NCBI RefSeq assembly: GCF_006345805.1
Contig: NC_042997.1
Span: 98,208,001 to 98,272,000, forward strand
DNA length: 64,000 nt
Reading direction: 5' to 3'
Source: Octopus sinensis
Taxonomy: Eukaryota
The translations under genes were made by a program, and so were the position numbers. This document shows, piece by piece, positions 1-64,000 of this stretch; position 1 is the first letter of the stretch; each line of letters opens with the position of its first letter. A model generated the notes under the pieces. That model was not told the DNA's origin and ran no database searches. It saw only the letters and a list, made by a program, of their open reading frames with translations.

Positions 1-185
1 AATCCCTTTGTCTGTCCTTATTTGTCCTCTCTGTGTTTAGCCCCTTGTGGCTAGTAAAGAAATAGGTATTTTGTCTGCCATTAGGGTGGATAAAATTAGT
101 ACCAGTTACGTACTGGAGTCAATGTACCCGACTTAAATCCTTCTCCTAAATTTGAGACCTTGTGCTTCCAGTAGAAAGGATTTAT
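1..185 (+). mobile_element. SINE family A 3' portions (two partial copies)
   Basis: 1-70 matches the 3' end of the 45660-45892 copy. 85-185 matches its central/3' block. Confidence 0.8.
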
Positions 186-316
186 TAAAATTGAAAAAGT
201 GTAACACACTGATATTCACATTTATTATATTAGATATGTTTAATTTTGGGGAAACTTTATTTCAATTAAAGTGTATTTTATATACACACACATATATATG
301 TGTGTGTGTGTGTATG

Positions 317-372
<56 letters not shown>

Positions 373-934
373 ATGTATTATAAATATATATATATATATA
401 TATATGTATTAAAGAAAGCAAAAAATAAAACAAAAATTGAGTGTTCAGTATGTTGGTTCAGTGTTCAGTATGTTGGCCACAGAAATTTCTGTCAAAGAGA
501 CATGGTTAAACAAAGCTGTACATCATCTTCCTTTTTCTCTGACATACCCACTCTTTCTTTCTTTCTTTCTCTCTCTCTCTCTCTCTCTCATTACTGCACT
601 CTCACCATTAACACTACTACTTTAAATAAAACATCAACTCACTCTCTAAATTTCTTTCTCTCTTTTTGTTAAGTGGAATGAATGTGAAATAATGTTGTTA
701 CAAAGTTAGTTTCTTAATTATACAACCACCTCTGCGTGACTTGTGTGTAATACACACACACACACACACACACGCGCACACAAACACACACATATATGTC
801 CTCTTCTGTTTTTAACTATTCAAAGTTTTCCTGTGAGGAAAGAGTTGTAATGTAGGTGACAAAATCCATGTAATATTTTAAAGTTAAGATTACCATTGGA
901 TATTTTTACTGTTCTACTTATTGTATTTTTGACG

Positions 935-1013
<79 letters not shown>

Positions 1014-2424
1014 AAACCATAGAAACTTAGGAGGTGTAAGATGTGACGGTATTTGCTTAACCGGCTGTCCATCCTCAGCCTTTTTCATGTAATAATAATT
1101 TTAGCATATAATAAATTATGTTTACATGCCTTTAATTATACATGTTTGCTGCGCATTATTCAGTTTGAATGTATATATACTAATGAATCAAAGTAAAGAA
1201 AGCTAGCTCATCAGATCACCGGAATATTATGGTTATACAAATGTTCCAACACCGTATATGTGTATGTTTCTAAGTATGTATACATAAATACAGGCATACG
1301 AGAAAAATATATGGCGTTGCCCGGAAAATAAAGAACACAAAAATATATTATTTGTAACATATAAACACATTTCTTAAATTAGTACTTGTATTTCAATAAC
1401 ACATTGCGAAACGAAGTAACACAGAAACATTCCAGACGTGCTGGTTAAACACATACTATTAAATGTTATGTTAAGCTCTAATCTAAATCATTGTATTTCT
1501 GACTCAGTGTCGGATTTTCCAGTATGATAATTTTCACAATATAAATTCACCTACGGAGTAAATATCTCTAATTTTCTGTTTACTTGTCTTTTTACATTTA
1601 CCCTCCATTTTCCTATGCTTTGAATGCTCCATTTCATTCAATGAAAAATGAATTGTCTGATAACCTTACGGGGGGGACTTATTAACTTAATTGTAAATTT
1701 TGTATTAAAATGATTAACTGAATTTTATTGAAGTTGTTTATTAGACGCATATGTCTGAACTTGAAGGTGTTTTCTTTTTCCTAGTTCTATCAGAAACATC
1801 TTTGATCAATCGATTTTCTTTACCATATTCTTGATTAACTGTCTGAACATGTATTTCAATAAGTTGCAATGTCAGCAAAGATGTTTAGTTCTGTTCTGTG
1901 AAAATGGTGGTTTTTCTGATGTCTAAATGTAATAGATCTTCAGTCTTTATCAAAATTTAAGCTGTTTACTAAAGCATCGTTTTGCAACAATTTTAAGTCC
2001 TTAGTTCCAAAACAACCATCTTCAAAAACAGCATAAAAAATTTTTGAGAGATAATCAATAAATATGGTTGCCATATATCAGGTTTTCATGTTCGATTTTT
2101 GAATAAAATTCTTTATAGTTTTATATAAACGTCTCACTTGCTCTGCTCTGGTAATGGTTATGTTATATAATGTTATTTTTTTAACTATAAAATTAAATAC
2201 AATGTCACTCACAGTTTACTATCTGCTACATTTTTCTGCAACAGAAACGAAGTATTCTGCAGAACAATGTAGAATGTGTGTATGAAATTCAAGCGGCTCA
2301 TCCGAGCCCCCAACCTTTAAAATTCGTTTCATATAAAGTATTCTGAATAACTGAACATACTATGAAATTTTATGATTAGTACTTTGTGTCAAGTGCATTG
2401 TAAGCATGCGATACTTTAAGAATA

Positions 2425-3320
2425 CAGGAATCATCGTGTTACATGAGAAATTAGTCCCTGAAAAACTTGCTGTAACACGAAATAAATATCCACATGGATG
2501 TTCATGTCATTAAACGACAGTGCGTTCCGGTGGATATTTTCGAAGGAGACATAAAAAGCGGCACACCGAATTTTATGCATGAGAATAACAATTTCTAAAT
2601 ATACACAGTACAAAACGTACACATAAAACATTTGAAGTGAATGATATTCGAGAATACATAAGAATCGTAATATCGTATTAGGCTATATACTAGAAAATAT
2701 GTTGACTCTGTGTGAGGGACGGTGATGGAATGAGTATTATTGGGAGGATAGGAGACACTATCTTCTATTTTATAGTTCGCCATCATCGACATTTATTTGA
2801 GAGGTGGGGAACTTGTTCACAATTATTAGTTGTTTATGGTATATCATCTTCGTACAGCTCAGTGTAGTAAGTGAAGTCATTGCTGACTCCTCTAGTGACT
2901 TTTAGATTACGTTCATGATTAGTATCGTTATCAGCAATAAATTGCAGACGTTCTTCTGTAAGTGCCAGCCCTGAGGCATCAGTCGTTGTTGCAGTGAACT
3001 TTAAGTGAAGTTGTTGGAAATTGCCTATCCTCATCTGTATTTTCAACTTGCTTATTTTCGAATAGCATCCCATTCATTATGAGACACGAACAACTCATCT
3101 ATAACATACCCTATGGCTTACAACCATATATCATTTGCAAATGTCCCAATATTTTTTTCGAATTTAATGTAGACTTTCTGCTTGTGGAAAACTTGTTAAA
3201 TCACGGATACAGTGTGACCATGTATTTTCCCGGTCCGTGCAGCGAAGTAACGTCCCATTCTAAGTACGACATTAAATCTACTGAGTAATTTCTTGAGAAT
3301 TTGGCTTAAATTTCTATCTA
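2425..3320 (-). mobile_element. Degenerate pogo/Tigger-like DNA transposon remnant
   Basis: Minus-strand peptide LALTEERLQFIADNDTNHERNLKVTRGVSNDFTYYTELY resembles the Tigger transposase C-terminus (DPNxERxxxxxRxV...Y). TA|CAGG... TIR-like end at 2423-2480. The other end was not found. Confidence 0.45.
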
Positions 3321-4344
3321 TTGTCATAAATCCACATGTTTACGCTATAGACGTTGCAAGCTTTAATGTTTTGGGAATATTCCTGATTTTTCTCCCACAT
3401 TAAGCCTTTATATAACATCAGGTTTAATATCCAATATTTTCCTTTTTTGTTCATCTTCGCATTATTACTTTCACTTCTGTTTGGTGCCTCCTTTCTAGAC
3501 ATCGTGAATTTTAGACTAAATGAAACAGTGCCAACAATCAACAATTATCCACACCGCATATATAGTGATAGAGGCACTACCGAGAAAGAACTGCTTGTAA
3601 GAGCAAGAAAAAAAAATCGTGTTACTCTTATGAGTGTAAGACTAGAAATGAGACGATGAAAAGGTGAGGCAGTAAGGTGATTACAGTTACTGTGTTCACG
3701 AACTTGGTAACGGTTACACCTGTCACTTGAGTCATAAAAACACCACACTCCACTCACTCACACACATACATACATCCACACCCACACCCATATCTACATA
3801 CCCACACGGATACACTAACACATGCACACACACACACACACACAAACACGCACATACACGCACACACATGTACAGACACTGCGTTCTATCGACATTAAAC
3901 ATTAGAAACTTCAAACATTGCTATCACGCTGGTACTATATTTTTCGCTGCCAGTTGGTTATTCAAATAATGGTAACTTAGTAGTGGTTGTGGTATTGTTT
4001 CTATTTGTTTTCATGTTGGTAATGAAGGTGATGGTGATGTTGGGGTTGGTGTTAGTGATGGCGGAATTCATATTGTTCTAATTAATTGTATTGTTGTTGC
4101 TCTTTAGTCTCAAACCAATAGTCATTTACCTAAGATCAAAGACATTTCATTCAACATTTAAAATAGTTTAGAATATCACATTAAGTCATGTGATTGATTC
4201 TTTTTATTTCGGTTGCTTAACTTGACCATACTACGTTTCTGCTGGGGCGGTGGTGTGATCTTTCGAAAGCTACAACGATGCGAGTAAGCACACTGTGACT
4301 AGTGATGGTTGACATCCGATGTTCTGGTCGATACAGTGATAGCA

Positions 4345-4685
4345 TGGTACACACACACACACACACACACCACACACACACACACATACATACATACATA
4401 CATGCATACATACATACATGCATACATACATGCATACATGCATACATACATACATGCATACATACATACATATATACATACATACATACATACATACATA
4501 CATACATACATGCATACATGCATACATGCATACATACATATATACATACATAGCTGAATAGGTTGATACATACATAGCTGATAGATAGATACATACATAG
4601 CTGAATAGATGGATAAACAGATAGATTGATAGATAAATATATAAATAGATGCATACACACATAAACACACACACACATACACAGA
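4345..4685. repeat. (CA)n/(CATA)n/(GATA)n compound microsatellite
   Basis: Directly visible. Similar TA/CA/AAT tracts recur throughout (e.g. 280-410, 10465-10600, 21100-21530, 27020-27350, 30095-30300, 54215-54425, 55084-55207, 61810-61905). Confidence 0.95.
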
Positions 4686-4696
4686 CACGTGTATAT

Positions 4697-4995
4697 GTGG
4701 AGGCATATGGCCTAATGTTTAGAGCAGAGAACGCGCGGTCGAGGGATCGCAGCTACGAATCTCAGACTGGGTGTTGTGTGTGTTTATGAGCGAACTACCT
4801 AAGCTCCACACGGCTCCAGCAGAAGGTAATGGCCAACTTCTTGCTGACTCTTTCGTCATAACTTTCTCTCACTGTTTCCTCCTGCATCTAGTAGGTCACC
4901 TGTGACGGACCGGCGTCCAGGCGCTAAGCCGATACATCAATGAAAGCAGAACGGGGAACCCGGCCCTTATGAGCCAAACAAGACTCGAGTAGGAC
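4697..4995 (+). mobile_element. SINE with family-B-like head and alternative tail
   Basis: GTGGAGGCATATGGCCTAATG head and GCTCCACACGGCTCC body. Tail GACGGACCGGCGTCC...CCGGCCCTTATGAG is shared with 61200-61270. Confidence 0.75.
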
Positions 4996-5094
4996 GGAGA
5001 GAGAAAGAAAGGAAATTAAGAGAAGCAAAGTAAAGGAAGGAGACAGAATGGCACAAACATAATCCAAGAATATTCGTTGGTTTATTTACTACTC

Positions 5095-5162
<68 letters not shown>

Positions 5163-5745
5163 TACCGTTTTTAAACTTGAAAAATATATATATAATATAT
5201 CTGCTATAATAATACATTGTGTCTTTCTCCGTCACAGCATATGAACGAGAAATGAAGGGGGTGATAGATGAATAAGGAAAGAAGGGGTGATTCCATCTCA
5301 CGCCCTGTGTTTATTGTGACAAAACAAATACACAAACTGGTAGTGGGATGATGGAAATTCTACGGTGAAAAAAATTCAAACAGCGTTCTGTGTGAGTATG
5401 TGTATATGTGTGCGCGTCTACAAGGGAAGTAAGTGAATGTTTGCATGTGTGAACCAGCGTTCTTTCAGTAACAAACATCGATCGATATCACATCTCAAAA
5501 GACAACCACTAGATAACATTGACAAGTGTTTTAATTTGGTTTACCACCCATATTCTATCTGTTTTGTTAAAAATGATTATTAGAATCACACACACCTACA
5601 CAAACATATACATATACATTAGAGAAAATAATTATTGCCTAAGTGTATCAAGAATACAAAACGACTGCAGTTGAAAAGTATATTTTAAATTTGGTAATAA
5701 AAGAATTAAGCTAAAAAAAACTTGGTTTTGCACCTTATTTATATA

Positions 5746-6937
5746 CTAGCAGTATAGCCCAGCTTTGCTCGGGATTAAGTTAGGATTATTAAGCTAATCA
5801 AGCTCTTTATTTCAAAGCAAACTAAGTAACATCGACCTCAAATTTGAGTGAAATCCGTTGAAATTGGTAAACTTTTGGCTGAAATGTTGCAAACAATTCG
5901 ATTGAGAAATCCCATAAGGAATCGGTTTATCGAGTTTTCCACTCATCGATTGTTTGTTTTTTTTTTCGTTTTTGGAGAACCTAAAGCAGCCAAAGATCCC
6001 ATGAGTCCTAAGTAATGCTGGCATCAAGTTTGAACAAAATACATCAAAATTGGTAGCCGTTATGGTTGAAAATGGGGTATAACCAATTTTAGTGGGTAGT
6101 CCTATAAGGAATCGGTTTATCGATATGTGTCTCCTGATATAATGGAAAACCCCATAAGGAAATAGTTTATTGATTTTTCACCCCACATAGGACTTAACCG
6201 AACATTGTTGATTCAAAAACATCTATATTTATACTTTAAAGTTGGTTTTCATACCCAACCCAGTTCTGCAGAATCAGTGTCGCGACGGGAGCGCATGGGA
6301 TGGGAGTTTGATCGGCAGAGTTGATCAGGTTGCATAAGCCAACCCTTTTGAAAACACCACCCCCATCATGTAACCCCACTTTACCCATGGGTTGAGAACC
6401 CTTCCAGCAAGGAAAATAGGACGCCCAAAAGGGCCCCCGATCCTCTGTGTGAGAAGCGGTTATGTTCAGATCACAACTAAGTATATATATATGGGCAACA
6501 CACACACACACACACACACACACAACACAAACATATACGTGCACACTCCTATTGCATACACATTTTTGCATGCCTTTGCCCCTGCCACTGTCCCACCACC
6601 ACTTCCTACCTGTGTAATACCATCAATTAAAGCAAATTTGGCACCCGGACGTAAGTTTTGTAACAGGAAGAAACATTGTTCACAAAATAATACCTGATCA
6701 TTTGCGAATGAGTGTGTCTACAGTCAACACGTAGGTCTTTTGCTCTGGTAACCTCTGCTATCTCCCATGTTCACGCACGACCAGCTATATATCGCTATGA
6801 ATAGAGCAACGGATTCAGCTAATTTGGAAATTAGTTGTGGAGAAATGGAGAATATCGTTTATATTGTGTATATATATATATATATATATACGGGCAACAC
6901 ACACACATCCTGCCTTATATATATATATATACACAGA
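5746..6937 (-). mobile_element. Non-autonomous Helitron
   Basis: The minus strand starts TC(TG)(TA)n at 6937 and ends with hairpin CCCGAGC-AAA-GCTGGG, 8 nt, then CTAG at 5746. Inserted between A and T with no TSD. Internal repeated CCCATAAGGAATCGGTTTATCGA-like units at 5910-6180. Confidence 0.75.
6620..6862 (+). pseudogene. Pif1/Helitron helicase C-terminal remnant
   Basis: 6767-6862 translates [32 protein letters not shown], matching the helicase motif VI region (FxHGQLYVAxSR...NIVY). Upstream LRMSVSTVNT* resembles LRLAFAMTINK. Confidence 0.7.
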
Positions 6938-7020
6938 TAAAATAGTACAATTAGCTATCATATTTGACGACACAGGTCCAGTTAGTATACATGTATGTAT
7001 GTATGTATATATTTATATAT

Positions 7021-7052
<32 letters not shown>

Positions 7053-7082
7053 CATACACACATACATATATATATATATATA

Positions 7083-7138
<56 letters not shown>

Positions 7139-10100
7139 AATATACATACATATATATATGTATGTATGGATAGATAGCTACTCATTGTGACGCAATCATT
7201 TAAAGTGAAAAATTCCATCTCATACTCCGTGTTTATTGTGACAAATAATACACAAACATTTGCATGTTCATGCACACTCACGCTCATATATATGTATACG
7301 TTTGTTTATGTGTTTGTATGTATATATTATGTATGCATGTATGCAGCAGAGTTATAATTTTTCAAATTGTTCACTTCCGTCTTAGTCAAAACGACGAGAA
7401 GGAATCTTTTTGCTTTTAAATTCTCAAAGTTTAGCCGCATTTCCGTCAGGGTAAAATTACAGACCGTAGCTCAAAATCATGTAACCTGAGCTAACTGCAA
7501 TGCGGGTATACCGATTTTTGGTTTAAAAGCCTTGCCAAGATTGTCTTATTTGTAAAATCACGCAATATCTTGTCTGTAAGTAAACAAGATCTTTTTTTAT
7601 CAGTAACATAATAGGGGACATTCTAATGTTGTGAACAGAGATTAAAAGAATGCCTTGGACCATACTCTTCTGCAATGAAAATCTTGACTCTGACCAATTT
7701 TTAAGTGTGAGATAGAGAGAATAAAACACCAGCAATTCTGAAGGGAGGGATGATCAATCAGTACCATCGATTCCAATACTTGATTGGTACTTTATTTATC
7801 GAATTCGAAAGGATGAAAATCAAAGCCGACTTCGGCAGGATATGATCTTAGAATGTAAAAAGTAGGAACAAATCCCAGGGAACGTTTTGTATTTATGATG
7901 CTCTAAAGCAGATTTTACAGAGTAGCTTGGAAAATCAAACACAAACGTCTAAATCTTAAACATTGGTATTTAGTATATTGCATGTGAAAACATTGCGTTA
8001 GCATTTGATGTAAATATTTTATATAAAATTATATGTATATGTTATATGTGATTATGCATTATAGTTCGGTGTCTCTAAAAAATCGCATTGGCTTAGGAAA
8101 GAGTTAATCTAAATTATTAAATTTAATACTTAGTTTTCGTCGTTTTACATTACACTTGATTATTTTTACTAACTTACCAAGACTCTAAACTGCTTGTGTA
8201 AAAGTTTTGAGAATCTAAGCAATAATTACGTTCAAAGATTTTAGATGTTTGCGCTACGTTATTATATCTAAGGTTTTTTGTTTTGTTACTCTCAGTTATG
8301 ACCTATAATTTTGATTACGACAAACATGCACAAATTCTTACTATCTTTGTCACATCAAATTTAAAAAAAATGATTTTGAGAAAAAAAACCCAACGAAAAC
8401 AACCAAAAAACTAACAGTAAAACCACCCTTTTAATGTATGCTTATTTAGTAGTAGGGTGAACGTAAACAACGTAATATTTTATGTGTTAAGTAGGAAGAA
8501 AGTGAAATATACTGGTTTCATATACTTAAAATATTAGCTTGAATGAATTTCTATAAAAAATAGATATAAAAGGATATCAAAACCAAACGTGTATAGTACT
8601 AGAAGGTAAGATATGAACCAAGAGAGTGAGGAGAAAAGGGTTAAGAGGGGGAAGAGAGAGGGAGAGAGATATAATAAAGAAAAATCAGAGGTTATCGTGA
8701 TAGAAAATCATGGAGAAGATATGAGAAAAAAACGAGAGCTGTTAGAAACTAAAGGTGGAGCGTTTCTGTTTTTGTTTTATATCTCGATTGCCATAACAGA
8801 AAATGGGAACACGTTTTCAAATAAAAATAAAAAAGATAGCTGATATAAGGAAATATTTTGTTTTTAATGTAATAATAATAGTTCTAAAGAAAAAAGTGTG
8901 CCCCGAAACTAAAACAATACAACAAAGCAAAATAAAAAATACATGAAAACCAAACAAAGGACTCTAAACAAGAACAACCAAACAATTGTACCGGACTGAT
9001 TCCCCTCCAGGCTTCTTTTCAATGAAAAGTTGCTCAATCTTCCAAAGTGCTTCTTTTTTCTCTTTAGTGTTTCATACTATCTTCAATTAGACTATCTTAA
9101 CGAACATGATGTTCCTATTCTTGTGAGAGAGAAATCCATCTGCCACACCATTTTTTCCCGACACTAATGCAAAAAGTAGCTCTCAACTAGGGTCCTTATG
9201 CGCCTTGGAGATCCATTTAAGATTTTGTTGTTAAAATTTGTGTGATAAATTGGTTATACTTCAATAGTACACAAAATATTTTAACAATATTTTTTTATAA
9301 TTCTTAATATTTAATTATAAAGATATAACAGGAGTTTTGAATCATCAAATAGTTATGAGATTTCCCCCAAAGTAAAATAGAACCAAAGAAATCCTTAGAG
9401 AAAGAAGAATTGAGAATCTCTGATTTAAGAGTTCTGAAAACACCCGTTCCAGTCGTAATATTGTCCACGAAGCTCTCAGTAACATATCCGAACTTAATAT
9501 GGAATCTGATGCGGAAGGGTACGGGTCATCTGAGTTCGCGATGGTTTCATTACCTCAGGTGTGCAAACTATCATTAAGTCTGAGACAGCGTCAAATGTAT
9601 TTACAGCAACACGAAGAACAAGTCAGTTCTCGATCAACACCGTCTTGCTTGCCACCAGATTATCTCGCAATCAAAACAAAATCCCTCGGCCCAATATGGT
9701 GCCCTCTTCGACGACCGGCACACTTCTCGACCATGAATACATATGCATTCGAGAGGACTTGAGTTGATCTGCGCTCCGGTTTCTGCGTTGTGAACCATTT
9801 AAAAGTCGTTGAGGAGCTAGCCGACGGCCGTCGTGTTCCGACAGTACCCTTTCTATGTTTGTCACAGTACAGGACCTTTTCCCTATCCTGCTGCAGTAAA
9901 TCATTTTAGAATTCATTATTCCTAGACCGAACAAAGCAAACTGACAGAATCGTTTGAGTAGGGGACAAAAAAGAAAAATATCCTCGCGATACTTGTTTCG
10001 ACTCTTTAGATGCTGAGTTTATATCTTATCGGGGTCAACTGTGCTTTTTATCCTTTCAAGGTCGGTAAAATAACGTAATTAGTCAAGTCCTGAGGTAATG

Positions 10101-10502
10101 GTACCGACTAATCATTTCCCTCAAAATTGTTATCCCTGTGCCTAAATCGGAAACCATGATTTCTAGAGCGAATAAAACAAAATAATATGAAAGGCTCGAT
10201 ACTAGAAGCGTGTGAAGTAGGATAATGTGAAATGACTCTCTTATTTCTTTCATAATTTTCTTGCAGGATACCATTAGCTTTTCGTTAGAAACACATCTTT
10301 TAGTGACACCGGCGTTCATATTACCACAAGTTCATTAAGTATATTGTTAAGTCTTTCAAATACAAATGGTGCTAATACAGGTTTCTTCTAAAAGTTTAAA
10401 TATGTTCTGTTTGAAATAGCATGCTATTGCTAATTATCTTTCAATATTTTTGCCATTTCTTTTTCATTAATGATAATAATAATGATAATGATAATAATAA
10501 TG

Positions 10503-10557
<55 letters not shown>

Positions 10558-12525
10558 TAATAATACCAACAGCATCAACAACAACAACAACAATAATAAT
10601 AATTTAAGTACTTGGATACAAATTTGGGTGGTTGGGGTATAATCTATAAAACTAATGACAGGTGTTATTCTATTGTCCCCGGAAATTTGAAAGCAAAGTT
10701 GACCACGTAGGGTGTTTAGACCAAAACCTGATGTAACGTAACTAAAATATAGCAAGGTATTTTGTTCGTTGCTCGAATGATTATTCAGTTATTCTGCATA
10801 ACTGATTTATAATAGTAAAAATTGTTTCAAACATAAAGCACAAGAGCAGAGATTGAAGGGGTGGACTTAATTTAAACCACCCCAGAACTATATTTTATTC
10901 ACTCCCAGAAGGATGAAAAGGCCAAGTCAAGATATGATTAAAGTCATAGCATAATGAACGCTAAAAGCTGTAAAGGTATTAAAATCATAACTAAAGTATC
11001 TATGCTGGTACTATTTATCGACCCATATGGAATGAAAAACAAAATTCTTTCCATACTATCCCTACGGTTTCTTACCTATTTTTTCCCACCGTTAAACGAC
11101 ATGACGCGGAACAGCTGCTGTTAACTTTTGGTTGTCTCTATGCTGGGGAAGTTTCCTTGGATCCTCAATGTGTTGCCTCATCTACCCTCATATGATGAGA
11201 CTGAGCGTGACGCGAATTTCTGCTTGTCTCTCTTTCCGGGCTAACGACTATTGGAGCTAAGATCAGTAATGCGGTAAAAGCAGCAGTGTTAGCAGCTGTG
11301 ACATCAGCTGTAGTCCTTACATCGTCATATTTGCTAATTTTTGCTATCTTTCTTTTTCTTTCACGTTTTATTTTTCTGAGGGCCCTAAAGTAGTATTTTT
11401 TACCATCATATATTGTGGTATCTGAAATTTCAGCTTTGCGCATGACAAGAGCTTCTGCGTTGCACACCCGTATGACTGCACATCACTACTCCTTAAATGA
11501 AGTACAACTCCTGTGTACCCCATTTAAGGTGTAGTAATCGATGGTAAAAACTTGTAGTAATCGATCGTAAGACTTGGAAGTCCATTCTTGTATCACCCAA
11601 CCACATATTATTGTGGGTTACCTTCACGCCCATAAGATATCTGCACGGTTTCATAAAGCTACGTCTATACTGTTGTGTCGATAAGTCAAGGATCAACGTG
11701 AGTTATGTATCACTGTGACTCATGTATTGGGGCACCGTTCTATTGGCAGGGGTATAAGACATCAGCCCTCTCGCTTTGTCGTTCCGTGTGACAATTTATC
11801 TAAAGATCAGCTACACAGTTCCATATGCCATGACGTGGTCGAGAGTGCAAATATTTTATGAAGTATTGACCAAGGTTTTCCTAAATCTTCTTTCTACCGC
11901 ATTTGAAAATTATCCTTATTGCTTGGAAAAAGAAATTCCTCCCTTCTTGTTCCTTCCTGATAAATTTCTCTGACTAGAAGGTATGGTCTTTCTTATTACA
12001 TGTTGCCCATGCCTCGTAGTTTACTTTGAAATTGTTTATATAAATTAGATCCTTTTGACTCACTGATGAAATGTTGATTTTACAGATGAAATGTTGCTAT
12101 CCTTATTGTAGCTGGTGGTGTTATTGCTGTTCCTGCTGCTTATACTGATTTCCTACTTTATTTCAATTAATGTTTAACACTACTCTTTTTGCGTAAGTTT
12201 TCCCTAGTACAACTGTAAATATGCTCGAAACTTTCTTTGTTGAATATTTATAAATCTGCTTTTGTGCATGAGAATAATTACAAAAAATAACTTACTAAAA
12301 ATTTACCATACTGGAACCTGCTATCTTTGCCGAAGTCTACATATGAAATATAAGACTGTTATTTGTGAATTAAATATTGTTATGAGCACTTGGCACTGTA
12401 CGCTCGCTACAGAGAGCAATTTGAAACGCTTTAGCTGATACATCCATTGTTTTAAAAGTAATATCGAATCTTTAAAAATATGATTAAATATCTCATTTTT
12501 TATATATATTTTTTTTCTTTTTCAG

Positions 12526-12626
12526 TTTTCATAAAGAACTAAAAAAAAGTTTGTGATATTCGCAATCCAAATTCAAATACGAAGTATATCTCGTCTCTTC
12601 TCGATTGACTTTAAAACTTGATAAAT
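12526..12626 (+). other. Probable 5' UTR part of the first coding exon
   Basis: Strong pyrimidine tract TTTTTTTTTCTTTTTCAG ending at 12525 implies a splice acceptor and therefore an upstream exon. Confidence 0.6.
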
Positions 12627-12792
12627 ATGGCGGACGAAGTGACGATTATTCATTTTAATGATGTTTATAATATTGAACCCCGGAGTGATGAACCAAAAGG
12701 AGGAGCTGCCAGATTCGCAAATTATGTCCAAACTTGTAAAGACCTCAACCCAATTGTTTTATTCAGTGGTGATATATTTAACCCATCTTTAC
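12627..12792 (+). CDS. 5'-nucleotidase-like metallophosphoesterase (CG11883-like), coding exon 1
   Basis: ATG 12627 with an in-frame upstream TAA at 12612. Encodes MADEVTIIHFNDVYNIEPRSDEPKGGAARFANYVQTCKDLNPIVLFSGDIFNPSL, containing the HFND, GGAAR and SGD motifs of the 5'-nucleotidase N-terminal domain. Ends at phase-1 donor AC|GTAAGT. Confidence 0.93.
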
Positions 12793-12907
12793 GTAAGTAA
12801 GAATTTTTGTTGAAAAATTACGGGATTTCTCTGCAATGTATATCTATGATAATAATAATAATAATAACAACAACAACAACAACAATAATAATAATAATAA
12901 TTACACA

Positions 12908-12948
<41 letters not shown>

Positions 12949-15567
12949 ACAAACACACACATGAAATTGTACAATAATTATTTTGGTGCAAAGGTATGTG
13001 GCTTAGTGATTAGAAAGTAGGGTCACCATCATGAAGACCTAGATTTGATTCCTGAACAAAGCAGCATGTGGTTTCCTTGAGCAAGCTGCTTCATATCATG
13101 CTCCAGTTTGGACAGCTAAAATGAATATAACTTGAGTACGGTAGAAGCCCCCCTCCTCTGTCTCTAGCAATCACTTCCTCGATGTTCCGTTAGATCAACT
13201 GAATAAAGGCCAAAAGAGTGCCTATGTTTGTTAGCAACTACAAAAAGAGCCTACGAAAATTAGTTAAACATGCTACACATTACTAAGCCATACTCATCGG
13301 AAAGTGCTTTTATTTTATGAATGAACAAAATGCTAAAATGTTTGATGTAAAATGGTACTAAATATTATAAGCACCAGATTGATAGAAAAAATGGAAAATG
13401 ATACGGATCCGACGGTATGAATAGCAATCTGCTTGACGAGAGACCAAGTCACTGATTACACAATAGAACACCTCCCTATACCCATTCTCTAAAGTTTTAA
13501 TAATAATTTTTTTCTTGTGGCTTAGTCCCAGAAACAAAGGCCTACATAATTAATGAAAAAAAAAGGTAGAAAGGTCTAATTCGAAAGCTTGCAATAATGT
13601 GGACTCTGCTAAAGCCATGCCAAAATTATAGTCACCGCAAAATTTAGTTTCTGTAAATGTAATAGTAAATGTAATAGTTTTCTTTCCATAATATACCCAA
13701 TCAGTTAGTTTGCCTTGCAGGGCAGTTTAATCTCCATGTATAAATATTTATTTATTTTATACTCTTAAATCCAACATAACGAAGTGTCTCACCTCAATTT
13801 AAAATTTATAATGAGAAATAACATCATTAATCAAATCATGAATAAATAACTGCTAAGATTCTTAACGTAAACTGATATTTGATATTATAAACATCACTTT
13901 GAGACAGAGTAAGTACTGAAAGTACATTTCTGAAATATTTTGAAAATGTTTAGATATCTGAAAATTATAATTTATAAATGAGCTCAGTAAATCAAAACTT
14001 GTAATGAGTGAAGTATTTTCTTAAATTTGAAAGGGAAGCAAAATGTGATAGCAACTCAAATAAATAAACAAAAATAATCAATGATTGAAACGAAACATGG
14101 CTTCCAAGAAAACTTGTTCCATTATAAATGTTCAAAAATGTATAGTTATTGTTTAACGCCAAATCTATACTGCTTGAGCAAGATATGATCATATGCTATC
14201 TAATTATTTGTGAATTAGAGTACATTGTCCAAGGTATCGGTGGTGTTGAATTTGATTTTTCTATACGCTTAATGGACACCATTTAAGCTAACTCATTGTC
14301 CCCCAAAACAGTAGTAGCTGATGGTAGTGCACCAACATGGCCACAACTAACTGATAGGAACTACTAAAAGAGTTGATTGAAGCTTGGGAAATATTTTTTA
14401 AAGGTTGAAATCAATATCAGGCCACTGAACGTTTTGTGAGCAAAACAAAAGACTGCAAAGTAATTGCCGAAATTTATTAGAATAATAAGATGAGACACTA
14501 TAGGACAATATGATAAAAAATAAACTACGGTATTTCAAGCACCAGGATGCATGTGCCACAATGTTTAAAAAGTTCCTTTCTTAATCTATTGGTTCTGTGT
14601 TGAATGCCTCTTCACAGTACATTACAGAAGCATCTTCTACCAATGGCTGGTGAATGAAATTAAGCAGATGAAAATATTCAGATCATTTAATTAATCGATT
14701 TATTCTGTCAACATTACGAATTGACCCTTGATTGAATTTAGTGGGGTGAACCATACTGCAATTGTTCAGACAGAATTTCTTGTCGGGTGATAACCTCTTA
14801 TCTTGATATCATACTTCTTACTACAGTAATCGATTACTTTAGGTTTGTTTCTTCCATTTTAGTTGCCTTTTATATACAGAAAAAGCAACCGATTCTTGTC
14901 CCACTCGATGATGCCAGTCGACAGACTGATGCCTGACGGTCGCATCAAGTAGTCTCCTCGGCGGAAGCCTGAACTACAACGGGTTTGTCCCACAGAGAAT
15001 GTTTCCGGTTACTTTTGGGTACCCCATGTTTTTATATCTTCTATACATATAAATTTGACAAGGGCGATTCTTTCTTGTCTTGGGATTCACGGTCAAACGG
15101 CTGGGTGGAATTCCGCGAAAAATTACACAGATATGTTGAATGATCCGGTGGTGATGTTGGGCTTGTACTTTTTCATAGCTCCCATGGTTACCGAGATAAT
15201 CCATTATAATAATACTCTTGTGTTTATGAATGAGAAAGGAAGAGGTGAGCGTTTCAACTTAATATGAATATATGTGTGTGTATGTAAAAGAGGGGTATGT
15301 GAATGTGTGTGTGTGCGCGCGTGCGCGCAATGGAAGTGAGATGGTTCATCTTTGTTCGCTTAGTATTTGGGTTTATTTATTGATTTAGTCGAATCATGGT
15401 TGGGGTTTTTTTTGTTGGTCAGTTACTTTTAGCGTTTTGACAGAAAAAAAGTAATTCTAAAATTGTTTTTTAACTAAACGTGCACAAGCAAGTCGAATGC
15501 TTACGGAGGACAAGTTTCACAGCCACACCATCCAAACCGACTGGGTGAAACCGGGCTTAGCTGCTTG

Positions 15568-15656
<89 letters not shown>

Positions 15657-17256
15657 GTGCATACATATATATATGTACGTGTATATGTATGTATGTTTGT
15701 ACGTGTATGTGTGTTTGTGTGCGTGTGCGCGCGCGTGTGTATAAACGGTTTGCATACTAATATGGAGAAGGTTGATATATTTGTGAAAGCTTATACATTT
15801 TACGTAATAATGGTTAAGAAAGTACATCTGTTTGTTAAAATACGTTTTAACCCCAATAAAATGACGTCATTTTATCAGATCAACGTAAAATATAGTTTCA
15901 ACCAGAAACTATTAGTTTGAGGAATTATTTAAATGGAATTTTTTGAGACGAGCGCTTGCTGAAGCGTGCAGCAGAAAAAGGCTTCTATCATAGAGAACTA
16001 CCATTTGAGAGAATACTCAGTCTCGTATCATATATGAGGGAGTTACATAAAAAGAAGCTTATTTATGATCGAGTTGGAGAAAGAAAGCGGGTCCCGATTA
16101 CCATTGTAGATCTTACAAAACTTGAAAGAGCAGCGGAAAAAACCACGTCTCTTGTATTGCTGCTGTAGAAATCAGTGCATTAAGGTACTGAGTTATCATT
16201 GAACAACATATGAGGTTCCACTACTTCTAGTTGAGTGAACCGCACTAAAGTCACCCAATGGCCAAGACGGTTTACACATAATTTAGGTTTGTTTTAAAGT
16301 AGCAATTACCAACAATGAAAACAACCATAATATAGAGAAATATTACTCACTAAAAATACAACATACTTGAAATTTGCTTTATCTCCGTGAAAGTCTATGA
16401 AATATAAGTGTCCTTTGTTCATTAAATATTGTTGTAAGTCAGTTAGTACTCACTTATTGACAAAGTACGCTTGCCACTGAGAACGATTTGAAATGCATTC
16501 GCTGATTCGTCCATTGTTCGTCGTTCATTCCACTATCCAGCTCACTATGCATTAGACAATAAATTATTTAGAGATTTCATATACCCAAAAAACGTAAATC
16601 ACACATTGGCATGTGTAAATTATTTATTTTCTAAACAATTATATTCTCCTGTCAACGTGTATGTGTCTTCTTGTACACTTACTTGGTAGGGCTTTCATAA
16701 CTGTTTCGGCATGTATACTAAAGACTACGTTTCGATGAAGAGGTAAAAAATAATGCCAACACATCAGCATTTTCTCTTATACTTGCAGGTAAAATAAAAA
16801 CAATATTAGTCAGTTGAATAATATTTTTTCTTGCATTACACAAAATTGTAGTGAGCATTATTAATGCTCGCTACATTAAATGTATTAATACTTACATAAG
16901 ATCTGTATTAGTAGGCTCAAGTAACGGAGAAATTGATACATGAAACAAACATTTACCGTGGTTTAAATAAGTGATTTGCATGCGTTAAGATCGCTGAGAA
17001 ATTATTCAGGGAGAATTGACTGTCGGATTTCTTTATTGAAGTTTGTGCTTAGAAGCTCTTTGTGCCTGTAGCTCTCTGCAGTGTCTAAAATAAAAACACT
17101 TTTCACTGTTAGAACAACTGTGTTTGTAAAAGCACATGGCAGTGAAAATCCAAAATCCGAATACAATTAGAATTATTTTTTAGAACTTTAAAAATATTGT
17201 CAAATATATGCTTAAAATATGTGAAATTATAACCTAATTTTCTTTATATTTTACAG

Positions 17257-17343
17257 TGAGTGTATTCACACAAGGGGAACAGATGATACCCATCTTGAAA
17301 GCTTGCAAAGTACAATGTTCTGTTTTTGGAAATCATGATTTTG
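17257..17343 (+). CDS. 5'-nucleotidase-like gene, coding exon 2
   Basis: Pyrimidine tract and TTACAG acceptor at 17251-17256. Reads (L)SVFTQGEQMIPILKACKVQCSVFGNHDF, then phase-1 donor G|GTAAAT. In frame with exon 1; carries the GNHD motif. Not in the ORF track. Confidence 0.92.
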
Positions 17344-17435
17344 GTAAATATACGGACAGGTTGAAGACAATCTGTTCTATCTATATTTATAAATAATTTG
17401 TATTGTTTAAAACGTATTGCATTGGTTAAGACATT

Positions 17436-17492
<57 letters not shown>

Positions 17493-17944
17493 GTTCAGAC
17501 ACACGCATACACACATGCACATAATATTGTACGTTACATACTATATTGGTAAACGTTACGCTAATCCCAACTAACTTGGGTTTCAGTGCAATGCATCAAC
17601 GGTCGTCAGTTGTATTAATGGTTTGAAATTGGTGAACAAACCTTCTGACTGCTGGGACAATTGACTATAATCCAAATGAGTAGAAAGTTGTTGAATGCCT
17701 ATCTCATGGCTTCAGCCATTTAAAAAAATTTCTTTTACTAAACAGATACTATAATTAAATATCAATAATTTCTAAATACAATGAGTACTTTTGTTGCAGA
17801 CCCAAACAAAAACAGAAGAATATACAATATCCATATGTATGCGTGTGTGTGTGTATGTATGGTGTTGTATGATATATATGATATATACATGTATATGTGC
17901 GTATGTATATGTTTGAAATGGTGTACCCTTATGTATATAACTAT

Positions 17945-17982
17945 TAATAATAATAATAATAATATAATAATAATAATAATAA

Positions 17983-18063
<81 letters not shown>

Positions 18064-18091
18064 TATTATTATTATTATTATATATTATTAA

Positions 18092-18134
<43 letters not shown>

Positions 18135-18152
18135 ATTATTATTATATTATTA

Positions 18153-18194
<42 letters not shown>

Positions 18195-18261
18195 GTATGA
18201 TACCTTGCTACAGTATGCTTTAGAGTGTGCTTCTTTTTCGGATATATGATAATTGGCGATG

Positions 18262-18342
<81 letters not shown>

Positions 18343-18465
18343 TTATATATATGTATATTTAAATATATACATATATACATATACATATACATATATATAT
18401 ATATATGTATATTTAAATATATACATATATATATATATATGTATATATGTATATATATATATGTG

Positions 18466-18496
<31 letters not shown>

Positions 18497-18845
18497 GTAA
18501 GCATATATATATCATGTATTTATATATATGTGTGTATATATATATGTATATATATGTATGTATATATGTATACATATATATATGTATGTATATATATATG
18601 TATATATGTATATATATATACATATATATGTATGTATATATATATGTATATATATATATATGCATAAATATATGCATATATATGTATGTATGTATGTGTA
18701 TGTATATATATACGTATATATGCATATATATATGTATACATATATATATGTGTATATATATATGTATATATATATACATATATATATATGTATATTTTAT
18801 ATATATATGCATAAATATATATATATGTATACATATATATATATG

Positions 18846-18930
<85 letters not shown>
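17945..18930. repeat. Compound microsatellite block: (AAT)n, (ATT)n, (CA)n and a TA/TG mosaic
   Basis: Directly visible. It generates the long Y/I/C/M pseudo-ORFs in the track. Confidence 0.95.
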
Positions 18931-18934
<4 letters not shown>

Positions 18935-19323
18935 GTTAGGTATATATGTATATGTATATTGCTTGAAGTGTATACATTTTTATGTGTAAAGAAATATGAG
19001 GTAGTGAGAATTTTGGATAATCATTTATTTAGTGCTCACTTCTCATTTCAGAGAGATTCCTCATGAATGTTTTACAGGGAATTTATACCTTTTATATGTA
19101 TATATATATATGTGATTTAATTGAATAAAGCTGGAGTTGAATTGGGTAGACATTCAGTTCCAGATTTCTTCAGCTAACTTACATATATGTAAAATTCACA
19201 AATTTACTGTAAAAACAATTCCTTCATGATGAATATCTGGATCGAGATGAGAACGCTAAATGAAAAATTATCCAAAGTTCTGACTAACTCCATTGTCTTA
19301 ATATACATAAATAAATACATAAT

Positions 19324-19371
<48 letters not shown>

Positions 19372-20003
19372 AGATACACACATACATATATATATATGTA
19401 CATATATATATCATGTGAGTTAACATCATCTGGGTAAGTAACACTTTTTTTAAGACAATTGCGTTGCCCGACCTTTTAAGTTTCATGCGAACATCTTCAC
19501 AATTATGTAATCAGCGTTTGGATAATAGGAGGCACTGCCACTATTTTAACCTTTCTGAGTGTCGTATGATATTCATGAGATGTTTGACAATGTAACTTTT
19601 TTAGTGCCAAAGAGAAAAAAAATACAGTAATACTTCACTTTAAGCGGACCCGTTTTACGAGACCCCGGGTTTATGAGTTTTAACAGTTTTAATTTCTGTT
19701 TACGAGTGTTAGCTTTACGAACGTTTTCCGGCATTACTGTATATGTAGAAGGAAATAGTCTTACAGTTCCTATACGGCAACCTCTATTGATAGCTATCCA
19801 TGTGGCAGGCGCACTGAAGCCACGGCATGATAAATCTACACAGCCAATATTCTGTCAACCACATATTATATAGTTGATATGAACCAGAGTGTCGTTGTAT
19901 ACAGCAAGCACACGAGTCAAGCAGTAAAACTCAGAAAAAAATGTAGAGAAGACCATCGGTGCTACATTAATTCAGATAATACAATGATATTTCTTAAATT
20001 TTT

Positions 20004-20177
20004 GAGTGGCTGTCTGGTAAGTAGCTTGCTTACCAGCCACATGCTTCTGGGTTCAGTCCCACTGCGTGGCACCTTGGGCAAGTGTTTTCTACTATAGCTT
20101 CGGGCTGACCAAAGCCTTGCGAGTGGATTTGGTAGACTGAAACTGAAAGAAGCCCGTCGTATATATGTATATATATA

Positions 20178-20247
<70 letters not shown>

Positions 20248-20626
20248 CGTCACCATGACCAACCAGGCTATCAGATGTTGCTACACATCGCTGGTCACAA
20301 TGCGCTTCGCATTGCTTTAGCCTTCAAATGACGCCACCCGCTAGCTAAGTGAGCAGGCCACCAGAAAAGGAGTGAGAGAAAGTTGTGGCGAAAGAGTACA
20401 CCAGCGATCACCACAACCCCCTGCCGGAGCCTCGTGGAGCTTTAGGTGTTTTTGCTCAATAAACTCTCACAACGCCCGGTCTGTAAATCGAAACCGCGAT
20501 CCTACAACCGCGAGTTCGCAGCCCTAACCACTAGGCCATTGCGACTCCACAAACAAACACACACACACACACACACACGCGCGCGCACACGCGCACGCAC
20601 ACACACACCACGCGCGCACACGCGCA

Positions 20627-20657
<31 letters not shown>

Positions 20658-20899
20658 GCACATACATATATATATATATATGTATGTGTGTGTATATGTT
20701 TATATGTCTGTGTTTGTCCACCAACATCGCTTGACACCCGATGCCGGTGTGTTTACGTCCCCGTCACTTAGCGGTTCGGCAAAAGGGACCGATAGAATAA
20801 GTACTAGGCTTACAAAGAATAAGTCCTGAAGTCGATTTGTTCGACTAAAGGCGGTGCTCTAGCATGGCCGCAGTCAAATGACTGAAACAAGTAAAAGAG
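20004..20899 (+). mobile_element. tRNA-derived SINE family C with internal (TA)/(TG) microsatellite, split by the family B insertion
   Basis: Head GTGGCTGTCTGGTAAG...GGGTTCAGTCCCACTGCGTGGCACCTTGGGCAAG (20004-20160) continues after the repeats at 20700-20899 and ends GGCGGTGCTCTAGCATGGCCGCAGTCAAATGACTGAAACAAGTAAAAGAG. Confidence 0.8.
20243..20549 (-). mobile_element. SINE family B copy nested in a family C SINE
   Basis: Reverse complement is colinear with 54426-54720 over its full length. Confidence 0.88.
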
Positions 20900-21105
20900 G
20901 TAGGAGAGCCCAAAAGGGAAAAGCCAATACTACATTCTCTTAATTGTTACTTTTCTTTATAAATAATATTCCCTTGCAACTAGTTAATATCATGCATCCG
21001 TTTTTCGAGTTCAAATTGTGGCGTCATCATCCATCACCCAAACACTGATTGACTAACTGCGGAATGATCGCGCGAAGCCTACGATGGTTGAGTATCGGCT
21101 AAAAT

Positions 21106-21171
<66 letters not shown>

Positions 21172-21204
21172 GTCTATTTGTCTCGTCTGTCTATCTATCT
21201 AGCT

Positions 21205-21325
<121 letters not shown>

Positions 21326-21476
21326 AGCATATATATATATAACTATGTATATACATATGTATATGTTTATGTATGCATATATGTGTATATGTGGATTATA
21401 TATATATGTATATATATGTATATATGTATATGTATATATATATGAATATATATATATAAACATATGTGTATATATG

Positions 21477-21531
<55 letters not shown>

Positions 21532-21984
21532 TACACAGTCATATCCTTGCACACAATTACACACATATGTATGGAAGTATGTAGATATATATATATGCCT
21601 CTTTTTCAAAGAAGCATCATTTCACAAAATATTTCAGACGGTAGTGTGAGGTTTGATGGATAATTGGTTACTCTTTCTAGCATTTTGAGTGACTCTGCAG
21701 AAAGTTTCTTCCTCATAAATTGTTTTCACTGTAATCGGCATTATGCTGTAAAAATCCGTGCACACACATTTATATAATGAATGATATACTGGTTGTAGGT
21801 TTATACGCGTAGCAGTGTGTGTTAAGTGAACACAAAGTTACAGATGTATTTATTTGAAAATAATTATGTAGGTCAATAACCGTGTTTATGCATATCTCTG
21901 TGAGTCTTACCGTGCGTTTCTGTCTATCTGTTTGTACCTGAAGGTGCGTGCTTGTGTGTCTCTGTTTTCAGCTCTCTTCCTTCA

Positions 21985-23069
21985 AAACATTACATTACCG
22001 ATGAAGTGTTATCGTTGCGCATAGCATTTGAAAGAGATCAGGATATGTGGAAATCCGTTGGTGCCAAACCAGGAGAGTACGGTGGGTGTGGCAGCACTTC
22101 CCAGCCATGCGTATGAATAGCTTCCTTGGTCATATTGGCGATATGAGAGCGGGCGTTGTCGTGCAGCAGAAGAACTCCATGCTGCTGAGTATGTGTTTTC
22201 TCTTGAATAGCCGCGTTGAGTCGTTCCATCGTTCCAGCTGTTGAACATAGAGTTCCGCGTTGACCGTTTGATTCTGTTCAAGCAATTCGTAATGGATAAT
22301 CTCTTCACAGTCCCACCATACGCACAACATCGTTTTACGCGGATGAAGATCTTATTTCTCGTGCGGTGTCGCTTGTTTACCGGGGCTAAGCCATTCCTTA
22401 AGCTGCTTCATTTTGATGTACAGGCACCATTTTTCATCGCCAGTAACGGTAAAGAAATCGTTGCTTGTGTCCATGAGTTGAGCGATGACGAGCAAGCAAA
22501 CCAGCAGAGATTGTGACTCGTTGATTTTTGTTGTTGTCACTTAAAGCATGCAGAACTCATGCTCCATACTTCTGAACCTATCCATCGAGTGAAAATGCTT
22601 CTTTATAGCAGTGTGAGAGCATTCCATTTCCTCTGTCAGTGCCCTTGTCGTCTGACGAGAATTTTCGTGCAAAAGTTGGTTTAATCGCTCTGATCGAACT
22701 CAAATGGACGGCCAGAATGAGGTGCATCTTTGAGGTCAAAATTTCCATTTATGAACTTGGCATACTAATCACGAGCGGTTCTTTCTCAATACACAGCACA
22801 AATGTCGCGAGCAGATTTTGCGGCCTTAGAACCTTGATTAAAAGCAAAAAGAAGGAGGTGTCGAAAATGTTCGTTTTTCTTAACTTGACATTCCATTTTA
22901 ATGATCTGAAAATAAACAAAAATTAACTAGAAAAAAGAAACAAACAGAAAGGAAATAGATGCCAAAATGATTCAAAAATAGAATTCTCGAAAAACATAGA
23001 TTCCAAAATTTAAAAACGCAATAAATTCCAAAATTTTAAAAAACAGTTGGAACTTAGTTGCCAACCTAA
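21985..23069 (-). mobile_element. Mariner transposon (DD34D type), disrupted and 3'-truncated
   Basis: 5' TIR TA|TTAGGTTGGCAACTAAGTTCC at 23071-23048, ATG at 22896. Fragments TGDEKW, MLCVWWD...HYELL, LLHDNARSH and HPPYSPGLAPTDFH lie in different frames with stops. 3' TIR absent. Confidence 0.92.
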
Positions 23070-23152
23070 TATGTATGTGTGTGTATATGTATATGTGTTT
23101 ATATACATAATATAAACATATATACATATATATATGTGGTGTGTGGTGCTTG

Positions 23153-23183
<31 letters not shown>

Positions 23184-23226
23184 TATAATATATATATATA
23201 ATTATATACATATATACTCTATATCT

Positions 23227-23270
<44 letters not shown>

Positions 23271-23320
23271 GATACATACTATATATATATATGGTATATA
23301 TATACATGTTATTAATATAT

Positions 23321-23363
<43 letters not shown>

Positions 23364-23374
23364 ATAATATATAT

Positions 23375-23600
23375 ATAGTTATCCAAACAAGAAAGCACAA
23401 AGAAACACAACAACGCGAGGGCGTGAAAGAAATATAGTATTATTGGACGCTCAGGAAAGAAGGTAAGAAGGAGGGTTCAACGTTTCGAGTGGAGCTCTTC
23501 GTTGGAAACATAGGAGAAGGAAGATCCAGAGAAGGGAAGACAGAGGGAAAAAAATCGCCAACGGTACACACGTGGTCGCATTTTGAATGACCGGAATATA
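23375..23600 (-). mobile_element. Short Penelope-type non-coding element with degenerate hammerhead (23475-23509)
   Basis: Minus strand GUUU-CCAACGA-A-GAGC(UCC)ACUC-GAAAC-GUU-GAAC. Shares GAAGAGC...CTCGAAACGT and a pyrimidine-rich flank with 51760-51900. Confidence 0.55.
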
Positions 23601-23613
23601 TATATATATATAT

Positions 23614-25197
23614 GCAGTTCCTCTTTCAGAGCTTCCTTGCAGCTGGCAAACTTCCAAGAAAACTGAAGGAAGGTAAAATATGCCCTATTCATAAAGGAGG
23701 TAGCAGAGCGGAGGCCAAGAACTACAGACCTATCTCTCTGACCTCACACATCAGCAAGGTCATGGAACGAATAGTCAGAAGGAAACTGATCACCTTCCTT
23801 GAAGAAAATGACTTGCTGCCCGACACCCAGCATGGTTTCCGACCAGGGAGAAGCTGCTTAACTCAGCTCCTACAACACTATGACTGGGTACTGAAACGAC
23901 TACTCAACCACTCAAATGTGGAAGTGATATATCTCGACTTTGCAAAGGCCTTTGATAAAGTCGATCATGGAATGATATGTCACAAACTGCGTGATCTCAA
24001 CATAGTTGGAAAACTGGGAGAATGGCTTCATGACTTTCTGAAAGATAGAAGTCAGGTGGTAGTAGCCAATGGGGCCACTTCCATTAACACGCAAATAGTG
24101 AGCGGTGTTCCGCAGGGCACTGTTTTGGGACCACTACTGTTCATAATGGCTCTCTCAGACATGCCCTCAGCACGCAGAGAACCACGATCACAAGTTATGC
24201 AGATGATACAAAAGTTTCACAGCAATACAGAACCCTGAGGACACTAAACGCCTGCAATGTGAGCTGGACAAAATATACAAGTGGGCTGAAAAGAATAGCA
24301 TGCAGTTCAATGCTGAAAAGTTTCAAGCTTTATACTATCAGCATGCAAAACTAATGCAATACCCATGAATACACTGGACCCGGAGGAATTGCAATCCCAG
24401 AGGCACAATCAGTGCGTGACCTGGGTATTTACATGAGTGATGACGCAACCTTTCGTGTACATGTTGCTAAATTGGCAATGAAATGTAGACGACTGGCCGG
24501 ATGGATTCTCAGAACCTTTAGAACAAGAAAACAAGAAACCATGATGGTCCTCTGGAGGACACTTGTCCTAAGCCACTTTGAATATTGCTCTCAGTTATGG
24601 TCACCATCCAGTGTCAAGTTGATCACAGAACTTGAGGCGATCCAACGTAGCTACACGAAGAAGATAGCCTCTGTGCAGAATATAATCTACTGGGAAAGAC
24701 TCAAGAGATTAAAACTATATTCCTTGGAGCGTAGGCGGGAAAGATATGCCATAATATACATCTAGAAGATCCTGGAGGGACTTGTCCCAAACTTTGGCAT
24801 CGAGAGTTACACAAATGCCAGAACTGGGCGCCACTGCGTGGTGCCTAGGACTCCAAATTTGCCATCAAGATGTAGGACAAGATACTGTGATAGCCTGGGC
24901 TTCCGAGGCCCACAGCTCTTCAATATCCTCCCGAAGAACCTAAGAGACCTGCATGGGGTGAATGCAGATGTCTTTAAAATGAAACTGGATCTCTTCCTGT
25001 CAGGTATCCCAGATGAACCAACTTCACGACAGGAGGTGCAGATGAGGGCAGCTGCATCGAACTCTCTCATGCACCAAATGGCAGTTGCTAAAAAGCTTTC
25101 GTGAAGTAAAACCATGTAGCAACACCAAATGGCGGTGCCCCAGCATGGCCACAGCTCATGAGCTGAAACTAGAATCAATCAATCAATCAATCAATCA
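23614..25197 (+). mobile_element. CR1-clade LINE, 5'-truncated RT region with intact 3' end
   Basis: NYRPISLTSHISKVMER, QHGFRPGRSCLTQLL, YLDFAKAFDKVDH, SGVPQGTVLGPLLF, RDLGIYM, EYCSQLWSP, LYSLERRRERY, with frameshifts. Ends in an (AATC)n tail. Confidence 0.93.
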
Positions 25198-27070
25198 TAT
25201 ATACACATATATATATATAGGTGATATATTTGGTGTTGTTCTCACTCCAACTTCTGTCAAGTTAGCACTAACCCGGGTGACGTCTCCCATCTTCTATATT
25301 GAAGAAACCCCTGCTGCCTTTACAGCCAGATGTTTGTCCTTTTGCTTACTTGTTGCCGAAATGCAACGTATGTATACACCACAGACACACACACACATAC
25401 ACACACACACACATTTACACACAAATACGCTCATCCACGCACACCCACACACGCACGCACTCATCCACACACAGTTGTATTGAAATAGGAAGTGTGTCTC
25501 GCGACACGAGTTTCACGCACATACGATCTTAAAGCAAGAACTGATATAACTTTCTACTTGTAATATGTCCTTTGGTTTGTGTGTCTAAGTTCTAGTGCCT
25601 TTGTTTGTCTAGTGTTTGTCGCTGCATGCTGATTGATTTTTGTTATTCGTCGCCTCTTCATATGTTTTTTAAGTAAGTTTTTGTGATATGTTTGTAATTG
25701 TTGGTGAGCATGTAGTCTAGTGCTTGCGCTAGTTTATCGTTTTGCATTTCGTGTTTATTGATTAGGTGCTCTATTTTTCGTGAGTTGGTGAAAGGGTATT
25801 CTTGTTTTGCATGTATGTTTTAGAAGTATGTCTGAAACAAAATTACACACTTTTCAGTCACAGAAAAGAGAAAACATGTCCCAAGACTAACTTACGAACA
25901 AATCATAAACAAGTTAATACATAGGCCTTCCAACAATTACAAGAAATACAAACAAAAATACATCACAAAAACAACCAGTGAAGAGTTAAGAAATGCTAAA
26001 CCTAAACTAAGGAACAAACACAACTGCTAGACTGCACACACACCAAAGAATAAAACATCACTAGTTACGAATTGTAACTGTTCCCATCTCAAGATCGCAA
26101 CCGCGTGAAAATCAAGTCACGAGATATATTTACCATTTCAATACCACCATATCCTTACAAGGTGTAGTGGTCATTCTGCTCTCATTTGTCCAATATAAAT
26201 CAATGTACGCGTCTCACTTCCCATTCTTTTATTTAACACTATATATATATATATTAAATTCTATAAGTATTCATTCTACATTTCCTCACTTTTTATTTTC
26301 ATAATAGGTCCAGTATTATCCAATTCCACTGAATATTTGGAATACCGTACTGACCTTGGTGATACAGCAAAATTAATACAATATACATCAATTCATTTAC
26401 CATTGCACTTATACAATATTTGCTATTGTTCCTTCTACATAACAATTCTCCCTTCTTACAGCGATATGCGCCTTTCCAGATGTTTCTCAAACCTTTTAAT
26501 CCCAAAGTATAATTTCTTTTTTACTTCCTCACTTCCTGTTTTATATCTTATTACAGTCTCTTTATAATAATTTATGTAGAATTATGTTAATTAGTGTTCT
26601 TGCATATCTATGACGATATTAGTGCACCTCCATGTAATTACATAACTATATACCCGATTGCGTAAGTAATGACTTGCACGCGCTCCTGTCGGACCTTTAT
26701 TGCATTAATACTTGCTTTCTGTCATAGAGTTGTATACTCGTGTGATGACACGCGCGCACGCACACGCACACACACAGAGAAGCACTCACAGTCACACGTA
26801 AACATACTCACGCAGACATATGTACTCGTTTGATAATAGACGTATAATCATTGTCATATGTATATATATATGTGTGAGTCTGTGTGCGTGTGTGTGTATG
26901 TGTGTGTGTTTATTTCTTTTTATATGATTCCATATATGTCTGTTCAGACATTCCGAGTAGGAGGATCGGGTGCATTCACAATTTACCTAAGAATCTTCGT
27001 TCGTTGATAAGTGCTTCAGTTGTCTGTGCATTTGTATATATGTATATATGTATATAAATATATATATATA

Positions 27071-27150
<80 letters not shown>

Positions 27151-27260
27151 TACATATATACGTATATATATATATGCATATGTATATATGCATACATATA
27201 TGTATATATATACATGCATATATATACACATATATATACATATGATTTATATATATCTAC

Positions 27261-27298
<38 letters not shown>

Positions 27299-27616
27299 CT
27301 TATATATATGTATATATATATATACATAAATACTTATATATATGGATACTACTAGTATATGTATGTGTTCGTGTGTGTATATCTTTCTGTTCTCAGTTTC
27401 AAAGTCACACATATATACACATACACGGACAGTCATGCATAAAAATTCCTTAATATACACATGAAACTGTTGAAACAATAAGTCCGTAAGTCGGTCTATG
27501 CATCTCATCTCATGAATTATTTAATTATTTGTACTCGATTTTTTATATTAAAAGTCTTGATAGATTGATTTACTTATATTTGATTTTGAGCTAGCATAAA
27601 TATATATATGTATATG

Positions 27617-27690
<74 letters not shown>

Positions 27691-29014
27691 CACACACACT
27701 CGCACTCATACACACACACACATATATATATATAAATTTATTTACTTGCATTGGAATATTTTTTATATGAGGCCTACCTATATTTTGGCCTTCATATTGT
27801 ATAATATTATCACAGTAACCTTCTATATGTTTATTTAGGTATATGCATTCTGATATGTAACGACGAGCTTACCCGTTTGGGGAAGTATGAGCGTATGTAT
27901 ATCTAAATATGCACATACCCGTTTGCAAGTTTTATATTCGTCTACGTCTGATTGTATGTTTGAGACACGCCATGATAATCGTATTCTGTGGCCTTTTTAT
28001 CACCACTTTCATTAATGTTACACTGTTAAATTATATATTATATCCCGATACGTCATATTTCTGCCATTATTAATATAAATCAAATGATGTATTACATTTT
28101 ATTATACAATATTGTATCAAATTATATTTTCTTTACGTAATTTTACACTTCTGTATAACACTTTGCATTACTTTAATTCACCTTGCATGCGTTTTTCTTT
28201 TCATAGACAGAAACCATACCTACAAATAATACCCACTCCCAATAGCAACTATCTATATTTATTACGAATAATCAACCTTCGGAGGTTAACTTCGAAACCA
28301 AAATTTATATATAAGCGCATGTTCCTACGCAAATTTACCTAACTATACTGAAAATTAATGTCAAAAATATCAAACTATCAAAACCAATTATAATTTTTTT
28401 ATACCACGAAAACCCTATCGGATAAGAACCAAGAAATAAGATAAATACATGTAACACTTTAATTAGATTATTATAAAATAAATCACGGTCAAAGTTGTAA
28501 TGTTAACTGAACGAACCTTAAAAATGGTAAAATTTCAAATAAGCTATTATGATTAATCTCCCGGCTTCACTTTTCATTTTACGTCATTTCACAGCAACAG
28601 ATATAAAATATTGCCATATGAATGACAATTCGGAAGAATACAAATATTCATTGACTTTTACTGTAACATTAATACAATATAATCTACTGCAACAATTCAT
28701 TGGCATTAAGAATTCACCAACCCACAAATGCTACTCATGTCATTATTCCGCCTACATTCCTTTACATGTCTTGCTTGTACTTTTTTATTCGTCTCATCAA
28801 ACACACAGACAAACACTCACGAACTCTCTCTCTCACACACACACATACATACATATACTCCCCCCCCCTCACACACACACAAACACATACCAACACACTA
28901 TTGATATCCATTTATTTCAAAGCATTTGTAACGTTTAATCAATTGCCCTCTTCGCCTCATGCTCACCTGTGAAATTAGTGTATATAACACAACTTACCTC
29001 AGTTACCTGTCCTC

Positions 29015-29141
29015 TTCTCCCACCCACCACCACCACCACCACCACCGCCACCACCGCCACCGCCACCACCACACCACCACCACCACCACCACCACCATCA
29101 CCACTACCACCGCCACTACCACCACCACCACCACCACCACC

Positions 29142-29177
<36 letters not shown>

Positions 29178-29187
29178 GCTGCTGCTG

Positions 29188-29248
<61 letters not shown>

Positions 29249-29250
29249 CG
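29015..29250. repeat. Compound trinucleotide tract (CAC)n(CTA)n(CTG)n(CTA)n
   Basis: Directly visible. It is the source of the poly-H/T/P/S/G ORFs. Confidence 0.95.
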
Positions 29251-30095
29251 TATAAACTGTACATTTAATGTTTAATCTGCCACTAATCGAAACTTCGAAG
29301 TTGCAGTTACACTGTTTCTTGAAATGCTTTCCTGCACGTATCCAATCTTCGGTTGGTGCTTATTGCTTTTAGCTATTAAGAAAACGGTGTTTCATACACT
29401 GATCACCTGTAACTGAAATTAAGTTAAGTTTCAACCATGTTGCACATGTTCAAAAACTCAATAAACGAAGAAACGATGTCTTACATTCCTTCAAGATATA
29501 GGATTTGAAATATAACAATTAAGTATAGACATAAACATTTTATCTCAATTAAAGTCATGCTTTGAAACTAAATAACTATACAACATCTGGACTGCCAAAC
29601 TTCAACTTTTTTCTATTAAAGAGCAAAAACTTAATATATCTAATAAAGATTTTTTTTATGCAGCTAATATAAAATGTTTAAATAGTATAAACAAACTCAT
29701 CTAATCTAATATTAATACAGTTTTGCAATATGTTTGGCATTCTCTAAAACTAATTTAGCAACCCACACATAAACGATAACCCCAAAGACTATTCATTTAC
29801 AATTTAATATCGCAAACACTGTTTAGGCATATCTTAACTTTTGCGTTCTATTGACCACCCCTAACTCTCACATAGTGAAGCTACCTGCTCCTTGTAGCGT
29901 CAGCTTTTACCTTGTTTCTCGGCTTTTCTATACGCTACGTACCTAAGTGAATCCTCCTATATCCTTTTAGCGCTTGACCCAACTTGTACCAAGCTTCAAT
30001 TTAATTGTGGCCCCTTCCTTGTGTTTATTAATGTATACTCACTTTGAATATATTTCATGATATACATTCTTGCATATTCTTTTTAACTACACCTT

Positions 30096-30197
<102 letters not shown>

Positions 30198-30206
30198 ATA
30201 TATATA

Positions 30207-30250
<44 letters not shown>

Positions 30251-31398
30251 CATATATATGTATGTATATATATTTATATTTATATTTATGTATGTTTATA
30301 TATATTTACGTGTACCGGTGGATCTTTGCATCTATGTAGCATTTATGTCAGATACAGGCATATTCCATTTGCATGTACATGTATGCATATTTAAGCATAA
30401 TGTACTATTTTGTTTTCATTTTTGTATTGTTTTAAATGACCAACAATCCATCCTAAAATCAGTAGAATCCTATACCAAGCTAAAATAACCTTGCCATATC
30501 CTGCACTGCTCGAAGTCATGTGTTTCTGTCTTAAATTTGTGATTCCTCACATGCAGCTCTTTATTTATACTTCATCCATTTACGTGCAATTTTACATACA
30601 CATTTTCACATATCCTTTCACTAACGCCTTTTACATATATTTATGTATGGTTACATTTATTACATGTACTTATAGATCTTTGATTTTCAGTAACATTTAT
30701 GTCATATATTGACATATTAATTTGCATGTCTTTTATCTATATTTAGACATATTGTATTATTTATAATTTTACTTGTTTAACTCTTTATTTCTTTGGTTAC
30801 TTTTTTCATTTTTGAAGGTTCCATTTTCCTTTCTATATAAACATTTTGTTCTTTATATTTAAATGTACCATAAAGTTACACGTAGATTACCGGCACACAA
30901 CTGGGTTATTTTAGATGTACTCAAATAAAATCCTTTATTTGTTATATCATTTCTTTTGCTCCGTCCGATTTTCGCATTAACATCACTTAATCATCAGTGA
31001 CATTTGTTTATGCCTCGCATAAATGATATATGGCGAATGCTGGTAGCTCGGCGTATGAATACAGTATTCTATATGAAAACAAGCAAGTCTTGGTGTCAGA
31101 AGAACGATTCAACGTTAGATAACCACTACAAAAAGGTTCAGCCAAATTATGCAAGTATGGAAAAAGTAGAGATAAAAACGATGATGAAGTTGTTGATATT
31201 TATATATATCATCATAATCTTGTATATATAAGCAATTTTATATACTTATATATTTGCATATGTATATATGTATGCATGCATGTATGTATATATATGTATA
31301 TGTATGTATATATATATACATATATATTTATATACATATACATATATATTTATATATATATATATATACATATGTATGTATATATATGTACGTATATC

Positions 31399-31429
<31 letters not shown>

Positions 31430-31444
31430 ATGTGCGTATATATA

Positions 31445-31510
<66 letters not shown>

Positions 31511-32409
31511 TAATATTGATATTCCATAAAAATCTTCGTTATGACTTTATTTCGAATTTGCTAGCCTTGTACCAAATTTTGAACTCTTTATTAGCCATAC
31601 TTGTAAAAACTTAATAATCTTCTCACATAATATTCATTATTTCGCATAACTATTAACTTACCCCTTCTTTAAATAACCTTCTTGGCCTTTCGCCCTAATT
31701 TGTCTTTTCTGAAACCACAATGAACTACATTAAGCTTGCTTTTCTCATTTCTGATTTAAAGTATACATATAGTGGTCTTCTGGTTAATTTGTTTTCTCTC
31801 CACATAACCCAAGGTGGGTTAAATCAATACCAGACTTACCTATGATTTCTAAAGGAAACATTCTTATTCTTTATAGATTTCTACATTAAATACCTATAAC
31901 TATATTTAAACTATTTATCATCACCCATTTTAAAACTTACTTCTGATTATAAGATTATGCCAAAACTTCGGACATTTCGTCATTCAAACGTAATCTGATA
32001 AGTATTAATACATAATACATCAGTATAAGTTATCATTACTCTTATCAATCAATAAAACTCGGTTTCTACTTTTTATGTGTAAATCTATAATAAATATATT
32101 TGCCCTAAAATTGTTTCCTGATAAATAATTTAATTGTTTCGTTTCCACACCTGAATCCACCATTTCCCCAACGATTCAGTCCCCATTCTATATCTTTCAG
32201 TCAACACATATTTAAACAATAGTGTACGAGGTTATGTTCCAAGGATATGTTACTTTTAAAATGTGAAAAAGATTATTTCATGTACTTTCATGTGAGTGTG
32301 TGTATGTGTGTGTGTGTGCGTGCGTCCGTGTGCGCGCTCGCGCACACACGCATCTATTATTGAATACAGTGTGCAGTAGTTCTTTTTATCCGCTCCGATG
32401 TCCTGTTAT

Positions 32410-32452
<43 letters not shown>

Positions 32453-32492
32453 TAATAATAATAATAATAATAATAATGATAATAGTAGCTGC

Positions 32493-32526
<34 letters not shown>

Positions 32527-32859
32527 TAGTAGTAGTAGTAGTAGTAGTAATAATAATTTCCTTTATTATTTCCTTTATTGGTCACAAGGATCAAAATCTT
32601 TAAGGAGAATCTCAAAAAAGGACGAGAAAACATGCAAACAAACAGGTGGGACCTACAATGATCAAAGGTCGACACCACAGCAATGAGGATATATGAAGAA
32701 GATATAAGAATAGAATTTAGTAAAATAATAGAGGGCTCATCCAACTAGAGTAATTCAGAAAAAATTCCACGCAAAAATTCCGGATTACACTGCTATCTCA
32801 AGGCATACAAAGAGTCATAGTCCAATATCTTTCTTCCTACTTAGAAAAGCATATTCAGA

Positions 32860-34247
32860 GTAGATCCCATTTACCCTCACAGATAAGCTTCTCTCATGCA
32901 TCTTTCAGTATACACACTAGAAATCAGCATCTTCCTCTGTACTTTCACCTTCCTCTTTAAATCATATTTGAAGAAGTTGACGAGGGTTTGGGCATATAGG
33001 AAAGCACTTGTCTTCAAACTTTTCAGACAGGTTCACCACATAACCCCTTTCACCACCACTACTAAGCAGAGAATGGTTCCTTCTCTGTCAAAGTAAGGTG
33101 GTGTCTCGATCTTCCCTAAACAAGCGGCGAACAGCTAGATTTGTCTTACACGGGACAGCAGCTGCTCAACATAAACCGACAAGTCATTAATGCACAGAAA
33201 CTGAACGATCGTGTTCAGGGTGGTTTCGTCCTTCTACATGCATCTCCGGTAGATTCGGCTGTTCGAGCTTGCATGCCTGCAAAGCTTGTTTCAAGCAGGT
33301 AATATCTCACCGCACTGTGCGCTCTGCCATGTCAAGGAGCTTTAGAATTTGTCCATGATCTTCGACCTGGAAGTCCTCCAAAGAGACCACTTAGAATGCT
33401 CTCATCGTTAACCAGGGTCAATCCCAGGCCATCATCACTCTGCAAATTCTCTATAGAATTTTTCCACTGCCAGTTCTGTCCAGTTTGGACAATGTTTACA
33501 ATGTTTACAATGTTGCAAGCGTCATTCTACATGCCGCTTGTCCAGTCTTGGTCTCCGCTTGATTCATAACTATTGCTCACTCAAGGAAATGATTTGCGGA
33601 AAGATGTGATTTTCGAAGGGTTCCCACATCAGTTTGTCCTTGTTTTTGTTCTCGTTGACACCCTCGCAATAATTTAGATATTTCTGCTGCTCAAGTTCAC
33701 ATAGGTGAATTCGGGAAGTCAAGGCGAAGCATGCCAAGACAGTTGGAAATAACTGAGGAGGTTTGCAAGACGTTCGCTTCTCACTCTACTATTAGCTACT
33801 TCTTCATAATTTTTACTTGTATCCAAGACCCCATTGCATTCGCCTACTGACATTACTCAGCAAGATATTCTTAGGAAAGTCTCTAGATGTCTAAAGAAAT
33901 CCAGCCGCTTAGATCCTGTGGGAGAATAGAAAGTCACTGTTACCGTCCATTATTACCGTCCTTGCTGCTCATGCGGAAAAGCACCAGCTTGCGCCTAGGA
34001 AAACTGTACTTACCTTTACGTCTAGACCTTCCCGAAAGAGTAATATCCTGACACTTGTTTCAGGCTGTGCAGAGGAGAATAGAGTTCGTAGTCATCTAGA
34101 GTAGCAAGCGTTTACCTTTCACAAATCGTCGTCTCGCTAATGGTTGCTGCATCCAGACGAGTGATTTGAGGTCAATGAGTAGTAATTTTGTTTCTGCGCT
34201 TCCCCCAGGCCACCAGCACTTATACAACCTAATCTTAGAAATACCAT
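32860..34247 (-). mobile_element. Second Tx1-like ORF2 remnant, internally deleted
   Basis: Starts MVFLRLGCISAGGLG (APE N-terminus). Its 3' part (GTCAACTTCTTCAAATATGATTTAAAGAGGAAGGTGAAAG) is homologous to 50730-50775 of the + strand copy. Confidence 0.75.
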
Positions 34248-34399
34248 TGCACGAGGAGAGAAAGTATCAAAAGAGGAGTCAGTCATGGGCCTTCCAAGAT
34301 ATTTTGATAAAGTTTTGAAAACTCCTCCTTCATCTGGGGGAACGTTCCATCAAAATGCGATAATTTGTGTGAGTTGGTCTTACCAGAAACCTCTAATAG

Positions 34400-34560
34400 T
34401 AATAGTTGCTCACAGATATGTCAAACCCATCAGAAAGTTAAATAAATATAAGGACCTTGAAATAGAGGTTTGAAATATTTGACATCTAAGAACAACAACT
34501 ATACATAAGACTGTAGCTTTGGAGATAATACCAATTGGCACTCTTAAACATTAAGGCAAA
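34400..34560 (+). mobile_element. R4/Dong-like LINE C-terminal scrap (g)
   Basis: KLNKYKDLEIEV*NI*HLRT. Confidence 0.6.
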
Positions 34561-35102
34561 AATACCAAGAAACCCCTTAAGAATCAGAATTACAAAATAA
34601 CGTTTTCATCCTCAGATAATCACAGTCAAACTGAGAATATCTGTATCTTTGAGATTCTTTAAAAATTGTAAATATTACAACAACCTTTTAACAGAACCTT
34701 AATGCTCAGTATTTGATCATCCTACCTTGAAATATATCATTGCTAACTATAAATAACACCAACAGTAAAATGTCCGACTTGCTGTTACATGAGGGCTTTG
34801 GGTGAGACTTGAAAAAGCTCTTATAAACCAAAACAACAGCAACAACGAACATAAAAATTGGAATGAGAATCATCGTTCTGACCATAACCATGCATAATGG
34901 CAATTGGTGGGTGAGATATCATCCATTCACGGCAGTGTAAACTACAAGAGTGATATTTATTCTATTGCATCATCGTTATAACTAGTGGCCATTCTTGTTA
35001 AGATGAGGAATATGATCAGATTTCCATGAGTCCTGTTGTTGTTGCTGTTGTTGTTGTTGTTGTTGTTGTTATTATTATTATTATTATTATTATTAATATT
35101 AA

Positions 35103-35534
35103 GGTGAGCTGGCACGACTGTTAGCACACCGGGCAAAATATTTAATGGCATTTCATCCGTTCTTACGTTGTGAGTTCAATTGCTGCCGAAGTCAACTTTG
35201 CCTTTCATCCTTTCGGGGTAGATAAATCAAGTACCGGTGAAACACTGGGGTCGTTGTAATTGACTAGTCTCATTCAACAAAGTTTCAGATTTTTTTGCCT
35301 GTAGCAGAAGGTATTCTTATTATCATCATTATTAAGGGGAGATGGCAAAACCATTAGCATGCCGGCAAAATGCTTGGTACCATTTCCTCTGTCTTTACGT
35401 TCTGAGTTCAAATTCCGCCGAGGTTGACTTTGCCTCCCATTCTTTCAGGGTCGATAAAATAAGTACTAGTTGAGCTTTGGAATGGATGTAAACTGTCCCC
35501 GCAAATTTTGGGCCTTGTACCTATAGTAGAAAAG

Positions 35535-35536
<2 letters not shown>
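35103..35536 (+). mobile_element. Two tandem SINE family A copies (35103-35315, 35335-35536) between (ATT)n tracts
   Basis: Both show the GAGCTGGCA/GAGATGGCA head, GAGTTCAA B-box-like motif and GTCAACTTTGCC/GTTGACTTTGCC core. Confidence 0.85.
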
Positions 35537-35621
<85 letters not shown>

Positions 35622-37452
35622 ATTGTAATTATAATCACTATTAATCATTACTGCTGCGGTGATTGCGTCTGCATGAGTGTCTATACATATCTGCTAAAAT
35701 ACATATATGTCAGTAAATATAATCGTATATGCATATATATATGTATGTATACACACACACTCGCACACACCTATGTATATATATATATATAATATATATA
35801 TATATATATAATATATATACATAAATAATAAAGGTGGCTTATTTGCAATTCACAAGTTAAGGCAGAAGTATAGGCGTCACTAAAGGGACTACTATTTTAG
35901 CCACAATAAAGCACTTTAAAGTGCTTTATCGTGGCTAAGAGTTGTTTTGACTCTTATTTATAGCAATACTGATGCTAACCAGTACCCTCAGTCATGTATG
36001 TATATATATATATATACGCTTGTATGTGTGTGTATGCATATAATTATATATAATTGTATATATATTTCAATACGATGAAGACGATGTATATAATTATTTT
36101 CGTCATCGCTGCATATTTAGCCTCATCTATTCCAACTGACATGGTCCTTGAATGGTACATTTTGAGGTACTAATCTCTAACGAAATAGTACCCCTGACTG
36201 CAAACCTTACCGGTTTCAAGAAAAAAAATACTGTGTCTTCACGACTAACTGCCAAAATCTGTGATATATTCTTCACGCCGGACATAAACAAACGTCAGAG
36301 CTGAACAAGTGATATTAATTCGAGAATCGCAGTAAAACAAACGCACACACACAGTTATGTATAGATATGACTGGCTTCCGCACTATTTCCAAAAGCAAGG
36401 TTCACTCACATAGTATAAATCAATTCTAGATTACATCAGAAGACACTTGCCAAATATGAAAGGCTTCTGTTACAAGATGCATTGATCAAGCCTTCACATG
36501 TATCCTAGCCTATCCTGAGGCGGCGTTTGGCCGTTTATGCGTGATAGCAATCGGGGTAAGAGTTTAGCATGATTAGAGCTGATATAGAAATGGCACGACT
36601 TGTCGTTTGATGTCCTAGCATCTCTCCCATCCGCTACCTTAACGATCCGAAAAGATGAAAGGTAAAGCACAATTAGGAAAGTATTGAACTCAGAGTGCAG
36701 AGCTTTAATAAATGTCGCAAGGAATTCTACCTAATGCTTTAACGACTCTATCAATTGCACTCACACACGCACAAACGCACAGACACATACACACACATAT
36801 ATAAATTATGAGTTAGAGGTTATGCAACCATCTAAGGGATAAATGTATCCATAGGCACTACTAGTGTATTGCCTCACTATGTATAGGCCTTGCTATAAGG
36901 TTAATGTTAGTTGGTTATCTAAATGGTAAAACGTGGTTTAATATATTCAGATAAGAAAAGAAATGGAGCAACAATTAACAATTAGAAGTTGATCATTGGT
37001 ATTAAAAGGTCATAGTTTAATTGTAGTTAAAAAATACATTTACAGCTGTCTCAGTTTGTTATTTTTGAAACAAATTTTCATGTCTCTTGTTCCATTTAAC
37101 AAACATCGTCCGAATGATTTAGAGTTTATCGTCGGAATATAGACAGGAGAAAAAGGGAAAGGAAAAGAAAAGGAAAAAACGAAAATAGAAAAAAGGTTGT
37201 TAAGTCTTTAGGCTTATATATTTGTATCCTTTAAGCTTCCACGTGTGTGTACATTTTTTCAATTAGTTGAATGGAGCCAGAACTGGGGAAAATGACTAGT
37301 TGATCGGCAGTGTTAGTCAAAACAGTAGTAATATCCGGTGTCGTTAATTGTAAACGCTCTTTGAGAACGCCAGATTAGTCCCTGTGATTACAAATTTATG
37401 CCCTTGTTAAAAATTAATGATGTTCTTAAAAGTTTAATTACGATATACGGTA

Positions 37453-37491
<39 letters not shown>

Positions 37492-37504
37492 AAATGTTGT
37501 TATG

Positions 37505-38013
37505 TGCTAAGTACCAGTGGTTGAACAGTGGAGTCGATGTAATCGACTAGCCCCCCTCACCCACCTGATATTGCCGACCTTGTACCAACATTTGAAACCA
37601 GTCGGCTAGAATAGGCTAAATTGCTCGTTTAATCGTGTTTATGTTAGTGGCAGCCCTATCAATTAGTATGTTAGTCCGTGATCTAACTTTAATGTGTACA
37701 TCGTACATTTAAGAGAAATAAATCATTCTGACGATATTTGTTAAATGGAACGAGATATATGCAAATGTACTTAAAAAATAACTAAGTGAAACAGTTGTAA
37801 ATTTTTAACTACAATTAAACTATCAGCCTTTGGGGCACGTCCTTGAATCCTTGAAGGGTTTAGTTGAATAAATCGCGGCCAGGACTTATTTTGAAGTAAG
37901 GTTCTTATTCTTGCGGTTGCTTTTGCCGTACCTCTGTTACAGAGATGTAACAGGCAAATAGAAAGTCCCACACACAGATATATTATATGTACATATATAT
38001 GTGCTTGTTGTGC

Positions 38014-38112
<99 letters not shown>

Positions 38113-38647
38113 ATGTTTGTGTGTGTGTGTGTGCGTGCGCACGTGTGTGAGTGTGAGTGTATGTAAATATATATCTGAACATAGATACGAGGTTGCGTCA
38201 TATTCTTTATCGAGGTTGACTCTCTTTTGCCGTCCCTTCCTTTTCCCTTTAATATATTGAGCCGTTCTTCAATGGGCTCTTACATCGACAATAAATCAGT
38301 ATTGATATACTACCATGGCTCCACCTGTCATACATCAGCGGCACATCAACGTAGGACGTGGCTGCATGAGTCACCGGAAAATCGTCATCCTTTCAACCTG
38401 TACTATCCTATTCAGCTGCTCTATGATTGTGAAAAACAATGTTGATGGCAAAATCACGCTGGGCAAAATGCCTCATTTTGTCCGTCCTTGCTTTCTAAGT
38501 ACAAATTTCGCCATGGTCGACTTTACCTTTCATCCTCTCTTGATCGATATGCTAAGTACCAGTGGTTGAACAGTGGAGTCGATGTAATCGACTAGCCCCC
38601 CTCACCCACCTGATATTGCCGACCTTGTACCAACATTTGAAACCAGT
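37505..38647 (+). repeat. Exact 98-bp direct repeat (37505-37602 / 38550-38647)
   Basis: TGCTAAGTACCAGTGGTTGAAC...CATTTGAAACCAGT is identical in both copies. Confidence 0.95.
38445..38647 (+). mobile_element. SINE family A copy
   Basis: GATGGCAAAATCACGCTGGGCAAAATGC...GTCGACTTTACCTTTCATCC...GTCGATGTAATCGAC...TTTGAAACC. Confidence 0.8.
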
Positions 38648-39539
38648 GTTTCATTTTCGTCGTTTACGTGTGATATCCATACCACAGCAACGAAAATAAT
38701 ACTGCTTGTTTTTAGTTTCAAGAATTTCTGGAACTGATTTGCGATGAAAAGAAAAAAATAAACAAATAACACCAAATTTTATATTGACAGACCTTTCTGC
38801 AATATGGGTGCTACTCTCAAAATATATGAGAGCAAAAACCTAGCAAAATTTAAAAAAAAAAAGACTGTAAACATTGTAATATGATACGTCCTCTATGACA
38901 TATGTCAGTTTCTCGTCTGAAATATGTTATAGGAGATATGTAATAGAATAGAATGCTGAGAAGGTAAGCTTGATGATCCTTCAATTTGGTTTATACATTG
39001 TAAGATTTGTATCCTCCTAAACTCTGCTGTTACACAGTAGGCTCATAGCTGATTCGCACTGCGAGAGATGTTGCTGGTAATGAGTACACCCAGATAACTG
39101 CAGCTTTGTCTGTTTAGCATCCTGAATCAATATTCCAGTTTTGTTTATGCAGATAATAAGCACAATCTAAGGAGTGTCCTGGGTTTCTGATACATCAAGA
39201 CCTTTCTCTCGACCTCACCGAAGTAGTCAAAAGGAAAGCAAAAAACAAGTACACCTAGTACCAGTTTGGTTTCAAGACTTGACAAAAAGGATATTCCCTC
39301 CAATATTTCTAACAAATTGTGTCTCACTTAGCCTGGTATTATCTCAAGCACTCAGAAGGATCTGTTGAATGTTACTGTTATTCAACTGCATCACCGTATT
39401 TTTCTCAACTAAACAATGATTTGAAATTAATTGCTATTAAATTTCTGTTTTTCTCCATTTGACGAAATCTTTATTGAAATAGAATCTAAACGGCTTCTTG
39501 ATAATGTTATTGAGCTTTCAGTTTCTCCATTGTGGAATC

Positions 39540-41320
39540 AAGTGGAAGTAACAAGAAACAGTGGCAAAAAGTTCCTTGTTTCTGACTTTTCACAAACAGT
39601 AACTTCTTCCTTCTAGTTGGCTATCCACTTTCTAATAATGAAAATCTCATGTGTTCTATTTTCTACAACGTATTCTATAGCAAATTGGATCTGAATGCAA
39701 CATACTCTCAGATTTCTTTCCTCCATGACGATAAAAAATTTATATGCATTTAAGTTGGCGGACGCTTATTCTAGTTACAAGGTTACTATTTAGTTTAAGT
39801 AATACCATAAGCACTTTTCAAAGAGTGCTGGATAGCAAAATCATTATTAATGTCGAGAAAATTTACGTCTATCTTGATTGATGCTATTGCTTTGGGCAAA
39901 ACTTTTAGATAAACACGATGAGAACTTGGCTCGTTTTATTTTAGTTACTACGAGACCCATCCTTATACCAAACAACAGAATTTATCTTCTCCCCCAAATA
40001 TCCATCTGTTACTTAAAACACAAAAGAGAAAATATTTCTGTGTAGCCTGACTCTGATACATTAATACTCTTCACTTACTATTCAACTTCAATAATGCTAA
40101 AGAATTTCAACTTCTACTAGATTTGTTTATTTAGTGCAGTTCTAGGCTGTTTTCTTTTTTGGAACTAATTTCATTCCGAAATCCAACTTTTTCATACCAA
40201 AAGTGTACATCTACACTAATGGTTCTGAAAACGTCAGTAGTTAGTGTCTACTCTCTCCTACCCTCTCTAATTTACATGAGATTCCTCTTCCTTTTGAAAT
40301 TGTTGCTTCACGAACTACAAATTCAGTGTCACTTTCTTTTCCAGAACTTCCTTGCCCAGAACAAAAAATTGCATTAATGTTTTAATAAATACCAATTGAA
40401 AAGAAAGCAGTAGTTATTACAAAAAATAGGATGGAAATGGAATAGGAATCGAAGAACCTTTTCAATTTCATATTTCATTACAAAATTAAAAGGAAAACCT
40501 GCCTAATACTCTTCGTTGGCACAAAGAATCATTGCTGTGCAATTATGATGTAACTTAAACTCCGCAAAGATAACATGGCTACTGATTCTCATACCACATA
40601 TTTGAAAGTTTTCTGCCATTCTAGGGTGACTCCATTACGATACTTTTTTTTTTTAGTCAGAGCTAAAAAAAATTGCAATTTTATTTAGATGTTGAAAAAC
40701 CTACTGGAAACTTACTATAAACTATGAAGTTTAAGGAAAACAATAATACCCATTATTCAACAATTGGATCAGGTTTCAGGGAAATCGCTCCATGTGATTC
40801 GGTCCCATTAGTGCACTGCAACTAACAGACTTTATCAAGTGAGTTCTCTGAATCTGAACAAGTCCTTCTCAGTCACTTTAATGTTACCAATGACTATGAA
40901 CCAAAGGCCAATCACGTTAAACTAATTAACGCTACTCATCATCGCTATATTCATATTAAACGCTCATATGGTCAAAATGATGTTTCACTTGACGATACAA
41001 ATCTATCAGGGAGTCCAAGTTCTACAGGTAATTGATCAAGCTTTCGTTCGAAGGTAGTCTTATTACTGATGACCTCAAATATCAAATTCTTGAAGAATCC
41101 GTACAAGCAAGCACTAAGCCCTCTAGTGGATATTCCGCACCGATGAGTGTATCAGTAGCATATCGTTATATGAGCCGATGCAAGTCAACATCGATTCGGT
41201 TATTAAAAAGAAAGGGTCATTCAACAAGGAAAAATTAAGTACCAAAATAGTAATTCTTTAAAGTGGGGGTGAAGTTCTTATTACTACTTCCAGTCTGAGT
41301 CCATTGAGGTATACATTCTT
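39540..41320 (+). mobile_element. Degenerate Ty3/Gypsy LTR-retrotransposon pol remnant
   Basis: Frameshifted motifs DFSQTV, SKLDLNATYSQI, FSLSNTISTFQRVLD and YVYL(D)D-like with GKTLDKHDENL (RT), plus FKVGVKFLLLLP at 41257 (integrase GPY/F-adjacent region). No LTRs recognised. Confidence 0.65.
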
Positions 41321-42182
41321 TGAGGGCTTGCAGCCATTTGCAATAGAGACACATTACAGATGGGATCTGAATAGTAAAACCTAATGTTTTAGTTGTAAAC
41401 ATTTCTTTAAACATTTGGTTCCCGACAAATGTTTCTTGTCCCAACAACTTAAAAAATGTTTCATTCTTTTATTCGATTTCAGACCTCAAGCCAGTCACTA
41501 ACAAAGTGGCAAGGCTATTTATTTGTTTAAATCTAGACAACCACTGATATATGGTGGACATGTGACATAGTTAGTGCGGGCAAATATGTATATGTGTCAT
41601 TGAATACACTTGCACTTCTGTAGTGGGTATGCATATTACTATAATATAGAATTGTACTTCACTCGTGTATGTGTGTAACTGTGTTTGCATGTTACATGCG
41701 TATGCGATAATGTGCATATGTTGAGTCAATACGGGTACTTCAAATGGACAATCCCTAAAATATTTAACAAATTTTCACTGCATCACTAATCGGTTATATC
41801 TGGAGGATGCAAATCAATTTGCTTTACTCTGAAGGAGGACTTCAGCATTTCCACATTCTTCTACAAATTTGTTGTTACATAGCCTGTGTGCCTGTGATAA
41901 TTGGTGCAAATGAAAATCTATATCATGGATATAAAACCTGCAAACTTCTCATCACTTTACCAATTTTAAACACATATTCAATCGCCGGCCAGCTGCACTC
42001 CATCACCATCCGTAAATTTTTGCTTCTCGTTTCACAGAACATTGGTTATTTCTGTTCTTCTGGATAGTATTTTGACGACATTTTTGTACAACTCCTGATG
42101 AAATGGTTGATGTCTTCCAAACTGGTATCGCATTACTGACATTTTCTCTTATAATGTAATAGTTTGGGATACTTGCCCAAAG

Positions 42183-42385
42183 GTGGTGAGCTAGTAGAAA
42201 CGTTAGCACGCCGGGCAAAGTGCTTAACGGCGTTTTGTCTGTCCTTACGTTCTGAGTTCAAATTCCGAGGAGGTCGACTTTACCTTTTGAACATGATAAA
42301 ATAAATACTATTTCAGTATTGGGGTCGGTGTAATCGACTGGCCACCTCCCCCGAACTTGCTGGCCTTGTGCCAAAATTTGAAACC
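42183..42385 (+). mobile_element. SINE family A copy
   Basis: GGTGAGCTAGTAGAAACGTTAGCACGCCGGGC...GAGTTCAAATTCC...TTTGAAACC. Confidence 0.85.
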
Positions 42386-42419
42386 AAAATGTCATAGTTT
42401 AGCGGCAGGGTTCTCGATC

Positions 42420-43690
42420 AAGTACGTAGTAGCTATTTTCCAGTTCTTGGATAGCAAAGACATAGTTTCTAGTTGAGACGTGTTGTATCTGTTACAGGTC
42501 CAGGACAGTTGACTATACTTGTCAATACTGCTGGTTGTCTCTAGTTTATGTGATATGTACTCATGTACAACCTTCCGCTGCTGCGATAAGTATTTCTCCT
42601 ATTAGTCTTTGTTTAAGTACAGGTAATTAGTCCAGGTAATTCTTGCTCACACGAAAACGATATCTGCGGAGAGTACCTGATTTCCACAACAGTACACAGG
42701 TTCTCTTTTCTATCCTAAATCATTATATCAGATATATTGTGTTTACATTTTATTGTGGTTTTCACTGGAATAGTCTAGCATTACTACTTTTATTATGGTT
42801 ATGGCTTCTACCATACGGTGGGTTCTTATTTCTTTGTCCTTGGGTTTATTCTTTTGGCAGATCTCGTTATACAATGTGCTAGCTACACCATGCCTCATCG
42901 GTAAATAATACCGTGGTGACAATTTTGGACAGCTGCTTTTGTTTTGGTTGATATCTTCGGTGTTAACACCAGAAAGTCTGCATCGGTTTTCACATTTTAC
43001 TGCTTTTCCTGCATCTGTCCCTTTTGTGCATCAGGTATTTGTTTGATATTTCCTGTTCCTGGATTGTAAATGTATACTCTTCAAAGTCCAAGGTAGTAAT
43101 CCGGTTATTGGTTCATGATAGACTGCTTTGGTGATCAATGTTACTATCATCTCGGGAGCTTTCTACAAAACATATCCATGCATAGTATTCTACGCTCATC
43201 CTTTCATCTGATGATACGTTGCGGTAGAGTCTTACGACTTCTTTGCGTATGAACTTAAGGTTATCAGACAAGTCTTGTGCAAGCTGGGACAAGGGATGCA
43301 CTTCGGCACTTAGTGGGTAAAAGATGTTGTCGAAGGGTTATGATACGACATTCAAAGGCATTTTAGATCGATGCTAAGCCTCTGCCGCCTTGTTTTGGTT
43401 TTAGGTACAGGCGATCAACATCACTGTTTAATTGGAAATTATGTGTGCTTGTTAGTATTTTCATAGTTTTCCCATCAATGGCTCGGATCTCATCAAGCGT
43501 CCAATCAAGTAACCCAAATGTTGGTGTGAGCACTGACACTGCAAACACTTTCTGGGCCACTGTTTTATTGAATGCCGAGTGTTCCGAAGTCCAAATTTTC
43601 TTCACTCGACTGCAATATTCTTTAGCGACACGAGTTTGGTTACAGGTGCCATTGTAAAATATATTTTCATTCACATTTCTCATCGGATAT
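42420..43690 (-). mobile_element. R4/Dong-like LINE fragment (f)
   Basis: RVKKIWTSEHSAFNK...LTPTFGLLDW...DVDRLYLKPKQGGRGL, and CRLSGVNTEDIN...CPKLSPRYYLPMRH (CCHC region). Confidence 0.8.
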
Positions 43691-43875
43691 AAATAATGGA
43701 AACAGTCAAATCATTGATGGCGATGTTGCTGGTCTGGTTTACAGTTTTTCTTCTTTTCCCAACTTTACAATAACTTTTATGTATGTATGTATGTACACAC
43801 GTAGATTTGCATATACTTGCATATCTAAACATGTTCAGACATAAATGTCATACGTTCATATTTATGTTCATACGC

Positions 43876-43925
<50 letters not shown>

Positions 43926-44145
43926 ATATATAGTATACTTATATGCATATATGTGTTGTGTGTGTATGTACTTAAGGATCTGTGTGTGTTCTGTGGTGGT
44001 AGAGTATGTAAATCTTAGCGATACCTTTTAGCGAAAATGAGAAGTTTTACATTAATTGTAATTGAGTTTTATTAAATTCTATATTTAAGAAATTATGTAC
44101 ATTATTTAAATTTGACGGATATTTGTCCTCATCTTGTTTGTTGTT

Positions 44146-44191
44146 AACACAACGTTTCGGCTGATATACCCTCCAGCCTTCATCAGGTCTC
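44146..44191 (-). ncRNA. Minimal type I hammerhead ribozyme motif in a Penelope-type terminal repeat
   Basis: Minus strand: GAGAC-CUGAUGA-A-GGCUG(GAGGGUAUAU)CAGCC-GAAAC-GUU-GUGUU. Canonical core, 5-bp stem II, palindromic ACGU in place of stem III, stem I with one mismatch. Confidence 0.7.
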
Positions 44192-44238
44192 TTGGGGGAA
44201 TTTCGAATCTGTGTTCTCATTCCTAATTTATTTTTCGA

Positions 44239-44239
<1 letters not shown>

Positions 44240-44278
<39 letters not shown>

Positions 44279-44366
44279 TATTATTATTATTCAGGTCACT
44301 GCCTGGAATTGAACTCGGAATCTTGGGGTTAGTAACCCGTGCTCTTAACCGCTACGCCATATGCGC
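44240..44366 (-). mobile_element. Second tRNA-only mini-SINE copy with (AAT)n tail
   Basis: Reverse complement of 44291-44366 closely matches 58135-58210. (ATT)n at 44240-44290 is its tail. Confidence 0.8.
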
Positions 44367-44859
44367 ATGGGTTTTATTGTTTAATATTTTCAGAAGATGG
44401 GAATCTGATGTCTGTTTCGCAAGTGAAGAACATCAATATAAACATGCCCTCGCCTCTATACAGATAACAGCATAGTGTTGTCTTCTCATCTGAAACAGAT
44501 GTAGAATTACACAAGAAGAACTGAGAACTTTCATGTTGAAGTCGATCTGTATTGTGAAACAAAAAAGAAAAAAAGCGATATGGCAATCCTATAGCTTTAA
44601 TCGAAAGTTTGAATAAGAATGTAATTAAATGTGTGCTTGATGTGAATGCAGTTGTTGTTGAATTATCAAATTTTCGAAATCTAATTCAGGCGTAAAGATT
44701 AACCATACTTTGGCCTTGTTCCTTTAATTATCGTATATTTTGGGGGATAGTTTATCTTTTATTTTACATTTTTTCTCTTACACTTTTAGTTCTCCCGTCT
44801 CACGATGTCCTCCATTCTAGCAACAAATATCAATTATTATACATACATATGTACATACG

Positions 44860-45235
<376 letters not shown>

Positions 45236-45659
45236 GCTGTCGTAATTTTCGATTGCGTAAGTCTAAACAATTTCTCTTATTTATTTATGTGTATTGATAT
45301 TGAATTTTTGTCAAAAGTTGGTTAACACCATCTGCTTTCGCGTGAGCGAGTCGCTTACACGAAATTTTTTTTCTCTTTAAGGGTGTATTTTCGAATTCTA
45401 AATTTCATTTTAAAAATATTTGTTCAATTTGTGCTGAAAAATGGATAGCTTTTCTGGGGATGCCAGCTTTCCTGTGTCCGAATTAGACATGGATGCTTTT
45501 CCCCCACTGACAAACACTGCAAGAAAGAAAGAAAGAAAGCACAAACTTACATTCACACACACACACAGAGTCAAGCAACGTCGTTAAAGTTTCTGAAACT
45601 AGCGTCCCTACTAACAAAGAAGGAAAAGAAAGTAGCAACAATGAATACATATCTATTCA

Positions 45660-45892
45660 TACCTATTTCTTTACTACCCACAACGGGCTAAACACAGAGA
45701 GGACAAACAAGGACAGACAAACGGATTAAGTCGATTACATCGACCCCAGTGCGTAACTGGTATTATTTAATCGACTCCGAAAGGATGAAAGGCAAAGTCG
45801 ACCTCGCCAGAATTTGAACTCAGAACGTAACGGCAGACGAAATATGCTGAGCATTTCGCCCGGTGTGCTAACGATTCTGCCAGCTCGCCGCC
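45660..45892 (-). mobile_element. tRNA-derived SINE family A, near-complete copy
   Basis: Reverse complement GGCGAGCTGGCAGAATCGTTAGC...GAGTTCAAATTC...CATCCTTTCGG...ACTGGGGTCGATGTAATCGAC...AAAGAAATAGGTA. Homologous copies occur throughout the window. Confidence 0.9.
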
Positions 45893-46049
45893 TTATCATA
45901 TCTATTACATATCTATTCATACCGTCGCCACCACTACCAACACCACCAACAACACGAACAGACAAAGCAACTTTGCTTCAGGTCTGAGGTAAAGAAAACA
46001 AATTGTTTCATTCACTCCTCAACAATTGATAGAAACCTGATCGCTTTTT

Positions 46050-47227
46050 ATCAAAGAAGGGTAGAACTATAAGACTCAATGCTCTGCCAAATATTTTAGA
46101 AAATATTAACAAAAAAAAAAAACAAACAAAAAATACATCATATGTTAGACAATAAACTTGAAAACGAGAAAGCCCGAAACTATAAACCAATAAACAATTG
46201 AAAAATGCCTAAAGCCGATATGGGCACCCAAAAAATACATCACAAGGGGCAAAAGATTTGCCACATTTGATGTCAGATTTGACACAGAAGAGCAAACAAA
46301 ATATTACTCTACACAGTCACTTGAATGCGAAGAAGTCATAATGATTATCACATACATACGTCGTCGGGTTACAAAAATAAAAATTAAAGATGTACCCCCT
46401 GAAATAGAAGCACGGTGGCTGTTATCAGCCATCTGTTACAATGTCGAGGAAGTTATTAACATCTTAGAAATTGTCGTCTTCGAACAACAAAACTGCATAG
46501 GTCAGGTGTAACAGCTCTTGGTTCACGCCGATCAAGAACGATAGAAAATGTGCCACATTCTATAAAACTGCCGGACGGTACCACCTTACATGTGGCCGTT
46601 GAAGGCAGAAGACCACGCAGTCACCTTTGTGGCAGCAAAAACCACCTAAAAATTCCTAAAAATTGACTGTCCAACGATTAAGGAGCAACAACAGCAACAA
46701 CAACAACAACAATAACAAACAGCAACAGCAGCAACAACAAAAGGGAAACTCTACTCGCAAACCAGCACTGTTACCCACACCACCTTTAGCACAACAGATG
46801 AGAGAGCTCCACCAACGGATGAAACAGCTCCATAAAACAACAAACCAACTCGACCAACCCAGCTAATCACCACAACCAACAGCAGAAACAACGTAACCAC
46901 CTGCACCACCACCACCAACAGCCGGACTCGCGGTTTCGATTCCCAGGCCGGGCGTTGTGTGTGTTTATTGAGCGAAGATACCTAGAACTCCACGAGGCTC
47001 CGGCAGGGGGTGGTGGCGACCCCTGTTATAGTCTTTCGCTCCAACTTTCTCTCACTCTTTCTTCCTGTTTCTTGTCCCCGACTTCCTACGTGTCTGGGGT
47101 TGACCTGCTTTCTCTTCTGCGAGTCTTACGAACAGCAAAGGACCACGTTTCGGACTTCTCCCATCTTGCGAGCTCTGGGACGAAGACCGTTCGCTCAACA
47201 GCAACAGCAACAGCAGCACCACCAACA

Positions 47228-47264
<37 letters not shown>

Positions 47265-50200
47265 AAGTACCAAAACATGAAATGGGAAAAATAACTAACT
47301 CCTCATCTTCAACAACCCAAATATCACATTCCAACTGCTACCAACCAAAACTAACAACAACTGCATCAACACACCCATAAATCGACCCCAGATCCTTTCC
47401 CCTCCCATGTTCTGATTCCTCCGACATGTCGTTTGATGAAGGCGACACGGAGGAATGGCAAATGTCCACAGTGGGGAAGAAGAAAAAGGGGGAGAAAAAG
47501 AACAACCGCTCAATTGAACAAAGCTCTCCCGACAACAAAATCCCATGGATACCAACAACACCAGCACCAAAACACTACAAATATACAAGCACCAACAATG
47601 CTAACCGCAATCAACACGAACAATTTGGATCTGATGCAATACACCAGGTCGCTCACCACCATAAATGAATAAAGTTACAAAACAAACAACCATCCATGCA
47701 CAAGACCACCACAACACATTAAAATAATATACACCATACAAATCATACATAAACTAATAAAATCTTTCTAATGCAATAGGGAGATTTCGACAACATATGT
47801 CAAAAAATCTCTATAAAAATTTCCTCACGGAAACTGAGGAGGAAAATCCCCAGCATCCGAAACATTAAGTGTCTCTCTTTCTCTCTCTCTCACCTTCTGC
47901 TTTCGCTTTGTGTCTGAAACACAACTTCCGCCAGATTCATGCTTAAGATAGGTAATATAAATGTGCGTGGCTTGGGGTCGCCTTGAAAACAAAGTTACCT
48001 GTTAATCGACATCAAGTCACAAAATATGGATAGCATAGCCAGCGAAACTAGACTCTCCAACGTGCAGACACCTCAGCTCATGTTCGGCAAACAATTCAAT
48101 ATTCATTTTTTCCCGGTGTCTACCGAGAATGGGCGGTGGGGGTACTGCAGTACTTTTTCGAAAGAATCTGAACCTGATAGTACTGACAGTATTCCTAGAC
48201 CCGGAGGGCAGGCTGGTCGACTCGGCTGTCGATGGCTGTAATGGCTGTGCTTTCCAACTAGTAAAAGTTTACTCACCGTCCTTATCAGTTCCGCCGGATT
48301 TCTTTCGACGTCTAGAGGTTTCCTTGGGAACGTCTCGACCTTTACTTTTAGTGGGGGATTGGAGCGTCACCTTGGACACGCATTTAGACTATTTAGAGAT
48401 AGGAAAAGGAGGAGATGCAAATGCCTTATAGACATGTTCAAACGTTTCCAACTCTGACAGGTACCGATGTGGACATGTGGATATGGGCCAATGTGGACAT
48501 GGGCCAACCGCATTCAGTCGTCCAGATCGTATTTAGATAGAGTATTCTGTAGGATAGTGGATAGGATTAGTGTAGGTTGCCCATAATTTCACATAGTCAG
48601 CTATACAGATAAAAAAATCGTGACTTATCCGCTCAATTTGGATAAGAATCATAGGCAGGGTTCCGGTTACTAGAAGCCGGACGCATCTTTCCCAGAGCGA
48701 CAGGCTTACGAAGACCGGATTAGCACATTAGTTAAGAAGACGTTGACGGGGGCCATCGTCAGCAATAAATGAGGGATTTCCCAAAAGAGAGTAATCAAAG
48801 TAGAATCGGTTAAGTACATCAAGTCTTTAGCGATAGACCAAAATAGAATAGAAGGAGACTTAGTTAAGAAATTAGAAGAGGCACTTAGAAATGGCATCGC
48901 GTCCAGCATGCTGGCAGCAAGGTTGGCCCTTGATCAACACTTTAACGCCAACACGAAGGTTGTGTTGTCAGAGCTAGCATGCGTGCTTTGGGAAACGAAG
49001 GAATTGCAACTGCCCGAGCGGCCCTGGTGGTGAAGGCGCAACATGACAACAAAACTACCATTCGGTCTTTGATCGATGAGCAGGGGCGCGAATTGCTCGA
49101 GCCCGAAAGGGCATGTGAGGCCTTTCAGCAGCACTTTGCCCGACTGTGCGGGACGCAGAGTGGAATTTAGTGCCTACTTGCATGGCCTGCTACGACTCTC
49201 GGCAAGAGAGGTGGAGTTTTGTAAAAATCCCATCACAGCCGTGAATGTACGGAAGGCGATGTGGAAGAGACAAGTCGCCGGGCTTGGATGGTTTGTTCTA
49301 CGAGCTTTTTTGTCATATGCCAGGCTTGTTTGGAGAAGTCTTGGCAACAGTCTACTTGAACTAGCAGCAAAACAGGAGTATTTCCAGTTTTGTGAGCCGA
49401 GGAGCGGTGACACTGGTAAAGAAAGACCCAAACAAGGAGGGCGTTATAAACTTTTCCGACCCATCACTCTGCTCAACGCAGAGGAGCATCTCGAGCGAAT
49501 TGGGATGCAGGAGGAGAATGTCTGCATTTGTAGACGGTGTTACCGTCATAGTGTTGAGTCACAGGCATATCAACCTGGTTGGTGAGACACTAAAAGAATA
49601 TGTAGTGGTAACGGGAGCGAAAATTAACACGGAAAAAACAGTGGGCTTGCGGCTCGGTATCTGAAGAAACAAGCCCATGTCGTCCAACAGCGTCTCCGTC
49701 GTGGGACACTGGACCGACAGGCCGGTTAAATTGTTCGGGGTCTGGTTCAGTCCAGACCTCCAAATGAAGAAGAACTGGGACAAGATAACGAGTTAGGTGG
49801 CCACTCTCACCCAACAATGGGTCGAGAGAAAGCTATCTCTAAAAGGTCGGGCTGAATGCGTACATCGCATCCGTTAACTACTACTGTCTGACCGTCGTAC
49901 TTTGTTCCGACCCCAACGTCACAGGACTAGAACGAATACCCTTCCGCTTTTTATGGAAGGGAAGCGTTTCGATGGTCAGGCGATTCATTTGCTGCTAACA
50001 TACGCTAAATTGAGGGCTGGGCATGCCGTGGTTAATGATGCACAGACATTTCCAGCGTTTCGTAGACGACGGTGAACAGGAGCAGTCACCGTTTGTGAGA
50101 TGCGCTTTCCAGCAGCTCGTCTCTTTTATCGAACTGCAATCGTGGATCAAACCGAGACCGAGGCTGGGCGAATGGCACTGCGAGTGTCGCCATGCACTTG

Positions 50201-51150
50201 CATAACACTGCTGTCCGGGAACAAACTTGTGCGACTTCAAATCCACAAGGCGTTCTGTAGAGGATTAATGGAGGGAATGTGGGACGACGTTCATGAAGAA
50301 ACCCTGGGCGTCGGCGAGCAATACCTGGCCCGCCTCAAAAGGACCACTTTCGGGCCGGGACCCATGGACAATTTCCAGAGATCCCTGGCCTGACAGTGCT
50401 ATCGGGAAACATTGCTCGTTCGGGATAAGCTCTACAGACACGGTTCAATCGACTTGTCGGAGATGCGATCAGAGTAACGAAACTGTTCTGCACACACTCC
50501 TGCAATGTCCAAACATTTCAGACCTGTAGGCTTATGTTGAACGTCTTCAGTCACATGTGGGACGAATTCGGTTGTCGGCCGAGTTTATCGTGAATATTGC
50601 CACGCTACCTTCCTCTAATCGAGAAAGCAAGACAGTTTTCATTGTACTGGTGGCTATGGCGAAAGAATGTGTGTGGTGGAGTCGTACGAAAGGTTTAGAG
50701 ACAAACACTTTCCTCTCTGGCCAACAGCTCATCAACTTCTTCAAGTATCACTTAAAGAGGAAGGTGAGAATAGAGAGGGAAGTTTTGTCTAATGAAAGGG
50801 TCAATAAAGGGTGGGTGAATGCGGCAAGGATGGTACGACTAAATGACAGAACCACCTTTAACACGAACCTATAAAACAAATTGCTCTCATGTTAATGTTT
50901 TTGTTTTTCGTTTCCGAGGTTACCGTGGTTCTTTTTCTTTCCACAGATAAACCTAGTTAATGTGACATTTTCTTTCCCTGTTGGGAGCTCTTATCGTTAA
51001 CAACGACTTTCATGTTATTTCCCTGTTAACACGCCCCCACCCCAGGTTTTTATGTACCCTTTGATCGATTTCGAAAAAGAAAATTCTACATTGCATTGTC
51101 CCCTCCGTGTTCGGAGAGTAATTCCGCGAGGAGGAATTAATCTTCTCAAT
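46050..51150 (+). mobile_element. Tx1/L1-group LINE, near full span but decayed
   Basis: ORF1-like remnant with zinc knuckle (VEGRRPRSHLCGSKNHL, about 46600-46650). ORF2 from ATG 47939 (MLKIGNINVRGLG; SETRL; LVGDW; YLDRVF = APE endonuclease), RPITLLN, C-terminal CRRCDQSNETVLHTLLQC, stop 50874. Many stops and frameshifts; most of the RT core is missing between about 49490 and 49550. Whether ORF1 and ORF2 belong to one insertion is not certain. Confidence 0.85.
46924..47195 (+). mobile_element. 5'-truncated family-B-head SINE with a third tail, inside the Tx1 ORF1 region
   Basis: 46924-47070 aligns with 54460-54605, then diverges. Flanked by CAACAGC on both sides (possible TSD, but in a repeat context). 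Confidence 0.75.
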
Positions 51151-51816
51151 TCGCTCCTTTGCTCCACCTAGGCTCAATTCTCTTATCCTCTTCATCTACC
51201 CTCTTCCTCTCTTCCTATCACACTACTTCCTCCCACCCACCTCTCCTCTTTTGTTATGCCACCTACTTCCTCTCTTCACTCCTACCCACCTTCTCCCTTC
51301 CACCCTTTCCCTCCCTCGGTACCCCACCCCTACACATTCCAACCCCACCATCCCTATACATCCCATCCAGCCCCACCCTTGCTTCTCCCACTCTCGCGTA
51401 CCCCACCCCAAAACCACCACATCACACCTCACCACACTCCACAACACACCAACGCACCACACCATCACTCCATACACCACCATACCACACATCACACCAC
51501 CCCGCACACTAGCACTGACCACTTCCCAGCACCCACACCAGCGCAGACACTAGTACTGACCACTTCCCAGCACTTACACCACCTTCCACACACCTACACA
51601 TGCACACACGCACACATCAATGTCACCAGCCCCCTTCCACACGCACATAAACGCTCTCACATACGCGCGTGTACCTTCGTTTTGGGATCCCCACTACTTT
51701 ATTATCTCCCCCTCTTCCTAGCTCTCCTGTGCGACCCCTCTGTCCGACATTCACCATGATAGATCGCTAGCCACTAAATCTTTTTCGATTTTTTTTCCCT
51801 GTTTATTTCTCTGTTC

Positions 51817-51852
51817 CTTTCTGTGGAAGAGCGTAGGCTCGAAACGTAAAAG
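51817..51852 (+). ncRNA. Minimal hammerhead-like motif with variant core
   Basis: CUUU-CUGUGGA-A-GAGC(GUAG)GCUC-GAAAC-GUA-AAAG. Perfect stems I and II, but A6 of CUGANGA is replaced by U. Confidence 0.5.
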
Positions 51853-51901
51853 ACTTTCTCACTTCCCTAGCGTTTCGTCTTCGTCTTTTTTTTGTAAATT
51901 C

Positions 51902-51941
<40 letters not shown>

Positions 51942-51964
51942 TCTATATCTATTTATATCTATAT

Positions 51965-52700
51965 TCCTTTATAGTCTTACTCGTTTCAGCCGTGCAGCTG
52001 CGGTCATACTGGAAGACCACCGTGGTCTGTCCGATTTACTCAGTCTGGGGCATTTCACATTACCACTCTTGTATATGTCTTTGTCCCAACTGTTGGCCCA
52101 TTGGGTGTCTAAAGGAGTTTGATTCCGCTGTCCTCGTTTGCACGTCATGCAGGGCTGTTGGTTCATCCGGTATTGTGGAGAGGAGGATGTCTAGTTCTTT
52201 TTTTGAAGACATCTACTTCCGCCTTATGCAGATTTTCTAATTTTTGTGGCAAGATATTAAAGAGCTGTGGGTCTTTGAACCCTATTGCAGTACCTAGTCC
52301 TGAATTTACATGGAGTGGATGTTACTTTTACTACAATACATCGGCGGCTAGTCTGGCATTTGTATAACACTCAATACCAAAGTTAGGGACTAGCCCTTCT
52401 AGGATTTTCTATATGTATATTATTGTATATCTCTCACGCCTTCGCTCCAGGAGGTAAAGTTATAGTTTTCTCAGCCTATCCCTGTAGCTCATCTGCTGTA
52501 CTGTTTCAATTTTTTTAGTGTAGTGGCATTGGACTGCTTCAAGCTCCACTGTTCGTTTGGCACTATGTGATGACCATAACTGGGAACAGTAGTCCAGGCG
52601 GCTGGGAAATACGAGAAAAAAGTTCACATAGGGTCAACATAGTATCTTGGTCTCTTGTCTTGAAGGGCCTCGGTATCCAGTCTGCAGTTGTCTGCAGGAT
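51965..52700 (-). mobile_element. Second CR1-clade LINE 3' fragment
   Basis: Reverse complement is homologous to 24450-25170: LLERRRE, ILEGLVPNFGIE, PQLFNILP, LSTIPDEP and the 3' tail. Confidence 0.85.
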
Positions 52701-52780
52701 GCACACATATACACACACATATATATTTATAGATGCATATATATTTATATATATATATATGTATCACGCTATACAAATAT

Positions 52781-52812
<32 letters not shown>

Positions 52813-52999
52813 CATATGTGCGTGTGTGTTGTAGGTGAATGTGTATGTGTGTGTGTATGTGTATATTGTGTGATGATATTTCCTTATACTTAAAATTTTC
52901 GTGTAGGCGACGTTAGTTAACCGGCCTATTTTGTGCATTTGAATTAATAGAATATTAATCAGGATAAACAATATTTCATATCTAGGTGCTGAAATATGT

Positions 53000-53870
53000 G
53001 GACTAATCAATGGTCACGTGATTGGTCATGTGGTCAATAAAGCATGTTTTTAGGGGAAATGTAACAGAAAGTGGTTCTGCTCTAGAATCAGAATTAATGT
53101 GTTTTATTGATAGCTCCTATTGTTTTTGACTGCTATCAATGTGGTTCGACTTTAGGGTTAAGCAGTTAATTAATCGTATGGTTGGTGACGTTGTCGGCCA
53201 TATGATTGCTCACGTGGTTTGATATAATAGTGATGTCGGTTCTAGTCGTCAGTTTTCGCTTTCTACTTGTCCAGCAAGAACCTACGCATATGGATGCAAG
53301 TTGACATCAACTCAGCTATTCTATTAAGGACTGGAGAGAGAAGACGGATGATGCGTAGTGTCGATGTGAGACAGAAGTCACAGATCTTGAATTCATTTCT
53401 ATATAGTTATATCAGCCTCATTATTACGTGTGTGACATTTCTGCTCATTACTGCATCATTTGATTTCCAACTGTATTTTGATAGTTCTGCCGTTTTTGTT
53501 AGGTGGTGATAGAAAATTAAACACCATTTTGTTGGTACAAGCAGATTTTGAATAGGTTATGCTTAAGTGTTAATTTTACATCATTTAGTATACTCAGTTT
53601 CTTCTGTGGCATTTGCCTTTCATGAGATGTGCATCTATGTTGTAGTAGTTCCATATCAAGGCTATCTACATTGTGGATATTATCTGTTGGATATGTTCCT
53701 TATACAGCTGAAGCTCAATTTTATTGCGTTTACCATCTGTCCAAATAGGAAGTGTTTGGTGATGGGTGAGAGAAAGTTCTTCCAAATTTTTTTGTATTGG
53801 CGCTGATTTGTAGGTGGTACTTTATACGATTCGTGCCTCTTCTGTATTTGGCGTTACTATTTCACAAGAC
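53000..53870 (-). mobile_element. Penelope-like element, GIY-YIG/C-terminal remnant
   Basis: Minus-strand IKLSFSCI (about 53700-53725), KTAELSKYSWKS (about 53463-53498) and ICDFCL (about 53370-53388) match the typical PLE C-terminal motifs (ISYSC, TELSKYIW, CxLCL). Confidence 0.65.
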
Positions 53871-54222
53871 TATCAGACACATGATTAGATCTAAAGAAAA
53901 ATCAATTACTCCTGCATGTCAAAGCCACGGACGTCATAAAAAAGCATGAATGACAGCGTGAACAATCACCTAAACGACCATACCTGTAATTACATAACAA
54001 CTGCACGACAAAAGTGTGTAATATATTTAAATCAGATGAGTGCTATTCCATTTTCATACTTTGAGACTCACGATCAACATACCGAGTAAAACATCTAGCG
54101 ATGCAGAAAGGATTTCGATTAACACATACAATTATAACAGATTCTACGCACTACACACTTCTAACAAAGGTGTATACTGAACACTTTGCATTTTTGCAGA
54201 AAAACACGTATCCACAAATATG

Positions 54223-54326
<104 letters not shown>

Positions 54327-54367
54327 CATATATATATGTATATATATATATATATATACATATATTA

Positions 54368-54424
<57 letters not shown>

Positions 54425-54425
54425 A

Positions 54426-54720
54426 TGGAGGCGCAATGGCCCAGTGGTTAGGGCAGCGGACTCGCAGTCGTAGGATCGCGGTTTCGATTCCTAGTGTTGT
54501 GAGTGTTTATTGAGCGAAAACACCTAAAAAGCTCCACGAGGGTCCGGCAGGGGGGGGGGTGATCCCTGCTGTACTCTTTCACCACACTTTCTCTCACTCT
54601 TTCTTCTGTTGGCCTGCTCGCTTAGCCAGCGGGGTGGCGTCATTCGAAGGCTAAAACAATGCGAACGCATTGTGACCAGCGATGTGTAACAACATCTGAT
54701 GGTCTGGTCGGTCACGTGAT
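54426..54720 (+). mobile_element. tRNA-derived SINE family B
   Basis: A box TGGCCCAGTGG and B box GGTTTCGATTCC, body GCTCCACGAGG, tail ...CATTGTGACCAGCGATGTGTAACAACATCTGATGG. Ends 167 nt upstream of exon 3. Confidence 0.88.
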
Positions 54721-54887
54721 CGTGATTATATTATATTATATGTATATTATATTATATATATATATATATGTATGTATATACAAACACATATATATATATT
54801 TATATATACACAAACACATATATATATATATTTATATGCATGATTAGTTGCATGTGGTATGTAAATTTATATCATTTATCATTTTAG

Positions 54888-55027
54888 ATTTTGGTGTTGA
54901 TCGTCTTCTAGAGCTGTCTGAGAAATCAATGATTCCATGGTTGATGAGCAATGTAACAGACAATATAACTGAAAAACCTCTTGCAAATGGAGCCCTTTCA
55001 TATATGCTGGAATGGAATGGAAAGAAA
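54888..55027 (+). CDS. 5'-nucleotidase-like gene, coding exon 3
   Basis: ATTTTAG acceptor. Reads (D)FGVDRLLELSEKSMIPWLMSNVTDNITEKPLANGALSYMLEWNGKK and completes GNHDFDFG across the intron. PWLMSNV is typical of the family. Phase-0 donor AAA|GTGAGC. Confidence 0.92.
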
Positions 55028-55119
55028 GTGAGCCAAATTTCTTTCTCTTTATTTTCTTCACTTATTATTTCTTTATTCATGTTATAATAATAATGATAAT
55101 AATAATAATAATAATAATA

Positions 55120-55160
<41 letters not shown>

Positions 55161-55173
55161 CAACAACAACAAC

Positions 55174-55205
<32 letters not shown>

Positions 55206-55207
55206 TA

Positions 55208-56162
55208 ATGGCATATTCCTTAATGAGCAAAAAAGATATAAACGTGGGTGCTATGGTTGTAAAGATCAGCTTCTCATCAATAAAATTGTCATAAACAACA
55301 CAAAAACTTGTCGATAGCCTGGGTAGACTATAAAATTGCTTCTGATAGTCTACCACATAGCTGGATTAAGAAACGACGTACTGGAAACAAGCACAGAAAA
55401 AGCTAAGCGTATGAAAACCCGTACTAAAATTGCTGCCTTAGGTATTCTTAGTGATAAATGGCAAGAAAATCCTCTCAGTAGCAAATACCCAAAGAGAGCT
55501 AATAATGCCGATGTTGACAAAGCCCTTACCCATCAATGATTAGTGTTTTCTGGCTTAAAATCAGGAACAGAAGCAATTACCATTACCTCCCAAGATCAAC
55601 GTTTACCTACAAAGAGCTGCCATACCAACATATTAAAGAAAGTCCATATGTCATATATGTAAACAATAAAATGAAGCAATTGATCATGTTGTCTCTCTGT
55701 GCAGTCTTCTTACGCCTACAGAGTATCACCTTAGGTATGATAGAACAGCACAGTATATTCTCTGGGTAATTTGCAAAAACCTGGACCTGCCTCAGGATAA
55801 AAACTGATGGGAACACAAACCACCTTCAGTGCTTGAAAATGATCACATCTCACTCCTTTGAAACTTCACCGTTCAAACTGACAGAAAGATAGCTGCGAAT
55901 AGGCCATCCATTATATCGAAAGACTTGAGACAAAGATCATGCCCCCACATTCGTTTGTCTGTCCCAATCGACATAAATGTATCTGTCAAGACCTCCCAAA
56001 AAACAAGCAATTATAAAGAACTTGAAATGGAAATTGGCAAAATGTGGAACCTCAAGACTAAAATAATGCCTGTTGTCATAGGTGCCCCAGGAATGGTAAC
56101 AAAACGGGCTGATTCCTACCTAGCTCAGAAACCAGGAAACACCAAAATGGAAGAAATACAAA
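55208..56162 (+). mobile_element. R4/Dong-like REL LINE fragment (a)
   Basis: GCYGCKDQLLINK, KWQENPLSSKY, CCHC region, ANRP..., YKELEMEIGKMWNLKTKIMPVVIGA. Begins immediately after an (AAT)n tract. Confidence 0.85.
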
Positions 56163-56164
56163 AT

Positions 56165-58205
56165 AAAAATACAAAGCCAAAGATTTTATAAACCTCCCTG
56201 CAGCCAAGGAAATAATGAAACAACGAATACAACTGAAAGGTACGACAAAAGAACCAAATTTTATCGACAAATCAAGGTCTTCAAGACGGATGCAAAATAC
56301 TTTTACAGGAAAAGTGGCAAAGGGAAGATAGAGGTAAAGTAGCCACCTAAAACTGAGAAAATGGAAGAGTTCTGGAAGAAGATATGGAAAGACAAAAAAG
56401 AATGTAATGCTAAAGCTCGCAAGATAGAACGTGAGAATATGAGACCGGATGAAATTGAAGAGCAGAAATGGGAGGCGATAAGAGTAGAAGAGCTAAGATG
56501 TGTTCTTAGAAAGCCTTATAAATGGAAAACCCCAGGACTGGACCGGATCTCTAACTTCTGGCTGAAGTTTTTGACAGAAGTATACCAACATTTTGCTGCA
56601 TCCCTAACTCAGACCAAATACCTGCCAGCCTGACCGAAGGAACAACATACTTTCTACCAAAAACTGAAGACACGAAAAATTCAAAGAAGTACTGACCAAT
56701 AACTTGTCTTAACACTACTTACAAGATCATCACATCGATACTAACTGAAAGAATATATACTTTTCTTGAACAGAACTCTATCCTTCTACAAGCTCAAAAA
56801 GGTGGTAAAAGGAATTCTTATGGGTGCAAAGATCAATTCCTCATAAATATAATGATTGTAGAAAATTTTCGGAGCAAAAAAAAACAAAAACTTGAGTATG
56901 GCATGGTTAGACCACAGGAAAGCGTTTGATAGTGTCCCCCATAATTGGCTACTCAAGGCCCTTTAGATATATGCGATATAAATTCTTACACGGTAGCATG
57001 GCCAAGTGGAATACACGTTCCCTACACCATAGTAATGGGATGAGACAATCTAACGACATCAACACCAAACGAGGCATCTTTCAAAGTGAATCCATCACCC
57101 CATTACTTTTTTGCATGACACTGATCCCGCTCTCAGACGAACTGAGTAGCACCAGGTATGGGTTCAAAATGTATAATTTTATAGTAAATCATCTGCTTTA
57201 TATGGACGATCTTGAAGCTGTTAACAACTGTTAAAGAGTTCAACAAGGGCATCGGGATGAATTTTGGCCTTGATAAGTGAGCTACAACAAATTTTGTAAG
57301 AGGCAAGCTCGGGCAAACAACTTCCATTAAATTAGATACGGACACTACCATCAAGGAGATGGTATACAACGTGCTACTATGAAGGAAAAAATAATATAGG
57401 AGTATTGCAGGAGAGTAATACTCATACTAAAAACTGAACTGAAATCCCAAAATCGTATCGAAACCATTAACACCCTGGCACTTCCAGTAGTCCAGTACAG
57501 TTTTAACATCATTACCCGAAATCTTAAAGAGCTCCAACGCCTGGACAGGAAGACAAGAAAACTACTAACTTCTAAGAACCTGCACCACTCAAAAGCAGGC
57601 GCTGTTAGTCTGCACCTACTAGAAATAATGAGGGAAGAGGAATGAACAAGTACTTATCTATTACAGAAGACTGGATGCTGCGACTTGTGTGCAAACACGA
57701 AAGCAGCAAAAAATCACAGTTCATTGTCAAGGAAGCTTGCAAATTCGCAAGGAAAACCCTGAATTAGAGGAAGAACCTGAAACCACTGCCACCAGTCAAG
57801 CAAAACGGATCAAACAGACTTTAAAACAAAATTGAGGAGCGGTGGAGCCAGAAGGTTCTGCATGGACAGTATATACTTCGCAGCCGAAATGCTGATATAG
57901 ACCAAGCTACAACCCATCTGTGGCTGAGAAGCTCAGGACTGAAAGCTGAGTCTGACGGTTTCATATTAGCGGCACAAAACCAAAGCTTCCTTACCAAATA
58001 CTACCAGGCTAACGTTCTTCAAAACGGTTCTGACGCTAAATGCAGATTCTGCGATACACTTGACGAAACAATAGACCACCACATCTCGGGTTGTCTTGTG
58101 TTGATACCAAACGAATACAAAAATCGCCACGATAGGGCATATGGTGTAGTGGTTAAGAGCCCGGGCTACTAACCCCAAGATTCCGAGTTCGATTCCAGGC
58201 AGTGA

Positions 58206-58267
<62 letters not shown>

Positions 58268-58590
58268 GAGCGATCCAGGGTAATTGACCAGATATAATCA
58301 TTAAAGACATGGAAGAAAATACTTGTATACTAATAGATGTAAGTGTTCCCACTGATAATCATTATATCTGTAAAGGAATTTGACAAATTAAGGACTCGGA
58401 AATTGAAATACAAAAGATGTGGCCTCTTAAAGCAAGAACTGTTCCGGTTATTGTGGGTGCCCTAGGTATGATAAGAAAGAGATGTTAGAAGCATCTAGAT
58501 AATATCCCAGGAGAACCAAGTCTCAGAAATCAGAAATATAGTACTGACAAGTACCTTTCACATCCTTAGAAACAACCCTATCAATTTAAA
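56165..58590 (+). mobile_element. R4/Dong-like REL LINE fragment (b) with RT core
   Basis: KWKTPGLDRISNFWLK, YGCKDQ, AFDSVPH, GIFQSESITPLLF, HLLYMDDL, CRFCDTLDETIDHHISGC, PDIIIKD...LIDVSVP. Interrupted by a tRNA-like SINE at 58135. Confidence 0.9.
58135..58267 (+). mobile_element. tRNA-only mini-SINE with (AAT)n tail
   Basis: About 76 nt: GGGCATATGGTGTAGTGGTTAAGAGCCCGGGCTACTAACCCCAAGATTCCGAGTTCGATTCCAGGCAGTGACCTGA, with A and B boxes but no paired acceptor stem, followed by (AAT)n. Confidence 0.8.
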
Positions 58591-58738
58591 TGTATGTGTT
58601 GTATTACATGAAGATATTTCGCTACTGTCCCTGCTACTTGCCCTTTCATCAGTGAAACTGTAACATCTCTTATCTTTCACTCACCTTAAGATAATGGGTG
58701 TGTCTCGGCAAGTGATTGTAACATTCAGATTAAAAGTA

Positions 58739-58799
<61 letters not shown>

Positions 58800-58847
58800 T
58801 AATAATAATAATAATAATAATAATGATGATGATGACGATAATAATAA

Positions 58848-59058
58848 TAGCTTCAAATTTTGCCACAAGGGCAGCAGTTTTGGAGGAGAAGATGAGTTGA
58901 TGTAATCGACTCCAGTGTTCAACTGCAACTTATTTTATCGACACCGAAAGGATGAAAGCAAAGCCGACCTCGGCAGACTTTGAACTCGGAACGTAGTGAC
59001 GGGCGAAATGCCGCTAACCGTTTTGTCATGCTTGCTAGCTATTCTGTCAGCTGGCTAC
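58848..59058 (-). mobile_element. SINE family A copy inside an (AAT)n tract
   Basis: Reverse complement matches the family A head, core and tail. A 5'-half copy also lies at 59725-59820 (-) and degraded copies at about 7740-7880 (-) and 10830-10935 (-). Confidence 0.85.
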
Positions 59059-59107
59059 CATAATAATAATGATGATGATGATGATAATAATAATGATAAT
59101 AATAATA

Positions 59108-59573
59108 TGGTATAGGCACACGCCAGAAAAGGTCACAGAAAACGAGAAAGTACCATACTCTGGGATATGCTAATACACACAGAAAGAGATATTAAGGCCA
59201 ATAGGCCAGATATAGTTGTCAGAGATCATGAAGAAAAATGCTTTCTAATTGATGTATTAATACCAGCAGATGACAACGTTTCTCTAAAAGAAATGGAAAA
59301 ACTTTCAAATTACAAAGACCTGGAAATAGAAATAACACGAATGTGGAATCTAAAAATAGAGATAATTCGTATCATAGTAGGCACTTTAGGTATGATAACA
59401 AAATATTCAGACAAATACATAACAAAAACACCAGGACTTACAAATATATACAACATACAGAAAATTACACTTTCATTACAATAACCATAAGAGCATCACG
59501 GCAAATCACAGCACACACCCAAGGCACACAGAGCTGCGCTCGGTAGTGAAAGTACGTTATAAAAATAAAACTA

Positions 59574-59582
<9 letters not shown>
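59108..59582 (+). mobile_element. R4/Dong-like REL LINE 3' fragment (c)
   Basis: IKANRPDIVVRD...CFLIDVLIPADDN...YKDLEIEITRMW (REL endonuclease). 3' UTR ends ACTACTG(AAT)n. (AAT)n tracts on both sides. Confidence 0.9.
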
Positions 59583-59642
<60 letters not shown>

Positions 59643-59872
59643 CACCATTTCTATTACATGTACAAAGCTGAAAAGTCTGGTGAGAGTGGGACAATTTATT
59701 GGTCACAAAACAATTAAAGGCAACGTTGACCACAGTGTATCTTGAACTCAGAACGTAAAGCCGGACAAAATGCCTCTAAGCATTTTCTTCCGGCATGCTA
59801 ACGGTTCTGCTAGTTCACCACCCTAATGATAACAACAACAATTACTACTATAACAACGACGAAACGACGACG

Positions 59873-59907
<35 letters not shown>

Positions 59908-59949
59908 AATAATAATAATAATGATAATAATAATAATAATAATAATAAA

Positions 59950-60625
59950 GCTGATAGGTGGGAACAAAAACCTCTGCATGGCAAATATGAGGCCCGTAGT
60001 AAACAAGTTGATGTAGACCACAAGCACACCCATCAGTGGCTACGGAGCTTAGGGCTAAAGGCAGAGAGGGAAGGCTTTATCTTGGCTGCCAAAGATCAGA
60101 GCTTCTTGACCCGGGACTATCACGTCAGTGTAATGAAAAATGGTGTAGATCCAAAGTGCAGATACTGCAGCGATGGGATAGAAACAGTGGACCACCTAAT
60201 CTCTGGATGTAAGGTTTTAGCACCTGTAAAGTACAAATCAAGACATGACAGGGTTGGCCAATGTCTACATTGGATATTGTGTCGGTATTATAAAATCAAA
60301 ACTGCTGACAAAAGGTACAAGCACCACTCTGAGGCTGTAACTGAGGGAGAAATGTAACTATTCTTGGAGACTTCCCAGTATGTACAGACCAGACCATCAA
60401 AGCAAATAAAGCAGCTATTGTTGTGAAAGACCTAAACAATAAAGTCTGTTTATTGGCTGACATGAGCATATCCTGTGACCATAATATCTTGGCAAAAGAA
60501 TTTTAAAAGCTTAGAAAATAAAAAGATTTGCTGATCAAAATCGAAAAGATGTGGCATCTCAAAACGGTTACAATACCTGTCATTGTAGGATCAAAAAAAG
60601 AAACTGAAAATTATGTAAGAATGAC
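59950..60625 (+). mobile_element. R4/Dong-like REL LINE fragment (d)
   Basis: RWEQKPLHGKY, AAKDQS, PKCRYCSDGIETVDHLISGC...RHDRV, KANKAAI, MWHLKTVTIPVIVG. Follows an (AAC)n(AAT)n tract. Confidence 0.88.
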
Positions 60626-60629
60626 CCAT

Positions 60630-61030
60630 GAGGTGGAGTTCGTCGTAGATTTCCTGGAGATAGCATAAATTTGTGTGCTTCCACGTGTGCTGTTGATTTT
60701 GGCGGCAGGTACAACGTCTGAGTAAGCACTTTTGTCAAAATGTTTGACTCTAAGTTGAGTTACGGGCCTTTTTCAATGGGAGGACCAAAACGGCTCAGCC
60801 ATATATCCATCGAACAGTCACTTTTTCTGCTGCAATTGGCTTTTCGTTGCACACTGCACCTTCGGCCGAGTATCTGTCACCTCCCGTTAACATATTAGCA
60901 AAGTTTCACTGTGAAACTGAAAATCTTTGCATTAGTAACTCGTGCCCAGTGCTGTCCGCCAGAAATTGTAGTGTGGTTTTGCTTTTAATGTCTAATTCAT
61001 CCACTCGCAACTCACCGAACAGCTTTCGTG
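60630..61030 (-). mobile_element. Possible Tx1-like ORF2 scrap
   Basis: Weak similarity of the reverse complement to 50100-50290 of the Tx1 copy (TNLC motif). Confidence 0.35.
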
Positions 61031-61047
61031 TATTCGTGTTTCAGTAT

Positions 61048-61297
61048 GTGGAGGCGCGTGGCTTAGTGATTAGGGTGTTCGGCTCATCATTGTAAGGTTC
61101 TAGTTTCGTTTCCTAGAGCGGGTGATGCGTTGTATTCTTCAGTAAAATACTTCACTTCAAGTTGCTAAACTCTACTCAGCTGGGAAAAATGAGTAATCCT
61201 GCGATGGACCGGCGTCCGGCTAGGTGGGGATTATATACTCCATAAAACCTGGAAACCGGCCCTTATGAGTCGGTATGGCTCAAGAAGGTAACTTTAC
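61048..61297 (+). mobile_element. tRNA-derived SINE (head GTGGAGGCGCGTGGCTTAGTG)
   Basis: A/B-box-like head, CACTTCACTTCA...CTCAGCTG central block, tail shared with 4697-4995. A degraded relative lies at about 12990-13130. Confidence 0.75.
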
Positions 61298-61626
61298 TGC
61301 TTCAGTGCCTGAACAATTCATCTTCCACGTTTTGAGCTACTTAAATAGACAACGTGGAAGCACACAAATTTATGCTATCTCCAGGAAATCTACGACGAAC
61401 TCCACCTCATGGGTCATTCTTACATAATTTTCAGTTTCTTTTTTTGATCCTACAATGACAGGTATTGTAACCGTTTTGAGATGCCACATCTTTTCGATTT
61501 TGATCAGCAAATCTTTTTATTTTCTAAGCTTTTAAACTGTGCCTTTTCTGTTTGCTTCTTTTAAACTTTTGATTAGCTTTTATCATTTGTTATGATGAGG
61601 TAATAAATTTATTTTGTATGTTTTAG

Positions 61627-61752
61627 ATAGGTCTAATTGGACTTGTAGAAAAAGAATGGATTGCAACATTAGGCACACTTGATCCTGAAGATGTAACATT
61701 TCAAGACTTTGTGGCCGTTGGCTCAAAAATTGGAAAAGAATTGAAAGATGAC
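61627..61752 (+). CDS. 5'-nucleotidase-like gene, coding exon 4
   Basis: TTTTAG acceptor. Reads IGLIGLVEKEWIATLGTLDPEDVTFQDFVAVGSKIGKELKDD. Phase-0 donor GAC|GTGAGT. Confidence 0.92.
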
Positions 61753-61904
61753 GTGAGTAATAACTATCATATCCATCCATCCATCCATAAACGTACGCAC
61801 GGACACATACACACATACATACATACACACATACATACATACATACATACATACATACATACATACATACATACATACATACATACATACATGCATACAT
61901 ACAT

Positions 61905-62128
61905 ATTTTAGCAGGTGCTGCCTGAGTGATACCATACGGCATTCGAAGGCCGTCTGCACCGATCTCAGGCTTCTACCACCTTCATTTCTTCTTAGGTGAC
62001 ACCTGTCAACATCACTGTTTCTGTGGAAGTTCCCAGTTGTTGTCAGGATTTTGCGGGTTTTGATATCTATGGAGTGGGTTTCCTCTACAGACCAATCAAG
62101 TATCCCAAATGTTGGGATCAGCACTGGT
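61905..62128 (-). mobile_element. R4/Dong-like LINE fragment (e) in intron 4
   Basis: LIPTFGILDWSVEETHSIDIKTRKILTTTGNFHRNSDVDRCHLRRNEGGRSL. Confidence 0.85.
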
Positions 62129-62154
62129 ATTGCATATATTGTTTGTTAGTAAAC

Positions 62155-62720
62155 GCTTAAAGGAGAATCTGGATAAACTGTGATTTTCAGAAAGTGAGAT
62201 TGACCGGCTGATTCGTACATTACAAGTGCAATCTATAAGTAGAACAGTAAAAATATGCATGACTTTTCTCAAGTTCTGAATGTGAATTTGTCTGCTCCCA
62301 GAGATGGAGCATTGTATCTTTGTTGGAAACCGGCTCCCTCCTCAGTGGAAGATTTATTATAATTGAAAAAATAGAAGAGACATACATACATACGACTGCT
62401 CCAAGTTTCTATATCCAGACGATAAATTTACATTTATACCAATAATAACTAGTGTATTTGGTTTTGTGAGTAAATGTCTAAGTGATAATCTAGATAAGTT
62501 GGGATTAGAATTTTCAGGACAAAAAATAAAAAAAAATTTAAAAAATCAACCAACTAACTCGCCCATTACAAATATAATCTGTAAGTGGAACAGTAAAAGT
62601 ATGCAAGACTTTTCTCTAGTTTAAAATGTGACATTCTTTTTGTTATCTATGTTCCAAGGATGGAGGGCTGTATCTTTCTTACAAAACCAGCTCCTTCCTC
62701 AAAGGAAGAATTTTAATGAT
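62155..62720 (+). repeat. Old diverged tandem duplication in intron 4
   Basis: 62155-62365 is colinear with 62470-62720 (AATCTGGATAA/AATCTAGATAA; GTAGAACAGTAAAAATATGCA/GTGGAACAGTAAAAGTATGCA; GGATGGAG-like; CTCCCTCCTCA/CTCCTTCCTCA). Confidence 0.7.
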
Positions 62721-62777
62721 TAAGAACAAAAGAAATCATACGTAGATATGTATATACACACACACACACATACATAC

Positions 62778-62884
<107 letters not shown>

Positions 62885-62947
62885 ATATGCATATATGTGT
62901 ATTTGTGTACGTACATATGCTAACTCTTTCTTTTATTCATTTTGTAG

Positions 62948-63070
62948 GGTGCAGATATCGTCATTGCACTAACTCACATGCGGTGGCCAAATGATGAACG
63001 CCTCGCAGAAGAAGCAGAACATATCGACCTCATCCTGGGGGGTCATGATCATGATTATGGCCTTAAAGAG
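62948..63070 (+). CDS. 5'-nucleotidase-like gene, coding exon 5 (gene continues beyond window)
   Basis: TTTGTAG acceptor. Reads GADIVIALTHMRWPNDERLAEEAEHIDLILGGHDHDYGLKE, with the THM and GGHDH metal-ligand motifs. Donor GAG|GTATAT. The C-terminal nucleotidase domain is not in the window. Confidence 0.92.
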
Positions 63071-63383
63071 GTATATCCATGGAAGAAACAAATTCTTTAT
63101 TTTTATTTACAAACAAGGCGACGAGCTGGTAGAATTGTAATATTTAAGTTTGTGTGTATCAGTTTTCTACAATAGGTTGACTTGTTTTCATTTTTCACAT
63201 ACAGGACACTGCTTAATCACACATCATTTACTGTCCCCTACTCTTTATTTTTCGGCAACACCATCTATGTACAAATGTACTAATGTAAGCACGAGCACAC
63301 GTGCGCAAGCGCGCGCGCACTCATGCATACATACATGAATACATACATGCAGACAAACAAACAGACAGACATATAAACATATA

Positions 63384-64000
63384 AAAGGCAGACTGTATGA
63401 TGCATGTGTACGTACAGCCATGCTACATGATAGTGAAACATGGGCTATGACTGCTGACGATATGCGTAAGCTCGCAAGAAATGAAGCCAGTATGCTCCGA
63501 TGGATGTGTAATGTCAGTGTTCATAATCGACAGAGTGTAAGTACCTTGAGAGAAAAGTTGGACCTAAGAAGCATCAGTTGTGATGTGCAAGAGAGACGTT
63601 TGCGCTGGTATGGTCATGTGACGAGAATGGCTAAAGATAGTTGTGTGCAAAAGTGCCACACCCTAGCAGTTGAGGGAACATGTGGAAGAGGTAGACCCAG
63701 GAAAACCTGGGACGAAGTGGTGAAGCACGACCTTCGAACTTTAGGTCTCACCAAGGAAATGACTAGAGACCGAGACCTATGGAAGTATGCTGTGCGTGAG
63801 AAGACCCGGCAAGACTAGTGAGACCATAACCCGTGGCCAGTCGACTTATACATACCTTTCCTTCTTGGGACACAAAACTCCACTTGTGAAGACCCGTTGA
63901 GGCAAGTGAAAATCAAAATCAAAATCAAACCAAATCAAATCAGATATCAGAAAGCAGAACCAAAATCGAAGTCGATCAACATCAATGGAAATTGCAGCTG
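63384..64000 (+). mobile_element. RTE-clade LINE 3' fragment
   Basis: GRLYDACVRTAMLHDSETW...MLRWMC...RRLRWYGHVTRM...RGRPRKTW...RDRDLW, stop 63818, then 3' UTR running off the window. Confidence 0.9.

What the first reader, a model, noticed from the sequence alone, without database searches (positions are those of the whole stretch)
60502..61536. Perfect 185-bp inverted duplication forming a pre-mRNA stem 90 nt before the exon-4 acceptor
Seen: the arms 60502-60686 and 61352-61536 are exact reverse complements, although surrounding repeats are heavily diverged. The left arm spans the junction between an R4/Dong fragment and unrelated sequence, so it is not a transposon TIR pair; the right arm is a recent local inverted copy. 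In the host transcript it would form a 185-bp perfect dsRNA with a 665-nt loop, ending 90 nt from the 3' splice site. Established: long perfect intronic duplexes are ADAR substrates, and coleoid cephalopods edit RNA extensively. Inference: this could be a newly born editing or splicing regulatory structure for exon 4.
Basis: partly seen in the sequence, partly recalled or inferred. Interest (0 to 1): 0.7.

Follow-up and report, generated by a model that had tools for sequence, protein, structure and literature searches.

The report
Young inverted duplication in an intron
A 185-base piece of old retrotransposon DNA has been copied, perfectly and in reverse, about 0.7 kb downstream in the same intron of a 5'-nucleotidase-like gene. 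The transcript should therefore fold into a long RNA hairpin, but nothing here shows that the hairpin regulates the neighbouring exon.

Summary
Arms 60502-60686 and 61352-61536 are exact reverse complements: 185 nt, a 665-nt spacer, and the right arm ends 90 nt before an exon. It is the only perfect repeat in the window; other repeat pairs have a median identity of 74%.

The host gene is on the + strand and belongs to the 5'-nucleotidase/metallophosphoesterase family. I mapped five coding exons, and "exon 4" (61627-61752) is the fourth. Both arms lie in intron 3 (55028-61626).

The left arm is the tail of a decayed R4/Dong-like LINE copy (about 59950-60686). That copy is 82.6% identical to an Octopus sinensis copy and runs uninterrupted across the arm's outer edge. 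The right arm is an out-of-context fragment with no target-site duplication. It is therefore a local inverted copy, not a transposon terminal-repeat pair.

The predicted RNA fold contains all 185 arm pairs.

The regulatory reading has no support here. Exon 4 has no complementary partner and no unusual local structure. The nearest experimental analogue, inverted Alus in RABL5, loses its splicing effect at about this distance.

Most likely this is a very recent, neutral fold-back or template-switch duplication and a passive ADAR substrate. An assembly artefact could not be excluded with the tools available.

The parts
60502..60686 (+). Left arm, the source copy. It is the 3' part of the coding region of a decayed R4/Dong-like (restriction-like-endonuclease) LINE copy and carries two in-frame stops and a 12-nt deletion.
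   Evidence: Searches show the exact repeat. The tblastn of a neighbouring LINE ORF aligns 60378-60593 without a break at 60502. An O. sinensis copy aligns 59952-60632 at 82.6%. nhmmer extends the alignment to 60686.
61352..61536 (-). Right arm, an exact inverted copy of the left arm with no LINE context on either side.
   Evidence: LINE homology is confined to the arm (61406-61531; 61445-61531). The flanks show no significant LINE similarity.
60687..61351 (+). The 665-nt spacer, which would be the loop of the RNA hairpin. It consists of 354 nt of unclassified sequence, an old tRNA-like SINE copy, and a short LINE-like patch.
61041..61295 (+). Diverged SINE-like element with a tRNA-like head, inside the loop.
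   Evidence: Weak similarity (60-70%) to other copies in the window at 4694-4973, 12998-13127 and 54426-54494. There is no Rfam or ARAGORN tRNA call.
61306..61336 (+). LINE-like patch 'B'. It covers the same LINE positions as the end of the left arm plus 6 nt beyond, and contains a second copy of the 9-mer CTTCCACGT (61322-61330). The right arm begins 21 nt after that 9-mer.
   Evidence: TGCCTGAAC matches the O. sinensis copy 9/9 at the correct offset. The empirical chance of the 9-mer recurrence is 2.4e-4.
59950..60686 (+). The 5'-truncated, decayed R4/Dong-like LINE copy that contains the left arm. It starts directly after an (AAT)n array at 59905-59948.
   Evidence: (weak zf-RVT match).
61537..61626 (+). 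The 90-nt T-rich stretch between the right arm and the acceptor. The branch point and polypyrimidine tract are expected here, outside the duplex.
   Evidence: sequence; exon boundary.
61627..61752 (+). Coding exon 4 of the host 5'-nucleotidase/metallophosphoesterase-family gene (42 codons, phase 0).
   Evidence: Homologous exons match at 67-70% amino-acid identity with the same boundaries. Pfam Metallophos matches the joined exons 3-5. Homologues are named 5'-nucleotidase.
55028..61626 (+). Intron 3 (6,599 nt), which holds both arms.
   Evidence: Exon 3 is 54888-55027 with donor GT at 55028. The exon 4 acceptor is at 61625-61626.

Best explanation
This is a real and very young local inverted duplication. 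A 185-bp stretch at the 3' end of a decayed R4/Dong-like LINE copy in intron 3 was copied in reverse orientation into a site about 0.7 kb downstream. The likely cause is a DNA replication or repair error of the fold-back / template-switch kind, in which a 3' end copies the same-sense strand backwards. This mechanism is inferred, not shown.

Both arms lie in one intron on the transcribed strand, so the pre-mRNA is predicted to form a perfect 185-bp hairpin with a 665-nt loop. The expected fate of such a duplex is promiscuous A-to-I hyper-editing by ADAR, and possibly dicing, followed by removal with the intron. It is most likely selectively neutral and has no dedicated role in exon 4 splicing or recoding.
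For: Shown by the sequence. The repeat is exact with sharp edges. It is the only perfect repeat in the window, against a 74% median for the others. The left arm is collinear with a 694-bp alignment to an O. sinensis LINE copy that crosses the arm's outer edge, and with a protein-level alignment that crosses it in frame. The right arm carries the same two stop codons and the same 12-nt deletion, yet has no LINE sequence beyond its ends. It is therefore a copy of this locus and not an independent insertion. There is no TSD and no similarity in the flanks. The gene is on the + strand, and the exons either side are mapped. The fold contains all 185 pairs. With 0/185 differences, and all five CpGs per arm intact, the 95% upper bound on arm divergence is 1.6%.

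From the literature. Template switching creates perfect reverse-complement repeats in a single event (PMC8794818). Most hyper-editing across Metazoa lies in long, nearly perfect dsRNA formed by neighbouring inverted repeats, and O. bimaculoides has an exceptionally high density of such loci (PMC5625713).
Against: No independent assembly, read set or outgroup could be reached, so neither the existence of the second arm in the organism nor an empty-site allele is demonstrated. As the sequence stands, both junctions of the right arm have 0 nt of microhomology, which is not the classic signature of microhomology-mediated switching. A copied tract of 185 nt is long for short-range template-switch mutations. 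The second LINE-like patch with the shared 9-mer, just upstream of the right arm, shows that the local history is more complex than a single copy event. Expression, editing and the neutrality of the structure are all inferred.
Confidence: 0.6

Rival explanations
1. Assembly or library artefact. The second arm does not exist in the genome and was produced by a chimeric or fold-back read, or by a local mis-join or gap-fill.
For: Perfect identity in a region where everything else is diverged. No TSD and no junction microhomology. A second short near-perfect local duplication exists in the window: 37502-37602 and 38547-38647, 99% identical, with sharp edges. No independent sequence could be found to confirm the junctions.
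Against: The 64-kb window has no N and passes through many long microsatellites. This suggests a long-read assembly, in which a 1-kb structure would be spanned by single reads. Known fold-back read artefacts give spacer-less palindromes, usually at contig ends, rather than 185-bp arms around a unique 665-bp spacer (general knowledge, not tested here).
Confidence: 0.15
2. An older inverted repeat whose arms are kept identical by intrachromosomal gene conversion, so that perfect identity does not mean a recent origin.
For: Gene conversion between nearby inverted repeats is well known (general knowledge). Zero differences cannot distinguish youth from homogenisation.
Against: The arms are short and the edges are perfectly sharp, with no diverged homology beyond them on either side. 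This is what a single copy event would leave, and not a conversion tract inside longer diverged repeats.
Confidence: 0.1
3. A functional cis-element. The hairpin would modulate exon 4 inclusion by its position next to the branch point and 3' splice site. Alternatively it would recruit ADAR to the exon as an editing inducer element, or yield siRNAs.
For: It is a long, perfectly stable stem 90 nt from the acceptor. Inverted intronic Alus upstream of an exon can shift it from constitutive to alternative splicing (PMC2533698). Long stems can raise editing at nearby sites from either side (PMC5654063).
Against: Exon 4 has no complementary partner and no above-background structure. In RABL5 the effect faded once the element was about 90 nt or more from the exon. 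There are no Rfam miRNA or other RNA-family hits in 60502-61536. There is no evolutionary record of constraint, because the structure has not existed long enough to accumulate substitutions.
Confidence: 0.07
4. A DNA transposon, MITE or foldback element with 185-bp terminal inverted repeats, or two independent LINE insertions facing each other.
For: The overall shape is IR - 665 bp - IR, and TTAA lies near both outer ends.
Against: LINE homology and the reading frame run straight through the left outer edge. There is no direct-repeat TSD. No other copy of the arms or the loop occurs in the window. Both arms share private defects, namely two stops and a 12-nt deletion relative to relatives. Neighbouring copies of this LINE family end near (AAT)n arrays, and neither arm does.
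Confidence: 0.02

Closest known systems
Intronic inverted repeat pairs (for example inverted Alus) that form long dsRNA, are hyper-edited by ADAR and sometimes affect splicing of the adjacent exon (PMC2533698; PMC5625713)
   Same: Two reverse-complementary copies lie within 2 kb in one intron and upstream of an exon, and a long near-perfect intramolecular duplex is predicted. This class is reported as especially abundant in octopus.
   Different: The arms are not two independent insertions of a repeat family. They are one locus copied onto itself, so the duplex is 100% paired. Editing and any splicing effect are untested, and the 90-nt distance to the exon is at the limit where the RABL5 effect vanished.
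Template-switch mutations and fold-back (snap-back) inverted duplications that create perfect hairpins in one step (PMC8794818; PMC10710096)
   Same: It is a reverse-complement copy of nearby sequence, the source remains in its native context, and a perfect stem appears at once.
   Different: The copied tract (185 nt) and the present spacer (665 nt) are much larger than the short events described for RNA genes and miRNAs. No microhomology is visible at the two junctions, and no ancestral state is available.
Editing inducer elements, long intronic stems that recruit ADAR to a nearby short duplex (PMC3479170; PMC5654063)
   Same: It is a long stable intronic stem within about 100-200 nt of an exon.
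   Different: Known EIEs are conserved and act on an adjacent short duplex that contains the edited site. Here no such duplex involves exon 4, and the stem is too new to be conserved.
hpRNA / endo-siRNA hairpin loci of Drosophila (from general knowledge)
   Same: It is a long, perfect inverted-repeat hairpin transcribed by Pol II.
   Different: It is intronic and derived from a dead LINE fragment, and there are no small-RNA data. Its arms are only about 80% identical to the two related LINE copies compared, so trans-silencing by perfect siRNAs is unlikely.

Membership tests
Intronic inverted-repeat dsRNA (ADAR hyper-editing substrate class) | Reverse-complementary copy with >95% identity over at least 40 bp within 2 kb (criterion of PMC5625713) | tested here: met
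   185 bp at 100% identity, 665 nt apart.
Intronic inverted-repeat dsRNA (ADAR hyper-editing substrate class) | Both arms lie in the same primary transcript | tested here: met
   Both arms lie in intron 3 of a + strand gene whose exons 3 and 4 flank them. Actual transcription was not tested.
Intronic inverted-repeat dsRNA (ADAR hyper-editing substrate class) | Clustered A-to-G mismatches in RNA reads over the arms | not testable with these tools
   No RNA-seq data are reachable.
Intronic inverted-repeat dsRNA (ADAR hyper-editing substrate class) | Arms are two separate insertions of an interspersed repeat | tested here: not met
   The right arm is an exact copy of this locus, including its private stops and deletion, and lacks LINE context.
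Template-switch / fold-back inverted duplication | The copy is the reverse complement of nearby sequence, with the source in its native context and the copy out of context | tested here: met
Template-switch / fold-back inverted duplication | Microhomology at the switch points | tested here: inconclusive
   There is 0 nt of microhomology at 61351/61352 and at 61536/61537 as they stand. However, a 9-mer identical to the last 9 nt of the left arm lies 21 nt upstream of the right arm (chance 2.4e-4), inside a second LINE-like patch.
Template-switch / fold-back inverted duplication | An ancestral or allelic state lacking the copy | not testable with these tools
   No orthologous or allelic sequence was found.
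TIR DNA transposon / MITE / foldback element | Target-site duplication flanking the inverted termini | tested here: not met
   The flanks are ...AAAGAAT and CTGTGCC..., with no direct repeat.
TIR DNA transposon / MITE / foldback element | The termini interrupt the host sequence | tested here: not met
   LINE DNA and the protein frame continue across 60501/60502.
TIR DNA transposon / MITE / foldback element | Multiple copies of the unit | tested here: inconclusive
   There is none in the 64-kb window, and the genome could not be searched.
Editing inducer element (EIE) | A long stable stem close to the target | tested here: met
   185 bp, -327 kcal/mol, 90 nt from the exon.
Editing inducer element (EIE) | An adjacent shorter duplex that contains the edited exonic site | tested here: not met
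   The exon 4 region folds no better than shuffles (z = +0.55). The best inverted match to the exon in 55028-64000 is 10 nt, and duplex energies fall within the shuffled-exon range.
Editing inducer element (EIE) | Evolutionary conservation of the stem | not testable with these tools
   No orthologous locus is available, and zero divergence implies a very recent origin.
R4/Dong-like (restriction-like-endonuclease) non-LTR retrotransposon, as the source of the arm sequence | C-terminal CCHC motif followed by an RPD...D...K nuclease-like region downstream of the RT | tested here: met
   C-x2-C...H-x4-C and the (R/K)PDI...ID motifs align with relatives, with a weak Pfam zf-RVT match. The clade name itself rests on my knowledge of these motifs.
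R4/Dong-like (restriction-like-endonuclease) non-LTR retrotransposon, as the source of the arm sequence | Association with microsatellite targets | tested here: met
   Copies in this intron and the O. sinensis copy abut (AAT)n arrays. RLE-bearing clades target microsatellites (PMC4640811).

The most novel reading that the evidence does not exclude
The hairpin is a just-born, possibly still polymorphic structure that already has a measurable molecular phenotype in a cephalopod. It would be heavily edited, and it would change exon 4 inclusion, recruit ADAR to the transcript, or feed an siRNA pathway. That would make it a natural with/without experiment on how template switching creates regulatory dsRNA. 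A related reading is that it began as a near-perfect palindrome with a 21-nt spacer and was then stabilised by a roughly 635-bp insertion at its centre.
Probability: 0.07. Interest if true: 0.55.

Novelty: new member of a known kind. Interest (0 to 1): 0.2.

Why it matters
If real, it is a clean and datable example of a long perfect RNA hairpin created in one step from dead transposon sequence inside a gene. If it is polymorphic, alleles with and without the arm would allow a direct test of what a new 185-bp intronic duplex does to editing, splicing and small-RNA production in a lineage with very active ADARs. On present evidence it is one more intronic inverted repeat of a common class, with no sign of function. 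If it is an artefact, it marks a local assembly error next to an exon.

Tried and rejected
1. Independent confirmation of the junctions. I looked up by exact protein sequence the two ORFs that cross the inner junctions and two larger neighbouring ORFs. None is on record. The exon 4 peptide found only 70%-identical homologues in metagenome contigs and no orthologue. The one metagenome DNA scan, with a 22-mer from the right flank, returned a chance match in an unrelated contig.

2. TIR transposon. Rejected because there is no TSD and LINE continuity runs across the arm edge.

3. Two independent LINE insertions whose 3' ends face each other. Rejected because both arms share private stops and a 12-nt deletion. 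In addition, the related O. sinensis copy continues about 230-290 nt further before reaching its (AAT)n-rich region, and that stretch is absent here.

4. Gene conversion between two old diverged copies. Rejected because there is no residual similarity beyond either edge.

5. L1-style twin priming. Rejected because there is no TSD, no tail, and the duplicated tract is flanking-type sequence.

6. The 9-mer CTTCCACGT as a simple target-site duplication of the 635 bp between its two copies. Not accepted. The sequence upstream of the second copy is itself LINE-like (TGCCTGAAC, 9/9), so the recurrence is at least partly homology between two LINE-derived patches. nhmmer scores of conceptual 'insertion-removed' constructs rose by only 6-11 bits, and control constructs rose similarly.

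7. A known RNA family in the arms or loop. None was found, and the mir-297-like hits nearby are (ACAT)n and (AT)n microsatellites. No tRNA was called.

8. An editing-complementary sequence or local structure for exon 4. None was found.

9. Using the published octopus density of near-perfect inverted repeats to argue that one per 64 kb is expected. Only partly usable, because in this window 19 of 25 qualifying tiles are microsatellites.

Full report
**Observation**

The two arms, 60502-60686 and 61352-61536, are exact reverse complements of 185 nt separated by 665 nt. The match stops abruptly at all four edges. Sixty bases outside the arms, and sixty inside, show no similarity in the inverted sense. 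In a self-comparison of the whole 64-kb window this is the only 100% pair. The remaining 38 pairs of at least 60 bp have a median identity of 74%, and only three exceed 90%. The window has no N.

I also applied the criterion Porath et al. used to measure dsRNA potential: >95% identity, at least 40 bp, reverse-oriented, within 2 kb (PMC5625713). Twenty-five of 1199 tiles qualify. Nineteen are (AT)n or (ATT)n microsatellites, and the six complex-sequence tiles all belong to this repeat.

**Host gene and position**

The exon downstream of the repeat translates to IGLIGLVEKEW...KELKDD. It matches ORFs in metagenome-borne eukaryotic contigs at about 70% identity with the same exon boundaries, and those contigs carry a 5_nucleotid_C domain further downstream. 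Using these and other homologues I mapped five contiguous coding exons on the + strand:

| Exon | Coordinates | Note |
|---|---|---|
| e1 | 12627-12792 | starts with ATG |
| e2 | 17257-17343 | |
| e3 | 54888-55027 | |
| e5 | 62948-63069 | |

The joined exons 3-5 match Pfam Metallophos, and their homologues are named 5'-nucleotidase or calcineurin-like phosphoesterase. Both arms lie in intron 3 (55028-61626, 6,599 nt), on the transcribed strand, and the right arm ends 90 nt before the exon. An RNA fold of 60451-61640 contains all 185 arm-arm pairs, and the duplex alone is worth -327 kcal/mol.

**What the arms are made of**

Intron 3 holds four same-orientation C-terminal fragments of a non-LTR retrotransposon. 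They carry a CCHC motif and an RPD...D...K nuclease-like region. They lie at 55871-56161, 58267-58530, 59167-59481 and 60378-60593 by tblastn, interspersed with (AAT)n arrays. This is the pattern expected of microsatellite-targeting, restriction-like-endonuclease elements of the R4/Dong type (PMC4640811). The clade name rests on my knowledge of the motifs.

A conceptual translation of the copy that contains the left arm finds relatives at up to 70% identity, including an Octopus sinensis protein. The O. sinensis genomic copy aligns to window 59952-60632 at 82.6% over 694 bp, beginning right after the (AAT)n array at 59905-59948. This alignment, and the protein frame, run straight through the outer edge of the left arm at 60501/60502. 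The arm contains two in-frame stop codons and a 12-nt deletion relative to its relatives.

The right arm carries exactly the same defects, but LINE homology there is confined to the arm. Nothing beyond 61536, or before 61352 in the inverted sense, is LINE-like. The left arm is therefore the resident sequence and the right arm is a copy of this very locus. It is neither an independent insertion nor a transposon terminus. No target-site duplication flanks the 1,035-bp unit.

Strong homology to the O. sinensis copy stops at 60632. However, nhmmer continues the alignment, ungapped and in register, to exactly 60686. By my count from the alignments, 27 of 53 positions are identical, the stop codon falls at the same position, and the CACGT is shared. 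The arm may thus be LINE-derived throughout, with the LINE/non-LINE boundary coinciding with the arm's inner edge rather than lying inside the arm.

**The loop, and an unexplained detail**

The loop consists of three parts:
- 354 nt of unclassified sequence;
- an old tRNA-like SINE copy (about 61041-61295), only 60-70% similar to other copies in the window;
- a 31-nt patch (61306-61336, + strand) that resembles the same LINE positions as the end of the left arm, plus 6 nt beyond.

In that patch, TGCCTGAAC matches the O. sinensis copy 9/9 at the correct offset, followed by ...CACGT.TTGAG. The patch contains the 9-mer CTTCCACGT, identical to the last 9 nt of the left arm, and the right arm begins 21 nt after it. 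The 9-mer occurs only three times on the + strand of the window. The empirical chance of such a recurrence next to the partner junction is 2.4e-4.

About 28 nt of LINE sequence is thus represented twice in direct orientation, flanking 620-635 nt of the loop. If that block were absent, the arms would be only 21 nt apart. One coherent reading is a fold-back duplication with a short spacer, followed by an insertion at the fragile centre. The alternative is a copy made across a pre-existing insertion. Conceptual constructs that remove the block and the right arm raised nhmmer scores by only 6-11 bits, and control constructs did nearly as well. I therefore treat this as unresolved.

**Mechanism of origin (inferred)**

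The features are a discrete, exact, reverse-complement copy of nearby sequence, with the source in context and the copy out of context. This is the signature of template switching or fold-back synthesis during replication or break repair, a process documented to create perfect stems in one step (PMC8794818; PMC10710096). Two points count against a textbook case: the two junctions show no microhomology as they stand, and the tract is long. With 0/185 differences, and all five CpGs per arm intact, the 95% upper bound on arm-to-arm divergence is 1.6%. Either the event is recent or the arms are homogenised by gene conversion. The sharp edges favour a recent event.

**Likely consequence**

A perfect 185-bp intramolecular duplex in a pre-mRNA is a preferred ADAR substrate. 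Across Metazoa, most hyper-editing lies in long, nearly perfect dsRNA formed by neighbouring inverted repeats, and O. bimaculoides shows one of the two strongest hyper-editing signals together with an exceptionally high density of such loci (PMC5625713). Passive hyper-editing of the arms is therefore the default expectation, if the gene is expressed and if the organism is an octopod. The 82.6% LINE match is consistent with an octopod origin but does not prove it.

**The regulatory hypothesis**

Exon 4 lies outside the duplex.

*Recoding or an editing-inducer effect.* This would require the exon to sit in a shorter duplex of its own (PMC5654063). The exon with its flanks folds no better than shuffled sequence (z = +0.55). 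Its best inverted match anywhere in 55028-64000 is 10 nt, and its best duplex energies fall inside the range of shuffled exons.

*Splicing.* The closest experimental precedent is the RABL5 inverted-Alu pair. There the element lay 24 nt from the exon, and the effect was lost once 68 nt or more were inserted, which gives about 90 nt or more (PMC2533698). Here the distance is 90 nt, and the branch-point/polypyrimidine region is unpaired. No known RNA family matches the arms or loop.

A function is not excluded, but nothing supports it, and a structure this young carries no record of selection.

**Artefact**

I could not reach any independent sequence of this locus, so an assembly or library artefact remains possible. 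The gap-free passage through many long microsatellites suggests long-read data, in which a 1-kb structure is normally spanned by single reads. I put the artefact at about 15%.

**Verdict**

The finding is a correct observation of a real and unusual-looking sequence feature. Its kind is ordinary: an intronic inverted repeat born by local inverted duplication of dead transposon DNA. It is a new member of a known class. Its interest is modest, and would rise if the structure proves polymorphic and has a measurable effect on the transcript.

Noticed in passing
window 60678-60686, 61306-61336 (9-mer at 61322-61330), 61352-61360: A short second LINE-like patch sits just upstream of the right arm. 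It repeats the last 9 nt of the left arm (CTTCCACGT) in direct orientation, and it forms a 9-bp mini-hairpin with the first 9 nt of the right arm across a 21-nt loop. About 28 nt of LINE sequence is thus present twice, flanking 620-635 nt of the loop. The order of events is unresolved.
   Followed up: partly
window 55871-56161, 58267-58530, 59167-59481, 59950-60686; (AAT)n at 58210-58267, 58739-58849, 59060-59107, 59577-59642, 59905-59948: Intron 3 contains four same-orientation 3' fragments of R4/Dong-like LINEs interleaved with (AAT)n arrays, as expected for repeated insertion into a TAA-type microsatellite. The copy at 59167-59484 still has an open 105-aa C-terminal ORF.
   Followed up: partly
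window 37502-37602 and 38547-38647: A second short local duplication with sharp edges: 101 bp, 99% identical, direct orientation, about 1 kb apart. A third copy of the same repeat family in the window is only 78% identical. It may be the same kind of recent local copying, or a recurrent assembly quirk.
   Followed up: partly
window 44239-44364 and 58137-58261: A 95%-identical inverted pair 14 kb apart, made of an (ATT)n array plus a tRNA-like SINE end. These appear to be young copies of a SINE family.
   Followed up: no
window 12627-63069: The host gene is a 5'-nucleotidase/metallophosphoesterase-family gene with an ATG at 12627. Five coding exons lie in the window, and intron 2 is 37.5 kb (17344-54887). 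No orthologue closer than about 60% identity appeared in the protein collection.
   Followed up: yes
window 61805-61905, 62737-62919, 63242-63366: The sub-threshold Rfam hits to mir-297, mir-1277, mir-3149 and MIR1222 all fall on (ACAT)n, (AT)n or (CATA)n microsatellites and are low-complexity artefacts. One of these arrays begins 53 nt after the exon 4 donor.
   Followed up: yes
window 23612-24765, 48129-50874, 56361-57234, 61723-62124 (-), 63420-63818: Further reverse-transcriptase-like ORF fragments from other retroelements are scattered through the introns on both strands.
   Followed up: no
L009 (SDBV01000020.1) 6311-6340: An exact 22-mer from the right flank of the repeat occurs in an unrelated 145-kb contig of the metagenome collection. 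Only 30 bp align, so it is a chance match.
   Followed up: yes
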